From assembly GCA_033762315.1 (NCBI GenBank), contig JANRLS010000079.1, positions 11,292 to 75,291 on the forward strand: a stretch of 64,000 nt of DNA. The letters are read 5' to 3'. Shown piece by piece: positions 1-64,000 of this stretch. Source of the stretch: Pirellulaceae bacterium. Its GTDB lineage: Bacteria; Planctomycetota; Planctomycetia; Pirellulales; Pirellulaceae. Position 1 is the first letter of the stretch. Each line of letters opens with the position of its first letter. The translations under genes were made by a program, and so were the position numbers. The notes under the pieces were generated by a model. It had not been told where the DNA came from and did not search any database. It saw nothing but the letters and a program-made list of their open reading frames with translations.

Positions 1-1380
1 CGGCGAATGCTCTGGGAGCCGCTGGCAGGGCCAATCGGTGAAGCGCAAATGCTGCTGATTTCGCCCGATGGTGGCCTGGGCCGCTTTCCTTGGGCCGCGT
101 TGCCGGTGGATGACGCGGGGCAATACCTGATCGAACGCTTGGGGGTGGCGGTGGTTCCAGTTCCGCGGCTGATTCCGGCGCTGTTCGCGGCGCGCGTGGC
201 CGAGGCATCCGAACCGTCGCTCTGCCTCGTGGGGGATGTCGATTTCGGGGCCGAAGCCGGTGCCGCCGGCGACCAGGTGGCCGCTCGCATTGCCGCCGGT
301 GGGCGGGGGGGCATTTTGCGCAAGTGGCCGGCCTTGCCCGCGACCAGGGCCGAGATTCTCGCCGTTCGCGACTCGTACGAGGCCAAGCATCCGGGGAGCC
401 CCGTCGAGGTGCTGCGCAAGGCGGGGGCGACCGAGGAGCAGCTGCGGCGGTTCGCGGTGAGATCTCGCTATCTACACCTGGCGACGCACGGCTTTTTCGC
501 GCCGGATGAGCTCAAGTCCGTGCTTTCCGCGCCGATCGATGTCGCTGGCCAGCGCCACGCGGGCGCTTCGCCGCCGGCCGCGCCGGCCGATTTGCCGCAA
601 ATGGCGGGCATTGGAGCGGCACTGGAAGTGAATGCCGGCAAGCTGATGGCGACGCGTGTCTTGCCGGACGGGGCCGCTGGATTGGATGGACGACTGAAGG
701 TGGGAGACCAGCTGCTGGCGGTCGCCGAAGCGGAGGGAGAGTTCGCTTCGCTCGTCGGGCTTTCGCTAAGCGACGCGATCGCCCGCATTCGGGGGAAGGT
801 CGAAACGCGCGTGCGGGTGAAGGTCGCCCCTGCCGACGGCGGCCAGGAGTATGTGCTGGAGCTGACTCGGCGGGCGCTGCCGCTGGCCGAAGAGGGGGCT
901 TTGAGCATCGAGACCCTGCATCCGGGGTTGCTGTCGGGAATCGTGCTCGCGGGGGCCAACCAGCCGCCGGATCCGACCAAGGACGATGGCGTGCTCACCG
1001 CACTGGAAGTCGCCGACCTGGACCTGCGGCAGTTGGAGTTGGCCACGCTTTCGGCTTGCGAAACGGGCCTCGGCGCGACCGCCAATGGCGAGGGGCTGCT
1101 CGGCTTGCAGCGGGCCTTTCAAGTGGCGGGGGCGAAGAGTGTCGTCGCCAGCCTGTGGAAGGTGGATGACGACGCCGCGCGCGATTTGATGGAACGCTTT
1201 TACGAGAATCTGTGGACCAAGAATATGGGCAAGCTGCAGGCGCTGCGCGAAGCGCAGCTGTGGATGCTCAAGGAGCGCGGTCCCCGCGGGTTGACCCGCA
1301 TCGAGACCGGCGACACCCCACAAAATCGCCTGCCCCCTTACTACTGGGCCCCCTTCGTCTTGAGCGGTGACTGGCGCTAG
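1..1380 (+). CDS. CHAT-domain (caspase-like) peptidase, C-terminal part; 5' end outside the window
   Basis: The frame is open from nt 1, with no stop before the listed M at 7. The His motif YLHLATHGFF, the Cys motif LSACETGLG and GLLGLQRAFQVAGAKSVVASLWKV fit the CHAT dyad context. A PDZ-like stretch lies between the His and Cys motifs. Confidence 0.8.
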   Translation, partial: RRMLWEPLAGPIGEAQMLLISPDGGLGRFPWAALPVDDAGQYLIERLGVAVVPVPRLIPALFAARVAEASEPSLCLVGDVDFGAEAGAAGDQVAARIAAGGRGGILRKWPALPATRAEILAVRDSYEAKHPGSPVEVLRKAGATEEQLRRFAVRSRYLHLATHGFFAPDELKSVLSAPIDVAGQRHAGASPPAAPADLPQMAGIGAALEVNAGKLMATRVLPDGAAGLDGRLKVGDQLLAVAEAEGEFASLVGLSLSDAIARIRGKVETRVRVKVAPADGGQEYVLELTRRALPLAEEGALSIETLHPGLLSGIVLAGANQPPDPTKDDGVLTALEVADLDLRQLELATLSACETGLGATANGEGLLGLQRAFQVAGAKSVVASLWKVDDDAARDLMERFYENLWTKNMGKLQALREAQLWMLKERGPRGLTRIETGDTPQNRLPPYYWAPFVLSGDWR

Positions 1381-1660
1381 GTCGATGAGCGGGAAACGGC
1401 AACCATGCCGAGGAGTTCCCCGCGCGAGCCACCTGGCGTGAAGGAGCTTGGTCGTCGTCGGATTCGCCCGCGGGGCGGAAAAAAAACTTCCCGAAATTTT
1501 GCCGGGGACGGAGATTTTTTGGGAACCTTTTGGGGGTCCAAAGCGTTCTATACAAATGGACGAATATGCAGTATTGTTTGGCACGGGCATTCAGTCGGCG
1601 ATGTTTGGCAATTTGGTGGGCGGTGAAGCGTTGTGAGTCCCCTCTGGCGAGGAGTTTTAA

Positions 1661-1863
1661 TACCAGGTTTCCAGAAACCCCCGTGTGTGGCCCTGGTGGA
1701 AACTGACGGCGGCGGCAAAGTGCGATTTTCGGGCGGATTTTGCGGGTTCGCGGCCGGGCAGGTTTCCACGGGGGTCGAAAGGGTGGAAACCAAGGTTAAG
1801 TGGAGGCTGAATAAGGACTTAGGTCACAAAATGGGGAGAAAAGGAGGGTGACGAGTGGAAACC
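1661..1863 (+). repeat. Non-coding modular element, copy 1 (GGTTTCC / GGAAACC units)
   Basis: The 22-mer TACCAGGTTTCCAGAAACCCCC (1661-1682) is identical to 35014-35035. GGTTTCCAC (1761-1769) and GTGGAAACC (1783-1791) form a hairpin. Another GTGGAAACC at 1855-1863 starts 72 nt after the previous one, the same offset as in copy 2. No credible ORF. Confidence 0.7.
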
Positions 1864-1870
1864 TTTCGGG

Positions 1871-1945
1871 GAGTGAGTGGTGAGTAGGTGAGCGGTAGGT
1901 GAGATTGGTCATTGGTGCTTTGTCATTGGTCATTCCCTTGGTTGG
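1871..1945. repeat. Simple-sequence block: GTGAG-type units followed by TGGTCATTGGT-type units
   Basis: gagtgagtggtgagtaggtgagcggtaggtgag is followed by attggtcattggtgctttgtcattggtcattcccttggttgg, read directly from the sequence. Confidence 0.6.
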
Positions 1946-1981
1946 GGGCCGACCTCGCGGGGCGCGGCACGCTCGTCCAGC

Positions 1982-2114
1982 GGCTTATGGGAAGTCTTGT
2001 AACTATAGTAAACCGCCGGCCATTGCCGGGGCGAATAAGCGGGCAAGTGTTTGAGCGGCTCGTAGTTAGAAATCACTCGCTAACGTACGACCCTCCGCGC
2101 GGACAATAAGCGGC
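1982..2114 (+). repeat. Conserved non-coding element with ACTATAGT core, copy 1
   Basis: The 20-mer AAGTCTTGTAACTATAGTAA (1992-2011) matches 61758-61777 with one mismatch. GCAAGTG follows after exactly 31 nt in both copies. CAATAAGCGGC follows after 54 nt here and 52 nt in copy 2. GGCTTAT at the 5' end is complementary to ATAAGC at the 3' end. Confidence 0.65.
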
Positions 2115-2310
2115 GGGCGACCAGGAACCAGGAACAAGTTTGTTCCCGGCTAGTCGCAGGAGTAGTCGGCTATTCGCGGGCCACCTAGCGGGACCCGCGT
2201 CTCCCTCTCCCAGTCGCCGCGCGGCCACGCTACAACAAGGTGCTTAGTCAGGCCAGCAACGGGAGAGGCCTGGCGACGTGCTCACGGCAACCTGTGCGGG
2301 AAACCTCTCC

Positions 2311-3504
2311 ATGACTACCAACGGATCGCTCAATCGGAAGCTGCGGATGGCCCTCGTCGGCGGGGGGCAAGGGGCGTTTATCGGCCGCGTTCATGCCACG
2401 GCGGCGGTGCTCGACAACCGGGCCGCTTTGGTCGCGGGTTGCCTGTCGAGCAGTCCGGAAAAGGCCAAGGCGTCGGCACCCGATTACGACATCCCGGCCG
2501 AGCGGGCTTATGCGTCGATCGGCGAGCTGGTGCAAAAAGAGAAAGCCCTGCCGGCCGATCAGCGGATCGATTTCGTGAGCGTGGCCACGCCGAACCACAC
2601 CCACTTCGAGATCGCCAAGACGGCGGCCGAGGCGGGCTTCAACGTGATCTGCGATAAGCCGCTGACATTCGACCTCGCCCAGGCGGAGGCGCTCGCCGCC
2701 ACGGTCGAGAAAACCGGCGTGGTGTTTGCGGTCACGCACAACTACACGGGCTATCCGCTGGTGCGGCAAGCGCGGGAGATGATTCTGGCGGGGGAGTTGG
2801 GAGAGATCAACGCGATTCGCTCGTTCTACATTCAAGGCTGGCTGCGGACGCGGCTCGAAACCGGCGACCAGAAGCAGGCCGCCTGGCGGACCGATCCAAA
2901 ACGGAGCGGCGCGGCGGGGTGCTTCGGGGACATCGCCACGCACGCCTATAACCTGGCCCGCTACATGACGGGGCTCTTGCCGGCCGAGATCAGTTGCCAC
3001 CTCAAATCGTTCGAGGCGGGGCGCCAGCTCGACGACTACGGCACCGCCATCATCAAGTTCCAAAATGGCGCGCTGGGCACGGTGACGGCGTCGCAAATCA
3101 GCCACGGCCGCGAGAACGACCTGTTCATTGAAATCGACGGCACGAAGGGGGCGATTCAGTGGCGGCAGGAAGAGCCAAACACGCTAATTCTGCGGAAGAA
3201 CGGCCAGCCGCACCAGATTTATACGCGCGGCGGCGGGCCCTATTTGGGTCAGGCCGCCGCCGCCGCCAGCCGGTTGCCGCCGGGGCATCCGGAGGCGTTT
3301 TTCGAGGCGTTCGCGAACGTTTATCGGGCCGCTTACGACGCCATGATTTTGCGGGCCGAGGGGAAGAAATTCGAGCCGGTGAACACGGTTTATCCGAACG
3401 TGAACGACGGCGTCGAAGGGATGTATTTCATTCAGCAATCGGTGGCCAGCAGCCAGCAAAATGGGGCCTGGCTGCCGCTCGCGCACGGGCGAGCGAGGAA
3501 GTAG
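2311..3504 (+). CDS. Gfo/Idh/MocA family oxidoreductase
   Basis: N-terminal Rossmann motif [18 protein letters not shown]. The remainder fits the family ([17 protein letters not shown]). Start moved to the ATG at 2311 inside ORF 2278..3504. Confidence 0.85.
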
Positions 3505-3522
3505 GTAGTCCGCGGTCAGTTC

Positions 3523-3618
3523 GAAAACTTCGGGTGCCACGCCCAGGGCACGTGGGCGTGTCGGGGCGAAAGAACGGTACGCTCACGCCAGCGTGGGACG
3601 TGGCACCCAACCCGAAAA
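3523..3618. repeat. REP-like inverted-repeat element (GTGCCACG..CCCACGC/GCGTGGG family), two inverted copies
   Basis: The reverse complement of 3584-3618 is ttttcgggttgggtgccacgtcccacgctggcgtg, which matches 44392-44426 at 32 of 35 positions. A degenerate forward copy with an 8-bp hairpin cacgccca/tgggcgtg lies at 3538-3560. Confidence 0.7.
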
Positions 3619-3631
3619 CTTTGGTTGGACG

Positions 3632-3649
3632 ACGCCCTGGGGCGTTTTT
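3632..3649 (+). terminator. Weak intrinsic-terminator-like hairpin plus T-run downstream of the oxidoreductase gene
   Basis: acgcc-ctgg-ggcgt followed by tttt. The stem is only 5 bp. Confidence 0.35.
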
Positions 3650-3707
3650 CGCCGGCCGATTATCGGGGATAATTTCAGTTCCGCAACAGCTCGCTCAGGA
3701 AGTTCGC

Positions 3708-4400
3708 ATGTCGGCCGATCCCTCCGCGCTTGATCCGTATCGCAGCCCGACGCTGCCCGATGCCCCGTATGCCGCAACGGGGGGCTCGCGGCGGCCGGGC
3801 TGGCTGACGGCGCTGTGCGTGGTGTGCATCGTGCTCGGGGCGCTGGGAGTGACCAGCGGCCTGTTCGGCGTCGCGGGGGCGGCGCTCGGCGAGACGCTGC
3901 AAAAGGCGATGAGCCCGAAGAATCCCCCCGGCGCGACCGACGAAATGCAGCAACTGAGCCAGCAGTTTCAGGACCAGATGAACGACGTGCAGCAGCGGTT
4001 TTTCGCGGGCATTTTGGGGGCCGCGATCGCCCGCATTTTCGTGGCGGGGTTTCTGCTGTTTGGCGGGCTGCAAGGGCTGGGGCTCAAGGAGCGCGGCCGG
4101 AAAATGCTGCTGGCGGCGTGCCTCGCGGCGATCGTGTTCGAGCTTGGCCACATGATTTTGCAGACGCTGGTGAACATGGAAATGATGAACGCCTTTAACA
4201 CGTTTCTCGAGGGGCTGAGCCAGTCGCTGGCCAGTTCGCCCGGCCGGGCAGGGGTCGAAACGATGCTGGGAATCATGCGCGGGGCGATGGTGTTTGGCAT
4301 GGTGCTGCAATACTTGCTGGTGCTGGGCAAGCTGGTGGTTTATGGGTGGGGTTCGCTCTATCTCAGGCGGCCGAACGTGCGGGCCGTATTCGCCCCTTGA
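3708..4400 (+). CDS. Hypothetical multi-pass membrane protein
   Basis: ATG at 3708 inside ORF 3159..4400. About four hydrophobic segments (LTALCVVCIVLGALGV, ILGAAIARIFVAGFLLFGG, LLAACLAAIVFELG, MVFGMVLQYLLVLG). No family recognised. Confidence 0.65.
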   Translation: MSADPSALDPYRSPTLPDAPYAATGGSRRPGWLTALCVVCIVLGALGVTSGLFGVAGAALGETLQKAMSPKNPPGATDEMQQLSQQFQDQMNDVQQRFFAGILGAAIARIFVAGFLLFGGLQGLGLKERGRKMLLAACLAAIVFELGHMILQTLVNMEMMNAFNTFLEGLSQSLASSPGRAGVETMLGIMRGAMVFGMVLQYLLVLGKLVVYGWGSLYLRRPNVRAVFAP

Positions 4401-4412
4401 CGAGGCGCTTCG

Positions 4413-4919
4413 ATGACTCACTCCGACTCGCGCATCGCCGTCTATACCGGTTCGTTCGATCCGCTCACGCTGGGGCATCTCAACGTGATCGAGCGGGCCG
4501 CCCGGCTGGTCGATACGCTCATCGTCGGCATTGGCATCAACACCGAGAAGGCGGCGCTCTTTTCGCCGGCCGAGCGGGCCGAGCTGCTGGCGGCATCGAC
4601 GGCTCATTTGACGAACATCGACATCCGCCCGTTCTCAAACCTGGCGGTCGAGTTCGTCCGCCAGTGCGGAGCGCGGGTGATGATTCGGGGCGTCCGCCCG
4701 CTGACCGATCTGGCGGGCGAGTTCACGATGATGATGGCCAACAAGCACCTCGACGCGGGAATCGAAACGGTGTTCCTCATGGCGGACGAGGAATTCGCCC
4801 ACGTCAGCAGCTCGCTGATCAAGCAAATCACGCCGCTGGCCGGCGACGAAATGCTGCGGCGATTCGTCCCCGCCGCCATCATTCCCGCCTTGCGGGCCAA
4901 GATTCGCCGGCAAGATTGA
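4413..4919 (+). CDS. coaD: Phosphopantetheine adenylyltransferase
   Basis: IAVYTGSFDPLTLGHLNVIERA (nucleotidyltransferase HxGH-type motif), about 168 aa, with the family-typical C-terminal SSSLIKQ. Confidence 0.93.
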   Translation: MTHSDSRIAVYTGSFDPLTLGHLNVIERAARLVDTLIVGIGINTEKAALFSPAERAELLAASTAHLTNIDIRPFSNLAVEFVRQCGARVMIRGVRPLTDLAGEFTMMMANKHLDAGIETVFLMADEEFAHVSSSLIKQITPLAGDEMLRRFVPAAIIPALRAKIRRQD

Positions 4920-4927
4920 ACGGCCAG

Positions 4928-6862
4928 TTACGGCTCGATTCCCAGCCAAATCCGCGACGACAGCACGAGCCGCTCGGCACTCGAGAGGGCTTGCCAGTCG
5001 CCGCGAACCCGAATCGCGAGGTCCGGGTCGCTCGTCATGAGATTATCGACGCCGCGCTGCAAAAAGCGCGACATTTGCCGCGGGTCGTTGACCGTCCAGA
5101 CATGCACTTCGCGCCCTTGCCGCTGGGCCCGCGCGAGCAGATCGTCGCTCAGAAAATCGGCCCGCACGCTGAGCGCATCCACGTCGAGCCGCGAAAGGTC
5201 TCCCACGGCCTGCGCCACGATCAGCCCCGTGCGCTGCCGCGGATTGAGGCGGCGGGCTTCGCGGCAATCGGCGAGGTGAAACGAAGTGATGAGACACTGA
5301 TCGGCGAAGTCCGCATCGCGCACAACCGCCGTGACGGCGGCGGCGAGAGTCCGGTCGGTGGCGGTCGATTTCAGCTCGATATTGAGCCGCAGTTCGCCCC
5401 GGCAGAGGTCGATCGCCTCGGCGAGCGTGGGCACGCGCTCGCCCGTGAATTGCGAGCCGAACCAGCGGCCGACATCGAGCTGCTTGAGCTGAGCCAGCGA
5501 AACCTGATCGATCCGCCGCGAGTCGCTGGCGACGCGCCGCAGGTCGCGGTCGTGCAGCAGCACCACCACGCCGTCGGAGGTTTGTCGGGCATCGATCTCG
5601 GCATAGTCCGCGCCGCTGGCGATGGCGGCGCGCAGCGCGGCGAGGGTGTTTTCCGGCGCGGCGCGGGCGTGTCCGCGGTGGGCCGTGATTCCCACCGGCC
5701 GGGGCTCGGGGACGAGCCACGGAAGTTCGATCCAAATGATGAGCGGCAAGAGCACGACGCCGGCGAGCAGCGTGCCGACGATGCGTCTCGGCCACGGTCC
5801 GGCGGCGGCGGGTTCCTCGGCAGGAGCGGGAGTTGGCGGCGGTCCGCACTGCTGGCGGGCGGCCAGATAGAGCCGGCGCGTCAGCAGGGCGAGGCCGATC
5901 ATGAGGACGAGCGAACTGGTGGCCAGAAGGAGCGCTTGCCCGGCGAGCAACATGGCGATCAGCCAGACCGGCGTCGTTTCGCCCCAGTCGAGCAGCAGCG
6001 CGGCCAACCAGCGATAGGCGGCCGTCACGCCGGTGGCCGCCGCGAACCAAATGGCCAGCCAGCCGCCGAGAATGAGGAGGATTCGCCAGAAGGTTCCGCG
6101 AGTCAGCTCGCGACTGGTGCGGCAGGCGGCGCGCACCGATTGCCCCTCGAACAGAACCACGGGGAGCGCGAGCGACCAGCGGACCTGCAGCCAGGTCGAG
6201 AGGATGGTGCCCACCGCGGCGAGGACCGTGCCGATGCCGACGGCCAGCCAGAATTCCGGAGGCCGCTTTTGCCAGTAGAAATAGATGTCGTACCTCGTCA
6301 GCAGCAGTTGCCAGGTGAATGCCGCCGCGATGGCCAGCGGGATCGCCCCCGCGGCGAGCACGACCAATTGCAGCGCAGCGAAGCGGGTCACGCGCCAAAC
6401 ACCGAGCAGCAGCCGGCTGGCCGCTGGGCGCGAAGCGCCATCCCAGGCGGCCAGGGCCATGATCGCCGCTTGCTCGATGAGGAACACGCTGAGCCACAAC
6501 AGCGCGAGGAGCGCCGCCGCCGCCAGCCCGAGCGGCGAAAGCACGGCGTCGAGCAGTTCGCGATTGCTGACCGCTACCCGCCCCGACCGAGACAGGAGCA
6601 GCGCCAACACGAGCGCCGCGGCCGGGGCGACGAGCCAAGCCTCGACGAACTTGGCCCCCAATTGAAACAACACCAGCCGCTTCCACGCCGCGCGGAAGTC
6701 GTCCGCCGCGCGGCGGCAAAGCTCCAAGACCGTCGCGGATTCGGTGCCGCGATCGACAGCCAGGGGATTGCTTTCGAGGTCAGTGTCGGACGGTCTAATG
6801 CTTGTGTTCCGCGCCGGCCGGGGTGAATTCGACGGTGAAGGGCTTGCCGTTGATCGTGACAT
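4928..6862 (-). CDS. Membrane-anchored glycerophosphodiester phosphodiesterase (GDPD) family protein
   Basis: C-terminal GDPD motifs ITAHRGHARAAPENTLAAL and AEIDARQTSDGVVVLLHD follow a long multi-TM N-terminal domain. The start is uncertain. The ATG at 6862 overlaps the upstream gene by 68 nt, and an in-frame TTG at 6727 would remove the overlap. Confidence 0.8.
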   Translation of the reverse strand: MSRSTASPSPSNSPRPARNTSIRPSDTDLESNPLAVDRGTESATVLELCRRAADDFRAAWKRLVLFQLGAKFVEAWLVAPAAALVLALLLSRSGRVAVSNRELLDAVLSPLGLAAAALLALLWLSVFLIEQAAIMALAAWDGASRPAASRLLLGVWRVTRFAALQLVVLAAGAIPLAIAAAFTWQLLLTRYDIYFYWQKRPPEFWLAVGIGTVLAAVGTILSTWLQVRWSLALPVVLFEGQSVRAACRTSRELTRGTFWRILLILGGWLAIWFAAATGVTAAYRWLAALLLDWGETTPVWLIAMLLAGQALLLATSSLVLMIGLALLTRRLYLAARQQCGPPPTPAPAEEPAAAGPWPRRIVGTLLAGVVLLPLIIWIELPWLVPEPRPVGITAHRGHARAAPENTLAALRAAIASGADYAEIDARQTSDGVVVLLHDRDLRRVASDSRRIDQVSLAQLKQLDVGRWFGSQFTGERVPTLAEAIDLCRGELRLNIELKSTATDRTLAAAVTAVVRDADFADQCLITSFHLADCREARRLNPRQRTGLIVAQAVGDLSRLDVDALSVRADFLSDDLLARAQRQGREVHVWTVNDPRQMSRFLQRGVDNLMTSDPDLAIRVRGDWQALSSAERLVLSSRIWLGIEP

Positions 6863-7328
6863 CCACCTTCGCGGTCACTTTTTCGCTGAGCGATTCGAGG
6901 ACGCCGAGCAGTTGCTTGTCCACGATTTCGAACTTGGCCGAGAGGGGCATATCGGGAGTGCGATCGACGGCGAGCAGCTCGAAGGAGCTTTCCTTGTCCC
7001 CGACTTTGGTTGCGATCACGAGTTTCTCCGCCGGAATCGGCACGGTGTCCTTCATCGCGGCATCGAGGACATAGACCGTGACCTTGCCGTCGTCGGTATG
7101 GGTCCATTCGAGGTGATAGTCCTCCTTGCCGACAACCAGCACGTGCCCGCCGTGCGGGGCGGCGGCATGGCTGTGGTCGTGGTCGTGCCCGTGGTCATGG
7201 CCATGCTCGTGGCCGTGGTCATGTTCGCCTTCGGGCGGCTTGTTAGAAGTCGAGCTTGTGCAGCCGTAGGCGAACAAGGCCGTGGCAACTAGTAGCAAAG
7301 TCTGCGCGAAGTGCTTAGTCAGTGACAT
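6795..7328 (-). CDS. His-rich lipoprotein (putative metal-binding)
   Basis: Start at MSLTKHF. Lipobox LFAYGC. HDHGHEHGHDHGHDHDHSH tract directly after the lipidation site. Confidence 0.7.
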   Translation of the reverse strand: MSLTKHFAQTLLLVATALFAYGCTSSTSNKPPEGEHDHGHEHGHDHGHDHDHSHAAAPHGGHVLVVGKEDYHLEWTHTDDGKVTVYVLDAAMKDTVPIPAEKLVIATKVGDKESSFELLAVDRTPDMPLSAKFEIVDKQLLGVLESLSEKVTAKVDVTINGKPFTVEFTPAGAEHKH

Positions 7329-7713
7329 GGATTTGATCGAGGAAGGAGAAATGTGCTGAATTATCGACATTGCTCGGCTGCCGGTTGGGGGCCAGCGCAC
7401 CGCTTTCCCGCATAGACAGGGCGGATCGACGCAGGTAGTTAACGCAACCTTGCCGCCGCCCAATTTCGCGCGACTGGAGAATCCCCAGCGACAGTAGCGA
7501 AAGGAGAACCGTCAACATCGTTCCAAATACCAGCACCCGCTTGCCGAACTCCGGCGCCCAGCTATAGGAATAACCCAAACCAAGGGTACCCGCCAGAAAC
7601 ACGATCCCGATGGCCAGCGTGGTATTCCCATAAAGTAGCGCAAAAAAAGTTGAGCGCAAGCAAATATCCAGCAGGAACAAAAAGACGATCGCTCCCTGCA
7701 AACGAGGATGCAT
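7315..7713 (-). CDS. Hypothetical small membrane protein (visibly lower G+C)
   Basis: Three hydrophobic segments in the first ~90 aa. Overlaps the downstream lipoprotein start by 14 nt. No family recognised. Confidence 0.5.
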   Translation of the reverse strand: MHPRLQGAIVFLFLLDICLRSTFFALLYGNTTLAIGIVFLAGTLGLGYSYSWAPEFGKRVLVFGTMLTVLLSLLSLGILQSREIGRRQGCVNYLRRSALSMRESGALAPNRQPSNVDNSAHFSFLDQIHVTD

Positions 7714-7852
7714 TGCGCGATTCCGACGGAATAGCTCCCTAGGCGAGCGCCACGCCTGCTATTAGGTCACGAATCGAGGGCAAATGCAATGTAGGTAGCG
7801 GACCGACGGCTGCGAAGCAGGCCGGACGTCTGCCTCACGGGAGAAGCAGTGG

Positions 7853-10800
7853 CTACTTGGGAGCGGTACCGAGTGGCCTGCGGGTGAGGGTGCCGCCGGC
7901 CGACTTGGGCTTTTGCAGATAGGCGAAGAGATCGGCGATTTCTTCGTGCGTCAGCGTGTCCAAGAGGCCATTGGGCATCGCCGAGAGCTTGCTCAGCTTC
8001 TCTTGTTCGATGTCGCCCGGCGCGAGGATCACCTTCTCGCCGGTCGATTGCATGATGACCACTTCCCCCGCCGCGCCAGGCACCAGCAGGCCTGTCAGCG
8101 TTTGGCCGTTTTTCGTAAGGACCGTTTTCGAGGCATATTGCGACGAAATCACGTGCGACGGAAACATAATCGACTCCAGCAACTCCTTTTTCGTGAAGCG
8201 GCTGGCGACGGTGGTCAGGTCGGGGCCAAAGCTCTCGCCGTTGTTCTCGAAGCGGTGGCACTTGGCGCATTGGGCCTTGAAGAACACATCGGAGCCGCGG
8301 CTCGATTGCCCCTTGGCTTCGTCGCTGGCGAGGTAGGTCGCCAACTCATCGAACGAATAGCGGGCGTTTTCGGCGACCACGGGCAACTTGGCTTCGAGCT
8401 GGTCGGGATGCTTTTCGGCAAACCACTTTTGCCACGCGGCCAATTGCTGCTCTTCGGGTTGCTCGGCATCGATTTCGACGCCGGTCCAGTAGTGCAGCAG
8501 GGCGAGCGCCGGCTCGGCGGAGACCTTCAGCTCGGGATCCTTGGCCCGCATCTTCAGGCCGAGCAAAATGACCTGCCGCAGCACCTCGGGCGATTCGGGT
8601 GCCTTTTCGACCTCCATCAGCTTGTTGCACACCTGCCGGGCGGCGGCGGCATCGAGGCTGGGAAGGCTTTTGATGAGCAATTCCCAATTCGCACCTGCGG
8701 GTTGCTGGGCGAGGCCGAGCGTGGCGGCCTGGCGGCGCTCGGGCGATTCCTCCCAGATTTTGCGGAGGTAGTCCATCGAATCGGCATCGCCGCTGCGAGC
8801 GAGCACGGCAATCAGCCCTACTTGCAGCCGCTGGATCGAATCTCCCTGCAGGCCAACGAGCTTTTTGTCGAGGTCTTTGACGAGCGACAACGTGGCGGAA
8901 TCGAGCACCTGGGGGAGCTTGTAAATCGCGCCCAACGCCGCGTTGGGCCACTTGTCTCCCTTGGCGAGGACGAGCTTCGCCTCTTCCTCGGTCAATTGCT
9001 TGCAAACATCGCGGGTCGCGTTGATGACGTAGCGGGCATAGCTGCCCCCCCCCTTGCGCAAGTTGGCTTCTTCGTAATAGGTGAGCAGCGCCAGCCGCTG
9101 CGGCACGGTCCAGCCGCTTTCGAGAAACCGCAGGTGCAGGGCGAGGTGCAGCTTGTCGATGTCGGCGGCGTCCGACTTGAGATAGGCGAGATAGCGATCG
9201 ATGATCGACGACTCTTGCAGAAAGACGAGCAGCCGGGCGAGCTCGCGATTCATCAGCGGATCGCCCGCGGGAAATTCCTCGGCCAAAATGCGCTTGAGGC
9301 CGGGGATTTCGTCGGGCTTGATGTCGCCGCGGGTGATGGCCACCTGCATGACGCGGAGCATGTCGATGAAGTTTTTGTCGCTGACGAACTTGCCCATCGC
9401 GGTGCTGCATTGCTGGAGAACCGCCAGGGAGTTGTCGCGGCTAGGATCGCAAACGACGAGCGCCAGCCCCCCTTGAATGAGCACGCGATGATCGGTGGCG
9501 GCGAGCACTTTCTCGCGCCATTCCTCGACCGGCATGCGCTCGAGCACGCGGCGGGCGGCCCAGGCTTCGTGGCGGTCGTCGGAAGCGAGCAGTTTGAGCA
9601 GCTTGTCGAGCGGCGGTGCCTGGTCGGCCCGGGCGAGCGCTTCGCAAGCCGCGCGGCGGACGAAACGGTCGCTGTCGTCGAGCAAGTCAATCAGCCGCTG
9701 GTGGGTGATTTCGCTGGCATGCAGACCCATCAATTCGGCCGCTTTGGCCCGGACGAGTTCGTTTGGCTCGCGCGAGAGTTCGACGAGCAATTCGGACGAG
9801 GGCGGGGGGCCATACAGCTGCATCAGGTCGAGCGCTTGCAGGCGATAATGGGGGGGATTGGCGTGGCTTTTGGCGACGCCGCTGAGGCTGGGGTCCCAAT
9901 TGGTTCCCATTTGCTTGCGGAGGGCGGCGATGTTTTGCCGAGCGAAACTGGCCTGCAATTGCGGCTGGCGGATGACGGCCGAGAGGCCATTGCCGATGTC
10001 GCTGACTTCCTTCGGCACGAGGCCGTTCCAGGTGACGCGATAGATGCCGCCGCCGGTGCCGCGGCCGCCGGTGCAAAAATAGAGCCAACCATCTGGGCCC
10101 ACATCGAGATCGGTGACGTTGAGCGGATTGCCTTCGAGAAAGACCTCGCTGGTGGCCGAGTAGCTCGCGCCGGTCTTTTTGGGGCGAATCGCCAGAATGC
10201 GGCCTTGCGACCAATCGGCGGTAAAAATGGTGCCGTGGTAGCGGGCGGGAAACATGAAGTGGTTATAAACCACCATGCCCGCCGGCGAGCCGCGTCCGGT
10301 TTCGATCAGGGCGGGGAGCGAATCGACGAAATAGTCGGGCCAGTTGGCCCAGCCGCTGCGCCAGCCAAATTCGCCGCCGGGAATGACGTGGCACACGCGC
10401 GTCGGGCGATACCAGGTCATCCCTTCGTCCGACTCCATGTCGGCATCATGAATGAAGAGCTCCCCTTCGCGATTGAAGGCGAGATCGTAGGGATTGCGGA
10501 GGCCGCCGGCGAAGAGTTGCACGCCGCTCCCTTCGGTGTCGGTACGGATGATCGTGCCGCCGGGGGCTTTGATGCCGGCCGCGTGTCCACCTGGGTCTTC
10601 ATAGCGGGGCTGGAGCAAATCCCCTTCGTAAAAATCGCGGTGCGGGCTGCCAGAGTCGAAATTGCCTTCGATCGTGGCATGGTTGCCGAGGAGGACATAG
10701 ATCAGGCCGTCGGGACCAAGGACGAGGCCATGCGCGCCATGCTCCAGCACTTCGCAGCGAAAGCGAATCAGCGTGCGAACATCCTCCAGAATGCCGTCGC

Positions 10801-11656
10801 GGTCTTTATCAGACAGCCGATACAGCGCCTGGCCGCTGGGGCCGTCGCCGGTGACAAACACATCTCCGTTGAGGGCCAAAATGCCCTGGATGTTCTTGAT
10901 CTTGTCGCAGTAGGTCCGCACTTTCTCGGGAATCTTATCGTTGTTGCCGTCATAGATGAGCAGCAGCCCCCCCCCTTCTTTCGACGCCAAAATATGGCCG
11001 AATTCGTTGAAGGTCATCGCCACCAGCGAGCCGGTTTGCTCCCCTTCGATCACCTGCTGGACCTGAAAATCCTGGCCGATGGTGAATCGCTCGCTACGAC
11101 TCGTTTCGGCTTGGGGGACGTCCTCGCGGCGGTCCCAGGGAGCGGTGGCGGTGAGCGCGCCGAAGGACTGGGCGGTCTTCCAGTTGCGATCGTTGTAGAG
11201 GGCCGTATGCCACAGCGGTAGCGGGCGGAGTTCGGCCTTCCACGATTCGTCGGAGGAGAGCGAAATCCAATCGCCCCCTTTTTCTTTCACGGTCACGCGG
11301 GCCGCGAGGGCGGCCGTTTTGCCCGCTTTATTCACCACCCTGACCGCGATCAGGTTGGTGCCGCGGATCAGATTCTTCGAGATGTCGAATTCTGTCAGTT
11401 TCTTGGTCGATTCTCCCGTGCCGATGCGGCGGCCATTGACGATCAGCTCGAAGGCGTCGTCGGCGGCAATGGCCACCTGGCCCGCTTCGGGAGCCTTCAG
11501 CGAGAAGAGCTTGCGAAAGTGGCACGCTTCGCCGGTCGAAACATTGTCCTTCGTGCTCTCGGCCGACCAAATCCACTGGGCCTCTTGTGCGGCGAGCGGC
11601 GCAGCGACCACCCCAGCAAAGACAAACACGCCGGCGGTGCGGATCCATCCGATCAT
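7853..11656 (-). CDS. PVC-type heme-binding CxxCH protein with membrane-bound-dehydrogenase-like beta-propeller and HEAT repeats
   Basis: Signal peptide MIGWIRTAGVFVFAGVVAAPLAAQ. Beta-propeller-like middle region. HEAT-like repeats (DDSDRFVRRAACEALAR). C-terminal cytochrome c motif CAKCHRF followed later by LSAMPNGL. Confidence 0.85.
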   Translation of the reverse strand: MIGWIRTAGVFVFAGVVAAPLAAQEAQWIWSAESTKDNVSTGEACHFRKLFSLKAPEAGQVAIAADDAFELIVNGRRIGTGESTKKLTEFDISKNLIRGTNLIAVRVVNKAGKTAALAARVTVKEKGGDWISLSSDESWKAELRPLPLWHTALYNDRNWKTAQSFGALTATAPWDRREDVPQAETSRSERFTIGQDFQVQQVIEGEQTGSLVAMTFNEFGHILASKEGGGLLLIYDGNNDKIPEKVRTYCDKIKNIQGILALNGDVFVTGDGPSGQALYRLSDKDRDGILEDVRTLIRFRCEVLEHGAHGLVLGPDGLIYVLLGNHATIEGNFDSGSPHRDFYEGDLLQPRYEDPGGHAAGIKAPGGTIIRTDTEGSGVQLFAGGLRNPYDLAFNREGELFIHDADMESDEGMTWYRPTRVCHVIPGGEFGWRSGWANWPDYFVDSLPALIETGRGSPAGMVVYNHFMFPARYHGTIFTADWSQGRILAIRPKKTGASYSATSEVFLEGNPLNVTDLDVGPDGWLYFCTGGRGTGGGIYRVTWNGLVPKEVSDIGNGLSAVIRQPQLQASFARQNIAALRKQMGTNWDPSLSGVAKSHANPPHYRLQALDLMQLYGPPPSSELLVELSREPNELVRAKAAELMGLHASEITHQRLIDLLDDSDRFVRRAACEALARADQAPPLDKLLKLLASDDRHEAWAARRVLERMPVEEWREKVLAATDHRVLIQGGLALVVCDPSRDNSLAVLQQCSTAMGKFVSDKNFIDMLRVMQVAITRGDIKPDEIPGLKRILAEEFPAGDPLMNRELARLLVFLQESSIIDRYLAYLKSDAADIDKLHLALHLRFLESGWTVPQRLALLTYYEEANLRKGGGSYARYVINATRDVCKQLTEEEAKLVLAKGDKWPNAALGAIYKLPQVLDSATLSLVKDLDKKLVGLQGDSIQRLQVGLIAVLARSGDADSMDYLRKIWEESPERRQAATLGLAQQPAGANWELLIKSLPSLDAAAARQVCNKLMEVEKAPESPEVLRQVILLGLKMRAKDPELKVSAEPALALLHYWTGVEIDAEQPEEQQLAAWQKWFAEKHPDQLEAKLPVVAENARYSFDELATYLASDEAKGQSSRGSDVFFKAQCAKCHRFENNGESFGPDLTTVASRFTKKELLESIMFPSHVISSQYASKTVLTKNGQTLTGLLVPGAAGEVVIMQSTGEKVILAPGDIEQEKLSKLSAMPNGLLDTLTHEEIADLFAYLQKPKSAGGTLTRRPLGTAPK

Positions 11657-11968
11657 GGCAACCTCAAGGGCTGAACACAAAGGCGAGGTCCGTGCCTGGA
11701 CCACGCGGCGCTCCCACCTATGGGCCACGCCTTAAAGAACCGGCGCGGAAGCTACCATAAGCGGCGAAAGGTGGGCAATGCTGAAAGTTTCATGCTGGCA
11801 CCGGGGCAGATTTTTTCCGCCCCCCGGCGTCCAGACCGCCCCCTGCCCCGTCTGAACCTGGAGCGATGCTTGCGGCACTAACGAGGCAGTGCCGGGGGCT
11901 CGGTTCGCGCTCTTCGTCCGCGAAGAGGGGCCGAATTCACGTCGCCAGCGGCCTTCCGCGGCGTTAGA

Positions 11969-12574
11969 ATGCGGAATAGGCCGGCAGACTGCCTCCACAA
12001 GGTGGTTCCCGTGGAACTGCTCAACATCGACGAAACGACCCAGCAGCACTTTGCCCGCATCCATCGGGCCGCGCTGGTGCTATGCGGCAACCCGTGGGAT
12101 GCCGACGACTTGGCTCAGGAAACCTTTTTGGTACTCGCCCGTCAGGGGGGTAATTTCCAGGGTCGTAGTTCGATTTACACCTGGCTCTATGGCATTTTGC
12201 TGAATCTCGACCGCCGCGAGCGCCGCCGCTATGGGATGCGCCGCCGCAAGCTGCGTGTCCTCTGGGACAATCAGCCCGCCGACCACGGCACCACGCCGGG
12301 AGCCGACGCGAAGGCCGAAGTTTCCGAATGGAAAAAGAGCCTATGGGCGCGGGTCTCGCTGTTGCCCGAAGGGCAACGGCAGGCCCTGGTGCTGCGGTTT
12401 AGCGAAGGGCTGGCTTACGACGAAATCGCCGAAGTGCTGGAATGCCCGCTCGGCACGGTAAAGTCGCGCATCTTTCACGGGCTGGCTGGCTTGCGCCGCC
12501 TCATGGAGGAAGAAGGCGAGGAGTCGCGGCAATTGCCGGCCTATCCGGGCGAGGACCTCTCTCATGCCATTTGA
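11969..12574 (+). CDS. ECF-type RNA polymerase sigma-70 family factor
   Basis: Region 2 (DADDLAQETFLVLAR...YTWLYGILLN) and region 4 (QRQALVLRFSEGLAYDEIAEVLECPLGTVKSRIFHGL). A downstream alternative start is possible. Confidence 0.85.
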   Translation: MRNRPADCLHKVVPVELLNIDETTQQHFARIHRAALVLCGNPWDADDLAQETFLVLARQGGNFQGRSSIYTWLYGILLNLDRRERRRYGMRRRKLRVLWDNQPADHGTTPGADAKAEVSEWKKSLWARVSLLPEGQRQALVLRFSEGLAYDEIAEVLECPLGTVKSRIFHGLAGLRRLMEEEGEESRQLPAYPGEDLSHAI

Positions 12575-13103
12575 TCCCAAGCTGATTCATCCCGACGAGC
12601 CGCCAGTGAATGGGGCTGGCGATCTCGAATTGCCCGACGATCTGTCCGCCCTCGCCGAACAACTGACGGACGACGCCGCGCATCTGGCCGCTTCGTATCC
12701 CGCCGAGCTTGTGCCGGCCGAATTGGTGCCGGCAGTATCGCAGGCGGCAGCGGTTGCTCGCCCGGCGATTCAATCGCCCGCACGCCGGGGATTGCGCTCG
12801 CGAACGGGCGTGGCCCTCCTGACGGCCGCCGTTGCCGCGGGGCTTGCGATTTCGCTCTCCGTGCCGCTGGCGGTCAGTCAATGGCCGGCAAGTTCAGCGG
12901 GAAACCCGAGCGTCGCCACCGCGCCCCCTGCCGCGCCCGAGGCGGAAGCTCCGCCGGCAGCTCCGAACCAGGGCGACGAACCGGTGCCGATCAAGTCGGC
13001 GGCTCCGCGCTCGCAAACGGTGCTTTCGCTGACCGAGCTTTCGGGGCCGGAGCTCGAAGCGTTGCTCGATTTGCAGCCTGTCTCGGCCAGTGTCTCGTTT
13101 TAG
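12564..13103 (+). CDS. Single-pass membrane protein, candidate anti-sigma factor
   Basis: Overlaps the sigma gene by 11 nt. One TM segment (GVALLTAAVAAGLAISLSVPL). No zinc-binding HxxxCxxC motif, so the role is positional inference only. Confidence 0.5.
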   Translation: MPFDPKLIHPDEPPVNGAGDLELPDDLSALAEQLTDDAAHLAASYPAELVPAELVPAVSQAAAVARPAIQSPARRGLRSRTGVALLTAAVAAGLAISLSVPLAVSQWPASSAGNPSVATAPPAAPEAEAPPAAPNQGDEPVPIKSAAPRSQTVLSLTELSGPELEALLDLQPVSASVSF

Positions 13104-13118
13104 GCCAGCGGCCGATTC

Positions 13119-14483
13119 ATGCGGTGTACCTTTGCCATGCGGTGTACCTTGTCCATCACGCTGCTGCTGCTTGTTTCGGGGCTGGCGGCGCGCGCGGATG
13201 AAGCCGCGCCCGCCGATCCCTGGCCCGCCGCGGCGAGCAAGCTGCAAGGAGCAACGGTCACGGTCCGCATCTGGACCGGCGCTCAGCTCGCGGCCGCGAA
13301 TCCGCTCCCCGCCAAGCCCGAGGCTCCAGAGGCCGTCACGGTTTGCTCCGGCGTCTGCGTTCGTCAGGGTTCCATCGTCACGGCCGCCATGGCGGGCTCC
13401 GATTCGCGCATTCGCCTGACGTTGCCCGGCGGCAAGCAGGCCGATGCCAAGCTGCAAGTGATTGACGAAGTTTCGGGCCTCGCTCTCTTGCGAACCGATT
13501 CGACCGACGCGACCCCGCTCCCGCTCGCCGAGGCGCTCCCCGCGGTCGGTGCCGGCGTCATGACCGCCGCGGCGTGGGGGATCGAACTGCCACTGGTATC
13601 GCAAGGAATCGTCGCCGGAATCGACCGGCAGCGACCCGGTGCGACCAACCCGCCACTGTTGCAATGCGATTTGCGGACGACCGAAACCTCGAGCGGTGCG
13701 GGAGTGGTCGATCGTGCCGGCGGACTGGTCGGCGTCATCATCGCCGCCGATAGCCCCGAATCGCGCCGCGGCTGGGCCTATGCCGTGCCGGTGTCGCATG
13801 TGCAGCGGCTGCTGCGGGCCGCCGACGAACAGCAGGGAGCCGGGGTGACGATCATCAAGCGTCGCCGGCCGCTGGTGGGGATGGTGCTCGACCAAAACGA
13901 CGAGGCGATCGTGGTGCAGCGGGTCGTTGCCGGTGGTCCGGCCGAGAAGGCGGGCCTGAAGCCGGGCGATCAGGTGCTGGCGACCGATGGCGTGGCGATT
14001 CGCTCGGTGTATCAGGCGGTGCTGCCGACGCTGTATAAGCAACCTGGCGACACGCTCACGTTTCGCATCCAGCGGGAGGGGACGCCGCGCGACGTGCAAG
14101 TGGTGCTCGGCGGCGGTGTCGAGGTGACGTCGGCTCCTTTTGAATTGCTGGCCGGCCTGATGCAGCCCAAGGTGGAAGTGTCGCGCGATGCCGCGGGAAA
14201 CTACATCGCCAAGCGCGGCGAGCGGAACGTGCGCGAGGTGTTTGCCCCGCCATTGCCGGACGAAGAATTGCCCGCCGCTCCCGCCGCCGGTGGCGCGACC
14301 GCCGCCGAAAAGCTGGCCTTGCTCGAAAAGGCGCTCGATCGCTATCGCATCGTGATCGAGGTCCAGCAAAAGCAATTGGCCGACGAACAAAATCGCCGCC
14401 AGGTGCAAGAGGAGCTGATTCAATCGCTCCGCACCGAAATGGAAGCCCTCCGCCGTCAGATCGAAGCGGCGAAAGGTAAATAG
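13119..14483 (+). CDS. Secreted HtrA/DegP-like trypsin-fold protein with PDZ domain and C-terminal coiled coil; probably catalytically inactive
   Basis: Signal peptide present. Reads in register with DegP across CSGVCV..IVTAAMAG, DEVSGLALL and TSSGAGVVDRAGGLVGVI. PDZ segment is GMVLDQNDEAIVVQRVVAGGPAEKAGLKPGDQVLA. Heptad-like, Gln/Glu/Arg-rich tail. Confidence 0.75.
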   Translation: MRCTFAMRCTLSITLLLLVSGLAARADEAAPADPWPAAASKLQGATVTVRIWTGAQLAAANPLPAKPEAPEAVTVCSGVCVRQGSIVTAAMAGSDSRIRLTLPGGKQADAKLQVIDEVSGLALLRTDSTDATPLPLAEALPAVGAGVMTAAAWGIELPLVSQGIVAGIDRQRPGATNPPLLQCDLRTTETSSGAGVVDRAGGLVGVIIAADSPESRRGWAYAVPVSHVQRLLRAADEQQGAGVTIIKRRRPLVGMVLDQNDEAIVVQRVVAGGPAEKAGLKPGDQVLATDGVAIRSVYQAVLPTLYKQPGDTLTFRIQREGTPRDVQVVLGGGVEVTSAPFELLAGLMQPKVEVSRDAAGNYIAKRGERNVREVFAPPLPDEELPAAPAAGGATAAEKLALLEKALDRYRIVIEVQQKQLADEQNRRQVQEELIQSLRTEMEALRRQIEAAKGK

Positions 14484-14497
14484 TGGGGGCAGGGTTC

Positions 14498-15640
14498 CTA
14501 ATCTGCCTTCCGCTCTTTCTCCATCAGCCGCAGCGCCTCGACCGCCGTGCTTTGCAGTTGAATGCGTCCCGACTCGATCTGCTCGAGCGGGGATTGGGCC
14601 AGGGTTTTCAGCGACTGCTTGAGGCCGCTCAGGTCGGCATCGGGATTGGACTGGGCGAAAATCAGCGCGGCCCGGATGCCGTTGAGCAGCACGGTCGCCC
14701 GCTTGCGGTCTTGCTCGTCGGCATATTTTTCGTCCTTGGCGGCCTGATTGTTGTCCGGATCGAGCATCTCTTTCAGCACCGGCAGGCAAGCCGCATCGCC
14801 GCGACGGGCGAGCCCGGTGGCGGCGTTGTAGCGGGCGTTGGCATAGGGATCGTGCAGCATTTGCCGCAGCCGGGCGATCGCCTCGTCGCTGCCAATCACT
14901 CCGAGGGCGAAAGCGGCGACCGCCCGCACCTCGGCATGAGGACGAAAGGCGCTCGGCTCGTTTCCATCGACGGCGGCGGGGGCGGGGTCATCCTCGCTGC
15001 GCTCGCGCGATGCCGCCAGCAGCAGCTTCATCAGCTCGGCATTTTCGGCGAGGGTTTGCGGGCCAACGCTATCGGCCAGGGTGGTGATCGATTCCAGGGC
15101 CGCGATCCGCACCTCGACCTCCAGCGGGTGGCTCTCTTGCTTCGCCGCGCGCATGAGCACCGGCAGGCCATCGAGCAGAGCGAACGAACCAAGTGCCCGG
15201 CAAAGGAACATCCGCCGCATGATGCGGACTTTGTCTCCCGAGCCTTCGATTTTCACATCAAGATCGCGGCCGAGAAACGCGGCCAATTCGCCCGCCAGCT
15301 TAGTATCGCGGCGGAGCGCGTCGTATTTCGGATCGGGGCTGCGGAGCAGGTCGGCCAGTTCATAGGCCCGCTGCCAACTGCTGTCGTCGCCGCGCTGCAG
15401 CGCCTTGACCAGGTCATCGGGATTATCGCGCCCCATGTGCGCGAGCCAACTGAACGACAGCCACAGCAGCACCACAATCGAGACGATGGCAAGCGGAATC
15501 AGAAACAGCTGCAAAATGAAGCTGGCGGTCGGGGCTTCGACCGGCGGCAGCGATTCCAGCCGCTTCCCCTCCGGGCTGGTGGGGGGGGCGGCATCGGGGA
15601 GCGACATGGCGAATCCTCGCAAGGGAGCGTATTCTCTCAT
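14498..15640 (-). CDS. HEAT-repeat protein with N-terminal transmembrane segment
   Basis: TM segment FILQLFLIPLAIVSIVVLLWL. HEAT-like repeats (VRAVAAFALGVIGSDEAIARLRQMLHDPYANARYNAATGLARRGDAACLPVL). Confidence 0.7.
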   Translation of the reverse strand: MREYAPLRGFAMSLPDAAPPTSPEGKRLESLPPVEAPTASFILQLFLIPLAIVSIVVLLWLSFSWLAHMGRDNPDDLVKALQRGDDSSWQRAYELADLLRSPDPKYDALRRDTKLAGELAAFLGRDLDVKIEGSGDKVRIMRRMFLCRALGSFALLDGLPVLMRAAKQESHPLEVEVRIAALESITTLADSVGPQTLAENAELMKLLLAASRERSEDDPAPAAVDGNEPSAFRPHAEVRAVAAFALGVIGSDEAIARLRQMLHDPYANARYNAATGLARRGDAACLPVLKEMLDPDNNQAAKDEKYADEQDRKRATVLLNGIRAALIFAQSNPDADLSGLKQSLKTLAQSPLEQIESGRIQLQSTAVEALRLMEKERKAD

Positions 15641-15689
15641 CGTAGGTGACTACCGCGAGGCGTCAACGCCGCTGATCCGCCCCCCAGCC

Positions 15690-16406
15690 ATGCAACTGCT
15701 CGATTTGACCCTCCCGACGCCGGCCGAAAACCTGGCTCTCGACGAAGCCCTGCTCGACGCGGCCGAAACGGGGCAGACGGGCGAAATTCTCCGGTTTTGG
15801 GAAGCTCCCCGCCCCCTCGTCGTGCTCGGTCGTTCGTCGGTCGCCGCCGCCGAGGTCGATCTGGACCGCTGCCAGTCGCTCGGCATTCCGGTGCTGCGCC
15901 GGGCGAGCGGTGGCGCGGCGATCGTCGCCGGCCCCGGTTGCCTGATGTATGGCGTGGTGCTGAGCTACCAGCGACAGCCCGCGCTGCGGATGCTCGACCA
16001 GGCGCACGAGTTCGTGCTGTCGCGAATCGCCCTGGCCCTGCGCCGGCTGGGGCATGATGTCTCCCGCCAGGGAACCAGCGACCTGGCCCTGGCCGGCCGC
16101 AAGTTTTCGGGCAATAGCCTGCGCTGCAAGCGCGATCATCTGCTCTATCACGGCACACTGCTCTACGACTTCCCACTCGACCTGATCGGCCAGCTACTGC
16201 GCACCGCCCCCCGGCAGCCCGCCTATCGAGCCGGGCGGGAACACGGAGATTTTGTGGTCAATTTGCCAGTGGTCGAGCAGCAACTGCGGCAGGTCATCGC
16301 GAACTCGTTCGAGGCCTGGCAGGTTGCTAGTTCCTGGCCCGCGAATCAAGCCGCATCGCTTGTCGCCGAGCGCTACAGCCAGTCTGCGTGGAACATGATC
16401 CGCTAG
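15690..16406 (+). CDS. Biotin/lipoate A/B protein ligase family protein (lipoate-protein ligase-like)
   Basis: ATG at 15690 inside ORF 15405..16406. Motifs RRASGGAAIV and KFSGNSLRCKRDHLLYHGTLLYDF fit the LplA/LipB family. Confidence 0.75.
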   Translation: MQLLDLTLPTPAENLALDEALLDAAETGQTGEILRFWEAPRPLVVLGRSSVAAAEVDLDRCQSLGIPVLRRASGGAAIVAGPGCLMYGVVLSYQRQPALRMLDQAHEFVLSRIALALRRLGHDVSRQGTSDLALAGRKFSGNSLRCKRDHLLYHGTLLYDFPLDLIGQLLRTAPRQPAYRAGREHGDFVVNLPVVEQQLRQVIANSFEAWQVASSWPANQAASLVAERYSQSAWNMIR

Positions 16407-16481
16407 TCGTGCAACCCTTTCGGCCCAACCGCTCCGCGTCTATATTCACGCGTCGTCTCGCGTCATCCGCCGGAGCGTTCC

Positions 16482-17006
16482 ATGACCGCCGCGCTCGAAC
16501 TGAAAAAGTACATTCGCGACATTCCGGACTTTCCCAAGCCGGGCATCCTGTTTCGCGACATCACCCCCTTGCTCGCCGACGCGGTCGCCTTTCGCGAGGC
16601 GATTCACCGAATGGCCGAGCCGTATCGCGGCCAAAAGATCGATGCGATTGTCGCGGCCGAGGCCCGCGGCTTCATCTTCGCCGCGCCGCTCGCCCTCGAA
16701 CTGAACACCGGCTTCGTGCCGATTCGCAAGCCGGGCAAATTGCCGTACGAGCGGCATTCGTTCAAATACGCGCTCGAATACGGCAACGACACGCTGGAGA
16801 TGCACATCGACGGCGTCGAAAAGGGAGAGCGGGTGCTCGTGGTCGATGACCTGCTGGCCACCGGCGGGACGGTCGGCGCTTGCTGCCAATTGCTCGAGAA
16901 AACCGGGGCGGAAATCATCGGCTGTGCCTTCGCCATCGAGTTGCTGGCTTTGAACGGAGCCGCCGCCGTCGCGCCGCACAAAGTGTTCAGCCTGATCCAG
17001 TACTAA
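16482..17006 (+). CDS. apt: Adenine phosphoribosyltransferase
   Basis: [21 protein letters not shown] and the PRPP-binding loop [13 protein letters not shown], 174 aa. Confidence 0.93.
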
Positions 17007-17029
17007 CCCGCCGCGTTGGTGAGAAACCC

Positions 17030-18220
17030 ATGTTTTCGCTGCCCGACGTGCAAGCCGCCCTGCGCGAATTTGGCCTCGATGGCTGGCTCTTGGCCGATTT
17101 TCGTGGCAGCAACGTGCTGGGGCGGCGGATCGTCGGCTTTCGCGACGACCAGATGGGCTCGCGGCGGTGGTTCTATTTTATTCCCGCCACCGGAACGCCC
17201 CGCAAGCTGGTCCATCGCATCGAATCGGCTGCGCTCGACCATTTGCCGGGCGAGAAAATTGTCTATCTCCGCTGGCAAGAGCTCGAAGCGGGCCTAGGCG
17301 AGTTGGTCGCTGGCGCGCAGCGGATCGCGATGGAGTATTCGCCGCGGAACGCCAACCCCTATGTCGCCCGCGTCGATGCGGGAACGGTCGAGCTCGTCCG
17401 CTCGCTGGGACCGGAGATCGTTTCGTCCGGCAACCTCATTCAGCGCTTCGAGGCCACTTGGGACGACGACCAGTGGGCCATGCATCTCGAAGCCGCCCGG
17501 CATACGAACTCCGCCTACGACGTGGCTTGGCGGTTCATCGCTAGCGAAGTGCGGGCCCGCGGCAGCGTGAAGGAGACGGCCGTGCAGTCGGTCGTTATGG
17601 ACCACTTTCGCGCTCACGGGCTGACGACCTATCATCCGCCGATTGTCGGGGCGAACGAGCACAGCGGCGATCCCCATTTCGACACTTCGCCGGCCACCGA
17701 CGTTGCCATGCGCGAGGGGGATTTTGTCCTTATCGACTTGTGGGCCAAGCTCGACCGGCCGCGCAGCGTCTATAGCGACTTGACGCGCGTCGGCTTCATC
17801 GGGCAAACCACGCCCGATAAGCACGAGCGGATTTTTCAGATCGTCGCCGCCGCGCGCGATGCGGCCATCGCCAAGGTTCGGGCCGCCTTTGCGGCCGGGC
17901 GTCCGCTGGCGGGGTGGGAGGTCGATCAGGCGGCTCGCGAGGTGATCGAGCAGGCGGGGTATGGAGAGTATTTCATTCATCGCACCGGTCACAACATTGG
18001 CCAAGAGGTGCATGGCAACGGGGCCAATATGGACAACCTCGAAACCCGCGAAGAGCGGCTGGTGCTTCCCCGCACCTGCTTTTCCATCGAGCCCGGCATT
18101 TATCTGCCCGAGTTCGGCGTGCGGAGCGAAGTCGATGTCTTTATCGACGCCACCGGCAGTGTCCATGTCACTGGCGGCGACCTGCAGCGGCAAGTGGTGC
18201 CGATTTTGAGCGACTATTGA
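17030..18220 (+). CDS. M24 family metallopeptidase (Xaa-Pro aminopeptidase-like)
   Basis: ATG at 17030 inside ORF 16880..18220. Metal-ligand context DFVLIDLW, HRTGHNIGQEVHG, FSIEPGIY. Confidence 0.85.
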   Translation: MFSLPDVQAALREFGLDGWLLADFRGSNVLGRRIVGFRDDQMGSRRWFYFIPATGTPRKLVHRIESAALDHLPGEKIVYLRWQELEAGLGELVAGAQRIAMEYSPRNANPYVARVDAGTVELVRSLGPEIVSSGNLIQRFEATWDDDQWAMHLEAARHTNSAYDVAWRFIASEVRARGSVKETAVQSVVMDHFRAHGLTTYHPPIVGANEHSGDPHFDTSPATDVAMREGDFVLIDLWAKLDRPRSVYSDLTRVGFIGQTTPDKHERIFQIVAAARDAAIAKVRAAFAAGRPLAGWEVDQAAREVIEQAGYGEYFIHRTGHNIGQEVHGNGANMDNLETREERLVLPRTCFSIEPGIYLPEFGVRSEVDVFIDATGSVHVTGGDLQRQVVPILSDY

Positions 18221-18341
18221 CCTTTCGGCCCGGAAATGCCATCATCAACGACTGCTGATGTAACCGCCGCCAGCAGCCGATCATAAACTGTTGGAATAGC
18301 GCCGACCCGCCTGAAAATCCCGCCGAACTGAGGTTTTCCCG

Positions 18342-19724
18342 ATGCTCACCATCTACGGCAGCCGCAACCAGGGTGGATTTTGCGACCGCAGCAGCCGCCG
18401 CGATTTTCTGACCATCGGCGGCATGGCTTTGGGTGGCATCGCCCTGCCGCAACTATTGCGGGCGGAAGGCGAGCCGGCGGCCAAGCGGGAGCGCGGCTCG
18501 CGGTCGCACAAGGCGATTATCAACGTCTATCTTCCCGGCGGCCCGCCTCACATCGACATGTGGGACTTGAAGCCCGATGCCCCGGCCGAGATTCGGGGCG
18601 AATATAGCCCAATCAAGACGAACGTCCCCGGCATGGAAATCTGCGAGCTGTTTCCCAAGCTCGCCAAGATGGCCGATAAGTTTGCCATCATCCGCTCGCT
18701 GGCCGATAGTGCCGGCGACCACGCAGCCTATCAATGCATGACCGGCCGCACCCGCGGCCAGCAGCCACCGCCCGGCGGTTGGCCGGCGATGGGAGCCTGG
18801 GCCAGCAAGCTCAAGGGGAGCGTCAATCCCTCGGTGCCGGCCCATCTGAGCCTGATGTACAAGACGGGCGAGGCCCGCTGGGGAGATCCCGGCGATGGGG
18901 GCTTCCTCGGCATGGGGCACGCTCCGTTCCGCCTCGTTGGCGGGCGCGACAACGGCATGAAATCGGACAACATGGTTTTGCAGGGAGTAACGCTCGACCG
19001 GCTGCACGACCGCGATTCGCTCCGCTCTTCGCTTGACCACTTCCGCCGCCAGGCCGATGCCACCGGCGCGATGGACGGGCTCGATCAGTTCTCGCAAAAG
19101 GCGATGGGCATCCTCACTTCAAGCAAGCTGGCCGACGCGCTCGACCTGTCGAAGGAAGACCCCAATGTCGTCGAGAAGTACGGCGTCGATGATCCGGCGT
19201 TCGAGCGCGATGGCGCTCCGCGGATGGTCCGCAACTTCTGCATCGCGCGGCGATTGGTGGAGGCCGGAGCGCGGGTCGTCTCGATGAACTTCATCCGCTG
19301 GGACTGGCACGGCGGCGACGGGATGAACTTCGTGAACAGCAAGCGGGACTTCCCGCTGCTCGATTCGGGTTTGTCGTCGCTCTTGCAAGATTTGCACGAG
19401 CGGGGGCTGGATAAGGATGTTTCCGTGGTCGTCTGGGGCGAATTCGGCCGCACGCCGCGCCTCAACAAAAGCAATAGCCGCGACCACTGGCCGCAGGCCA
19501 ATGCCGCCATTGTGGCTGGCGGCGGCATGAAGCTAGGGCAAGTCATCGGCGCGACCAATAAGTATGCCGAGCATCCCGTCGAGCGGCCGGTCCTCTTCCA
19601 AGAGGTCTTCGCCACGCTCTATGCCAAGGCGGGCCTGTCGCTCAACACCCGCGAATTCGATCTCCGCGGCCGGCCCCAATATCTCGTCGATCCCGGCATC
19701 GAGCCGATGCGGGAATTGATGTAG
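18342..19724 (+). CDS. DUF1501 domain protein (sulfatase-like, Tat signal)
   Basis: Tat-like RRDFLTIGGMALGG, C-terminal SRDHWPQANAAIVAGGG. Paralogous to 22503..23807 and 36589..37884. Confidence 0.88.
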   Translation: MLTIYGSRNQGGFCDRSSRRDFLTIGGMALGGIALPQLLRAEGEPAAKRERGSRSHKAIINVYLPGGPPHIDMWDLKPDAPAEIRGEYSPIKTNVPGMEICELFPKLAKMADKFAIIRSLADSAGDHAAYQCMTGRTRGQQPPPGGWPAMGAWASKLKGSVNPSVPAHLSLMYKTGEARWGDPGDGGFLGMGHAPFRLVGGRDNGMKSDNMVLQGVTLDRLHDRDSLRSSLDHFRRQADATGAMDGLDQFSQKAMGILTSSKLADALDLSKEDPNVVEKYGVDDPAFERDGAPRMVRNFCIARRLVEAGARVVSMNFIRWDWHGGDGMNFVNSKRDFPLLDSGLSSLLQDLHERGLDKDVSVVVWGEFGRTPRLNKSNSRDHWPQANAAIVAGGGMKLGQVIGATNKYAEHPVERPVLFQEVFATLYAKAGLSLNTREFDLRGRPQYLVDPGIEPMRELM

Positions 19725-19779
19725 CGCCCCCTGGCGGTCAAATTCAGGCAAGAAAGCCATCGCCTTCGCCGCGCGGAGC

Positions 19780-22479
19780 TCACGGATCGAGACTCTGCCT
19801 CGCGCTGGAGTTTTGCCCCGACCAGACGCGCAAGACCCCATCGGCACCGCCGGCGACAATGAACTCTCCGGCGGGGGTCGCGGCGACGGCATGTTGATGC
19901 CCTTTCGCCCCGGCATAGACGAGGATTTCGCCATCGCTCGTGGTGCGATGCAGGCGAATCGTGCCGTCGCCCGAGGCGGCGACATACTGCTCGCTCGCCC
20001 CCAGAAACGCCAGCGAAGTCACTTCGCGCTTATAAGCCCCGATTTTGTAGCTGGTCCCCTTCATCGTCAACAGCGGCACGCCGGCCGAGGCATCCCACAG
20101 CTTCAGCACCTGGTCGCCACCGCAGCTCACCAATCGCTGGCCGTCGGCTTTCCACGCGACGCCGAGCACGTGGGCCGTGTGGCCGGCGAGCACCTGGCGG
20201 GTCTCGCCCGTTTGCCAATCGATAATTTTTACCAGCCGATCCGCCGCGCCGGTCGCCAGGCTTGGCCCAGCGGGAGCGAAGCGCACGGCAAAGATCGTAT
20301 CATCGTGAGCCGGAATCTCGCGCACCAGACGGCCATCGGCCACGCTCCAGATTTTGAGTTCGCCGGAGCGCGAGGCGAGCCCGCCGCCAGTGGCCAGAAA
20401 CTGACCATCCGGGCTGAAGTCGAGCGCCAGGACGCGATCGACCGGCGCGCCCGCCGTCGTTGCCGCCGAGATCGTCCGGGCGAGTCGCCACTCGCTGGGG
20501 GCATCAAAAACAACCACCCGCTTGTCGGACGAAACGCTGACGAGTTGGCTATCGCCAATGCCCGCCAGTCCGACAATGGGGGCCGAGTGTTCGGCCAGCG
20601 ACTGGAAAGGCTGACCGGTGCCGGCGGCGAGCAGGTACACGGCGCCATCTTCGGTGCCAGCCACCAACTGCTGCCCATCCGTCGTGAAAGCGACGTGGCG
20701 AGCGTTCGGCACGTGCTGCTTGTGGGACAGCACGGCCGAGGCTTTGGCGGCCGCGAGCGACTTCACCCGTTCCTCGCGAATGGCCAAATCGGCCTTGGCG
20801 GCGGCGAAGGCTTGGGCCGCCTTCTCGGCCACCGCTTGGGCCCGGTCGATCACCGTTTGGGCGACGGCGACCGCCGTCTCCGCATCCGCTGCGGCCTTTT
20901 CGGCAGCCTCCTTTTTCTTCGCGTCGTCTCCCGCCTTGGCAATTGCCGCTTGTTTTTCGTCGCGAGCCTTTTCAGCCTTGACCTTTTCTTCCTCGGCCTT
21001 CTTCACATCCATCTCGGTAACGCCCACCCGCCGCTCGGTCCCTTCGTAGGACTTGATGTCTCGCTGAGCCAGGTCGGCGGCCGATTTGGCGAGAGCAATC
21101 TCGGCATCGAGTTGGGCGATTCGCGTGGCGTGGCGCGGATCGGTGGCCAGCTCGGCGACGAGCTTCTCGCTCTGCCCCTCCCACAGCCGGACTTTGCCGC
21201 CACCCGCCGCGGCGATCCGCTCGCCGCTGGAACTGGCAGCGAGTGACGCGACCGGCGCGCCGAGCGGCCACTCTCGAACTTTTCTCCCTGATTCCGCGTC
21301 AAACCGGCGCACCACGCCATCTTCGCCCCCCGAGAGAAACTCGCCCGGCTGATCGGCAATCGCCGCGAGCGCGGTCAACGCGCCGGTGTGGGCCTGAATC
21401 TCGCGCGGCGGCTGGGCCAGGTCTTTCGTTTCCCAAACGCGGACGATCCCATCCGCCGCGCCGCCGAGCAGCCATTCGCCGGCTTTCAGAAGAGCGAGCG
21501 ACTGCAGCGACACGGACAGTTCGACGGGTGAGCCCACCGGCGCGCCATCGGCCACTTTCCAGACCCGGAGCTTTTTGTCGTGCCCCGTGGAATAGACCGC
21601 GGCGCTGTCGGGCGAAAAAACAAGCGCGCTGATGTGGCCCGCGTGCGCCGCGATCTTCCGTAGCAATTTTCCATCGCTGGGCGAATGGAGCCGAATCTGA
21701 CCCGTGTCGTCTCCCGTGGCGATCCATACTCCGTCGCTGCTGGTGGCGAGGGCCGACGGGGCCGATTCGCTCATCCACTCCGCGCTCTTCGCCGCAATGG
21801 GCCGCCGCCAGAGCTTCACCTCGCCGAAGGCACCACTAGCGAGCCACTGGCCGCTCCGGTTGAAGGCGAGCGAGCGAACAAAGTCTTGATGGGCGGCGAC
21901 GCCAGATAGCGCCGGATCGACAAGCTGGGCCGCCAATTTGCCCGCCGGGAGGTCGTAAACGTGCAGCTCATTGGCCCGGCTGGCGACGGCGGTTTGCCCA
22001 TCGTTGCTCACAGCCACGGCGAAAATCGACTTCATGCCGACGGGAATCGGCTGCCAGGCGATGGGCCGCTGACTGGAAACGGCCCCGGTCCCCCCTTGCT
22101 CGATCCAGAGCCGAATCAGGCCGAGTTGAGGGGGCGTCAGCGGCTTGGCGCCGACCTGATTCTCGGCCGGCGGCATGAACGATTCTTCCTGGTGGGCGGC
22201 GACCTTGAGGAGTAGGCTCTCGGCGGGCTTGCCGGCAATGACCGCCGGGCCCTGATCGCCCCCTTGGAGGATCGCTGCGGGGGACTCCAGGCTGAGATTG
22301 GCCTCGTTGTGGCGGCTGTTGTGGCATGCGAGGCAACTGGCCCGCAAAATCGGCAGCACCTCGCGCTCGAAATCGACCGGGCCGGGATGATCGACCGGAC
22401 CAATTGGAATCGGCGCGGCGAGTAGCGGCGCGGCCAGACCGAGAAAGCAGGATGCAACTAGGAACGAGTGCCGTGGCAT
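19780..22479 (-). CDS. Planctomycete-type cytochrome c domain (PSCyt1) / WD40-repeat protein with central coiled coil
   Basis: Start at MPRHSF with a signal peptide. LPILRASCLACHN motif. Many WD40-like repeats. An Ala/Lys/Glu-rich coiled-coil segment lies mid-protein. Confidence 0.85.
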   Translation of the reverse strand: MPRHSFLVASCFLGLAAPLLAAPIPIGPVDHPGPVDFEREVLPILRASCLACHNSRHNEANLSLESPAAILQGGDQGPAVIAGKPAESLLLKVAAHQEESFMPPAENQVGAKPLTPPQLGLIRLWIEQGGTGAVSSQRPIAWQPIPVGMKSIFAVAVSNDGQTAVASRANELHVYDLPAGKLAAQLVDPALSGVAAHQDFVRSLAFNRSGQWLASGAFGEVKLWRRPIAAKSAEWMSESAPSALATSSDGVWIATGDDTGQIRLHSPSDGKLLRKIAAHAGHISALVFSPDSAAVYSTGHDKKLRVWKVADGAPVGSPVELSVSLQSLALLKAGEWLLGGAADGIVRVWETKDLAQPPREIQAHTGALTALAAIADQPGEFLSGGEDGVVRRFDAESGRKVREWPLGAPVASLAASSSGERIAAAGGGKVRLWEGQSEKLVAELATDPRHATRIAQLDAEIALAKSAADLAQRDIKSYEGTERRVGVTEMDVKKAEEEKVKAEKARDEKQAAIAKAGDDAKKKEAAEKAAADAETAVAVAQTVIDRAQAVAEKAAQAFAAAKADLAIREERVKSLAAAKASAVLSHKQHVPNARHVAFTTDGQQLVAGTEDGAVYLLAAGTGQPFQSLAEHSAPIVGLAGIGDSQLVSVSSDKRVVVFDAPSEWRLARTISAATTAGAPVDRVLALDFSPDGQFLATGGGLASRSGELKIWSVADGRLVREIPAHDDTIFAVRFAPAGPSLATGAADRLVKIIDWQTGETRQVLAGHTAHVLGVAWKADGQRLVSCGGDQVLKLWDASAGVPLLTMKGTSYKIGAYKREVTSLAFLGASEQYVAASGDGTIRLHRTTSDGEILVYAGAKGHQHAVAATPAGEFIVAGGADGVLRVWSGQNSSARQSLDP

Positions 22480-22502
22480 GAATACCGACCTTAGTGAACG
22501 CC

Positions 22503-23807
22503 CTACGCCAAAATCTCGCGGATCGGCTGGCCGATGTTGAGAATCTGCACCGGCCGGTTCGCCTCGTTGAGATAGCTCTTCGTGTAGTCGATGCCGAGCA
22601 GGTGATACATCGTGGCGAGCACGTCCTGATGGCTGATCGGCCGGTCCTTGGGTAGCTCGGCCAGGGCGTCGCTGCTGCCGAGGATGACTCCCCGCTTGAC
22701 GCCACCGCCGGCCAAGACGACCGAGTAGCAACTGGGCCAATGGTCGCGCCCCGCCTTGGCGTTGATTCGCGGCGTGCGGCCGAATTCGCCGGCGACGATG
22801 ACCAGCGTCCGGTCGAGCAGGCCGCGCTGCTCCAGGTCTTCGATCACCGCCGAAACGGTGTGGTCGTAGGCAGGCAAATTAAGCCGATGGGCCGTGAAAT
22901 TGTCGTCGTGCGAATCCCACGGGCGGGCAAACGACATGCTGACCGTGACGAACCGCGCCCCGCGCTCGATGAGCCGGCGGGCGAGCAGGGCGCTTTGGCC
23001 GGGGTTGCTCTTCTTGTCGTACCGCTCGCGGGTTTTTTCGTCTTCCTGGTTCAGGTCGAACGCCTCGGCCACGGCGGGGCTGGTGGCCAATTCAAACGCC
23101 TGCCGGCGGAAGGTATCCATCGCCGCCAGGTCGCCGCTGGCGTCGGCATCGCGGCGGGCGGTGTCGAAGCGCTGGAGCATCGCCTTGCGCGACTCGACCC
23201 GGTTGGGCTGAATGTTTTCGGGCCGCAGATTGCGCACCTTGAAGCCCGCGCTGGTCGGATAGCCGAAGGTCTCGAAGGGGTCGTGCGCCACCCCTAAATA
23301 GCCCGCCCGGCCGTGGCCGATCGCATCTTGCACGGCGATATATCCCGGCATTCCGGCCCGCCAGCCAAGCTCCTTGGCGATGATGCTGCCGCAGGAGGGG
23401 GCTTCCTGGGCGGGATCCCCTTTCGTCGGCGCATAGCCGGTGAGGACGGTATGCACGGCCTGCGAATGCTCCCCCATGTTGTGGTGGACCGAGCGGAGAA
23501 TCGCCAGCTTATCGCACATTTGCGAGAGCTTCGTCAGATGCTCGCCGACGCGATACCCCGGCAGATTCGACGGGATGCTGCCGAATTCGCCGCGGTATTC
23601 GACCGGAGCGTCGGGCTTCATGTCCCAGGTTTCCAGGTGGCTCGGCCCGCCGGGCTGGAATAGGAGCAGCACGCTGAGCTTATCGGCCGTCGGCGACGCC
23701 CCCGCCGCCGCCTCGTGGGCCAGCAGGTTCGCCAGGGCCGAGCCGCCAAATGAGACCGCGCCAGCCTGGATGAGGCCGCGGCGGGAGATGTGAAGTTGGT
23801 TGAGCAT
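22503..23807 (-). CDS. DUF1501 domain protein (sulfatase-like, Tat signal)
   Basis: SRRGLIQAGAVSFGG, GRDHWPSCYSVVLAGGG. Confidence 0.88.
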   Translation of the reverse strand: MLNQLHISRRGLIQAGAVSFGGSALANLLAHEAAAGASPTADKLSVLLLFQPGGPSHLETWDMKPDAPVEYRGEFGSIPSNLPGYRVGEHLTKLSQMCDKLAILRSVHHNMGEHSQAVHTVLTGYAPTKGDPAQEAPSCGSIIAKELGWRAGMPGYIAVQDAIGHGRAGYLGVAHDPFETFGYPTSAGFKVRNLRPENIQPNRVESRKAMLQRFDTARRDADASGDLAAMDTFRRQAFELATSPAVAEAFDLNQEDEKTRERYDKKSNPGQSALLARRLIERGARFVTVSMSFARPWDSHDDNFTAHRLNLPAYDHTVSAVIEDLEQRGLLDRTLVIVAGEFGRTPRINAKAGRDHWPSCYSVVLAGGGVKRGVILGSSDALAELPKDRPISHQDVLATMYHLLGIDYTKSYLNEANRPVQILNIGQPIREILA

Positions 23808-23825
23808 TTCAAATCCTACTCGTGT

Positions 23826-24326
23826 TCAAGCGGGACTATATCGTTGGACCCCAGTGATTCGGTCAAAATCGCTATCGTTGCTGGCGATCTTCCTGAGCCC
23901 GCTGGCAGTCATCGCCGCGAGCACCATCGCATCGTTGCTCAGCAATCCAGTTTGTTGGCTCAGCCGTGGTCCCTGCGAAGTGAGGGTAGGGGTGACAGAC
24001 AGCACCTGAATCCGAGAATTCAAGACGGTTTCAACGGCTTGCTGAAATCGACCCAGCTTTCGAACCTCGTCCGGATTCTTGCGCAACTTGACCGCGATTC
24101 CAGCCACGGGCCATTGCAGGGCGACAATCGCTTCAATGGTCATCATCCGGTGGGCAAGCTCCGTTACCACGTGGGTCGAAGTGAAACCAAGCACATCTCC
24201 CGTTTCAATTCGTTGAATAAGTTCGCTGCAGGCAGCGCCGTACTTTGAGTCGGCGGCAAAGTGATAAACGAAGGTGTTCGCATCGAGAAACACGGAATCT
24301 CCCGTCATCAAGTCGCGAAAAATCAT
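23826..24326 (-). CDS. vapC: PIN-domain ribonuclease toxin (VapC-like)
   Basis: Acidic PIN residues in VFLDANTF, VVTELAH, LLSNDAMV, IASNDSDF. The start codon overlaps the antitoxin stop (ATGA). Confidence 0.85.
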   Translation of the reverse strand: MIFRDLMTGDSVFLDANTFVYHFAADSKYGAACSELIQRIETGDVLGFTSTHVVTELAHRMMTIEAIVALQWPVAGIAVKLRKNPDEVRKLGRFQQAVETVLNSRIQVLSVTPTLTSQGPRLSQQTGLLSNDAMVLAAMTASGLRKIASNDSDFDRITGVQRYSPA

Positions 24327-24535
24327 GCGGTTTCCTGCGACTGGAATTCGGGATCCTCGGCCAGACTCCGCAGCGTTTCGTGGTCTCCGTTCCAACCCAA
24401 AATCCCAAACGCTTCAACAATCGCGCTCCCCTGCGACTCAATCGTCACCCGCACCCTTTCGTTGGGAGCCAACGGCACGGGGTGCGCAAGACGCAGAACC
24501 CCATTGTCATAGGTTGCCTCGACGTTGTGGGTCAT
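24323..24535 (-). CDS. Antitoxin, AF2212/DUF104-like (VapB-type partner)
   Basis: MTHNVEATYDNGVLRLAHPVPLAPNERVRVTIE matches the small antitoxin family motif (Y-x-N-G-V-L-x-P ... V-x-V-x-I). 70 aa, with a 4-nt overlap with vapC. Confidence 0.8.
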   Translation of the reverse strand: MTHNVEATYDNGVLRLAHPVPLAPNERVRVTIESQGSAIVEAFGILGWNGDHETLRSLAEDPEFQSQETA

Positions 24536-24588
24536 TTTGCTTGTTCCTCTCAACTGCGTGTCAAGTGGCGAGGATTTGCAATCGAAAC

Positions 24589-27054
24589 TCAGTGACTAAA
24601 CAAAAACTCGTTCGAGTTCAGCAGCGTCCAGAGCAAATCTTCGACGACTAGCTTCCTGTCGGCACCCTTTTCGATCAGTGCTACCGCATCGTCCCGCTCG
24701 GCAGTGGTGGGCAACCGCGAGAACGTGCGCAGGAACAACTCCTCCACGATTTCGGCGTTTGGTCTTCCGGACTCGATGAGTTTGGCGACGGTGCCCGATT
24801 TATCGGCGATTTTCCGCTGCAATTCTTCGCTATGCAGCAGATAGAGCACCTGGCTGAGGTTCGGTGCCAGGCTCGTTTCGCATTCGCACGGCGTATCGCG
24901 GCCCGAGCGGCCAAACATGTCGAGAAAATCGCTGCGGGCCTTTTCGTTCGGAAGCTCGATCGCCCGCTTGATGTCGGCATAGTCGTCGAATTTGGGGGTG
25001 CTACCCGTGGCCGCGCTAATCGCGTCGAAGAGCACATAAGGCCCGATCCGCCGCGAGAAGTGCCGCGAATAGTGACGCTTGTCTATGACATTGCTGCCGA
25101 TTAAGTGGCTTTCGGTCGGAATCGAACTGAGGCCATAGACCCGCGACTTCATGATCGTCCGCTGCAGGTGCTTCAGGTCGAACTGATGCGCGATAAAGTC
25201 GGCGGCCAGGGCGTTGAGCAATTCGGGGTTGCTCGGCGGATTGGTGGCCCGCAGGTCATCGACCGGATCGACGAGCCCCACATCGAGATAGTGCCCCCAG
25301 ACGCGGTTCACCAGCGCCCGGGCGAAATACGGATTCTCCGGCGACTGGAGCCAATCGGCCAGCTTTTGCCGCGGGTCTTCTCCCTTGACGTACTCAACCT
25401 CCGGACCGCCAAACGCCTGCGGGGAAAGCTCCTGCTCACTCCGCGGGTGCTTGACGACCCCTTTCTCGTTGAGCGTGATCTCGTTCACCTGGCCATAGGT
25501 GACGCTGCCGACTCGGGCAAAGAAGGCGGCGAATCGCCAATAGTCGGTTTGGCTCAGGTTCTCGAACGGGTGGTTGTGGCAATTGGCGCACGAAACCCGC
25601 ATGCCGAGAAACGCCTGCGCGGTGTCTTCCACCCGCACCGGGTTGCTGATCGCCTGTCGATACCAATCCATCTGCGGCTGGTCGGCCCGCTTGCCGCTGG
25701 CGGTGAGGATTTCGCGAACGAACTGGCTATACGGCTTGTTGGCGGCGAGCGAATCGTGAATCCACTTGGTGAAGGCGATGGTGTTGGCCTTGGCGGCTGG
25801 ATCGCCGGCCACGCGGTTCCGCAAAATTTCGCTCCACCGCTGCGCCCAAAAGTGGGCATACTCGGGCCGCTCGAGCAAGGCATCGATCAGGCGATCGCGC
25901 TTCTCGGCCGACGGATCGGCCAAAAACGCCCGAATCTCGTCCGGCGTCGGCAGCGTCCCTAGCGTGTCGAGCATTGCGCGGCGCAAGAACTCGGCATCGG
26001 TTGCCTCGCCGCTGGGAGCGACGTGCAGGAGCTTCCACTTGGCGAGCACCAGTTCGTCGATGAAGTTCTTCGGCCGGAAGCCCGCATAAGCGGCATCTGG
26101 CAGGGGCGGACCTAGGGGCAAGGTGAACCGGGCGGTGGTGACAAGGTCGCCGTAGCGGATCATTACGTCCGCCTCGCCGACGCGGCCGATTGTTTGGATC
26201 AGGCCCGCGCCGCCGACGGTGAGCATATCGAGTTGCTGCGTGTCGTAGCGGGCGAGCAGAGTCACATCGCGGCTGGTGCCGTCGGCATAGTGGGCGACGA
26301 CGCGCAGCTGCTGCTGGGTGGCCGCGCTCGTTGTCGTTTGCTGGGGGAAAACCTCGAGGCGGGTTTCGCGCGGGGCATTTTCGGCTCCCCAGGCAGCACC
26401 CTGCACGAGCCAGCGGCGGAGGGTGCGATAGGCACTCGAATCGGTGGTGAATCGCAAGCCGCCGCCGTGGGTCGTTCCCCCCGCGGCTTTGCGCAAGAGC
26501 AGCGAATCGTCTGGTGCGGCGGGGGAGACGCGGCGGCCATGGCTTTCGTGTACGATGGCCGCGTGGTCGAACTCCGGATCGAAGCCGAAAAGCGACAGCT
26601 TGAAGCCGTTTTGGCCAATCGCCTTGCCGTGGCAACCACCGGCATTGCAGGAGTGCTTCGTCAAGAGCGGCAGGATGTCGGTCGCGAAATGCAGCGAGCG
26701 AGGGACATCAAAATCAGCCACCGTCACGGGCGCGGTCGCGGAAAGGGTCTTGCGGCTCGCCGAGTCGATCACGGTCACGTCGAGCGACGTGGTGCCGTTT
26801 GCCTGGGGGCTGATCTGCCCGGTGGGCGAAACGGCGATCAGCGGCTGCTTGGCCGCGTATTTGGCTTCGCGGGTGACATCCCGCCGGCTGCCGTCGGCCA
26901 GCGTGGCGAGCACGACGAGCTGCACGGTTTCGTCGTCGTGACGGAGGCGAATCTCGGCGGGCTCAACGGCGAGCGAAATGATCGCCGGAGTCTCGGCGGC
27001 GACAATGCTCGCGCCGCAAACAAGCAAGATCCAACTGGCGGCTAGGGAGCGCAT
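24589..27054 (-). CDS. Big_2 / PSCyt2 / DUF1549 / DUF1553 domain protein
   Basis: Start at MRSLAAS with a signal peptide. Ig-like repeats. CNAGGCHG motif. DUF1549-like FIDELVLAKWK. DUF1553-like CANCHNHPFE. Confidence 0.88.
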   Translation of the reverse strand: MRSLAASWILLVCGASIVAAETPAIISLAVEPAEIRLRHDDETVQLVVLATLADGSRRDVTREAKYAAKQPLIAVSPTGQISPQANGTTSLDVTVIDSASRKTLSATAPVTVADFDVPRSLHFATDILPLLTKHSCNAGGCHGKAIGQNGFKLSLFGFDPEFDHAAIVHESHGRRVSPAAPDDSLLLRKAAGGTTHGGGLRFTTDSSAYRTLRRWLVQGAAWGAENAPRETRLEVFPQQTTTSAATQQQLRVVAHYADGTSRDVTLLARYDTQQLDMLTVGGAGLIQTIGRVGEADVMIRYGDLVTTARFTLPLGPPLPDAAYAGFRPKNFIDELVLAKWKLLHVAPSGEATDAEFLRRAMLDTLGTLPTPDEIRAFLADPSAEKRDRLIDALLERPEYAHFWAQRWSEILRNRVAGDPAAKANTIAFTKWIHDSLAANKPYSQFVREILTASGKRADQPQMDWYRQAISNPVRVEDTAQAFLGMRVSCANCHNHPFENLSQTDYWRFAAFFARVGSVTYGQVNEITLNEKGVVKHPRSEQELSPQAFGGPEVEYVKGEDPRQKLADWLQSPENPYFARALVNRVWGHYLDVGLVDPVDDLRATNPPSNPELLNALAADFIAHQFDLKHLQRTIMKSRVYGLSSIPTESHLIGSNVIDKRHYSRHFSRRIGPYVLFDAISAATGSTPKFDDYADIKRAIELPNEKARSDFLDMFGRSGRDTPCECETSLAPNLSQVLYLLHSEELQRKIADKSGTVAKLIESGRPNAEIVEELFLRTFSRLPTTAERDDAVALIEKGADRKLVVEDLLWTLLNSNEFLFSH

Positions 27055-27223
27055 GAGAGGATTCGCAACCGGCTGGCGGGAAACAACTGGCGGCGACTCA
27101 AATATAACTGATCCGCCCGGCATCCCGCCACCATTTTTGGAACTACGGAAGAAACCGTTGCCGGCCGACGGAGCGGTTGCTAGGCTGAAGCGGTCGTCGC
27201 ATCCGAACCTCGGAGAGGAACCC

Positions 27224-27796
27224 ATGAAAACGATCGTGCTCCGCGCCTGTCTAGTGGCCATTTGCGGCCTTGCTGTTACGTCCTTCGCCGCCGAGCCGCT
27301 GCGGTCGAGCCTGCAAGTCGGGGAAAAGATTGCCGACATCTTCGAGCCGGTCAACATCACCGGCGAACATGCCGGCGAGCCACACTGCCTGATTTGCGAG
27401 AACGGCTATGCCCCGGTGGCAATGGTGTTTGCCCGCGAGCCGAGCCAGCCGTTGATGAAGCTGATTTCCAAGCTGGACGCGGCGACCGATGCCAACCGGA
27501 AGGACGAAATGGGGAGCTTTGTCGTTTTTCTCAGCGAAAAGGAAGGGCTGGCCGAGCAACTGAAAAGCGCGGCCGAAAAGAACTCCCTCAAGCGGATCGT
27601 ACTGGCGATCGACCAGCCGAGCGGGCCGGAGGGGTTCAAAGTGGCCGCCGATGCCGATGTCACCGTGGTGTTCTATCGCGAGCACGAAGTGCTGGCCAAC
27701 CACGCCTTCCGCAAGGGGGAGCTAAACGACGAATCGCTCGCCAAAGTGGTGGCCGATTTACCCAAACTGCTGGCAAAGAAGGCCAAGACGAAGTAG
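27224..27796 (+). CDS. Secreted hypothetical protein with CxxC motif (possibly thioredoxin-like)
   Basis: RBS-like ggagagg precedes the ATG at 27224. Signal peptide MKTIVLRACLVAICGLAVTSFA. The only Cys pair is HCLIC. The fold assignment is speculative. Confidence 0.6.
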   Translation: MKTIVLRACLVAICGLAVTSFAAEPLRSSLQVGEKIADIFEPVNITGEHAGEPHCLICENGYAPVAMVFAREPSQPLMKLISKLDAATDANRKDEMGSFVVFLSEKEGLAEQLKSAAEKNSLKRIVLAIDQPSGPEGFKVAADADVTVVFYREHEVLANHAFRKGELNDESLAKVVADLPKLLAKKAKTK

Positions 27797-27824
27797 CCGG
27801 CGGCAACGACGGGACTTGGAGGTT

Positions 27825-27905
27825 GAAGCCACGCTTCGCCTCTTTCGTGGGGCGAAGCCACGCTTCGCCTTGAATCAATTCCGGGCGACGAAGCGAGGCT
27901 TCGTC
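27825..27905. terminator. Three tandem GC-rich hairpins (REP-like) between convergent genes; likely bidirectional terminator zone
   Basis: gaagc-cac-gcttc (27825-27837), ggcgaagc-cac-gcttcgcc (27851-27869), gacgaagc-gag-gcttcgtc (27887-27905). Confidence 0.6.
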
Positions 27906-27941
27906 CTACGCGTTGGGGTCCACCACGAAACGCACAATCGG

Positions 27942-28790
27942 CTAATTCCCGGCGACTTTCACGCCGGGAGTGGCTTCTTCGTTGATTGGCTTGGCGTCGG
28001 GCTTTTGGATGGTCACATCCGAGGCAAATACCAGCCGCTCGGTCACTTTGCCGGCGGTGTTGGTATAGACGTGCCCCTTGGCCAAGAGTTGATCGCCGAC
28101 AGCGGCCAGGGTCGGTTCCTTCATGTTGAGGTGGGCGATGGCATCGTCGGTCAAGATGAACCGCGCCTTGGTGATCGCACCGGTGGCGAGCTTAAGCTGC
28201 AACAGGCCGCGGCGGAGGCTAACCACTTGGGCCGTGATCGAAGTGAGCTTGCCGGGGTGAACCTCGCGCGGCTGGAATTTTTCGTCGAGCGTGATGACTT
28301 CCAGCGAATCGAGCTTTTCGACGCCGTTTCCTTTCTCGTCGATCGCGCCGGTAAATCGCACCACGAGGCCGGGTCGGAGCGTTTCGGCCGCGACCTCGCC
28401 GCTGAGCGCCACCCGCGAAACTCCCTTGGGATGCAGCACGATGATCCTCTTTTGGCCGTCCCCTTCGAGAATATCGAGGGTTCCTTTGCCAATGCCGACG
28501 ATCCGCCCGCTGGCGGTTCCTTCGGGCATCGTGTCGATCACGACCCGATTGGCGATGACCGGCGTGGTGATCGATTTGTTCGTGCCTTGGCAAGCATCGA
28601 CCGCCAAGAGGCTCTGAAAGCGCATCTGCAAGTCGGACGATTTGAAAAAGCTCGGCCAGTGCAACTTGCCGTCGGCAGCGACCGGGGGCTTGTCGTCCAC
28701 CACCGGGGCATAGGGGTTGTAGGGCTCGACTTGCCCGAAGACCGGTGCGGCTAGGAATGCAATCACGCAGAACGAAATGGCCAGACGCAT
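27942..28790 (-). CDS. Secreted hypothetical protein
   Basis: Signal peptide MRLAISFCVIAFLAAPVFGQ. No family recognised. Confidence 0.65.
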   Translation of the reverse strand: MRLAISFCVIAFLAAPVFGQVEPYNPYAPVVDDKPPVAADGKLHWPSFFKSSDLQMRFQSLLAVDACQGTNKSITTPVIANRVVIDTMPEGTASGRIVGIGKGTLDILEGDGQKRIIVLHPKGVSRVALSGEVAAETLRPGLVVRFTGAIDEKGNGVEKLDSLEVITLDEKFQPREVHPGKLTSITAQVVSLRRGLLQLKLATGAITKARFILTDDAIAHLNMKEPTLAAVGDQLLAKGHVYTNTAGKVTERLVFASDVTIQKPDAKPINEEATPGVKVAGN

Positions 28791-28901
28791 GTTTCACCAA
28801 ACTAGGAAAGCTGGGCTAAGCGGAAAGCATTCGCTCAACTCCCCAGTTTTACCTAGAGGGACGATGGAAATCGAGTAGCAAATAGCGACGCTACAGCTTT
28901 T

Positions 28902-29990
28902 TTATTCTTCGCAGCCCGCGTGTTCTTCGTATTTTTTCCCTTGCCAAGTGTTCCGGCGCTCAAATTCAGCCGCCAGCGCACGCAACACCCCCGGCTTGTC
29001 GAGGCACCAGGCGGGACCGATGAAATAATCGTCCGGTGCGTCGCCACTGATCCGCTCAACAACCATTTCGGGGGGTATTATTTCCAGAAAATCGACGAGC
29101 ACCGAGATATACTCATCGCGGCCCAGGAGGCGAACCTCGCCCCGCTCCACTTGCTCGGCAAGAGCTGTCCGCTTTACCGCATAGAGATTGTGGATTTTCA
29201 CGGCATCGATGGGGAGCCTCGCGACTTCGCGGGCGGTCGCGAGCATGTCGGCGTGCGATTCGCCCGGCAGGCCGAGCATGATGTGAGCACAAATCTCAAA
29301 GCCCCGGCCCCGGCTGCGCTCGAGAGCGTCGATTGAGGCGTTGTGATGATGCCCCCGATTCATCCAGTCGAGCGAACGGTCGTGCATCGTTTGCAGGCCA
29401 TATTCGACCGAAAGATACGTCTGCTCGGCCAGATTTTGCAGCAGATCGAGTACTTCGTCGGGAACGCAATCGGGGCGGGTGCCGATGGCGAGGCCGACGA
29501 CCTGGGGATGCGATAAGGCCCGTTCATAGAGCGACCGCAACCGCTCGACCGGCGCGTAGGTATTCGTCGCCGGCTGGAAATAGGCGATGAAGCGGTCCAC
29601 ATCGTACCGCGTTTTCAACCGCCGAATGCCGTCGTCCAGTTGCTCCAGCACGTCCATTCGCGGCACGCGGCGGCTGGGACTGAAGCTGCGGTTATCGCAA
29701 AACGTGCAGCCGCCGGTGGCGACCGTGCCATCAACGTTCGGACAGGTAAAACCTGCGTCGAGGCTCACCTTTTGCACCCGCTCGCCAAATCGCCGCCGGA
29801 GGGCGAAATTCAGGTCGAAATAGCGCTTGCCGGCGGTGCGCCAGGGGGGAATCGCGGTATCGCGAGGCTGGTGGCGTCCCTCGGCATCGGAACCGGGCGA
29901 AGCCACCGCCTGGGTTTCGCGGGCGCGAAACGCCAGCCATCCCGGAAATTCCGGCAAATTAACGGCGGATTTCGGTTTTGTTGACGCCAC
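28902..29990 (-). CDS. TIGR01212-type radical SAM protein
   Basis: CPNVDGTVATGGCTFCDN cluster motif and the overall order of family blocks. The N-terminal ~50 aa may be an over-extension. Confidence 0.8.
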   Translation of the reverse strand: MASTKPKSAVNLPEFPGWLAFRARETQAVASPGSDAEGRHQPRDTAIPPWRTAGKRYFDLNFALRRRFGERVQKVSLDAGFTCPNVDGTVATGGCTFCDNRSFSPSRRVPRMDVLEQLDDGIRRLKTRYDVDRFIAYFQPATNTYAPVERLRSLYERALSHPQVVGLAIGTRPDCVPDEVLDLLQNLAEQTYLSVEYGLQTMHDRSLDWMNRGHHHNASIDALERSRGRGFEICAHIMLGLPGESHADMLATAREVARLPIDAVKIHNLYAVKRTALAEQVERGEVRLLGRDEYISVLVDFLEIIPPEMVVERISGDAPDDYFIGPAWCLDKPGVLRALAAEFERRNTWQGKKYEEHAGCEE

Positions 29991-30109
29991 GAAACCCCTC
30001 GGCTAGAGTAGGACAAAGTGTCACGTTTCGGACAGAGAAGAGGGCCCCGCGGCGTGACCGGCCATTGCCATCATAAATTTTGATCTCGGCCCTCTCAAGG
30101 GTCACGCTG

Positions 30110-30568
30110 ATGTACGGAGAGCTCACCCCGCAAGGCGGAGGCGATCCGATCCCGCTTCTCAAGGAGACGCTGCTGATCGGCCGCCGCGAAAGTTGCGACA
30201 TTGTCCTGCGCTTTGGCAATGTCTCGGGCCAGCACTGCCAGTTGTCGCTGGAAAACGGCTACTGGTTCGTGCAGGACATGAACAGTCAGAACGGCGTCAA
30301 AGTGAATGGCGTGAAGGTGGTGCGGAAGCGGCTCGATCCGGGCGCGCTGCTCTCCGTCGCGCGGCACAAGTACACGATTCACTATTCCCCCAAGGATTTG
30401 GGAGCGACCGGTCCGCCGCCGAGCGACGAGGAAGACATTTCGTCCGTGCTTGGCAAGAGCCTGCTCGAAAAGGCGGGCCTGCAGCGGCGTCCCGAAGCGA
30501 GCACCCGCCGCTACGATCCGACGAAAGACGCCCCCGGCCAGATACGCCGCGGCCAGCACGACGATTGA
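30110..30568 (+). CDS. FHA domain protein
   Basis: LLIGRRESCDIVLRFGNVSGQHCQL...QDMNSQNGVKVNG is the FHA signature. Start taken at MYGEL. Confidence 0.8.
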   Translation: MYGELTPQGGGDPIPLLKETLLIGRRESCDIVLRFGNVSGQHCQLSLENGYWFVQDMNSQNGVKVNGVKVVRKRLDPGALLSVARHKYTIHYSPKDLGATGPPPSDEEDISSVLGKSLLEKAGLQRRPEASTRRYDPTKDAPGQIRRGQHDD

Positions 30569-30605
30569 GCCGCCTCGCGCGGGCGCGGCAAGTCGCATTG
30601 ACGCA

Positions 30606-30647
30606 ATAAAAAAGCCCCGGTCAGTTCAGGATGGGCTGACCAGGGCT
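30606..30647 (-). terminator. Intrinsic terminator for the outer-membrane-protein gene
   Basis: 12-bp stem (one C/A mismatch), agccccggtcag/ctgaccagggct. On the minus strand it is followed by TTTTTTATT. Confidence 0.7.
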
Positions 30648-30785
30648 TACGGCGAACACGATGTTGTCGCGGCTTCGGGTTGTCAGTCGGTCATCGTTAC
30701 ATTCGGGGAAATGTCGTTCGCCGCCAGGTGGGCGGTGTCCGCGGGAATGGACACCGCCCGAGTTACGATCGGTCGCATTTCGGCG

Positions 30786-32129
30786 TTACCAGGCAAAGGT
30801 GGCTCCGGCGTAGCCACCGTGCAGGAGCACGCTGCCGCTGGTGTCGTAGTCGCGAATCGTGGGCACATCGGAGAAGTCGGCGGCGAAGTTGTTGGCCGTA
30901 AGGGCAACACCCGTCACGCCAACCACGCGATAACCCATCTGGAAGCTCCAGCAGCTGTTCATCTGGTAGCGCATCCCCAGATCAATCTGGCCAACGGTGG
31001 CGAGCGTGACCTTGTTCTCGCTGATGTTGTAGTCGCCGACGCCGGGCAGGCCGTTGTGCGTGGCATAGCCGCTGGGGCCATACACGCTCTGCCGCATCGA
31101 CGAGTCGTTGCCGTAGATGCCGACCTTGCCGACCCCATACAACGAGAACCGTTCCCCCATGCAGCGGTTGATGCCGCCACCCAATTGGAATCCGAACAGG
31201 TTGTTGGTGGTCTTCACGTCGTAGTGCAATTCGCCGGCGCTGCCGTCGATCACGGTGTCCACGTCGTCGGTGCAGAACATGAAGTTCTCGTTGAAGTTGA
31301 AGTAGCGGAACCCGCCAATCCAACCAAAACCCCACGGCGAGCAGCCGCACGAGGCCGGCCCGCACCCCGCGGCGCCGCAGCCGAAAGGCCCGCCGCAGCC
31401 GCCAGTTCCGAGCAGATTCACTTCCACGCTGTTCACGGTGTAGCTCGACTCGATGTGGTGCAGTTCGGCATCTTCATAGAAAATGAAGGCGGTGCCGGTC
31501 TGGAAGCTATCGCCATAGTCGAGGTTCTGGAACTCAAGGCTGGGCGACGGATCCAAGGCGCCGAGGGCATCGGCACCGTAGAAATTCGCGTGCTGGGTGC
31601 CGGGAAACAGGCCCCAGTACACCACTTCCAGGGCGTTTGCGCCGCCGTTGAAGCAATAGCCCATGCCGATTTCAAAGCCCCCTCCCCATTTGCCTTGCAC
31701 GTCGCTGGTGTTCAGCACGGTCGAGGGATCGGTGTCGATGCTGGTGGGAACATTCGGCACGCTGGCCCGCCCCATGATCAGGCCGTTGGCATAGATATAC
31801 TTGCAGTTGCAGCAGGTTTCGCAGGGAACCGCGCCGCCGCAGCTATCGTAGCCCCCCTTCATCGCGCTCTGATATTCGGGGCTGATGATCGACTGGTCGC
31901 TGGGGCTGGGCTCTTCGCCGCCGGGAGCGACCGGCTGGGTCGGGTCGTTGTACCAGCTCGACGTGCCGGTCGAGCGGGCCGCCGTTTGCGCAACGGGGTA
32001 TTGCGCAGCGGGGGCGACGGGAGGCAGGGGCAACAGAGACGGCACGCCCGCATCCTGGGCGCGCCCGACGCCGGTCAGGGCCGCCAGGCCCAGCACCGCC
32101 GCCACGCTTCTTGCGTAATAGGACCGCAT
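30786..32129 (-). CDS. Putative outer-membrane beta-barrel protein (BBP7-like)
   Basis: Signal peptide MRSYYARSVAAVLGLAALTGVGRAQD. Alternating Gly/aromatic beta-strand pattern. C-terminal ...GATFAW. Cys/Gly-rich inserts. The family name is from memory of planctomycete BBP7 proteins. Confidence 0.6.
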   Translation of the reverse strand: MRSYYARSVAAVLGLAALTGVGRAQDAGVPSLLPLPPVAPAAQYPVAQTAARSTGTSSWYNDPTQPVAPGGEEPSPSDQSIISPEYQSAMKGGYDSCGGAVPCETCCNCKYIYANGLIMGRASVPNVPTSIDTDPSTVLNTSDVQGKWGGGFEIGMGYCFNGGANALEVVYWGLFPGTQHANFYGADALGALDPSPSLEFQNLDYGDSFQTGTAFIFYEDAELHHIESSYTVNSVEVNLLGTGGCGGPFGCGAAGCGPASCGCSPWGFGWIGGFRYFNFNENFMFCTDDVDTVIDGSAGELHYDVKTTNNLFGFQLGGGINRCMGERFSLYGVGKVGIYGNDSSMRQSVYGPSGYATHNGLPGVGDYNISENKVTLATVGQIDLGMRYQMNSCWSFQMGYRVVGVTGVALTANNFAADFSDVPTIRDYDTSGSVLLHGGYAGATFAW

Positions 32130-32703
32130 CGCACACTCCTTACAGGTTCGATCCATCGAATTCGCGGCAGGTCGTCCGTCAACGTGCCGAGGATGGGCTC
32201 TGATTCAACCGTGGGCGGGAACTTCGTGTTCCCTGGGGTGGGCGTCCATTCCGCAAGGCCGCATCCGCGCGGCCGACACTAAAATGCTCCGTGGCAAGTG
32301 TCTGGAATGGTCCATCGGGCAATTCCCGGGCGCGGATCGCTTGCATTTCGCCCCCCGCGACAACTTTTGGCTCGCGGCGGGCAACACCTTCCGCACCCCC
32401 GCGCCAGCCCCTTTGGCCGGACATTCAGCCTGTGCCGAACGTGCCTCGCGGGGGGGCCAGGCGACGATAAGCCCCGCACGAGCGATACATTCGGCAGCCG
32501 GTCGCGCGGGTCGGCTGGCTGGGGGGCAGTTTGCCTTGTAGTTCGCGATTGGCAAGTTTCGCCGAAAAAATGCGGCCCGCAGAGCGGTGTCGAGGACTGC
32601 GGCTCGTGCCGGGAAGGGTGGCTATGTCGTTCGTAGTGGCGGGGGGCGCGCGATCGCGGGCTGGTCAACCGGCGGCGTGAATTTGTCTCCCGCGCAACAA
32701 ACC

Positions 32704-32732
32704 GGGCCGGAGAGGTGGTTCCCCTCCGGCCC
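32704..32732 (-). terminator. GC-rich hairpin just downstream of the Gly-rich protein gene
   Basis: gggccggagagg-tggtt-cccctccggccc (one mismatch). On the minus strand it is followed by GGTTTGTTG, a weak U-tract. Confidence 0.5.
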
Positions 32733-32766
32733 GCATGACGATTCGCCAAGCTCGGAACTTTGCGAC

Positions 32767-33768
32767 CTATCGGCTCACCGCGGTCGCCGGGGCGGCATTA
32801 CCGGTCGGAGCGGGGGCGATCAGTTCCACCTTAACGCTCGTGGCGATCTGTCCGTCGGGCTTGACGATCACCAGTTCCGCCTTCGTCGGCTCGCCGATGC
32901 CCATCAAGGGAAGCGTCAGGTTCACCTGGTCCGGCTTCCATTCGTTCAGTTGGGTGCCTAGCGTCAGCTTTTCCATCACCAGCAGCACCTGGCCGGGCTT
33001 CTCTCCGAGGTCTTTGGCCTGCAAAGTCACGGTCGAGCCGACCGGAACTTGCAGCAGCTTCTCAGCCAGCTTGACCTCGGTCACCGCGGCCTGAGCCGCC
33101 GCCACCACCACCGGCTGCTGGACGACAATCGGCTGGGTCTGATAAATCGGGTAGCAATTGCCGACGGGATAGCACGGATAGCTCGGATAGCAGCCGCCAT
33201 AGTGCGGGCCGCAGCCGATGATGATCGGCGGGAACCAGCAGCCCCCCTTGCCGCCGTTGCCGTTCCCGTTGCCATTACCATTGCCGCCGCCAGGCTGCTG
33301 GCCGCCACCACCGCCAGGTTGTTGACCGCCGCCGCCCCCCGGTTGCTGGCCGCCAATCGTGCCGGGATTGAAAATCGGAATGTTCGGTCCGGGCAGAAGG
33401 CCCCCCAGGCCCGGAATCTTCTGGATGTCCTTCGTCACAACCGCATCCTTCGTGTGCTGGCCGGCCACCCGGCCAACGATCGGGCTCGGATTCAATCCCC
33501 CCAGCCCCTGCAAAATCTGCGGCTTGAACTGGCCGATTTTCGGGCCGTTCGAGTTGCCGTTGTTGCCCGAGTTGCCGCTGTTGCCCAAGTTGCTCCCGAG
33601 TTTGATGTTGCCGGGGATCGTCCGGGTGGACGGCGACCCCTGCGAGAAGATTTTGTTCCCGCCCCCCAGTTGAAAGCCCCGCTTGCCCTCGGCAAAAGCG
33701 GCGCTGACCACGGTTCCCAAGGCGAGCGTGGCGACCACCGCCACGCAAGTTTGCCAGGTGCGTTTCAT
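32767..33768 (-). CDS. Secreted Gly/Asn/Gln-rich low-complexity protein with structured C-terminal domain
   Basis: Signal peptide MKRTWQTCVAVVATLALGTVVSAAFA. QQPGGGGG x3 and GN x5 repeats. Cys/Pro/Tyr-rich linker. Beta-rich C-terminus. Confidence 0.7.
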   Translation of the reverse strand: MKRTWQTCVAVVATLALGTVVSAAFAEGKRGFQLGGGNKIFSQGSPSTRTIPGNIKLGSNLGNSGNSGNNGNSNGPKIGQFKPQILQGLGGLNPSPIVGRVAGQHTKDAVVTKDIQKIPGLGGLLPGPNIPIFNPGTIGGQQPGGGGGQQPGGGGGQQPGGGNGNGNGNGNGGKGGCWFPPIIIGCGPHYGGCYPSYPCYPVGNCYPIYQTQPIVVQQPVVVAAAQAAVTEVKLAEKLLQVPVGSTVTLQAKDLGEKPGQVLLVMEKLTLGTQLNEWKPDQVNLTLPLMGIGEPTKAELVIVKPDGQIATSVKVELIAPAPTGNAAPATAVSR

Positions 33769-33856
33769 CGTAAACCCCTTTCCAATAAGAATTTATGACT
33801 GCGAATCGGCGAGCAATCGCTCGCCCACTATTCAGCGAGGCGCGGCGGCGGGGAGA

Positions 33857-34651
33857 ATGTTACCGGCGTTTTCGAGAATTTCCGTTCACCAGGCAGCGGG
33901 AGTGGCGCACGTGGGGGTTTGGACCGAAGAATTGGTGGGAGGGCATCCGTGCGACCTCTTTCTCCCCAGCCGCCGCAGCCCGCACGGGTATGTCGCGCTC
34001 TATCTGCACGGCGTCCACCTGAACCGCCTGCACGATAAGGGCCCCTTTATCGAGCAATTCGAGCGGCACGGCCTGGCGGTTGTTTGCCCGCACACGCAGC
34101 GCAGCTGGTGGACCGATAAAATCTGCGAAGAATTCGACCGCACCATCTCGGCCGAAAAGCATCTGTTAAAAAACGTGCTGCCGTTCATCGAGCAGCGACT
34201 CGGCGCCAAGCCGCCGCGGATCGGCCTCTTGGGAACCAGCATGGGAGGCCAAGGAGCCTTGCGACTGGCCTATAAACACCCGAATGTGTTCCCCGTTGTC
34301 GCGGCCATTTCGCCGGCCATCGATTTCCATAAGCGCTACAACGAAGGGGACGAGACGATTCCGCAGATGTATCCCGATCCCGAAGCGGCCCGACAAGACA
34401 CGGCCCTGTTGCACATTCACCCGCTGAATTGGCCGCGGAACCAGTTTTTTTGCTGCGACCCGACCGATTACCGCTGGCACGAAAGTGCCGACCGCCTGCG
34501 GATGAAACTCTGGTCGCTCGGCGTCCCTCACGAATGCGACCTTGCAACCACCGGCGGCGGCCACGGCTTCGAGTATTACAACCGCATGGCCGAACGGGCC
34601 GTGGGATACCTGGCGGAAAAACTGGATGAAGAGCGGAGGAGGATTGGGTAG
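33857..34651 (+). CDS. Esterase-family alpha/beta hydrolase
   Basis: ATG at 33857 inside ORF 33683..34651. Nucleophile elbow GTSMGGQGA. Layout is esterase D-like. Confidence 0.75.
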   Translation: MLPAFSRISVHQAAGVAHVGVWTEELVGGHPCDLFLPSRRSPHGYVALYLHGVHLNRLHDKGPFIEQFERHGLAVVCPHTQRSWWTDKICEEFDRTISAEKHLLKNVLPFIEQRLGAKPPRIGLLGTSMGGQGALRLAYKHPNVFPVVAAISPAIDFHKRYNEGDETIPQMYPDPEAARQDTALLHIHPLNWPRNQFFCCDPTDYRWHESADRLRMKLWSLGVPHECDLATTGGGHGFEYYNRMAERAVGYLAEKLDEERRRIG

Positions 34652-35013
34652 CGGCTAGTCGGAGGGACGGGTGCTCGTTTCGGCGGCGCACAGCCGCCCC
34701 AATTTCTTGACCAGACTAGTCACGGGTGGGAAAAAGTTTGGCGCGACTTAGGGCGAGAGGGAGTGGCGTAAGTGGTTGCGGGACAAGAGGCTACGCCGCG
34801 GGGCCGCGACGTAAGTGGTCGAGGCCGCGGAAATCCGCGCGCAAGATCCTTGACGTGTGCATGTTTTTTACAGAGGATAAGACAACTTCTGTTCACATTC
34901 TGGAGGTCCCTGGCGGAGTGCCGCGCCGTGTTCCTATCAGCGAGCGAGAAGTTTCGCGCGACCGCTGCCGGGGGTTCGACCATACCGAGAACCACTCTTA
35001 CGGGTGATAAAAC

Positions 35014-35297
35014 TACCAGGTTTCCAGAAACCCCCCTAGGTGGCCCAAATGGAAACCAGTTCGCCGACTTTGGCCCCTTGGGAGGGGATTCCGACTCTGG
35101 CCAAAGCCTCGCTGCAAACCTTTGCCATTGCAGCAGTTAGGGCGAAAGAGCGGCTCGCGTTCGCTCGTCAGATCGACCAGCCACCGCGAGCGCAGGTTTC
35201 CAGGCAGGCCACTTTCGTGGAAACCAACGGTAACTCGTTGTCCGACAACAGGTTAACAGCGTTTTTCTTGCCAAGCCGGCAAACGTCCGTGGAAACC
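35014..35297 (+). repeat. Non-coding modular element, copy 2 (GGTTTCC / GGAAACC units)
   Basis: Same 22-mer as copy 1 at 35014-35035. Followed by GTGGCCC..GGAAAC. Hairpin GGTTTCCA (35195-35202) / TGGAAACC (35218-35225). GTGGAAACC at 35217 and again at 35289, a 72-nt offset. Confidence 0.7.
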
Positions 35298-35325
35298 AGA
35301 ACGGGCGGCGATTGCCATTCGCGGC

Positions 35326-36396
35326 TCATGAGCTGGCGCGACACGCCGCGAGCAGCTGTGCGGGAACGGCCAGCGATTGGGCACAGTCCGCGAGCTCGCG
35401 CCAGGTGTTGTCGTCGAGCTCGATGCCACGGGCACCGCGCTCAGCGCGGTGGCGGCGCTCGACATCGCCGGGGACGAGAATCTCGGCCGTGGGGTTGGCT
35501 TTCTCCGCGCTTTTGACGAAATCGAGAAAGCGCCGCACGTCGTCCAGAAAATGATCTCCCACCTGAAACACGCACGGATCGAGCAGGATCGAGAGCATCC
35601 CCTGCTCCAGCCGGGTTTTGCCGGGGGCCGAGCAGCCGCCGCCGGTGAGCGCGCCGGCCAGAATTTCGGCGACGATTCCGAGGCCATATCCCTTGTGCCC
35701 GCCAAACGGCAAAATCGCGCCGGGAGGATCGGCATAGAAAACTCGCGGATCGCGGGTCGGGTTGCCCGCCGCGTCGATGATGCACCCCTCCGGCACGGAG
35801 ACTCCCTTGTTGAACGCCACCTTCAGCTTTCCTTCGGCCACCGACGCGGTCGAAATGTCGTAGATAATCGGTTCGCCACCGGCAACCGGAATGCCCGCCG
35901 CCACCGGATTGGCCGACAATCGCCGACTAATGCCGCCGACCGGAGCGACGAGCAGCCCCAGGCCGCTGGTGTTCACGAAGTGCAGCGAAACCAGCCCCGC
36001 GGCGACCGCCATTTCGGCCCAATGGCCAACGCGGCCGACATGCCCGCTATTGCGCAGCGATACGACCGCCACCCCGCCACGGCTGGCCTTTGCGATGCCG
36101 AGTTGAATTGCCTGCTGGGCGATGGATTGCCCCAGACCAAGTTGCCCATCGACGACGGCGAGGGTGTCGTTTTCAAAGAGCACCTTCAGTCGCTGGTTGG
36201 CCAGCACCTTCCCCTCGGCGAGCCAGCGGACATAGGTCGGCGCGCGAATGACGCCGTGCGAATCGTGCCCGGTCAGGTTGGCCTGCACCAAATGGTCGGC
36301 CACGACTTGCGCCTCGTCGGCAGCGCAGCCCGCGGCGGCGAAAATCGCGGTCGTCAGGTTTTGCAGCGGCTGCGGCGGCGCGCGAAAGAAGGACAT
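35326..36396 (-). CDS. Ldh family (malate/L-lactate dehydrogenase type 2) oxidoreductase
   Basis: Start at MSFFRAPP. LTGHDSHGVIRAPTYV and GGHKGYGLG motifs. Confidence 0.85.
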   Translation of the reverse strand: MSFFRAPPQPLQNLTTAIFAAAGCAADEAQVVADHLVQANLTGHDSHGVIRAPTYVRWLAEGKVLANQRLKVLFENDTLAVVDGQLGLGQSIAQQAIQLGIAKASRGGVAVVSLRNSGHVGRVGHWAEMAVAAGLVSLHFVNTSGLGLLVAPVGGISRRLSANPVAAGIPVAGGEPIIYDISTASVAEGKLKVAFNKGVSVPEGCIIDAAGNPTRDPRVFYADPPGAILPFGGHKGYGLGIVAEILAGALTGGGCSAPGKTRLEQGMLSILLDPCVFQVGDHFLDDVRRFLDFVKSAEKANPTAEILVPGDVERRHRAERGARGIELDDNTWRELADCAQSLAVPAQLLAACRASS

Positions 36397-36490
36397 GACG
36401 AAATCCAAGAGCGGGACGGAACCGCGGGACGGATTGCGAAGTATCTTGCCGCGCGAAGTGCATTGGGTCGATAGCCGAATGCCGCAGACC

Positions 36491-36580
36491 CTCACCCCGT
36501 CCCTCTCCCCGAGGGAGAGGGAGAAGATGCGGCAAACGCTCACCCCGGCCCTCTCCCCGAGGGAGAGGGAGAGGGAGAAG
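36491..36580. repeat. Tandem pair of REP-like hairpins CCCTCTCCC-CGA-GGGAGAGGG
   Basis: Perfect 9-bp stems at 36501-36521 and 36549-36569. The flanks ctcaccccg(t/g) repeat with a 48-nt period. Lies between the DUF1501 stop and the Ldh start. Confidence 0.75.
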
Positions 36581-36588
36581 AACGGGGA

Positions 36589-37884
36589 TTACACCAACTC
36601 GGAGATGGCCCGGCCCTTCTCGAGCATGAAGATGGGGCGACCGGCGGTGCTTTGGAATTGCACTTTCGGGTCGATGCCGAGGACGTGAAAGATCGTCGCC
36701 ATGAGGTCTTGCGGGCCGATGGGCTGGCTGGCGGGAACATCGACCTTCGGGGCCGATTCGCCGATGACCTGCCCCATTTTGAGGCCACCGCCAGCGAGGG
36801 CGAGCGTGCTGAGAGGTGCCCAGTGATCGCGGCCGGCATTTTTGTTGACGCGCGGCGTGCGGCCGAATTCGCCGCTGATGACGAGCAGAATTCGCTGGTC
36901 GAGCCCGCGCTCGTGGATGTCTTCGACGAACGCCGAGACCGCCTGATCGAGTTGCGGGCTGCGCTGGGTCATGCTCCGTTCGATGTTGCCGTGCATGTCC
37001 CAGCCGCCGTAGGAGATCGTCACGAAGCCGCAGCCCGCTTCGCACAGGCGGCGGGCGGTCAGCAGTTGAGCGCCGAGCCCTTCGCCATAGCGCTTGATCG
37101 TCTGGCTGCTTTCCTGGCGATAGTCGAAGGCTTGGGCCGAACTTCCCAGCACGAGGTTGAACGCTTGCTGCTCGAATTTTTTAACGCCGGCATTGTCGAG
37201 GACTCGCTTTTGGGCATCGAGCCCTTCGAGCAGATTGCGGCGGTCGGCGAGGCGTTCTTCGGGGAGCGAGAGCTCCATGCTCTTGCGGGCCTGACCATCT
37301 TGATCGAACGGGTTGTAGGCGTGGCCGAGAAACGCCGCCCCGCCCCCTTGGCGAATTTCTCCCATGCGGACATACGTCGGCATGCCGGTGACGGGGTGGC
37401 TCGCGCCGCGAACGCGGGCCAAAATCGAGCCGTGTCCCGGCCGGCTGGGGACGCCGCCGTTATCGACCATCCGGTTGTCGTAGCCGGTGTTGACATAGTG
37501 CGTGCCGCCGCCGTGGCCGCTGTTGGTATGGGCAAACGAGCGGACGAAGGCCATCTTGTCGGCGACGCTGGCGATTTTCGGCAGCGTGCCGCCGAGCGTG
37601 ACGCCGGGGATTTTCGTCGCCACTTCGCCCGTGGTGCTGCGATACTCGGACGGGGCGGTCATTTTCGGATCGAAGGTTTCGACGTGCGTCGGCCCCCCCG
37701 CCAGCCACAACCACACCACTGCCGTATCCTTCACGAGGCTCCCCGCCTGAGCCGCGTTGGCCCGCGCCTCCAACAGGGCCGGCAAAGTCAACCCGCCGAG
37801 GCCGAGCGCGCCCACCTTCAGAAACTCGCGCCGCGTGGCACCGTCGCAATCACGAAATCGGCGATTGGAAACGACCTGGAACAT
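36589..37884 (-). CDS. DUF1501 domain protein (sulfatase-like, Tat signal)
   Basis: Start at MFQVVSN. TRREFLKVGALGLGG. GRDHWAPLSTLALAGGG. Confidence 0.88.
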   Translation of the reverse strand: MFQVVSNRRFRDCDGATRREFLKVGALGLGGLTLPALLEARANAAQAGSLVKDTAVVWLWLAGGPTHVETFDPKMTAPSEYRSTTGEVATKIPGVTLGGTLPKIASVADKMAFVRSFAHTNSGHGGGTHYVNTGYDNRMVDNGGVPSRPGHGSILARVRGASHPVTGMPTYVRMGEIRQGGGAAFLGHAYNPFDQDGQARKSMELSLPEERLADRRNLLEGLDAQKRVLDNAGVKKFEQQAFNLVLGSSAQAFDYRQESSQTIKRYGEGLGAQLLTARRLCEAGCGFVTISYGGWDMHGNIERSMTQRSPQLDQAVSAFVEDIHERGLDQRILLVISGEFGRTPRVNKNAGRDHWAPLSTLALAGGGLKMGQVIGESAPKVDVPASQPIGPQDLMATIFHVLGIDPKVQFQSTAGRPIFMLEKGRAISELV

Positions 37885-37952
37885 GGCTGGCTCCTGGCTG
37901 GCAAAAGGTGGTGGGGCGATCGGCGTCCCCCAGGGGGTATCGACCAATACCT

Positions 37953-37986
37953 GCTTGATACATCAAATATAGTTGATATGTCAAGC
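37953..37986. promoter_or_regulatory. AT-rich imperfect 34-bp palindrome with TTGAT/ATCAA half-sites upstream of DUF1501 gene
   Basis: gcttgatacatcaaatatagttgatatgtcaagc. About 70-100 nt upstream of the start at 37884 and conspicuously AT-rich against GC-rich flanks. Confidence 0.45.
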
Positions 37987-38022
37987 TGCGCGGCGCGCGA
38001 TTCTTGGCCCGCCAAGACGGCC

Positions 38023-38922
38023 CTACCGCAAGCCCTCGGCCGAGACCTCGACGCTGGCCGGCTGCACCGTGGAGCCGCCCAGCGGCGGAAGGTCGGCCAG
38101 GAATTGATCGAACGCGACCCGATATTCTTCGGGCTGCGGATCGTTGTGCTTGCCGCCCGAGACCGTGATCAGCTTCTTCGGACCGGGCGCGGCCTGATAG
38201 AGCGCGAGCCCTTGCTCATACGGAATCACCTCGTCCGCATCGCCGTGGCTCAAAAGCAGCGGCCCGCGATAGCTTTTGATCTTTTCGAGCGAGTTCATGC
38301 GGTGAGTCATCAGCCAGCTCATCGGCAGATAGGGGAGATGATGCTGGGCGACATCCGGCAGCGAGGTGAACGTGCTGGCCAGCACCAGGCCTCGCGCGCC
38401 GTCCTGCGAAGCCAGATCGACCGCCACGCCCCCACCCAGCGACAGCCCCAAAAGCAGCACGTCGCTCTCGGCAATCCCTTCTTTCTCGGCCAGCCACTTG
38501 CGAGCCGCGCGGGCATCGAGCAGCACTCCCTGTTCGCTCGGCTTTCCTTCGCTTCGCCCATAGCCGCGATAGTCGAGCGCGAGAACCGCCAGGTTGTGGC
38601 GGCGATTCAAGATGCGGAGTGTCTCGGCCAGGATCGTGATGTTCCCCGCGTTCCCATGCAGAAACAGGGCGTGCGCCTTGGGCTCCGGATGCCGCACGTA
38701 CCACCCATGCAGCTTGACTCCATCCGCGCTGGTGAAGTAGGCGTCGTTCACGAGCACGGTGGTCGGCTGCCAATCGCCAGTGGGATATTTCTGCGGCTGG
38801 AAGATGCTCTTCCGCTCGGAGCTAGCCAGGGGCGAATAGCTGCCGAGCATGGCGCAGCCGCTAGCATGGCAGAGCCACGAGGTGGCCAGCGCCAACAGCG
38901 CGAGTTGCGGGCAGCGGTTCAC
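38023..38922 (-). CDS. Alpha/beta hydrolase lipoprotein
   Basis: Lipobox-like HASGC. LFLHGNAGN and the nucleophile elbow GLSLGGG. Confidence 0.8.
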   Translation of the reverse strand: MNRCPQLALLALATSWLCHASGCAMLGSYSPLASSERKSIFQPQKYPTGDWQPTTVLVNDAYFTSADGVKLHGWYVRHPEPKAHALFLHGNAGNITILAETLRILNRRHNLAVLALDYRGYGRSEGKPSEQGVLLDARAARKWLAEKEGIAESDVLLLGLSLGGGVAVDLASQDGARGLVLASTFTSLPDVAQHHLPYLPMSWLMTHRMNSLEKIKSYRGPLLLSHGDADEVIPYEQGLALYQAAPGPKKLITVSGGKHNDPQPEEYRVAFDQFLADLPPLGGSTVQPASVEVSAEGLR

Positions 38923-38994
38923 GATCGGGGCTTCCCCACGGGGCGACGATCCTTCGTTCGCGGGGGCGAAGAGTATCCGGCCGGCGACCGCGGG

Positions 38995-40536
38995 TCAACG
39001 CGAAGTTGCTGGCCGGGACAAATCGGTCGTGCGGCTCAAATCGGCGACGTTCGCCGCCTCCCCTTCTTGCACGCAAACCCGATTGCGCCCCTGATTGACG
39101 GCCGTCTGCAACGCCTTGCGGGCCCGCTCCAGAATCCGCCGCAGGTCGTCTCCCGGGCAGGCTTCGACCACGCCCAGGCTGATCGTGAACCAATTGGCCC
39201 CCGCCTTGCGCGGCAAGCGGCAACGCTCGACCGCCCCCCGCAGACGTTCGCCAATCAGCACCGCGTCGGCGATGTGCGCCCCTGGCAGCAGCATGGCGAA
39301 GGTGTCGTCTCCCAGGCGAGCGACGTGGTCCATGTCGCGCATCACGGCATTGACGAGCTGCGCGGTGACGCGGAGCACCACGTCCCCCGCGCTGGTTCCG
39401 TTGTCGCCGACGATCCGCTCGAAGCCATCGACCTGCAAGAGCATCAGCGCCAGCGGCGAGCCGCCGCGCCGCCACTGCGAAAGCCGGCGAATCATGTCGT
39501 CGAAAAAGACCGGCCGGCTCGAGACGTGCGCGAGTGGCTCGCGCTGGCACGACTCGGCCGCGTCGGCTTCGTAGAGCCACTCGTCGCCGATGCGCTCGGG
39601 CGTGGCGGTGACGATCGGCGTTTGGGCATCGAGCTTCACGAGATGATTGCTGCGGCCGTCACTATAGTGCGCGCAGTTGCGGCCAGCGCTTTTGGAGGCA
39701 TAGAGCGCCTCGTCGGCCCGGCGCACCAGGTCTTTCTCGGTCTCGTCGGGCATCAACTCGGCGAGCCCGGCACTCGCGGTGACTTTCAGTTGCTTGCCCG
39801 CGAACTTGAACAGGGTGCCGGCAATCGCCTGGCGAGCCTTTTCGGCCTGGGCCATGATCTGCCGCACGCCCAGCCCCGCGAACACGGCGGCGAACTCCTC
39901 GCCCCCATAGCGGGCGACCAGGCCCCCCTCGCCAATGTTCGCGCGGAGCACGCGGGCCACGCCGCGGAGCACCTCGTCTCCCGCCTGATGACCGTGCGTG
40001 TCGTTGAATTTCTTGAAGTGATCGACATCGATCAGCATGATCGCCGCCGGACTGCCGCGGCGTTGCTGCTCGGCCACGCAGCGGCGGATTTCGTCGTCGA
40101 GCGCCCGCCGATTGGCCACCTGCGTCAGGGCGTCGGTGCGGGCTTCGACCGCGTGCGATTCAATCTGCCGGGCCTGGGCTTGCAGCCGCTCTTCGGCCGT
40201 ATCGAGCTGCCGCTGCATCCGGGCATTGGCATCGATCAGTTGAGCGACGGCCGAAAGAACCGCCGATTCGTCGTTGTCTCCGTCGGGGTCGGCCAGTTGG
40301 GCGTTGATCTCTTGCACTTGCGAGCTGTGTTGATCCACGTCGGCCGCCACGCGGCTCGTCAGCTCTTGCAGCCGGGCCAGCGTTTCGCGGGCAAAGCGGG
40401 CCTCGGCATCTTCGAGCGGCGCGGCGCGCGCGCGAATCCGCCGGCGCAGGGCGAGCCACGCCAGCCCACAGGCAGCGCACAGCGTCGCCAGCAGCAGAAA
40501 AATGGAAACCAGCGTCGTCATCAGGGTGCCGAGCAA
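38995..40536 (-). CDS. Membrane-anchored diguanylate cyclase with tandem GGDEF domains (active + degenerate)
   Basis: N-terminal TM plus coiled coil. Domain 1 has RYGGEEF. Domain 2 has RLGDDTF preceded by RDMD. Confidence 0.85.
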   Translation of the reverse strand: MLGTLMTTLVSIFLLLATLCAACGLAWLALRRRIRARAAPLEDAEARFARETLARLQELTSRVAADVDQHSSQVQEINAQLADPDGDNDESAVLSAVAQLIDANARMQRQLDTAEERLQAQARQIESHAVEARTDALTQVANRRALDDEIRRCVAEQQRRGSPAAIMLIDVDHFKKFNDTHGHQAGDEVLRGVARVLRANIGEGGLVARYGGEEFAAVFAGLGVRQIMAQAEKARQAIAGTLFKFAGKQLKVTASAGLAELMPDETEKDLVRRADEALYASKSAGRNCAHYSDGRSNHLVKLDAQTPIVTATPERIGDEWLYEADAAESCQREPLAHVSSRPVFFDDMIRRLSQWRRGGSPLALMLLQVDGFERIVGDNGTSAGDVVLRVTAQLVNAVMRDMDHVARLGDDTFAMLLPGAHIADAVLIGERLRGAVERCRLPRKAGANWFTISLGVVEACPGDDLRRILERARKALQTAVNQGRNRVCVQEGEAANVADLSRTTDLSRPATSR

Positions 40537-40659
40537 GGGATCGATGGCGAGACTATCCGCCCTAGGAGTGACATAGGTTGTCTGGGGACCAAGTCAACCC
40601 AAACGGAGCCAAATCGGTGGGACTGTGCCAATTGTGCGGACAATCGCCGCCACGCCGCA

Positions 40660-42000
40660 CTACGCGCCGGGCGCGGTTCCCAGCAGCTGCCCCGTTTTCG
40701 ACACGCGATAGAGCGCGTGCCCGCCGGGGGCGATTCCCTGCAGCTTGCCGGCGGCGTCGCGCGATTGGCCATACACGACAAACACCCGAAATTCGTCGGC
40801 ACCCTCGGTCCCCTCGCAATCGAACGGCAAGCCGCCGCCGGACTCGCGCACGGCCGCTTGCTTGACGATTTCAATCGCCGCGGCCAGCGTGATGGGGGGA
40901 TTCGCATAGGCCGCCTGCTGAATGGGCGCCGATCCCGGCAGCACATTCGGCGGCGGCAAGGCGTTGGCCGGGGGCGAGGCATATCGTGGCGCGGGGGCGA
41001 GTGGGCTGATCGCCGGCCGCGCGGCGACTTGCGCGAGCGCCACTTGCACCACCTTCTGCTGCTCGTTCAACAGCCGCTGCGTCTTGCGATAGTCGCTGTC
41101 GGCATAGGCGGCGATCGCCTGATCGAGTTGCTTTTTGGCACCGGCGAAATCGCCGCCAGCCGCGCTGGCGAGGGCCAGGTTGTGCAGGGCGGCGTGATTG
41201 CGGGGATTGTCTTTCAGAGCGGCTTGCCAATCGGCCGCCGCGCCGGGCCAGTTTCCCTTGAGGGCCTTAGAGTTTCCCTTGCGCAGGGCGGTGAGGCCGT
41301 TCCCCCAATACTGCCGCGCGAGCCGCACCTCGACCGGCGCCCTATGCGGGGCGATCATCGCCACCACGTCGCGCGAGCATTGGTTGAGCAGCTCCCCCAG
41401 CACGCGCTCTTGGCCGGGCAAATCTCCCTGGCCGTTGAGCACCTGTCCTTCGAACGAATGCGAGGTCTGGCGGGCGGCTCGGATTTCGCCGGTGCGGGCG
41501 TCGATCAGCTTAATGGCGAGCGAGACGGTCGCCTCGCGCGAGAGCAGGGTATTCGTATCGATGCCGATGCCCAGGCTGCTGCCGCGGCCAAGCGGACCGC
41601 TCGACTGGCCGCCGCCGAGGCTGATGTGCTGGTCGGTCTGCTTCTGGTCGGCCACGTTGTAGCTGACGACCTGGCCGGTCAAAATCGCATCGACCCCGCT
41701 GTGCCGGGCCGCCTGCACGAGGGCCGCTTCGTTCGGCTGACCTTGAACGAACGCCGCCGGCAGGACGCGGGCCAGTTCCCCCTGATCGACCAAGGCATAG
41801 TGGCGATTTTCGGAAAGCTGGGCGAGCAGCACCGACTTGGCGATTTTGCCTGCTTCTCCTTCGCCCTCGAAATCAACCACCGCCAAGCGGCCGATCCCCG
41901 ACACGTCGAACTCCGCCGGGCGCAGCACCAGCATCTGGGCTCGCGGCGCGCAGCCCGTGGCCGCGGCGAGTATCAGGAGTAGATAGCAAGACTCGCGCAT
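40660..42000 (-). CDS. Lipoprotein with CsgG/LpoB-like N-terminal domain and TPR repeats
   Basis: Start at MRESCYLLLILAAATGC (lipobox). RLAVVDFEGEGE...ALVDQGELARVL pattern. TPR-like WQAALKDNPRNHAALHNLALA. Confidence 0.65.
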   Translation of the reverse strand: MRESCYLLLILAAATGCAPRAQMLVLRPAEFDVSGIGRLAVVDFEGEGEAGKIAKSVLLAQLSENRHYALVDQGELARVLPAAFVQGQPNEAALVQAARHSGVDAILTGQVVSYNVADQKQTDQHISLGGGQSSGPLGRGSSLGIGIDTNTLLSREATVSLAIKLIDARTGEIRAARQTSHSFEGQVLNGQGDLPGQERVLGELLNQCSRDVVAMIAPHRAPVEVRLARQYWGNGLTALRKGNSKALKGNWPGAAADWQAALKDNPRNHAALHNLALASAAGGDFAGAKKQLDQAIAAYADSDYRKTQRLLNEQQKVVQVALAQVAARPAISPLAPAPRYASPPANALPPPNVLPGSAPIQQAAYANPPITLAAAIEIVKQAAVRESGGGLPFDCEGTEGADEFRVFVVYGQSRDAAGKLQGIAPGGHALYRVSKTGQLLGTAPGA

Positions 42001-42071
42001 GAGGCGGGGAATAGCCGAAATTGCGTTCCCGTGGCAAGAGCAGGCCCTACAAACCACGGCGAATGCATCCC

Positions 42072-42254
42072 CTACCAGGGCTTCAGCTTCCAACCGAGCA
42101 CGAAGCCGATGCCAAAGCAGGCGAGGGCGACGACTTCGGGGCGCTCGCGGGTATATTCGCGCAAATACTCGTACAGATCGGCGACCGGCTGCAGCTCGTC
42201 GCGTTCGATCCGCGCGGGTTCGGTCGCATAGGTCGTGTCGTTAAAGGCATCCAT
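42072..42254 (-). CDS. Small membrane protein (60 aa)
   Basis: Start at MDAFNDT. C-terminal TM VVALACFGIGFVLGW. Last gene of the stress operon. Confidence 0.55.
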   Translation of the reverse strand: MDAFNDTTYATEPARIERDELQPVADLYEYLREYTRERPEVVALACFGIGFVLGWKLKPW

Positions 42255-42288
42255 TGTGAAGGCTCCTGAAAAACGGTAGCGAAATGCA

Positions 42289-42759
42289 TTAGGGGAAATT
42301 CGTTGTGGTACGGGCCTCGTCCGGCATTCGTGGCGTTTTGCCGAATCGCTTGAGTGCCGACCGCACCCAGCCGGCGTTTTGCCGCCATTCCTCGCGCGAG
42401 CGGGCGAAGAGGTCGCAGCGCCGGCGAAAGGCGGCCCAGCCACCCGCCAGCAAGATTGCCGCCAGCACCACTCCCGCGAGCAGGCTCACGCCCAAGGATT
42501 GAGCGAGCGACAGGGTCGTGGTTTCGTCGATCCAAAGGGCGAGTGCCGCCAGACCCACGGGGATGCAACCCACGGCGAGCAGCAACCCCGCGGCGAAACA
42601 CAGTGCCGGCATCGCCAGCCTCGCCACCCCTTGCTGCGCATCGACCGCCAGCAGGCGAACCTGCAATTCGCCCAGCGTGAGCAAGTCTTCGAGCAGTTCG
42701 CCGGTGCTCCGGGCAACCGCTCGCGGCGGCGCTTCAGCGCGCGGCGCTGAACCATTCAT
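42289..42759 (-). CDS. Holin-X / YqjE-like (phage holin family) membrane protein
   Basis: LGELQVRLLAVDAQQGV followed by two TM segments, typical of the superfamily-III holin-X layout. The start overlaps the upstream stop (ATGA at 42756-42759). An alternative ATG lies at 42777. Confidence 0.65.
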   Translation of the reverse strand: MNGSAPRAEAPPRAVARSTGELLEDLLTLGELQVRLLAVDAQQGVARLAMPALCFAAGLLLAVGCIPVGLAALALWIDETTTLSLAQSLGVSLLAGVVLAAILLAGGWAAFRRRCDLFARSREEWRQNAGWVRSALKRFGKTPRMPDEARTTTNFP

Positions 42760-42962
42760 GTGCGTTTGATCCACCATGCCAAGGTCGCTCCGATTGCAAA
42801 GGCCGACGCCAGGCTGGCGCCGGGATGTTCGACAATCCACGCTTCGGCATTCGCCACGAGCGACTGCCAAGCGGCAATCCGGGGGCCGGCTGCCGAGCGC
42901 TCGACATCCGCGGATGTCGTGGGTTCGGAAACTGGCTGGTATTCGCTAGTAAAGTTGGGCAT
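42756..42962 (-). CDS. Small membrane protein (68 aa)
   Basis: Start at MPNFTSE. C-terminal TM ASLASAFAIGATLAWWI. Translationally coupled on both sides. Confidence 0.5.
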   Translation of the reverse strand: MPNFTSEYQPVSEPTTSADVERSAAGPRIAAWQSLVANAEAWIVEHPGASLASAFAIGATLAWWIKRT

Positions 42963-43389
42963 CGGGCTGCTCCTCGGTTTCGGCGGCGGGGCTTTCGGAC
43001 GGCATGACCCGGTTTTGCAGTTGCTGTTGCAAGTGCTGCGACAGGAGGGCGAGTCCCCCTTGCAGGAGCGAACCGACCGCCATCCGCGCGAGCATGGCCG
43101 TGAGCGAAGGCCCTCGCGCCGGTTGGCTCGCGGTGGCCACGCTTTGGACAAGCTCGCGGAGGGTGGTGGCGTCGGGCTGAACGAAGCGAGTCGCCTTGGA
43201 GGGAATCAGGAGGTATCCCGCGGCTGCCGCCGCGCCGACGCACACCCACGGATAGGCTCGCACGTAGGACTGCCAAGCGGTCAGCACTTGCGTGCTGGCG
43301 ACGAGCTCTTGCACGTCTTCGCGCAGCTCGGCGCGCACGGCGCGCATCTGACGCTGAATTTCGTCGGCGGGCATGGTGGCGTGCGACAT
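42946..43389 (-). CDS. DUF3618-like membrane protein
   Basis: N-terminal ADEIQRQMRAVRAELREDVQELV resembles the DUF3618 helix, followed by TM WVCVGAAAAAGYLLI. Confidence 0.55.
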   Translation of the reverse strand: MSHATMPADEIQRQMRAVRAELREDVQELVASTQVLTAWQSYVRAYPWVCVGAAAAAGYLLIPSKATRFVQPDATTLRELVQSVATASQPARGPSLTAMLARMAVGSLLQGGLALLSQHLQQQLQNRVMPSESPAAETEEQPDAQLY

Positions 43390-43399
43390 CGGACTTGCC

Positions 43400-43672
43400 C
43401 TACGAATGGAACCGCGCGGCGACCGACGCCGGCAGCACGCTGCTCAGGGCGTCGTAGGCCTGGCGGCTTAGCCGCTCGGTGGTCGTCGGCTCGTGATAAG
43501 CCATGCTCAGGAGCGGGCCGGCACACGCCTGCCCCACCAGCACGCCGATGCCGAGCCCCACGCCAAACACCAGCAGCAGGGACGAGACCGGATACTCCCG
43601 CACCAATTCGGCCGGCTGCTCGGCCGCGTGGCGCAGGCGACTGCGAATGCGATTTACTTCCTTGGCGACCAT
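43400..43672 (-). CDS. Small membrane protein (90 aa)
   Basis: Amphipathic N-terminus, then TM VSSLLLVFGVGLGIGVLVG. Confidence 0.55.
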   Translation of the reverse strand: MVAKEVNRIRSRLRHAAEQPAELVREYPVSSLLLVFGVGLGIGVLVGQACAGPLLSMAYHEPTTTERLSRQAYDALSSVLPASVAARFHS

Positions 43673-43725
43673 GATCGGAACTCCTTCAAATCGTCGAGTA
43701 AACTGACGGAAGATTGCCGGCGGAT

Positions 43726-44145
43726 TTAGCGGCCGCGGAGCGTGAGGCCGAGCAGCACTCCGACCACCATCCCCACGCCGAAGCAGACGGCGATCGACTC
43801 GCCCGGCCGCTCGCGAACCATTTTCTCGGCCTCTTCATAGCCGTGGCGCATGGTTTCGGCGGCTTTTTTGGTCGATTCCTGCATCGCGCCGGCAGCTTGC
43901 TGGGCGTAGTCGCGCACCGATTCGGCCGCCTGACCCAAGGTCGAGGCTCCGTTGGAAGTGAGCTCTTCCAAGTAGTGCTCGATCGTGCCGCGAGCTTCCC
44001 CCGTTTTTCGCTGAATGGTGCCGACGAGTTGATCGACGTTGCCGTCGAAGGCTTGCAGATCGTCGCCGGTGAGCTGACCCCACTTCGAGCGAATCCGGCC
44101 TTTGATTTCGTTCCAATTGCCCCGCAGGGTTTGTTGATTGACCAT
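43726..44145 (-). CDS. CsbD-like domain fused to a DUF883/ElaB-YqjD-like membrane-anchored tail
   Basis: GNWNEIKGRIRSKWGQLTGDDL...LVGTIQRKTG is the CsbD signature. The C-terminal MVRERPGESIAVCFGVGMVVGVLLG is an ElaB/YqjD-type anchor. Confidence 0.75.
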   Translation of the reverse strand: MVNQQTLRGNWNEIKGRIRSKWGQLTGDDLQAFDGNVDQLVGTIQRKTGEARGTIEHYLEELTSNGASTLGQAAESVRDYAQQAAGAMQESTKKAAETMRHGYEEAEKMVRERPGESIAVCFGVGMVVGVLLGLTLRGR

Positions 44146-44391
44146 GACAACTACTCCTTTGCATGTAAGAAATCGAGCCGCTTGGTTAGCGGAGAGAGTC
44201 TCGATTCAGGGAGCAATCGCCGTGCCAACCGTGCCGCTCAAGCGGATCGCGAGGGTGAAAAGCGTGGTTTCACCATTGATCGTGGCTCTCGGTGTGGTTC
44301 CAGCCGATAACTCGATGGTCATTGGCGTTCGCCGCGCGGACAGCCTGGTCGCCCAATGACCACGGGTGGCTTGTGCTCCGTCAAACCAGAA

Positions 44392-44435
44392 TTTTCGGGG
44401 TGGGTGGCACGACCCACGCTGGCGTGGGCGTGGCA
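44392..44435 (+). repeat. REP-like hairpin element, same family as 3523-3618
   Basis: ttttcggggtgggtggcacgacccacgctggcgtgggcgtggca. The stem cccacgc/gcgtggg extends by gcac/gtgc across a 1-nt bulge. Lies between the crp-family stop and the stress operon. Confidence 0.7.
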
Positions 44436-44477
44436 GCCGAGCTTTTCGAGTGGACCGAGCACTCGCTGCCACCCGCG

Positions 44478-45206
44478 CTACGTCGCCTGGCGCGGTTCGC
44501 AGATCAAGCGATCGAACTGGCGCGAAATCGCCTGCTGGCATTCGCACGCGGCACGCTCCAGGCGCGGACGGTCGAGCACCGAGACGACTCCGCGGCGATG
44601 TTGAATCAGCCCTTCGGCCTGTAGCGGACGGAGCACGTCGGTGACGCTTGCCCGCCGCACGCCGAGCATTTGCGCGAGCGACTCGTGCGTCACCGGAATT
44701 TCGGTGGCGCTTGAACGGTCGAGACACCGCAGCAGCCACCGGCAGCAACGTTGCTGCACCGAATGGAGCCCGTTGCAGGCCACGCTCTGCATCACTTGCC
44801 CCAGGAATGCCGCGCTATAGCGGTGCAGCAATCGCCGCAGGGCCGTTCCCTCGGTCGCCGCCGCGAGCAGCACGGGGGCGGTCGCGAGATACGCCAGCCC
44901 CTCGATCTGCACGAAATACCGCTGCTCGACCGTCTCGCTCCCCGTCACGATGGCCAGCCCCGTCATCCCTTCGTTCCCGACCGTGGCGACTTCGATCTGG
45001 CTGCCGTCGTCCAGCACGTTCACGGCTGAAATCAGCCCCTGCTCGACGAAATACGCCTCCACAACCGGCCGGTGCGGTTCTTGAATCACTTGCCGCGCGG
45101 CGAGCGGCACCAGGTTCAGTTCCGGCCGCAGCCGCTGCCACTCGGCCGCCGGCAGGTTGGCCAGCAGGCAATTTTTGGGGCGCTGGTTCTCGGCAGATAG
45201 CCACAT
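44478..45206 (-). CDS. Crp/Fnr family transcriptional regulator
   Basis: Start at MWLSAEN (gggag 7 nt upstream). cNMP-binding-like beta-roll, then HTH THESLAQMLGVRRASVTDVL. The ORF-track entry 44478..46097 is an antisense over-extension. Confidence 0.85.
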   Translation of the reverse strand: MWLSAENQRPKNCLLANLPAAEWQRLRPELNLVPLAARQVIQEPHRPVVEAYFVEQGLISAVNVLDDGSQIEVATVGNEGMTGLAIVTGSETVEQRYFVQIEGLAYLATAPVLLAAATEGTALRRLLHRYSAAFLGQVMQSVACNGLHSVQQRCCRWLLRCLDRSSATEIPVTHESLAQMLGVRRASVTDVLRPLQAEGLIQHRRGVVSVLDRPRLERAACECQQAISRQFDRLICEPRQAT

Positions 45207-45485
45207 GATAAATCTCCCTTCGCGCGGCAACCTCCGTCCGCCGCCCAAGCGCCGCGCGAGCGCGGAGCTTGCGCGGCGAGAAGAAAGGCGCGCAAGATCA
45301 ACTCGAATGTCGAAATTACCCCTGGGTGGTGAGAACGAGGGGGCAACTAGCGTGCCAAATGCCAGCGGTTGCGGACCCAAGTCAATCGACCGGCGACTGA
45401 ATCTCGCCCGTCCGCCAGGCAGGGATCGGCCGCCCTTCGTGCCGCTGGCTGGACGAAATCCCCGCCGGCTGCCAAAACAAGGGGC

Positions 45486-46460
45486 ATGAAACAGGCGGCC
45501 CCGGTCGATCCTCCGCTCAATCCGTACGAGCCGCCGGGCGAAACGTCCGCCGCGGCGCTTGCCGAGGGAACGCCGAGCCTGACTTCGGCCCGCCTCTTGG
45601 TGTTGGCGGCCGCTCTGATGTGGAGCAGCGGCGGATTCTTCGCCAAGGCCCACACCTTCGACGGCTGGCCCGGCCCGGCCCTCGCCTTTTGGCGGGCGGC
45701 TTTGGCGTGCATCGTGCTGCTGCCACTCGTGCGGCGCGTCGAGTGGACTTGGAAACTGCTGCCGATGGCGACGATGTTCGTGCTGATGAACTACAGCTAT
45801 CTGACGGCGATGGTGCAAGGTTCGGCGGCCAACGCGATCTGGCTGCAAATGACCGCGCCGGTCTGGGTGCTGCTGGTCGGCGTGCTGGTGTTTGGCGAGC
45901 GGGCGACGTGGCGCGACGGGCTGCTCGTCGCTTTTGCCGCCGCCGGAGTGGGAATCATCCTCTACTACGAATCGCAAGGAGAATCGCTCTCGGCCGTGCT
46001 GTGGGGGCTCGCTTCCGGGGCGTTCTACGCGGGAATCGTCCTCTCGCTGCGGCAACTGCGGACGCTCGATTCGTCGTGGCTGGCGGCGGTGAATCACGTT
46101 TCCACCGCGCTCGCCCTGGCGTATTTCGCCCTCGGCGGCCTCGTGGACGCGAACTCACCGACGCCGTTTCCCGCCGGCATTCAGTGGGGCTTTCTGGCGG
46201 GGTTCGGCATTTTGCAATTGGGGCTGCCTTATGTGCTGTTCGCCCGCGGCCTGCGAAGCCTGCCCGGCCACGAAGCTGCCGGCATTGGGCTCGTCGAGCC
46301 GGTCTTGGTGCCGGTGTGGGTGTATCTCGCTTGGGGACAAAAGCCCGCCTGGTGGACCCTGGTCGGCGGCGGGCTGATTCTCGTCGGCCTCGTGCTGCGC
46401 TATTTGCGACTGCCGGCGTTTGGTTCACCCGCGGGCACGGGGGACAAAAAAGGCGAATAG
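45486..46460 (+). CDS. EamA/DMT family transporter
   Basis: About ten hydrophobic segments in two similar halves. MWSSGGFFAK start of the first EamA repeat. Confidence 0.8.
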   Translation: MKQAAPVDPPLNPYEPPGETSAAALAEGTPSLTSARLLVLAAALMWSSGGFFAKAHTFDGWPGPALAFWRAALACIVLLPLVRRVEWTWKLLPMATMFVLMNYSYLTAMVQGSAANAIWLQMTAPVWVLLVGVLVFGERATWRDGLLVAFAAAGVGIILYYESQGESLSAVLWGLASGAFYAGIVLSLRQLRTLDSSWLAAVNHVSTALALAYFALGGLVDANSPTPFPAGIQWGFLAGFGILQLGLPYVLFARGLRSLPGHEAAGIGLVEPVLVPVWVYLAWGQKPAWWTLVGGGLILVGLVLRYLRLPAFGSPAGTGDKKGE

Positions 46461-46559
46461 TTGCTGAGCGAGCGGAGGCTGAAGGCTTGTGGTTGCCCGG
46501 GCACTTTCACCACGAGGGTCGGGGAATAGCTGGATCGCGATACGTAGAATGAACGGGCT

Positions 46560-47000
46560 ATGGAGCTGTTCATTCTGCTGCCGCTGGTGCTGCTGGCGTG
46601 GATTGCGATCCAGTTTGGGCAAATGCTATTTCGCCGGGGACCGAACCACTGGCGGAACCTGCTGCGCGTGGACCTGGCAGCCATGCTGGTGCTGATAACC
46701 GGCGTGGCCGGTGCCCTGGCTCTGGTGCGGAGCCTCGATCCATGGGCCGCCGCTTGCGTGTTGACACTCGCGCTTCCCGCGGCGATTGCATTTGCCTGGA
46801 TGGGCCGTTACCTCCTCGAAGACCTGGCCCGCTCGCGCCGCCGCGCACACGGCATTTCCGAGGACGCGAAATTCGCCTGGCCCCCCGCGCAGCCAGAAAA
46901 CCCAACCGCCAGCCCGCCCGAAGAAATTCTAGCCGAAGCGGTGGACGAGGCGAGAATTGATTCTCCACCGACGACGGATACCAGAGTTGACCATCCCTGA
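46560..47000 (+). CDS. Hypothetical membrane protein
   Basis: Three TM segments followed by an acidic/Pro-rich tail. No family recognised. Confidence 0.55.
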   Translation: MELFILLPLVLLAWIAIQFGQMLFRRGPNHWRNLLRVDLAAMLVLITGVAGALALVRSLDPWAAACVLTLALPAAIAFAWMGRYLLEDLARSRRRAHGISEDAKFAWPPAQPENPTASPPEEILAEAVDEARIDSPPTTDTRVDHP

Positions 47001-47260
47001 TCGGCGTGTACCGCTATCTATGCGGCTGACCGGATTGGCGTTGGCAAGCAAGCCTGGCCACCTACGGGGAGCGGAAGGTCCGTGAGCCAGTTCTGTGCTC
47101 TGCAACAACCGTTTCCATGTAGTTCGTTGAGGTGAATGGCAACCTTCAAGCGTTTCAACGACTTATGACTTGCCGCTATATTGCTATCGGGATAGAACCG
47201 TTTTCGATACGGAAGCTGACTTCTGCATAATTCTGTGTTAGGCGGCACGGAGACATTCCT

Positions 47261-47566
47261 TTGACGGACCGCGTTGATGACGACCTTATCGCGAACTACA
47301 TTCGGCGATTCACTGTGCCGATGCAGTGGGTCGGTTGGTGGCTCGACTCGCCAGATCCCGCGACGCGGGAGTCATTACGTCTGGTGTTGTTTGAACCGAG
47401 CGGCGAAGCTTTGCGCTCCCTAACGGAGCCAACTGTTCGTGATGCGGTGATTCGCGCGGTACTGGAGAACGAACCGCTACGCACAGTCGTCGCTCTCGAT
47501 GTCGACCGATTGCTTGAGGAGTTAACAGAGGAAGCCATTCGCATCAGCCAGCGTAACGAGGCCTAA
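47261..47566 (+). CDS. Orphan hypothetical protein in a lower-G+C patch (TTG start; an internal ATG is also possible)
   Basis: Protein-like composition (MTDRVDDDLIANYIRRF...). No recognisable motif. Confidence 0.4.
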   Translation: MTDRVDDDLIANYIRRFTVPMQWVGWWLDSPDPATRESLRLVLFEPSGEALRSLTEPTVRDAVIRAVLENEPLRTVVALDVDRLLEELTEEAIRISQRNEA

Positions 47567-47772
47567 CAGCCTGTTGAACAACGCCCTTTTTTGACTAAGG
47601 CGAAGGAGTGCAACGCGGTGATTGGATGTGGGCTGGAGAGGCGCTGGGGAGAGGTGGGAGGCTTCAGGAGCGCGAGCGTGGCAAGGTAGATAGCGGCGGC
47701 AAGGTCGAGAAGCGACAATAGCCCGCGCGGGGTGCCGATGCCGAACAGGCGGCGCATGAGGCAGCCTGGTAG

Positions 47773-47857
47773 GTTATGCTTCAGCATAACATCCTAAATA
47801 ACTATTAAAAATGTTGTGCTGAAGCACAACCTACATGGCTGATGGTTCCCATCAGCC
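47773..47857. repeat. Twin inverted hairpins with a compensatory stem change, plus a third hairpin
   Basis: gttatgc-ttca-gcataac (47773-47790), gttgtgc-tgaa-gcacaac (47813-47830), ggctgatgg-ttc-ccatcagcc (47837-47857). Confidence 0.7.
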
Positions 47858-47970
47858 GCGACCGCTGATACGCTAGGGGCGCTGTCGCGCGGCTTGCCGG
47901 CGGCGGGAATGGGGCGCGATGCCGGTGGGGGCGTCGGCCAATCTGCAACTTTATCGGTCAGGAATCTTCC

Positions 47971-48996
47971 ATGCGTTCAATTCGTCACTTTGCCGTTCAA
48001 TACTGTGCCGCGGCTATCGCACTGCTCGGCTGCCTCGGTTTTGTTTTTGTCTCCAGCGCTTTGGCGCAGCCGGCAGCACCGCAGCGGCCGAAGCTCCGCC
48101 CGGGCTTTACCGCCGAATACGACGTGAAATACGTCCCCGACGGAGACGCGGCCCAGGCGCTCGATATCTACTTCCCCGATAAGCTCGGCGATAAGCCCCT
48201 CCCTCTGCTCATTTGGATTCACGGCGGCGGCTGGAGCGGCGGCAGCAAGACGGGGATGCCGTATCTGTATCAACTGGGGCGGGGGTATGTCGTCGCCAGC
48301 CTCGAGTATCGCTTCAGCCAGAAGGCGGTGTTTCCCGCCCAGATTCAAGATTGCCAGGCGGCGATCCGCTTTTTGCGGGCCAATAGCAAGAAATACGGGA
48401 TCGATCCGGAGCGCGTCGGCGTCGGCGGAGGCTCGGCCGGCGGGCATCTGGCGGCCCTCGTCGGCACCAGCGGCGGCAAGAAGGCGTTTCCCCCCATCGG
48501 TGGCAACGAGGATCAGTCGGATCGCGTCCAGGCCGTTTGCGATATCTACGGCCCGACCAACTTTTGGACCGTGGTGAAGCAGGCCGACGAAGACAAGAAC
48601 GTCAAGAACATCTTCCAGTGGAATAGCGGCGACCCCTATTCGCGGCTGATCGGCGCCAAGCTCGGCGAAGACAAAGAGAAATGCGATGCCGTCAGCCCGG
48701 TGCATTATGTCAGCAAAGACAACCCGCCGTTTCTTATCCTGCACGGAGATCGGGACGCCCTCGTCCCTTATGCCCAAAGCGAGGAATTGCGCGACCTGCT
48801 GGCCAAGGCGGGGGTCGAAGTCACCTTGCAAAAGCTGCCTGGCGCGGGTCACGGCGGCCCGGCCTTTGGCCTGCCCGCCATTGCTCGGCTGACGACTGCC
48901 TTTTTCGATAAGCATCTGAAAGGTGTCGAGGCGAAGATCGAAGCCCTGCCCGAGAGCGAAGTGACCGTTCCGCCCCCGGCCAACTCGCCGAAGTAA
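47971..48996 (+). CDS. Secreted alpha/beta hydrolase (esterase/lipase, HGGG type)
   Basis: Signal peptide. IWIHGGGWSGG oxyanion motif. GGGSAGGHLA nucleophile elbow. LILHGDRDALVP. Confidence 0.85.
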   Translation: MRSIRHFAVQYCAAAIALLGCLGFVFVSSALAQPAAPQRPKLRPGFTAEYDVKYVPDGDAAQALDIYFPDKLGDKPLPLLIWIHGGGWSGGSKTGMPYLYQLGRGYVVASLEYRFSQKAVFPAQIQDCQAAIRFLRANSKKYGIDPERVGVGGGSAGGHLAALVGTSGGKKAFPPIGGNEDQSDRVQAVCDIYGPTNFWTVVKQADEDKNVKNIFQWNSGDPYSRLIGAKLGEDKEKCDAVSPVHYVSKDNPPFLILHGDRDALVPYAQSEELRDLLAKAGVEVTLQKLPGAGHGGPAFGLPAIARLTTAFFDKHLKGVEAKIEALPESEVTVPPPANSPK

Positions 48997-49112
48997 CAAG
49001 GGGACGTTCCGTGGCCTTCCGTCGTTTAACGGCAAGCCGAAGGCGACCGCGTTGATCCTTCCGCCCGAGACCAGCTCCGCACCGCAAGTTCAATCGCCGA
49101 TAGGAAGATGAC

Positions 49113-49835
49113 ATGGGACGCAGTTTCGAGAATCGCAAGAAGTCGATCTTCAAGACGGCCGCGCAGAATTCCAAGGTTTATTCCAAGTATGGCAAGCAGC
49201 TCTACGTGCTGGCCAAGAACGGCGTTCCCGATCCGGACGCCAACCCGGCCCTGCGGAGCCTGATCGAAAAGGCGAAGCGCGACCAGGTGCCGGCGCATGT
49301 GATTGATAAGGCGATTGAAAAGGCTCGCGGCGCGGGGGGGGAGAATTTCGAGCCGGCTCGCTACGAAGGCTTTGGCCCCGGCGGTTCGATGGTGATTGTC
49401 GATTGCCTGACCGACAACAAGCAGCGGACCATTTCCGAGGTCCGCAATTGCTTCACCAAGACGAACTCCAAGCTGGGAGCGACCGGGTCCGTTTCGCTCT
49501 GGTTCGATCACCTCGCGGTGCTGTCGTTCAAGGGAGACAACGAAGAGGCGGTGCTCGAAGCCCTGATGGCCGCGGACGTGAATGTCGAGGAGATCGAGAA
49601 CAAAAACGGGACGCTGACGATCTTTGCTCCCCCCGGCGAGTTTTTCAAAGCCAAAACGGCCCTGTTGCAGGCGTTTCCCAAGACCGAGCTGGAAGTGCAG
49701 GAAATCACCTTCCTGCCGCAAACCCTCAAGCCGATCAGTGCTGAAGACCTGCCGATGTTTCAGAAGTTTCTCGACATGCTCAGCGACTGCGACGACGTGC
49801 AAGAGGTCTATCACAACGCCGACGTGGCGGGGTAA
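49113..49835 (+). CDS. YebC/PmpR family DNA-binding regulator (YeeN-like subtype)
   Basis: [31 protein letters not shown]...[15 protein letters not shown]...[19 protein letters not shown] follows the family along its whole length. Confidence 0.88.
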
Positions 49836-50289
49836 GGCTTTCGCGCTCGCCTTGGTCTCGCGTCACTTGAATCGACTGGCGATTCGTTTGGCGAGAAGGG
49901 CGGAGAGGGCGATGAGCGGGAGCGTGTAGCAGGTAGCCCGGCTGGGTTGCAAGCTGGGCGAGGGGGAGGCATGATGGCGGCCGGCGTCGGCGAGCGGCTG
50001 CGACCAGACGGGCGATCGCGGCGAGGTCGAGCGTCGCGCCGGCGACGCCGGGGCCTCTGGCTGGACCAGTTTGCCGGCCAACTGCCCCACCCGCGAAACG
50101 CTCGATCATCGAGGTTGGTGCCGCTTCGACGTAGGTCCAAAAGTTCCCCTTGGGCAACCTCGGTTGCCGTCGGAAAATCCACTCCGGCTCTGCACTGGTG
50201 ACGCGCCAGCGCCACACTTTTCCGCCCGCTAACGGCGCCACCCGGCCGCGAAACGCTGGGTGGTCGCATTTCAGATTCCCATCAACGCC

Positions 50290-51066
50290 ATGTATGACGA
50301 GCCAACCGTCGGCCAAGTTGTGGGGGGAATGGCAATCCTGTTGGGGCTGCTCGCACTTCTCTTCGCCAGCCTTGGTTACGTCTTTCTTCGCAAGCGGCCG
50401 ATGGCCCCAGCGTCCCACTCGCCCCGTTCCAATCAGGAGGTCCCCTCGCGGACTCGCCAATCGATCCAGGAGTTCTCGATCCGGCCTTCCCAACCGGAGC
50501 GGCCTGAAGGTCCGCCCTGGATTTTTGAGGCCAATGGTGAACTTGCTTCCCCCGCCTACGGCTTCACGATGCGCAGCGAACCGCGGAGGGTGGAATCGCC
50601 TGAGCGGAGCGACGGCCACCAGATTCAGCTCTATCGCAAGACCTATCTTTTTAGCCGTCCGATCGCGGGAATTCTCAGCGTCGAGTCATTCGGAGAGGGC
50701 TATGTATCACCCGGCCTCGCGCAACGGAGCCCTGACGGACAATTCCTGCTGATCGTGGATGGACGGAATGTCTGGTTGTTCGATCTCGCATGCAATCGCT
50801 ACCTCCACGAGACCATCAACGCGGAGAAGCACTACTTCTCCACGCTGAGCCACGAACCTTGCCGCGGTCGAACAGTCAGCTATACCTACAGCGATTATGC
50901 TGATCGCCAACCACGGACGGTGTCGATTGAAATCGGAGCGGACGGCGAACTCGAAATGCCGCATGAATGGATTGTGGCCCACCAATCCAAGGGCGGTGAC
51001 CATTTGGGGACGCCAACTCACCCCAATAACACGTCAGGTCGAGCTGGGGGAGAAGCTGATTGCTGA
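50290..51066 (+). CDS. Orphan membrane-anchored hypothetical protein (lower-G+C patch)
   Basis: ATG at 50290 (a GTG at 50260 is also possible). TM VVGGMAILLGLLALLFASLGYVF. No family recognised. Confidence 0.55.
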   Translation: MYDEPTVGQVVGGMAILLGLLALLFASLGYVFLRKRPMAPASHSPRSNQEVPSRTRQSIQEFSIRPSQPERPEGPPWIFEANGELASPAYGFTMRSEPRRVESPERSDGHQIQLYRKTYLFSRPIAGILSVESFGEGYVSPGLAQRSPDGQFLLIVDGRNVWLFDLACNRYLHETINAEKHYFSTLSHEPCRGRTVSYTYSDYADRQPRTVSIEIGADGELEMPHEWIVAHQSKGGDHLGTPTHPNNTSGRAGGEADC

Positions 51067-51211
51067 TTTTGCGCCAATGATCGCTGGCGAATTGCCGGAT
51101 GACGCCACCCGCGACCTGGGGACGGCGACCACTTGCTCAGCAGAGGGTTCGCGGCGGCGGATTGCTGACGAAAGTACGACGCCTGGCCCCGACTTTCTGA
51201 AGTGAAAACAC

Positions 51212-51240
51212 TTGCCCCAAATGGTGGACATGAGTATAAT
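51212..51240 (+). promoter_or_regulatory. Sigma-70-like promoter (TTGCCC-17 nt-TATAAT)
   Basis: ttgccc (51212-51217), 17-nt spacer, perfect tataat (51235-51240). Lies about 360 nt upstream of the methyltransferase gene. Confidence 0.45.
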
Positions 51241-51597
51241 TCACGCTGGGAGAGGAGCGACCCGAGCGGGGTTGGATTGAGGGAGGAGAATTGTGAAGAG
51301 CGCTTATCGCGCGGGAGGCGGGCTTATGGCGGCCATGCGAATGCAAGTGGTTTTTGTGAAAGGAGTTGCGGCGACGGAGCGAGGCCCAAAAATGGTTGCG
51401 CAAACGAGCCGAAATAACTAATTGAGGAGTGGCCCCCAGTCAGATCAACAACGACTGATGGATGTTGCCGTCGTGCCGGAAAGAGTCCATCGCCCTGTCC
51501 ACCAGGTTTGCCACCGCCCGCGAGACGGCGACAGAGTCTCCCCTCGCGAACGGCGGTGGATGTCACGGAAACTCGAAACACGAGACCAACCCGCGCG

Positions 51598-52611
51598 ATG
51601 ACGTTGCCAATCACGAGCGTTGTGCCGGCCCCGGACGAAGTTGCGCGGATCGTGCGCGCGGCGGGAGAGCACCTCGCCCGGCGACTGGCACCCTTGGCCG
51701 CGGCAGCGGATGCCGGGGCGCTGGGCGAAGAGGACTATCCGGCAGTGGCCGCGGCGATCGATGAGTCACTCGGCGCGCTGCGAACGACGAACCTCTGGGG
51801 GCCCGCCAACCGCCTGCCGTCGTCCGCGCTGTGGAGTCTCGTCGGGCCACTGCTGGAGCGCAGCCTGCTCATCAGCCGGGCAAGGCACAAGCCGCGCGGC
51901 TATGCGGGAGATTACGAAATGCTGGCCTGGATTCACGAACAGCGCCGCGGCGACGACCCGCTCGGCCAGCTGCTCGACCGCTATTTTCAGGAGCAGGCCG
52001 CGCCGGTCGCCGTGCGCAACCGCATGGCGATGATGGCCGGCTGGATTCGCGAGGCCGCGCTAGCCGCGGCCGGCCCGCTCAAAATCGCGATGGTCGGTTC
52101 GGCTTTTGGATGGGAAATTAAGGACGCGCTGGCGTCGCTCGCGGAATCGGTTCGCGAGCGGATCACGGTGACGCTGCTGGATCTCGATCCCGCCGCGCTC
52201 GAATTCGCCCGCCGCGAGCTGGCTCCGCTCTTGCCCGCCGAGCGGCTCCTCACGGCGGCCGAGAATCTGTTTCGGCTGCCTGATCGTCCGCGCGCGGCGG
52301 CCCGGCTCGACGGGATCGATTGGCTGTTTTGCCCCGGCCTGTTTGATTATCTCGACGACGAGCAGGCCAGCGCGATGCTCGGCCTCTTTTGGCGGGGGCT
52401 GGCTCCGCGCGGCCGGCTCTGCGTGTTTCAGTTCGCGCCGCAAAACCCGACGCGAGCCTCTATGGAGTGGCTCGGCAATTGGTATTTGCTCTACCGGACG
52501 GCCGCCGACCTTGGGCAATTGGCGGCCACGGCGGGAATTCCCCAGTCGGCCATCGCCACTGGGGCCGAGCCGCTGGGGGTCGATTTGTATCTAACTGCCG
52601 GCCGTGATTGA
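51598..52611 (+). CDS. Class I SAM-dependent methyltransferase with N-terminal helical extension
   Basis: ATG at 51598. KIAMVGSAFGWE (motif I-like), LLDLDPAAL, LFCPGLFDYL. The KPRGYAGDYEM block resembles PhcB-like methyltransferases from memory, unverified. Confidence 0.7.
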   Translation: MTLPITSVVPAPDEVARIVRAAGEHLARRLAPLAAAADAGALGEEDYPAVAAAIDESLGALRTTNLWGPANRLPSSALWSLVGPLLERSLLISRARHKPRGYAGDYEMLAWIHEQRRGDDPLGQLLDRYFQEQAAPVAVRNRMAMMAGWIREAALAAAGPLKIAMVGSAFGWEIKDALASLAESVRERITVTLLDLDPAALEFARRELAPLLPAERLLTAAENLFRLPDRPRAAARLDGIDWLFCPGLFDYLDDEQASAMLGLFWRGLAPRGRLCVFQFAPQNPTRASMEWLGNWYLLYRTAADLGQLAATAGIPQSAIATGAEPLGVDLYLTAGRD

Positions 52612-52761
52612 ACTTGCGTCGCTCTCGCGGCCGGTCACGCCGTGGTAACAAGCGAAACGATTGCGCGGCCGCGTCCGTCTTACCACTATGGAAAAGCCCG
52701 CTCGCGGCAACCACAATGAAGGGTCTCTTCCCCCTTCGCCAGTCGCTTACCCAGGTCGATT

Positions 52762-53922
52762 ATGAGCCGTCGCATCTTGTCGCTGGTTGCCTGTGCCGCT
52801 GTCGCCGCTTCCGCGTGGTCGCCCGAGCTGGTGCTGGGGGAAGACATTCTGGAGGAGCGGGTGATTCGCGCCGCGGTTCCGGCAGCGGCTGAACCGGCTC
52901 CCGCGCCGGCCGACCCCGCCGATCCGAATGCCCCCAAGCCGGAAACGAAGGAAGAGCCGGCGGTCGAGATACCCCGCAAGCCGCCGGTGCAGCTGGGGCC
53001 CAAGCACATTCGCCTGCATCTGCTCGATGGGAGCGTCATCAGCGGCGATCTATCGGTCAGCGAAATCACGGTCGATACGGCCTTTGGCAAGCTGGTGGTG
53101 CCGGTGGCCAACATTCGCAGCTTCACCCCCGGCCTCGACAGCTATCCGAAGCAAATCGCGGAACTGGAAAAGCTGGTCGAGAATCTCGGCTCCGACGACT
53201 ACAAAACCCGCGAGCAAAGCCACAAAGACCTGGCCGCGATGGGAATCAAAATTCAGAAGGAACTGGAAAAGCACGCCGCCTCCGAAAATGCCGAGATCAA
53301 GCGGCACATCGGCGAGATTCTGAAAGAGATGGAAGAAGCCGCTGAAGAGCAGGCCGAGGACGAGGAAGGAACCGCCGAGCAGCCTTGGATTCGGCAAGAC
53401 ACGGTGGTGACGACCGATTTCACCGTCGTCGGCAAGGTTTCGCCCAAGGAGTTTTTGATTCAGAGCAAATACGGCCCGCTGAACGTGCTGCTGGCCGACG
53501 TGAAAATGGGAGAGCGCGAATCGGGGGCGAAAGAGGCGTTTCGCCGGAGCGTCGTCGTCGATGGGGCCAACATCGCCCAGCGGAATTTCAAAAGCACCGG
53601 CATTCGCGTGCAAGCCGGCGACAAGATCATCCTGAAAGCCGATGGCTCGGTGGTGATGTCCCCCTGGGGAAGCAACGCGGCGACCGGCCCCGATGGCGCG
53701 CCGAACTATGGCTGGTACGTGCCGAACCAGATTCCCGGCGGGGCCTTGGTCGCCCGCATCGGCGACAAGGGAACGATCTTCAAGGTCGGCCGGCAAGCGA
53801 CGTTTGTTGCCAAGAACTCCGGCACACTGCAACTGGCGATCGGCATCCAGGCGGAATACGCCAACGAGGGATACAACTATCCCGGCCAGTTCAATGTCAA
53901 GCTGCGGATTGAGCCGCGGTAG
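52762..53922 (+). CDS. Secreted protein with C-terminal PA-IL/LecA-like beta-sandwich (tentative)
   Basis: Signal peptide MSRRILSLVACAAVAASA. The C-terminus (GDKIILKADG...GGALVARIGDKGTIFKVG...GTLQLAIG...GQFNVKL) parallels the LecA pattern. Confidence 0.65.
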   Translation: MSRRILSLVACAAVAASAWSPELVLGEDILEERVIRAAVPAAAEPAPAPADPADPNAPKPETKEEPAVEIPRKPPVQLGPKHIRLHLLDGSVISGDLSVSEITVDTAFGKLVVPVANIRSFTPGLDSYPKQIAELEKLVENLGSDDYKTREQSHKDLAAMGIKIQKELEKHAASENAEIKRHIGEILKEMEEAAEEQAEDEEGTAEQPWIRQDTVVTTDFTVVGKVSPKEFLIQSKYGPLNVLLADVKMGERESGAKEAFRRSVVVDGANIAQRNFKSTGIRVQAGDKIILKADGSVVMSPWGSNAATGPDGAPNYGWYVPNQIPGGALVARIGDKGTIFKVGRQATFVAKNSGTLQLAIGIQAEYANEGYNYPGQFNVKLRIEPR

Positions 53923-53930
53923 CAGAAGGA

Positions 53931-54195
53931 TTAGGGCTGGGGGCTAGGGAAGAGCGGACTCACACTAACCCGCAGCGTCAGCAAGGGAGAGTTCCGGAAC
54001 ACAAGCCCGCAGCGCAAGCAAGGGAATCTCTCGTTCACCTCGCCGCCTGGCTTGTTCGATGCGAACCGTATATCCTCGCTAGCCTTGCGATCCAACGTGG
54101 CACCGCGGCCCTGGCTGGATCGTTCGTCTTCCTCCCTAGCCCTAGCACCCAGCCCCACTCTCCATTTCCCTTGCTGGCGCGTCGGGTTGGTGTGA
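53931..54195. repeat. Intergenic repeat cluster: three copies of a 28-nt unit (two direct, one inverted) plus a 9-bp inverted pair
   Basis: Units at 53961-53988, 53998-54025 and, inverted, 54167-54194. ggctaggga (53942-53950) pairs with tccctagcc (54133-54141). Confidence 0.7.
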
Positions 54196-54199
54196 GAAG

Positions 54200-56569
54200 T
54201 CAGCTCTCGAACACCTCGACCACCTCCGGGCGCATGAGCACGACGAGCGCCCAGATGCCGATGGGAATTCCGAGCAGCCAACCGGCGGTGCAAGGGAGCA
54301 CGGCGATGACGGCAGCGACCGACGCGAGACCGTGCGAGCGGAGCTTGCGCATCCGCCAGCCGGCGACGATGAGCAGCACGGCTGGAATGGTGCTTGCCAG
54401 GATGAACACCAGGAACAAGATCCCGGCCCAGGCGATTCCGACCGGCGTTTCGACCATGCCTGGAGCGGCCTCTGGCTGGGCCAGCACGAAGGGCGCGAAC
54501 GGAATGGGGCTAGTGAGCGCGAAGGTTGGCGCGGCAAGCGCTGCCGCCAGCGTGGCAGCCGGCGTTGGCAGGTAGGCGGCTTTGGTTCCCATATCTTCAG
54601 TCATTCGCGGCCCTTCATGGATTTGGTCACCGGGCCCGAAGAGCACCACTGTCGGAACCATCAGCATCGCCAGCAGCGTGGGAATCAGGCCGACGAGTCC
54701 GACCACCATGAGGCCAATCGCCGGGCCAGCGACGCGGCGGCGAATCGCCTCGCGGCGGGGATCGAGCGGCGCGGCATCTCCCGCGAGTCGCGGCTGGCCA
54801 ATCACCACCACGGTCCGCCACAGCAAGAACAGCCCGGCTTGGAAGCACGTGATAGCGCCCAACAGAAACAGCGGCCCCGACGAGCTGATTCCCCCATACC
54901 CATCGAGATAGTCCCACAGCCCCGCGACGATCAGCACCACGCCAAGCACCAGGTAGCCGCGCAGCACCCAGTCGAGCCAGGTGGTGCGGGGAGATCGGAG
55001 CAAATCCTCGGCCCCCGCCATTTGTCGATAAGAGTTGTAGCTGCCCGCCACCGAGCCGAAGCCACCCGCGAGGCAGCCAAAGCCCGCCCCCATCCACCCC
55101 CAAAACGGCCCGGCGAGCGGCAGCTGTTTGGAAACCGCCTCGAGAATCGCGTAGCCGATGGCGAACGCCCCGACCGACATCAGCAAGATGCCCAGCACCA
55201 TGCCAATGGCGACTCCCAGGACCATCCCAAGCGGGACGCCACCCGGAGGAGGTGACAGCGTGGGGTCCGACTTGGTCGCGGGGGCGGGGGTTTGCCAGGT
55301 GGGAGGTGTTGATCCCCGCGCGGCAACACTCTCGCTGCCAAGCTCCGCTTGAGAGCCAGAAATGCCCATCCCCGCGCTCACCATGCCGCCCCCCGCACTG
55401 GCCAATTCGCTCTTCACCTGGCTGGCTCGTTGATAGCGGCGGGCGGGCTCCTTTTCGAGCGTTCGCAGCACGACCTGGTCGATCCGCACGTCGATCTGCA
55501 CCTTCTCCGACGGCAGCGGAAAGCGGCCGATCGGCATCTCGCCGGTGAGCATTTCGTAGATTACGACACCGAGCGAGTAGATGTCGGCCCGGTGATCGAC
55601 CTCAGTCGGCCGCTCAAACTGCTCGGGGGCCATGTAGCGCGGCGTTCCCATCACTTGCCGCGTTTGCGTGAGGGTGAAATCGTCGCTCCCGGGGACGAGC
55701 AGCTTGGCGAGGCCGAAATCGGCGATCTTCACTCGCCCCGCCCGGTCGAGCAGCACGTTTTCGGGCTTGATGTCCCGATGCACGATTCCCTGGTCGTGGG
55801 CATATTGCAAGGCGTCGCAAATCTGCGGCACAATCGCCAGCGCCTCGCGCGGCGAGAGCCGCCCCGCGCGCAGCGCTTGCCGCAGGTTCACGCCATCGAC
55901 GAACTCCATGATCAGGAAATAGATTTCGCCCGCCTGGCCGAAATCGTGGACCGTCACGATGTTGGCATGGTTGAGCCGCGCCAAGGCCCGAGCTTCGCGG
56001 GCAAAGCGCTCGGCAAAGGCCGGGTCTTTGGCCGCTTCGGGCGGAATCACTTTCAGAGCGACAATCCGGTCGAGATTCTTCTGCCGGGCCTTATAGACGG
56101 CTCCCATGCCGCCACGGCCAAGAAGTTCCAAAATTTCAAGCTGCGGAAAATGCTTCGCCAGATCGGCCGGCACCTGGCTCGTCACCGGCGGCTGCGAGCC
56201 GGAAGGGGGCGTGGTCATCGCCAGGCCGTCGGCAGTGAGCGGCGCGGGGGCTTCCAGTCCGCCGGCCAAGAGGCACGCCGCGCACAGCCCCTCGGGCGAA
56301 TCGCCGCCAAGTGCCGCCCGGCATTGAGGGCAAAATCGCTTGGTGATGCTGGCGACCACATCGGCCGAAGATTGGGCGGCGTCGATGGGTTGCGACAACG
56401 ATACCGCGGCGGGTGCCGCGGCAGCCGGGCCGGGAGTCGAATCCCCTTTCGCCTGTTTGAGAAAGTAGGCCAGCCCGCCGATCGCCAGCCCAAGCAGGCC
56501 AAAGAACAGGAGGCACAAAAAGCCCAGCACCACGATTTCCGCGGCACCCAAACCAATGACCGCCAACAT
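54200..56569 (-). CDS. Ser/Thr protein kinase with N-terminal TM, Cys4 ribbon and multi-pass C-terminal membrane domain
   Basis: CPQCRA...GLCAACLL. Kinase motifs GRGGMGAVYKA, HRDIKPEN, DFGLA, APE. About 8 hydrophobic segments follow. Confidence 0.88.
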   Translation of the reverse strand: MLAVIGLGAAEIVVLGFLCLLFFGLLGLAIGGLAYFLKQAKGDSTPGPAAAAPAAVSLSQPIDAAQSSADVVASITKRFCPQCRAALGGDSPEGLCAACLLAGGLEAPAPLTADGLAMTTPPSGSQPPVTSQVPADLAKHFPQLEILELLGRGGMGAVYKARQKNLDRIVALKVIPPEAAKDPAFAERFAREARALARLNHANIVTVHDFGQAGEIYFLIMEFVDGVNLRQALRAGRLSPREALAIVPQICDALQYAHDQGIVHRDIKPENVLLDRAGRVKIADFGLAKLLVPGSDDFTLTQTRQVMGTPRYMAPEQFERPTEVDHRADIYSLGVVIYEMLTGEMPIGRFPLPSEKVQIDVRIDQVVLRTLEKEPARRYQRASQVKSELASAGGGMVSAGMGISGSQAELGSESVAARGSTPPTWQTPAPATKSDPTLSPPPGGVPLGMVLGVAIGMVLGILLMSVGAFAIGYAILEAVSKQLPLAGPFWGWMGAGFGCLAGGFGSVAGSYNSYRQMAGAEDLLRSPRTTWLDWVLRGYLVLGVVLIVAGLWDYLDGYGGISSSGPLFLLGAITCFQAGLFLLWRTVVVIGQPRLAGDAAPLDPRREAIRRRVAGPAIGLMVVGLVGLIPTLLAMLMVPTVVLFGPGDQIHEGPRMTEDMGTKAAYLPTPAATLAAALAAPTFALTSPIPFAPFVLAQPEAAPGMVETPVGIAWAGILFLVFILASTIPAVLLIVAGWRMRKLRSHGLASVAAVIAVLPCTAGWLLGIPIGIWALVVLMRPEVVEVFES

Positions 56570-56668
56570 GAGGCACCTCGCGCGAGAATTTCCGCCGTGT
56601 ACTGTAACTCGACTGCTAGTACTTACGGAAATCCCCGCCGCGGTTACACAAGAATCGCTGGTCCCCCG

Positions 56669-57403
56669 CTAACCGCCCCGCAGGGCGGCTCGCAGCGCGG
56701 CCAGTTCTTCGTCCACATCTTCTTGTGCCGCAACGGTTTGCGCGATCTCGGCCCGCAGCCTTTCGCGATACTTTTCCCGCAGCCGGTGAATCGCCACCTT
56801 CAAAGCTCCCTCGGTCATGCCGAGCGATTCGGCGACCTGCCGCAGCGGCGGCGCGCCTGCCTCGCCGGTGAGAAACTGCTTGAGCACCTCGAACAGCGGC
56901 AACTTGCCGGCGGCCGCGTGCTCTTGGCGAAGCGCGGCCAGTGTCCGGTCGAGCAACGTCAACGCCCAGCGGCGCTCGAAGATGCGTTCCGGGGTCCAGT
57001 CGTGGCTTGGTTCGCGCAGGTAGCGCCGTTCGCCGTCGTCGAAGTCGATGGATAAACTGGCCCTGCCGCCGCCCCGCTTTTGGGCCGCCCCCTTCTCGCG
57101 CTCCTTCGCGGCAAAGCGGGCGACGGCGGTCAGCAAAAAGGCTCGAAACCGCCCCCGCTCGCGATCGGCATCGGCCAAGTATCCCTTTTCGAGGAGCGTG
57201 GCGAAAAACTCCTGGGCGAGGTCGCGGGCATCTTCGGCCGCGCGGCCACGGCGGCGCAGATACGCGTAGATCGGATACCAATACGCTGCGCACAAATCGG
57301 CCAGGGCCGCGCGACTGGCATCCGATTCGCCACTCGCCGCGGCGATCAGGCTCCAGTGCGTGGTGTGAAACTGCGAATCGCCGGCCGGCGTCGATGCGGA
57401 CAT
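56669..57403 (-). CDS. ECF sigma factor, ECF43-like (kinase-associated type)
   Basis: Start at MSASTPAG. HTTHWSLI...LCAAYWYPIYAYLRRRG...DLAQEFFATLLEK...GRFRAFLL and a C-terminal HTH (ESLGMTEGALKVAIHRLR). No anti-sigma ORF nearby. Confidence 0.8.
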   Translation of the reverse strand: MSASTPAGDSQFHTTHWSLIAAASGESDASRAALADLCAAYWYPIYAYLRRRGRAAEDARDLAQEFFATLLEKGYLADADRERGRFRAFLLTAVARFAAKEREKGAAQKRGGGRASLSIDFDDGERRYLREPSHDWTPERIFERRWALTLLDRTLAALRQEHAAAGKLPLFEVLKQFLTGEAGAPPLRQVAESLGMTEGALKVAIHRLREKYRERLRAEIAQTVAAQEDVDEELAALRAALRGG

Positions 57404-57408
57404 GGGGT

Positions 57409-57443
57409 GAGTATAACTTCCCCGGCGGCCGCACCTTATACTC
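57409..57443. promoter_or_regulatory. Perfect 8-bp AT-rich inverted repeat GAGTATAA-N19-TTATACTC in the sigma/kinase divergent spacer
   Basis: Read directly from the sequence. The centre contains GCGGCCGC. Begins 6 nt upstream of the sigma start codon. Confidence 0.5.
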
Positions 57444-57492
57444 AAGTGCTGTCGCCTCCGCATCGCCGCGCGCCGCCTGGGAATTTCGCGCC

Positions 57493-59340
57493 ATGCCTCT
57501 CGAAAAGCTCGGCCCCTACAAGCTGCAAAAGATGCTCGGCCGCGGCGGCATGGGGGCGGTCTATTGGGGGCTGAACGAAGCCACCGGCGAGCGGGCCGCG
57601 GTCAAGGTGCTGTCGGGGCATCTGGCCGACGACGGGGCCTTTCGCGAGCGCTTCAAGCAAGAGGTCGAAACGCTTAAGCGCCTCTTGCATCCGAATATCG
57701 TGCAGCTCTTCGGCTTTGGCGAGGAAGACGGGCATCTGTTCTACGTGATGGAGCTCGTCGAGGGGCAGAGCCTGCAAGACGAGTTGGGGGCGGGACGGCG
57801 CTTTACCTGGCGCGAGGTCGCGCGCATCGGCGTGGCGGTTGCCTCGGCATTGAAGCACGCCCACGACCGGGGAATCATCCATCGCGACCTGAAACCCGCG
57901 AACCTGCTGCTCGACCCGCAGGAGCAGGTAAAGCTGACCGATTTTGGCATCGCCAAGCTGTATGGCGGGGCGAATGTCACGGCTGACGGCGGCGTGCTCG
58001 GCACCGCCGACTATATGGCCCCCGAACAAGCCGAGGGGAAGCCGGTCACCAGTCGGTGCGATTTGTATGCGCTGGGGAGCGTGCTCTTCGCCCTGCTCAC
58101 CGGGCGGCCGCCGTTCGCGGGCAAATCGCTGATCGAGGTGATCTCGGCCCTCAAAACCGAGCCGCCGATGCCTGTTCGCCGCCTCGCCCCGGATACGCCC
58201 GAGGAGTTCGAAATCATCATCGGCCAGCTCCTGGAAAAGGACCCGCAGCGGCGCATTCCGACGGCGCTGGCGGTCGCCAATCGGCTGAAGGCGATGGAGC
58301 ACGCGCTGTCGCTGGAGACGCGCGTCGCCCCGATTGACGACGGCGCGACGGGGAATCTGCGTCTCGCTCCGCCAGCGAATAAGCCCGGACCGTCCGCGAT
58401 TACCGCCCCCCTCGCTCCGCGCGACGCGACCGCGCCCCTCTCGGACAAAGCCGAGCCCGACTATCGCATCGCCGGTGTCGCGCCGACCGTGGTCCGCGGC
58501 GGGGGGAGCATCGCCTCCGCGCCGACCGTCGTGCCCGGCGAGCCCGACGATATGGCGCTCGCCGCCGAAGAGCCAGCCCCGCGCGCGACGCGCTTCACCC
58601 GCGTGCCGCAGGCCGTGACGCCGGCTACCGACGACGGCGACGAATTCGGCCCGAAGCAATGGCTGCTCGTCGGCGGGCTATTGCTGGTGTCGGCCGTGGT
58701 GATCGGGGGAATCGTCTTTTTTGCCACCCGCCCGCCGAGTGCCGACGACCTCTATCGCCGCGTGCAATCCGCGCAAACCTCGAGCGGTGCCGAGGGGCTG
58801 GCGGCAGTCGCGGACGATTTGAAGCAGTTCGGCGAGCTGTACGCCGGCGATCCGCGCGCGGCGGAGATTGCCGGCTGGCAAGAGGAATTGAACCTCTATC
58901 GCCTGCAAAAGCGGTTCGAGTTGCAGGCCCGCCGCGCGGGAGGCGACGACGCGCTGCTGCCGGTCGAACGGGCGTATCTCGCGGCCGTGCAAATGGCGGC
59001 GAGCGACCCCGAACAGGCGCTCGCCCGGTTTCGAGCGCTCGTCGATGTCTATTCCGGCCCGTCCGATCCGAACCTCTCGTCGGCCGAGTGGCGGCGCGTC
59101 GATCAGTGCCTGACCCTCGCCCGTCAGCAAAGCCTGCAACTGGCGGCGACCATCGACAAGGCGACCGCGCAAGAGCGCACCGCCGTCGCCGGGCAAATGA
59201 AGCGCGCCGACCAGCTCGCCCAGGACAACCGCATCGCCGCCGAAAAAATCTGGCGCGGCATCATCACCCTCTATGCCGGCAAGGCCTGGGCGAAAGAGCT
59301 GGTCGAACAGGCGCAAGCCAGGCTCGCGCCGACGAAATAG
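57493..59340 (+). CDS. Ser/Thr protein kinase with single TM and TPR-like extracytoplasmic domain
   Basis: ATG at 57493. GRGGMGAVYWG, HRDLKPAN, DFGIA, APE. TM LLVGGLLLVSAVVIGGIVFF. Confidence 0.88.
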   Translation: MPLEKLGPYKLQKMLGRGGMGAVYWGLNEATGERAAVKVLSGHLADDGAFRERFKQEVETLKRLLHPNIVQLFGFGEEDGHLFYVMELVEGQSLQDELGAGRRFTWREVARIGVAVASALKHAHDRGIIHRDLKPANLLLDPQEQVKLTDFGIAKLYGGANVTADGGVLGTADYMAPEQAEGKPVTSRCDLYALGSVLFALLTGRPPFAGKSLIEVISALKTEPPMPVRRLAPDTPEEFEIIIGQLLEKDPQRRIPTALAVANRLKAMEHALSLETRVAPIDDGATGNLRLAPPANKPGPSAITAPLAPRDATAPLSDKAEPDYRIAGVAPTVVRGGGSIASAPTVVPGEPDDMALAAEEPAPRATRFTRVPQAVTPATDDGDEFGPKQWLLVGGLLLVSAVVIGGIVFFATRPPSADDLYRRVQSAQTSSGAEGLAAVADDLKQFGELYAGDPRAAEIAGWQEELNLYRLQKRFELQARRAGGDDALLPVERAYLAAVQMAASDPEQALARFRALVDVYSGPSDPNLSSAEWRRVDQCLTLARQQSLQLAATIDKATAQERTAVAGQMKRADQLAQDNRIAAEKIWRGIITLYAGKAWAKELVEQAQARLAPTK

Positions 59341-59360
59341 CCGCGCGGACGAACTTCGTA

Positions 59361-59458
59361 GCCACGGATGAAACACGAATTGAACACCGACCACGCCGAG
59401 TGCGTGCGGCATTTGTCTGATTTACAACATCCGTGTAAATCGGTGTTTCATCGGTGGC
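59361..59458. repeat. Imperfect inverted repeat (16-nt arms) between kinase and cyclase genes
   Basis: gccacggatgaaacac (59361-59376) versus gtgtttcatcggtggc (59443-59458), one mismatch. Confidence 0.6.
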
Positions 59459-59498
59459 TTCTCTCGCTTCTTTCCTCTCTCGATTTGGAACCCTGACC

Positions 59499-60551
59499 AT
59501 GTTTACTCGCTGGCGCTTGTCTCTTTTGATTCCCCTGTTTCTGGCCTCGGCCTGGTTCGCCGGCGCTCATTTCGCCGCGGGCCAAGCGGAATCCGGCCCC
59601 GCAATCAAGGGCTGGAAACCGGGCGTCGGCTGGGGCTGGATTTGGGGAAAGGACGACGAAGTCGGCGCGCTGAACGCGATGACCGACCAGTCGCGTGCCG
59701 CCGCCTTGCGCCTGGCCACCACTGGCAAAACCTATGACCTGGGTATCACCTATAGCCGCCGCAGCTACAAATGGCCGGGGCACGCGCCGGGCGAAGTGAT
59801 GACCTTTCGCTCTCCTCCCGGCGAATCGGCCCAAAAGGATGCCGACTTCATTCGCCCCGAAGTCAACCCCAGCGGCACGCGCTGGCATTCTTGTGCCCTC
59901 TTTATGAGCGATAACGTGGCGACGCAGATCGATGGCCTGGGGCACGTCACCGTCGGCGACGATCATCATTGGTACAACGGCTTCAAGGAGGCCGATTGGG
60001 GAGGCGATTTCGGCGTCCGCCGTTGCGACGCGACGACGATCCCGCCGATCGTCGCCCGCGGCGTGCTGCTCGATATCGCCGGCGCTCGTCAGGTCGCCGA
60101 ATTGCCCGAGCACTATGCCATCACCCCCGCCGACATCGATGCCGCCCTCGCCCGCCAGAAGAGCGAACTGAAGCCCGGCGACGTGGTGCTGATCCGCACC
60201 GGCACGCTTCGCCACTGGGGAGCCGACGGTGCCGACCATGCCAAAATCGGCACGCATGACTCGGCTGGCATCACGCTCGAAACGGCAAAGTATTTGGTCG
60301 AGCGGCACGGGGCGATGCTCATCGCCAGCGACACCAGCGGCCTCGAAGTTGGCCCCGCCCCCGCCGGCAGCGATTCGTTCATTCCGGTTCACAAATACCT
60401 GCTCGTCGAGCAGGGAGTTCACATCGGCGAGTTTCACTATCTCGAAGACCTCGCCCGCGACCACGCCTATGAATTCTGCTACCTCGCCACCGTCAGCAAA
60501 ATCGCCGGCGCGACTGCTGGGTTTGCCCTACGGCCGCTGGGGATTAGGTAG
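59499..60551 (+). CDS. Cyclase family protein (kynurenine formamidase-like fold), secreted
   Basis: Signal peptide MFTRWRLSLLIPLFLASAWFAGA. Overall putative-cyclase layout (DLGITYS..., IDGLGHV, GVHIGE). Confidence 0.7.
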   Translation: MFTRWRLSLLIPLFLASAWFAGAHFAAGQAESGPAIKGWKPGVGWGWIWGKDDEVGALNAMTDQSRAAALRLATTGKTYDLGITYSRRSYKWPGHAPGEVMTFRSPPGESAQKDADFIRPEVNPSGTRWHSCALFMSDNVATQIDGLGHVTVGDDHHWYNGFKEADWGGDFGVRRCDATTIPPIVARGVLLDIAGARQVAELPEHYAITPADIDAALARQKSELKPGDVVLIRTGTLRHWGADGADHAKIGTHDSAGITLETAKYLVERHGAMLIASDTSGLEVGPAPAGSDSFIPVHKYLLVEQGVHIGEFHYLEDLARDHAYEFCYLATVSKIAGATAGFALRPLGIR

Positions 60552-60716
60552 GGGACAACTACCAGCGAGACTTCGGCACATCTTGCCGATGTCGCGCCGC
60601 TTTTTGCCCATTTCGGCCGCCAGCGACCGGCAGATTTTAACCCTTGACCGGCGAGCTATCGGCCGCGTAGGCTTCGCGCGGTTCACGTTCGCTTCGACAT
60701 TTACAGGAGACACGTT

Positions 60717-61163
60717 ATGGTGCTTGCCAAGAAGGTGGGTTGGGGAGTGGCCGCGGCGGCTTTGCTGGCGGTGGGGGCGGCGATCGCTGCCGACGGGGTC
60801 AAGCTGGAAGGAATCAAGTGCCTGATTGCCGGTGGCAAAGCGGCCAAGGCCGAGCATGCCGTCGATTACAAGGGGGGCAAGGTCTTCTTCTGCTGCCCGA
60901 ATTGCCCGAAGTCGTTCTCGGCTGACCCGGCCAAGTTCGCCGCCAAGGCCAACCATCAACTGTTCGCCACCGGCCAGGCCAAGCAAACCGCTTGCCCCCT
61001 GACCGGCGAAGCGGTCGATAGCGCGACGAAGGTCAAGGTCGGCGGCGTCGAGGTCGCCTTCTGCTGCGACATGTGCAAGGCGCAGGCCGAACAGGCCCAG
61101 GATCCCGTCTCCGTCGTCTTTAGCGACAAAGCGTTTGAGAAGGGCTTCAAAGTCGGCAAGTGA
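60717..61163 (+). CDS. Secreted protein with two YHS/TRASH-like Cys-motif modules
   Basis: Signal peptide. CLIAGGK..VDYKGGKVFFCCPNCPKSFSADPAKF and CPLTGEAV..VGGVEVAFCCDMCKAQ. Confidence 0.75.
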   Translation: MVLAKKVGWGVAAAALLAVGAAIAADGVKLEGIKCLIAGGKAAKAEHAVDYKGGKVFFCCPNCPKSFSADPAKFAAKANHQLFATGQAKQTACPLTGEAVDSATKVKVGGVEVAFCCDMCKAQAEQAQDPVSVVFSDKAFEKGFKVGK

Positions 61164-61191
61164 CGCCGACTGGAAGCAAACAACGACACGG

Positions 61192-61222
61192 AAAGGCCAG
61201 GCCAGCAGGGCTTGGCCTTTTC
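61192..61222 (+). terminator. Intrinsic terminator after the YHS-like gene
   Basis: aaaggccaggcc-agcag-ggcttggccttt (12 bp including one G-U), followed by tc with the T-run partly inside the stem. Confidence 0.6.
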
Positions 61223-61599
61223 TGGTTGGTGAAAGGCCTGAACGCACTCCCTGGAGCTACCGCCGGGAGAGAAAAGGGGGGGAGAGAAAAGGGGACAGGT
61301 CCAATAGGCTCCCCCCACCAGCATCGCGACGCGCGGACGGTGGGTCGAGCCTACCCTACTTTGCTTGGGAACGAGGGGGGGAAATCTTCAAGTGTTTGCC
61401 GGGCAGCGAGTTACGACGATTTGAGCGACCGGGATGAGTCTTGAACACGCGCAGCGCGTGACCAGACGTGTCACGGCAGCGAAAAATTTTGGGCGATGCG
61501 TGGGGCGATGGAAACGCCGTTAGTGTACATATTTATTGTATTAAAGGTGGCGCATCTTCCCTTACGAATTCCCGCCAAAAAATTCCGCGCGCTAGTTTC

Positions 61600-61628
61600 T
61601 TGACGCGCGCAAGTCGGCTCGCAATAGT
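61600..61628 (+). promoter_or_regulatory. Sigma-70-like promoter candidate (TTGACG-17 nt-AATAGT)
   Basis: ttgacg (61600-61605), 17-nt spacer, aatagt (61623-61628). About 110 nt upstream of element copy 2. Confidence 0.35.
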
Positions 61629-61736
61629 ACGTCCGATCGTGGCGATTGCCGCCTCACGGCCAGGAATTGGGAGGAGATCAGGTTCCCGGGCACCGAGCCT
61701 CAAGACGCGCCGCGCCTCGCCGCCCCCCAGCTCGCG

Positions 61737-61878
61737 GGCTTATTGGAGGCGGGTCAAAAGTCTAGTAACTATAGTAAGGCGACAGTAATGCGAGGCTCGA
61801 CTAATTACGCAAGTGCTTGCCGGGCTCGGACTTGCGGAGAATTCACCCGGCGCGACTTTTCGCGCGTCAATAAGCGGC
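61737..61878 (+). repeat. Conserved non-coding element with ACTATAGT core, copy 2
   Basis: See copy 1. GGGCTTATTGG at the 5' end is complementary to CAATAAGC at the 3' end (8 bp). Confidence 0.65.
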
Positions 61879-62037
61879 CCATCCCCCACTCGACAGGCGA
61901 TCCGCCCGCCTAGGGGTTCGCACGCGCGAATCTCGGCACGCGAGTTGCCGGTAATCTCGGTCGCCGGCAGCGGGGATGTTGCGCGTCCCTGAGTGGCACT
62001 TCGCCAAGCCGACCTCTTCTCTCCAAAGGAGGCCCCG

Positions 62038-62508
62038 ATGATGACCACCTTGCCACCAGCACCCGAGCAGGTCCTCCAGCAAACGATGACCAGACTGGAG
62101 CAGGCGCTCCTTGCGCCGGTCGTCGGCGGAGAGCTGCAGCAATGGATCGGCAACGTGCAACTGGCGGCGGCGACGTTCGCCACCGATTGGACCCGCTACC
62201 TCTGCACTGTGCTGCACCAGGAATATGCCCAGATCGCCGGAACCGACCCTGAACTGCTCGGCGTCGTCCAGCAGATGATGCGGGTCGATCGGCAGCTTCT
62301 CGAAGATTTCGCCCGCTTTCAGGAAGATCTGCACAAACTGTGCTGCCGTGCGCAGCGCGTTGAAAAGCACGAAAGCAAAGTCGCCGAGCAGCGACAAGCG
62401 CTCGAAGAGACCGGGCTCAGGCTCATTGTCAGCATCAAACGCCAGCAAGCGGCTGCCGACACCTGGCTGGCCGAGGCACTTTATCGCGATCGCGGGGTCG
62501 GCGACTAG
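62038..62508 (+). CDS. Hypothetical helical protein
   Basis: aaggagg RBS 8 nt upstream of the ATG at 62038. All-helical composition. No family recognised. Confidence 0.6.
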   Translation: MMTTLPPAPEQVLQQTMTRLEQALLAPVVGGELQQWIGNVQLAAATFATDWTRYLCTVLHQEYAQIAGTDPELLGVVQQMMRVDRQLLEDFARFQEDLHKLCCRAQRVEKHESKVAEQRQALEETGLRLIVSIKRQQAAADTWLAEALYRDRGVGD

Positions 62509-62746
62509 CGTGCCGGATCGGGCCCGCAACCGGTCCGCCAGCGTACAGAGCGGTCGCCGGGCAACCATCGCCGACCCGAGGCAAGTCGTTCCGCGCTGGC
62601 AGCCGCTGCATCCGATTGTCCGCAAATGCCTTGCTTACAAGGACTTACGGCAAAACACCAGGTCGTCAACCTCCCCCCGGCAGCCGTGGCATCGCAATTG
62701 CTAAGGTTTGATTACTAGTCTCTACCTCGCTGAGGAGGGTTTAACC

Positions 62747-63088
62747 ATGTTTCCTGATTTCTGGCTTTCCACCCTGGTGCTGCTTGGAGCCAGTGCGTTC
62801 GGCTGGAGCACATTCGCGGCCGAGCCAAGCCTTAAGGAGGGGGTCGTCGTTTCCGCCGGCGACGGCAAGTTGACGCTGACCGACACGGCCGGCAAGCAAC
62901 ACACGCTGACCATTCCCGATACCGCGGAGATTACGTTCAACGGCAAACGCGGCAAGCTGACCGACCTCAAGCCGGGAGTGCGCATTCGCGTGATGACCGA
63001 CGGAGACGGCAAAGTGATGAGCGTTTCGACCGTGGACGACGCGAAGGCTCGGCATTCGGGCGTGACCGAAGCCGCCGGACCGAAATGA
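62747..63088 (+). CDS. Small secreted beta-rich protein
   Basis: gaggagg RBS. Signal peptide MFPDFWLSTLVLLGASAFGWSTFA. Repeated GDGK..T/V motifs. Confidence 0.6.
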   Translation: MFPDFWLSTLVLLGASAFGWSTFAAEPSLKEGVVVSAGDGKLTLTDTAGKQHTLTIPDTAEITFNGKRGKLTDLKPGVRIRVMTDGDGKVMSVSTVDDAKARHSGVTEAAGPK

Positions 63089-63137
63089 TCCGATTTCGGC
63101 CGGCAAGCGGCCAAATCCCAAATACAGGCGGTGGGCC

Positions 63138-63506
63138 GTGAACGATTCGCAGGCACTGGGAGTTTACGATCATGCCGGTTCTTTCGCCCGGATGGGGAAC
63201 GATACACGCCTGTTTTGCGACATGGTTGGCTTCCTGCGTCAAGATGGCCCCCGCTGCTTACAGGAGCTGCAGGCCGCCTTGGCCCAGCAGGACAGCCAGC
63301 GTGCGCGACACGCGGCCCATGCCCTGAAGGGGATGGTGGCGAATTTTGGCGCCGCGCGGGCGGAACTGGCGGCACGCAACGTGGAACAAGGCACGGGCCG
63401 CTTATCGTGGACCGAACTTTCGTCGTCCACCGCGGAGCTCGCGCTGGCACTCGACGAGCTACTCGCGGCGCTTACGCCATACTTTTCGGTCGGCGACCCG
63501 GTCTAA
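63138..63506 (+). CDS. Hpt (histidine phosphotransfer) domain protein
   Basis: AAHALKGMVANFGA phospho-His motif in a four-helix-like context. GTG start. Confidence 0.8.
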   Translation: MNDSQALGVYDHAGSFARMGNDTRLFCDMVGFLRQDGPRCLQELQAALAQQDSQRARHAAHALKGMVANFGAARAELAARNVEQGTGRLSWTELSSSTAELALALDELLAALTPYFSVGDPV

Positions 63507-63518
63507 AATCGGTTCGCC

Positions 63519-64000
63519 ATGAGCAGCACTTCGTCAGTCTCGCCCAAGCTCGGATACGACCCCGCCGCCCGCGGCCGCAATGCCGCCATCGCCTTCGGCA
63601 TCGTGATCGGGGCCCTGCTGGTCAATGGATTGCTCACCTGGCTGAATGTCCGGCAGATGCGGGAGGTTGCCGCGGGAGTGGCGCATACGCACGAAGTGCT
63701 TGGCGAACTAAGGTTGCTGGCCGCCACGGTGGTCGATGCCGAGTCGGGACAGCGCGGCTTTCTGATCACCGGAGCGCCCGAGTATTTGGAGCTTTACCGG
63801 TCGGCGGTCGAACAAATCGAACCAGGTTTGGCCCGGCTCGCGCGATTGGTGGCCGACAACCCCAAGCAGCGGGCCGACGTGCGAGAACTGCAGACGCTCG
63901 TGGCCCGGCGACTGGACCTCATTCGCCACAACATCGCCCTCCGCGAATCGCAAGGCTTTGCCGCGGCCCGCGACATGATCCTGACGGGTGAAGGAAAAAT
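63519..64000 (+). CDS. CHASE3-domain sensor protein (probably histidine kinase), N-terminal part; continues beyond the window
   Basis: My own translation from the ATG at 63519 stays open to the window end and is not in the ORF track. TM AIAFGIVIGALLVNGLLTWL, then VVDAESGQRGFLITGAPEYLELY, the CHASE3 signature. Confidence 0.8.
   Translation, partial: MSSTSSVSPKLGYDPAARGRNAAIAFGIVIGALLVNGLLTWLNVRQMREVAAGVAHTHEVLGELRLLAATVVDAESGQRGFLITGAPEYLELYRSAVEQIEPGLARLARLVADNPKQRADVRELQTLVARRLDLIRHNIALRESQGFAAARDMILTGEGK

Follow-up and report, generated by a model that had tools for sequence, protein, structure and literature searches.

Two five-box intergenic modules in a Pirellulaceae genome, possibly copies of a lineage-restricted hairpin repeat

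What kind of element carries the same short boxes at the same spacings in two places, with unrelated DNA between them? Two gene-free regions of a Pirellulaceae genome, 33 kb apart in the 64,000-nt stretch of DNA that we analyzed (the window), raise this question. A preliminary description, made from the letters of the window, had found both regions and had set three options side by side: a structured RNA, a MITE-like element or an array of operator sites. We find that the module is real, that it matches no known family, and that it is narrow, with two copies in one lineage and none in relatives. We tentatively rank first the explanation that the modules are a lineage-restricted, dispersed intergenic hairpin repeat of the REP/BIME/REPIN kind, and we hold this explanation with somewhat less than even confidence.

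Anatomy of the two modules

Each module consists of two islands, A and B, around a variable spacer, followed by a trailing box.

1661 to 1863, plus strand: module copy 1, made of island A, a variable spacer, island B, a 63-nt spacer and the trailing box U5
1661 to 1703, plus strand: island A of copy 1, with the 22-mer at 1661-1682, U1 (GGTTTCCA) at 1666-1673, GTGGCCC at 1687-1693 and U2 at 1697-1704
1704 to 1757, plus strand: variable spacer of copy 1, 81 nt shorter than the spacer of copy 2 and unrelated to it; predicted to fold as a hairpin tip
1758 to 1799, plus strand: island B of copy 1, reading GCA, U3 (1761-1768), a 15-nt interior, U4 (1784-1791), then AAGGTTAA
1855 to 1863, plus strand: trailing box U5 of copy 1, GTGGAAACC
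35014 to 35297, plus strand: module copy 2, with its parts in the order and orientation of copy 1
35014 to 35056, plus strand: island A of copy 2, with the 22-mer at 35014-35035, U1 at 35019-35026, GTGGCCC at 35040-35046 and U2 at 35050-35057
35058 to 35191, plus strand: variable spacer of copy 2, with three local hairpins, e.g., CTTTGGCC/GGCCAAAG at 35068-35106
35192 to 35233, plus strand: island B of copy 2, reading GCA, U3 (35195-35202), the 15-nt interior GGCAGGCCACTTTCG, U4 (35218-35225), then AACGGTAA
35289 to 35297, plus strand: trailing box U5 of copy 2, GTGGAAACC, ending 29 nt before the opposite-strand Ldh_2 stop codon
Boxes of copy 1: 1666 (>), 1697 (<, 7/8), 1761 (>), 1784 (<), 1856 (<)
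Boxes of copy 2: 35019 (>), 35050 (<), 35195 (>), 35218 (<), 35290 (<)

The unit that truly recurs is an 8-mer, read as GGTTTCCA (>) or, in complement, as TGGAAACC (<); it occurs five times per module in the order > < > < <. Nine of the ten boxes are perfect, the exception being U2 of copy 1 (TGGAAACt, seven of eight bases), and the boxes have the common flank W-GGTTTCCA-S. The spacings from U1 to U2 (31 nt), from U3 to U4 (23 nt) and from U4 to U5 (72 nt) are identical in both copies. Only the U2-to-U3 spacing differs, at 64 nt in copy 1 and 145 nt in copy 2.

The identical 22-mer TACCAGGTTTCCAGAAACCCCC noted earlier at 1661 and 35014 is exact, and it had no match in shuffles of the window, even with 3 mismatches allowed. 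In copy 1, the near-palindrome GGTTTCCAGAAACC (1666-1679) lies inside island A. The island itself is larger than was first described: it spans 43 nt at 86% identity between the copies. Island B spans 42 nt at 71% identity. Measured from box to box, the islands are 39 bp (A) and 31 bp (B) long. The stems proposed for island B are present as described, with 9 bp in copy 1 (1761-1769/1783-1791) and 8 bp in copy 2 (35195-35202/35218-35225). The 72-nt offset is also exact (1783 to 1855 and 35217 to 35289), and the probability that a 9-mer recurs at the same offset by chance is about 4e-6. The motif GTGGCCC followed by GGAAAC occurs in both copies; its spacing is N4 in both, not N4 in one and N5 in the other. 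Conserved motifs beside or between the boxes are TACCA, GAAACCCCC and GTGGCCC.

The rest of the module is not shared. Inter-island DNA is 20 to 30% identical along shared diagonals, the random level for its base composition, and the two variable spacers are 0 to 30% identical on the diagonal. This agrees with the earlier view that the modules are not a recent duplication. Because the DNA between the islands is at random identity and the three conserved intervals contain no indels, the boxes and their geometry are under constraint, and the remainder of the module is free of it.

The window contains five occurrences of GTGGAAACC (0.5 expected), all inside the two modules. The shorter word GGAAACC occurs 17 times (9.4 expected); nine of these are in the modules, and the other eight are at background level. 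We rejected three further candidates for boxes or copies. The GGAAACC at 2299 lies before the Gfo start codon in surroundings shared with relatives, which read GGATTTCC or GGAATTCC. The possible third copy at 23624 is a match to coding sequence, and that at 47110 is a pair with one mismatch, as expected by chance.

Genomic setting and distribution

The genes that flank the modules, together with yebC, which is relevant to gene order, are as follows.

Stop at 1380: CHAT-PDZ protease gene, left flank of copy 1
2311 to 3504, start at 2311: Gfo/Idh/MocA gene, right flank of copy 1
Stop at 34651: esterase gene, left flank of copy 2
Stop at 35326, opposite strand: Ldh_2 gene, convergent with the esterase gene, right flank of copy 2 (mechanical ORF 35326-36543)
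49113 to 49835: yebC, 47 kb from the Gfo/Idh/MocA gene in the source genome

The gap around copy 1 is 930 nt long, from the CHAT stop to the Gfo start, and copy 1 lies 450 nt from that start. The gap around copy 2 measures 674 nt and separates the convergent esterase and Ldh_2 genes. That both regions are gene-free holds up: the ORFs in the gaps have no Pfam match, and tblastx between the gaps found the DNA islands only, with stop codons in them. We therefore rejected a coding reading. By reading of the sequence, the two upstream genes each come with a separate 3' hairpin.

The Ldh_2 and Gfo/Idh/MocA proteins of the window are 100% identical to NCBI proteins from a metagenome-assembled genome (MAG) (MDX1944998.1). 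The nearest named relatives are Anatilimnocola species, with 84% identity in Gfo. The 33 kb between the copies contains ordinary planctomycete genes (DUF1501, PSCyt/PSD1, ECF sigma factor, WD40, radical SAM and FHA), and we found no integrase or transposase in it. Therefore, we rejected the idea that the copies are the att sites of an integrated island.

Three other features of the window are recorded here as observations in their own right. Two tandem 48-nt units (36479-36572, 91% matches) with the internal palindrome CTCTCCC-CGA-GGGAGAG lie around the 5' end of the Ldh_2 gene, in the 5' part of its mechanical ORF, beside a DUF1501 gene. In a lower-GC patch at 23800-24560, two small ORFs of the minus strand overlap (about 23826-24330 and 24323-24553); they are a candidate toxin-antitoxin pair. 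A 1,776-aa plus-strand ORF at 36652-41982 has no Pfam match and is probably spurious; the minus strand opposite it encodes a DUF1501 protein, an alpha/beta hydrolase, a GGDEF protein and a CsgG/TPR protein.

For the orthologous comparison, we used contigs with close homologues of three flanking genes. The module was absent at all three flanks. Downstream of Ldh_2 in relatives (73 to 82% identity), an NHL-repeat gene follows directly, or the DNA is unrelated. Upstream of Gfo (90 to 91% identity), yebC precedes, and the gap is only 250 to 300 nt. Downstream of the esterase (80% identity), 155 nt are followed by a PSCyt/PSD1 and DUF1501 pair. The yebC and Gfo/Idh/MocA genes are adjacent in two relatives (L014 and L016), in contrast to the 47 kb between them in the source genome. 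Gene order around both modules is thus rearranged relative to the relatives, and from the comparisons at the three genes, both modules sit in long gaps of differing gene order. An inversion at the esterase locus was considered and rejected, because the DUF1501 genes, at 27% identity, are not orthologues.

Searches beyond the three flanks led to the same picture. About 108 kb of non-redundant related DNA contained no box cluster and no match to the profile. Among 185,579 species genomes, the 19-mer core had only four matches (L001 to L004), each of which falls in coding sequence and is due to chance. Neither blastn against plasmids nor a scan of the viral collection for island B gave a match; viral 17-mer matches (L017 and L018) were rejected as chance matches in coding or AT-rich DNA. 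A scan of JGI metagenomes for the island A architecture returned one match, L005, which has an A-like unit only, with 38-nt spacing. This lower-GC soil contig carries the unit next to a TetR gene. L005 may be related, or it may be a chance match (about 0.1 expected, from a guessed collection size).

The preliminary description had named a lack of further copies and of conservation in related genomes as an outcome that would count against its proposal. Since the window holds no third copy, the module is absent at all three orthologous flanks, and the 19-mer has no true match among the species genomes, the functional-RNA and operator options are weakened.

A dispersed hairpin repeat as the preferred explanation

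Island B is an inverted and shortened version of island A: it corresponds to the reverse complement of A, from which internal segments have been deleted. In copy 1, island B retains CACGGGGGT, the complement of ACCCCCGTG in island A, and a second complementary pair is CCCTGGTGGAAAC/GTTTCCACGGGGG. In copy 2, the complementary pair is GTGGCCCAAATGGAAACC/GGTTTCCAGGCAGGCCAC; here, the A interior taken as its reverse complement is TTTG-GGCCAC-CTAGGGGGG-TTTC, which compares with GGCA-GGCCAC-TTTC-G in the B interior. Therefore, the module can fold A to B as an interrupted hairpin of about 21 to 30 bp with a variable tip. Minimal A-GAAA-B constructs had predicted energies of -43.4 and -44.0 kcal/mol on the plus strand and -38.0 and -41.5 kcal/mol on the minus strand.

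In E. coli BIMEs, related palindromic units of opposite orientation lie outside genes around a less conserved spacer and form a long hairpin, as in the module. REPIN copies are normally alike along their whole length, whereas the two modules share their boxes only and have an extra lone box at a fixed 72 nt. REP doublets and REPINs resemble the module in several respects: they are extragenic, often between convergent genes, and lineage-specific, and they consist of two imperfect palindromic units in opposite orientation around a less conserved spacer, which form a long hairpin (PMC3116915, PMC3337134). The inverted-unit hairpin of REPINs (PMC3116915, PMC3337134) has its counterpart in the predicted A:B hairpins.

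The likeness has limits. A REP is a small extragenic palindromic unit of 20 to 40 bp with GTAG or CGTC at one end (PMC3733652). The units of the module, 39 and 31 bp, are of this size and extragenic, but only their terminal 8 to 9 bp are palindromic, and their interiors (23 and 15 nt) are not. Neither tag is in place: copy 2 has CTAC before the unit, which places GTAG 3' of it on the opposite strand, copy 1 has ATAC, and there is no CGTC. REPINs have an associated RAYT (Y1 transposase) gene (PMC3116915, PMC3337134), whereas Pfam scans of the window ORFs found no RAYT, no other transposase and no recombinase. REPs and REPINs are high-copy elements of their genomes; two copies of the module are present in the 64 kb of the window. 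The large unpaired interiors also set the module apart from REPINs and BIMEs. Because the REP tag is absent, the window has no RAYT, and the copies are alike only in their boxes, we do not file the module as a member of the REP, BIME or REPIN families; it only works like them.

Intergenic hairpins made of short inverted boxes are common in these genomes. A second palindrome family of short boxes, TGGTCATTGG/CCAATGACCA, occurs at three places: as two direct boxes at 1904-1933, in the same gap as module 1; as a hairpin at 44314-44360, between CsbD-like and Crp-like genes; and as a hairpin of 2+3 boxes at 5865-5940 of relative L014, directly after a gene stop. It looks like a dispersed REP-like family common to several loci and species. 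Other examples are a CACGAAA/TTTCGTG hairpin downstream of yebC in two relatives and AGGGTTC/GAACCCT and CGATCCC/GGGATCG hairpins in other relatives. The short-box intergenic hairpins in relatives are located as follows.

Relative L014: 6788 to 6921
Relative L016: 6283 to 6352
Relative L014: 10521 to 10574
Relative L010: 2321 to 2443

These may be terminator-like or REP-like elements typical of the clade. With other short-box hairpins present, one of them across loci and species, dispersed short-box palindromic families do exist in the clade.

The repeat explanation is ranked first for these reasons. The modules are extragenic, one of them between convergent genes, and each has two related opposite units around a free spacer. 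They are absent from relatives, they stand at gene-order breakpoints, and similar box families occur in the clade. Moreover, one 64-kb window holds two copies. Against this explanation count the small number of copies seen in those 64 kb, the restriction of likeness to the boxes, the missing GTAG/CGTC tag, the lack of a RAYT, transposase or recombinase gene in the window, and the lack of a target-site duplication.

In this scenario, each module would consist of two related imperfect-palindromic units in opposite orientation, with a free spacer between them and a lone box after them. The boxes would stay identical through one sequence-specific partner, a protein on the folded strand or on duplex DNA, or through a mutual pairing constraint. 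The element may have spread or been retained as a short cis-acting hairpin (a DNA cruciform or an RNA stem) and not as a regulator of neighboring genes. If the copies are scattered, the genome would contain many more than the two in the window. Two features are left unexplained by a repeat. The exact 72-nt spacing to the lone fifth box is not accounted for by a passive repeat and points to a geometric constraint, and the plus-strand folding bias described below leans toward RNA.

MITE copies are normally alike along their whole length. The module shares with MITEs a short, non-coding body with inverted termini, an intergenic location and a patchy distribution. However, its inverted termini are only 8 to 9 bp long, no consistent flanking duplication was found at the two copies, and the interiors are no more alike than random sequences. 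The modules thus lack a clear MITE signature, with neither a target-site duplication nor near-identical copies. The three options of the preliminary description do not separate cleanly.

Alternative readings and significance

The modules could instead encode a pair of paralogous RNAs on the plus strand, as small RNA genes or as cis-acting leaders, in which mutually exclusive helices act as a switch. We consider this possible but doubtful. Here, the module is five mutually complementary 8-nt boxes, two GGUUUCCA and three UGGAAACC, and the reading accounts for the identity of the boxes because each has several partners; it likewise accounts for the helix with G-U pairs described below. Folding lends it some weight. 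The minimum free energy z scores of whole modules were -2.8 (copy 1) and -4.45 (copy 2) on the plus strand, more stable than shuffles, and weaker on the minus strand (-1.5 and -2.3). RNAalifold gave a common structure of three helices: U1:U4 (8 bp), a 5-bp helix on the conserved TGGCC, and U2:U3 (8 bp). The TGGCC segment pairs in the same register in both copies, and the two G-U pairs that this middle helix requires in copy 1 work only on the plus strand. When the 15-nt B interior was shuffled, the real sequence folded better on the plus strand, marginally (P = 0.045 and 0.071), and not on the minus strand (P = 0.72 and 0.21). Cognate A/B pairs folded better than swapped pairs. U5 is complementary to U3 (10 bp, copy 1) or to U1 (9 bp), and these are among many alternative pairings.

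The earlier suggestion of a switch is thus borne out in that several box pairings are predicted to be possible, but the RNAalifold alignment of the two copies contains no compensatory base-pair change. As stated before, the module matches no known RNA family: Rfam 15 had no gathering-level match in the window, and matches up to E = 10 in both gaps were only to unrelated eukaryotic or chance families. We found no tRNA or tmRNA genes. Consensus scans detected no sigma-70-type promoter in either gap, and the plus-strand terminator scan of the gaps found only the hairpin after the esterase stop. By sequence reading, an AT-richer stretch with borderline sigma-70-like hexamers lies 80 to 130 nt before island A; this stretch and the 3' hairpins of the upstream genes count in favor of an RNA. 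Other points that weigh against an RNA are the lack of conservation in relatives or in the species genomes, the position of copy 2 directly ahead of the 3' end of a convergent gene, and the exact 72-nt spacer, which is not a usual RNA constraint. Multi-copy small RNA families and attenuator-type switches are like the module in having islands of identity in diverged DNA and segments with several pairing partners. They are unlike it in that the module has no promoter or terminator in the scans, is not conserved in relatives and reuses one 8-mer for all its stems. Separately, a minus-strand hairpin followed by a T8 run (1506-1480), about 155 nt to the left of module 1, may hint at a leftward transcript through or near the module.

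Alternatively, one sequence-specific protein may bind the boxes as an array of sites on duplex DNA; it could be a transcription factor, a protein of the nucleoid or partition type, or a recombinase or invertase with site specificity. The two inverted pairs, with centers 31 and 23 bp apart, and the fifth site 72 bp away would then be a fixed nucleoprotein geometry. This reading best explains the spacings, as exact distances across unrelated DNA with no indels are the usual signature of protein phasing. It also fits the tenfold use of one 8-mer with a common flank, and the conserved TACCA, GAAACCCCC and GTGGCCC by the boxes; within GTGGCCC, only TGGCC is paired in the consensus fold. In invertons, one repeat motif can be common to several loci, and inverted arms around 55 to 136 bp, as in the module, resemble inverton layouts. 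Nevertheless, we regard a binding array as unlikely. Copy 2, between convergent genes, has no gene to regulate. Copy 1 is remote from the Gfo start, and the orthologous genes lack a module upstream, whereas operator sites are expected upstream of the regulated gene and conserved in relatives. A regulon motif would also be expected to turn up again in relatives, which is not the case. The adjacent genes include no regulator or recombinase, and 23 and 72 bp are not whole helical turns.

Several specific kinds of site were rejected. An oriC or DnaA-box cluster was set aside because there is no GC-skew switch at either site and the boxes fit the DnaA box at best in seven of nine positions; by sequence reading, they lack the terminal CACA of DnaA boxes, and two clusters 33 kb apart do not suit a replication origin. 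A sigma-54 or ECF promoter in island A lacks the required -12 GC or -10 CGT, again by sequence reading. CRISPR-like repeats were rejected, as there is no array and there are no cas genes. BirA operators, hix sites, parS and the att sites of large serine integrases have a half-site arrangement different from that of the module.

A new kind of folded-strand element specific to a Pirellulaceae lineage is similarly improbable in our view: it would be a multi-state RNA switch of the five boxes or an attC-like single-strand recombination site read by a recombinase. An attC site has nested inverted box pairs, arranged R''/L''...L'/R', an asymmetric internal loop of fixed size and a variable tip, and its sequence is kept only in the boxes. 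The module likewise has two nested inverted pairs (outer U1:U4, inner U2:U3), a fixed asymmetric internal loop, a variable tip and conservation limited to the boxes. However, its arms are much longer, the R-box consensus GTTRRRY is matched in copy 1 (GTTAAGT) but not in copy 2, neither an integron integrase nor a cassette array is present, and the copies are 33 kb apart among ordinary chromosomal genes.

Neutral decay after an old duplication nearby, or a likeness due to chance, with the boxes unconstrained in either case, is effectively excluded. The number of copies, just two, and their location in long non-coding gaps are as such a relic would have it, but a 22/22 island and nine perfect boxes of ten beside spacers at random identity are incompatible with neutral decay, and the shuffles and the same-offset probability given above speak against chance.

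If the dispersed hairpin repeat is the correct explanation, the modules would represent a new family of boxes among the intergenic repeats of Planctomycetes, which have been little studied. They would mark gene-order breakpoints of the lineage and would help in genome comparison and MAG assembly, with no concept changed. If, on the other hand, a dedicated protein recognizes the boxes, or if they act as an RNA switch, their fixed 31/23/72-nt geometry across unrelated DNA would be a compact and testable model. It would represent a case in which conservation applies to a short motif grammar rather than to sequence, in a phylum whose regulatory elements are almost entirely uncharacterized.

Follow-up and report, generated by a model that had tools for sequence, protein, structure and literature searches.

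MITE-like repeats, such as ERIC/IRU of enterobacteria, Correia/NEMIS of Neisseria and RUP of pneumococcus, are non-coding intergenic elements of about 100–155 bp with inverted-repeat ends, and their presence varies between related genomes. ERIC and Correia elements are imperfect palindromes overall. Correia elements carry -10-like and protein-site-like AT-rich sequence, and their terminal repeat is about 26 bp long. BIMEs of E. coli and BOX elements of S. pneumoniae are built from short units in varied combinations, with a fixed order and orientation, and they enlarge a few spacers. The sRNA families Qrr1-5 and PrrF1/2 consist of unlinked intergenic paralogues in which a promoter-like core and an internal stretch are kept. 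REP/RAYT classes are defined by a GTAG or CGTC tag (PMC3733652).

The DNA analysed here is a 64,000-nt stretch of a Pirellulaceae genome, called the window below. Two of its long spacers each hold a full copy (A and B) of a non-coding element. Like the MITE-like repeats, this element is intergenic, 133–142 nt long and present or absent between related genomes, and it is bounded by a short inverted repeat that may be a terminal repeat. Like Correia elements, it carries -10-like and protein-site-like AT-rich sequence. The differences are that its putative terminal repeat is only 8 bp, that no target duplication is visible, that it is no overall imperfect palindrome (z ~0), that its two observable copies are 68% identical, which is low for an active MITE family, and that it has no known partner transposase. 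The modules found in the same spacers resemble BIME and BOX units in their combinations, order and orientation and in the few spacers they enlarge, but they are longer (35–140 nt) and far more diverged. Inspection by eye found no GTAG or CGTC tag of the REP/RAYT kind in the element. The literature searches gave nothing on such elements in planctomycetes beyond one general REP survey. We tentatively take copies A and B to be a lineage-specific intergenic repeat module of the MITE/BIME kind. This is the best explanation we have, held at somewhat less than even confidence. A repeat of this kind is ordinary.

Two homologous copies and their boundaries

A sequence-only reading of the window had described two paralogous non-coding elements that share conserved islands. 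Its sequence statements were exact for the islands and their spacings, and the homology was significant. Copies A and B are truly homologous paralogues (Table 1). They are 68% identical overall. The blastn alignment of copy A with copy B covered 127 nt at 67% identity, with an E-value of 5e-4 against the window plus the fetched loci and about 1.5e-10 against the 9.2 kb of intergenic DNA in the window. The island AAGTCT(T/A)GTAACTATAGTAA is identical at 19 of 20 positions. Its 13-mer GTAACTATAGTAA occurs at two sites only in 64 kb, even with 2 mismatches allowed, and two matches appeared in none of 100 shuffles. GCAAGTG starts exactly 31 nt past this island in both copies, and CAATAAGCGGC follows GCAAGTG after 54 nt in copy A and 52 nt in copy B. 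Both copies open with GGCTTAT, which is complementary to the 3'-terminal ATAAGC. Islands 3-4 recur once more, as a partial third copy, 420 nt before copy B; this stretch matches copy B at 15 of 16 positions, with an nhmmer E-value of only 1. The copy number within the window is two full copies and one partial copy.

Table 1. Coordinates of copies A and B, their parts, neighbouring repeat modules and predicted gene promoters in the window
Feature	Position	Strand	Remarks
Copy A	1982..2114	+	133 nt; inside 930-nt spacer between CHAT/PDZ gene (7-1380) and Gfo/Idh/MocA gene (2311-3504)
Left boundary inverted repeat, copy A, GGCTTATGGG	1982..1991	+	complementary to 2104-2111
Island 2, copy A, AAGTCTTGTAACTATAGTAA	1992..2011	+	includes 8-bp palindrome ACTATAGT and -10-like TATAGT without -35 partner
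Internal direct copy of the copy A right repeat, GAATAAGCGG	2033-2042
Islands 3-4, copy A, GCAAGTGTTTGAGCGGCTCG	2043..2062	+
Right boundary inverted repeat, copy A, CAATAAGCGGC	2104..2114	+
Copy B	61737..61878	+	142 nt; inside 874-nt spacer between YHS-domain gene (60717-61163) and 156-aa gene (62038-62508)
Left boundary inverted repeat, copy B, GGCTTATTGG	61737..61746	+
Island 2, copy B, AAGTCTAGTAACTATAGTAA	61758..61777	+
Islands 3-4, copy B, GCAAGTGCTTGCCGGGCTCG	61809..61828	+	GCAAG-TG-CTTGC near-palindrome
Right boundary inverted repeat, copy B, CAATAAGCGGC	61868..61878	+
Partial third copy, islands 3-4, CAAGTGTTTGCCGGGC	61389-61404		same spacer as copy B
Family 1, copy A spacer	1639-1703 and 1758-1799 (also 1855-1863)	+	paralogous to next row
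Family 1, second occurrence	34992-35056 and 35192-35233 (also 35289-35297)
Family 3, copy B spacer	61459-61525 and 61581-61614	+	paralogous to 34708-34774 and 34831-34864
Predicted Gfo/Idh/MocA proximal promoter box, CGCTACAACAAGG	2229..2241	+	115 nt downstream of copy A
Predicted sigma-54-type promoter, CGGCACGCGAGTTGC (box GGCACGCGAGTTGC)	61934..61948	+	56 nt downstream of copy B

Local alignments of the flanks outside the two copies were no better than those of shuffles (p = 0.30 upstream and 0.19 downstream), so the boundaries drawn in the sequence-only reading are right, and the unit starts and stops at the short inverted repeat. The complementarity of GCTTAT and ATAAGC was confirmed, and the homology ends there. 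The putative terminal inverted repeat GCTTATTG...CAATAAGC is only 8 bp long, or at best 9/11, and in both copies GCTTAT(T/G)G and CAATAAGC coincide exactly with the edges of the homology. Direct reading found no consistent direct repeat beside copy A or B that could be a target-site duplication. Decay in old copies could explain this absence.

The clustering of matches into islands was assessed by column permutation of the A/B alignment at 68% identity. Three statistics were computed: the longest run (p = 0.19), the sum of squared run lengths (p = 0.04) and the number of runs of at least 6 (p = 0.02). The matches are only modestly more clustered than random, so the islands are weak evidence of selection and no proof alone.

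Coding potential, RNA structure and promoter signals

The element is non-coding. A small protein was considered and rejected: a 40-codon ORF (1987-2109) exists in copy A only, copy B has the islands in a different frame, and the gaps between the copies measure 11, 1 and 1 nt.

The sequence-only reading had suggested a leader or riboregulator for the downstream genes and had recognised no known riboswitch. The Rfam search bore out the latter statement. Nothing reached the gathering score in the whole window, and relaxed searches, to E = 10 around each copy and to E = 1 in the three long spacers, gave nothing relevant. Against dinucleotide shuffles, the folds of the two copies had z-scores of -0.14 and -0.29 (+ strand) and -0.99 and -0.86 (- strand). 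Two-sequence consensus folds over about 140 nt were weak (-9.8 and -8.9 kcal/mol), and most of their pairs were invariant. On direct reading, the variable 31-nt segment has hairpins in differing registers in copies A and B. The folds of the two copies have no internal helix in common: a CUUGU/GCAAG helix that copy A forms at minimum energy is broken in copy B by a single T/A difference. Neither copy gave a thermodynamic or consensus-structure signal for a structured RNA.

These data bear on a structured cis-leader, that is, a riboswitch or riboregulator of 130–140 nt that would be closed by a GCUUAU/AUAAGC stem and would control the downstream genes. The position of the element upstream of plus-strand genes fits it, and the stem arms are conserved and pair in the minimum-energy fold of copy A. 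The arms are, however, identical in A and B, so there is no covariation. Of the closing stem proposed for a structure of about 130–140 nt, the complementary arms held up and the stem is possible, but fold stability and covariation did not appear. The sole likenesses to Rfam riboswitches and cis-leaders are the position upstream of genes and the possible closing helix; family match and structural signal are both lacking.

An operator combined with a promoter, with TATAGT as a -10-like hexamer, had been offered as the other suggestion. TATAGT alone agrees with the -10 consensus in 5 of its 6 bases. A consensus promoter scan of 1381-2320 and 61164-62050 found no -35/-10 pair (16–18-nt spacer) at either core, and the sole sigma-70-like site in the two spacers, TTGACG-17-AATAGT at 61600-61628, lies away from the core. 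The core motif is not a widespread promoter consensus, with two sites only in the window. Between them, these results neither bear out nor refute the operator-plus-promoter suggestion. If TATAGT were a -10, the 5' stem arm would be untranscribed, so the leader with its stem and the promoter are mutually exclusive.

No intrinsic terminator was found on the + strand between copy A or B and the next gene, though canonical ones occur in this genome (for example 61199-61218). Any transcript from the element would therefore read into the gene, which argues against a self-contained sRNA gene and would still be compatible with a distal promoter. AATAAGC occurs five times in 64 kb, and four of these sites lie within copies A and B. 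Palindromic islands are ACTATAGT, GCAAG-TG-CTTGC (copy B) and CGCGCG. These palindromes and the concentration of AATAAGC fit DNA-level recognition better than RNA.

The copies could accordingly be read as a DNA-level regulatory module. TATAGT would serve as the -10 of a distal promoter, ACTATAGT, GCAAG-TG-CTTGC and AATAAGCGG repeats would be operators for one regulator, and two unrelated operons would gain a second, co-regulated upstream promoter in this lineage. Each copy points the same way as the gene after it, and TATAGT precedes the ATG by 302 nt in copy A and by 263 nt in copy B. The palindromic or repeated half-sites, the fixed 31-nt spacing, the open path from element to gene and a motif that is no generic consensus all agree with such a module. 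Opposed to it are the missing -35 partner and the empty promoter scan at both cores, the different proximal promoters conserved in the clade (TGCTAcAAC and sigma-54), orthologous genes that manage without the element, and island conservation only marginally above random scatter. We regard this module as unlikely, although it is the strongest of the rivals.

Paralogous trans-acting sRNA genes of the Qrr or PrrF type would use the AT-rich core as promoter, GCAAGUGYUUG as seed and a 3' end near CAAUAAGCGGC. As in sRNA paralogues, the copies are unlinked and intergenic, a promoter-like core and an internal segment at fixed spacing are kept while the rest has diverged, and each copy would be an independent unit upstream of its neighbour's own promoter. 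Unlike Qrr1-5 and PrrF1/2, the element has no terminator, although the genome uses canonical ones, no recognisable full promoter or -35 box, no conserved hairpins or stable shared fold, and nothing detectably conserved in relatives or beyond the contig. The sRNA reading appears decidedly improbable.

Orthologous loci and promoters of the downstream genes

Orthologous loci were compared for the Gfo gene (L005 and L006, from one organism, L007, L008 and L013), the 156-aa gene (L009 and L015-L017) and the YHS gene (L014). Eight related orthologous contigs, seven of them independent, have spacers of 129–318 nt without the element. The upstream spacers of Gfo orthologues are 174–318 nt long, adjoin different genes (YebC, HNH and others) and show no trace of it. 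Spacers of the 156-aa orthologues (129–170 nt) also lack it, as does the 129-nt spacer after the nearest YHS orthologue. The element is thus present in the window and absent from the orthologous spacers examined. A profile built from the two copies found nothing by nhmmer over about 100 kb of related Pirellulaceae loci.

The wider collections gave a similar picture. The pattern AGTCTNGTAACTATAGTAA had 4 unrelated matches (a spirochaete, an archaeon, Romboutsia and Halalkalibacter) in one genome each for 185,579 species, and 0 matches in viral contigs. In JGI metagenomes the three-island pattern had 0 matches, and the two-island pattern had 3, on contigs of 27–41% GC with nothing else in common, which we judged to be chance. 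These genome and metagenome scans demand exact islands. A blastn search against plasmids gave 0 matches. For the window's Gfo/Idh/MocA protein, identity is 82–91% with Pirellulaceae MAGs and 84% with the named genus Anatilimnocola; even the closest public relative, at 91%, is thus 9% diverged in a protein that still shares 84% with that genus. As far as the collections of species genomes, metagenomes and relatives' loci allow, the element is not conserved outside this genome, an outcome that the sequence-only reading had listed as speaking against its proposal. A second such outcome, a mere promoter consensus upstream of many genes, was not what the window showed, with its two core sites.

Both downstream genes have predicted promoters of their own (Table 1). 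These lie downstream of the element, so copies A and B are upstream of the promoter and outside the stretch from promoter to ATG; the element ends 196 nt (copy A) and 159 nt (copy B) before the ATG. The oxidoreductase box is an extended -10, TGCTAcAAC, with a GCTAnAA core that is invariant in five genomes. Its variants are GATTTGCTACAAC (L005 and L013), GATTTGCTAAAAC (L008), AATCTGCTAAAAA (L007) and CCACGCTACAACA (window). The sigma-54 box upstream of the 156-aa gene is kept in L009 (TGGCACGCGGGTTGC) and L015 (TGGCACCCGGGTTGC). The 156-aa gene heads a cluster with an Hpt protein, and relatives have the same cluster with a CHASE3 histidine kinase. The sigma-54 box is predicted to serve an operon for the 156-aa protein, the Hpt protein and probably a histidine kinase. 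The products of the two downstream genes are functionally unrelated.

These loci weigh heavily on the cis-leader. The conserved promoters of the genes are downstream of the element, the orthologues do without it, the two genes are unrelated, and no structure signal was found. The suggestion of a leader or riboregulator of the downstream genes was therefore not upheld. It is already largely refuted, and we give it very little credence.

An enhancer for sigma-54 promoters was also considered, because copy B lies 56–197 nt upstream of such a promoter. As a general account it was rejected: copy A has no downstream sigma-54 site, and orthologous sigma-54 promoters lack the element.

Other candidate sites were seen near these genes and elsewhere. 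AGTCGGCTATTCGC is found at 2163-2178, about 50 nt downstream of copy A, and also in the oxidoreductase upstream region of L007 (9712-9727; Anatilimnocola sp. NA78); it may be a conserved regulator site. A CsbD-like gene (43726-44145, -) has a sigma-54-type box, TGGCACGGCGATTGC (44213-44227, -), 68 nt upstream. A perfect sigma-54 box, TGGCACGCTAGTTGC (45343-45357, -), lies within a Crp-HTH ORF (44478-46097).

Intergenic repeat families and gene order

An all-against-all comparison of intergenic DNA indicated that the three longest spacers of the window (1381-2310, 34565-35325 and 61164-62037; about 760–930 nt) share modules pairwise. Family 1 is shared by the copy A spacer and the 34565-35325 spacer, family 2 (the present element) by the copy A and copy B spacers, and family 3 by the copy B spacer and the 34565-35325 spacer. 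All modules are on the + strand, and one order, family 3, family 1, family 2, holds in the three spacers. Family 1 contains an inverted pair, CAGGTTTCCA...TGGAAACC, with variable centres of 13–25 nt. Its identity is 77% over 66 nt and 86% in a 43-nt core, with an exact run of 16 nt, and Rfam gave no match for it. Family 3 consists of the blocks GACCAGAC..GTCAC..GAAAAAnTTTGG and AAWTCCGCGCGC..CTTGACG. In the copy B spacer, its second block forms the sole sigma-70-like site mentioned above.

Gene order was compared with that of the relatives. In nearly all of them a different gene precedes Gfo. YebC adjoins the oxidoreductase in L005 and L008 and is found here at 49113-49835, 47 kb away. A holin-like gene adjoins the 154-aa gene in L015 and is found here at 42–43 kb (42289-44145, versus 62038). 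With these neighbours 18–47 kb away, the long repeat-filled spacers coincide with breaks in gene order.

The repeat reading draws on all of these results. The homology is significant and stops sharply at the inverted repeat; the unit is 133–142 nt long and has no shared reading frame. Orthologous contigs lack the element, the long spacers lie where gene order differs from that of relatives, and the element co-occurs with other pairwise-shared modules and with further intergenic repeat families in the window. RNA-structure signal and Rfam matches are missing, and island clustering is only marginal. On this reading, a non-coding repeat of some 135 bp, with an 8-bp inverted repeat at its ends, would be present in A and B as two old copies that have since diverged, and it would be one of a set of intergenic modules peculiar to the lineage of this Pirellulaceae genome. 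Transposition, or duplication of non-coding DNA through recombination, would have produced the copies, which would have no necessary role for the adjacent genes. The better-kept AT-rich or palindromic stretches would be former recognition sites or would reflect mild constraint, not RNA structure.

Several observations count against the repeat reading. Besides the differences from MITE-like repeats given above (two visible copies only, 68% identity, a short inverted repeat, no visible target-site duplication and no overall palindrome), no transposase or integrase is encoded in the window. The islands ACTATAGT and GCAAG-TG-CTTGC are palindromic, like protein-binding sites. The co-orientation of both copies with the downstream gene at similar distances, and the constant order and orientation of modules in three spacers, would agree with a functional unit as well. 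Such a unit, specific to this lineage, might comprise the element with or without families 1 and 3, and could be either a new regulon-type control region or a new (modular) ncRNA family of uncultivated Pirellulaceae. In the regulon-type version, an AT-rich palindromic operator and promoter would have been grafted before unrelated operons. To our knowledge, regulatory RNAs and promoters of the planctomycete phylum are little charted. We consider a new functional unit of either sort to be rather unlikely.

The two direct copies lie 59.7 kb apart, near the ends of the window, and their AT-rich core is identical over 13 bp, as might be expected of attL/attR-type direct repeats around an integrated element of 60 kb. 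Such repeats would have an exact core and unrelated arms, whereas here the similarity is spread over about 130 nt at 68%. No tRNA, transposase, integrase, phage or conjugation gene was found in the window, GC content is uniform at about 64%, and the genes of the interval, among them the conserved Gfo gene, are ordinary for planctomycetes. The att reading is extremely improbable. The order of the rivals is regulatory module, sRNA genes, cis-leader and att sites.

As it stands, the finding matters little: an uncultivated Pirellulaceae genome has several diverged intergenic repeat families. These repeats enlarge a few spacers and coincide with gene-order breaks, which makes them useful for annotation and for the study of planctomycete genome rearrangement, and a false riboswitch or leader candidate has been removed. 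The finding would matter more only if a regulated promoter or a discrete RNA were present at the ACTATAGT core.

Further repeats were noted in the window. One pair, 3507-3631 (+) and 44379-44463 (inverted), is 79–87% identical and has a CCCACGC-CAGC-GTGGG hairpin. The first copy comes just past the stop codon of the oxidoreductase gene and is followed by a terminator-like hairpin at about 3632-3652, and the second lies about 150–250 nt upstream of a perfect sigma-54 box. REP-like hairpin repeats with GGTCATTGG/CCAATGACC units occur at 1870-1934 and 44325-44370 and in L005 at 5865-5940. In the first of these, CCAATGACC hairpins (1904-1934) are preceded by GGTGAG heptad-like repeats (1870-1900). 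The motif is shared with a Pirellulaceae genome other than that of the window (GCA_964384375), so this small repeat is older and more widespread than the element of copies A and B. A tandem duplication at 36479-36572 has a 48-nt unit, with two 46-nt copies at 48-nt spacing that are 91% identical, and a CCCTCTCCCCGAGGGAGAGGG hairpin. It overlaps the 5' end of an Ldh_2 ORF (35326-36543, -) and lies just upstream of a 1776-aa ORF (36652-41982, +), which has coding-like composition and no Pfam domain at E-values up to 0.001. In the 930-nt spacer of copy A, a terminator-like hairpin, CCCGGCAAAATTTCGGG, is followed by a T-run (1490-1506, -). Since no minus-strand gene precedes this hairpin, an unannotated minus-strand transcript may cross that spacer.
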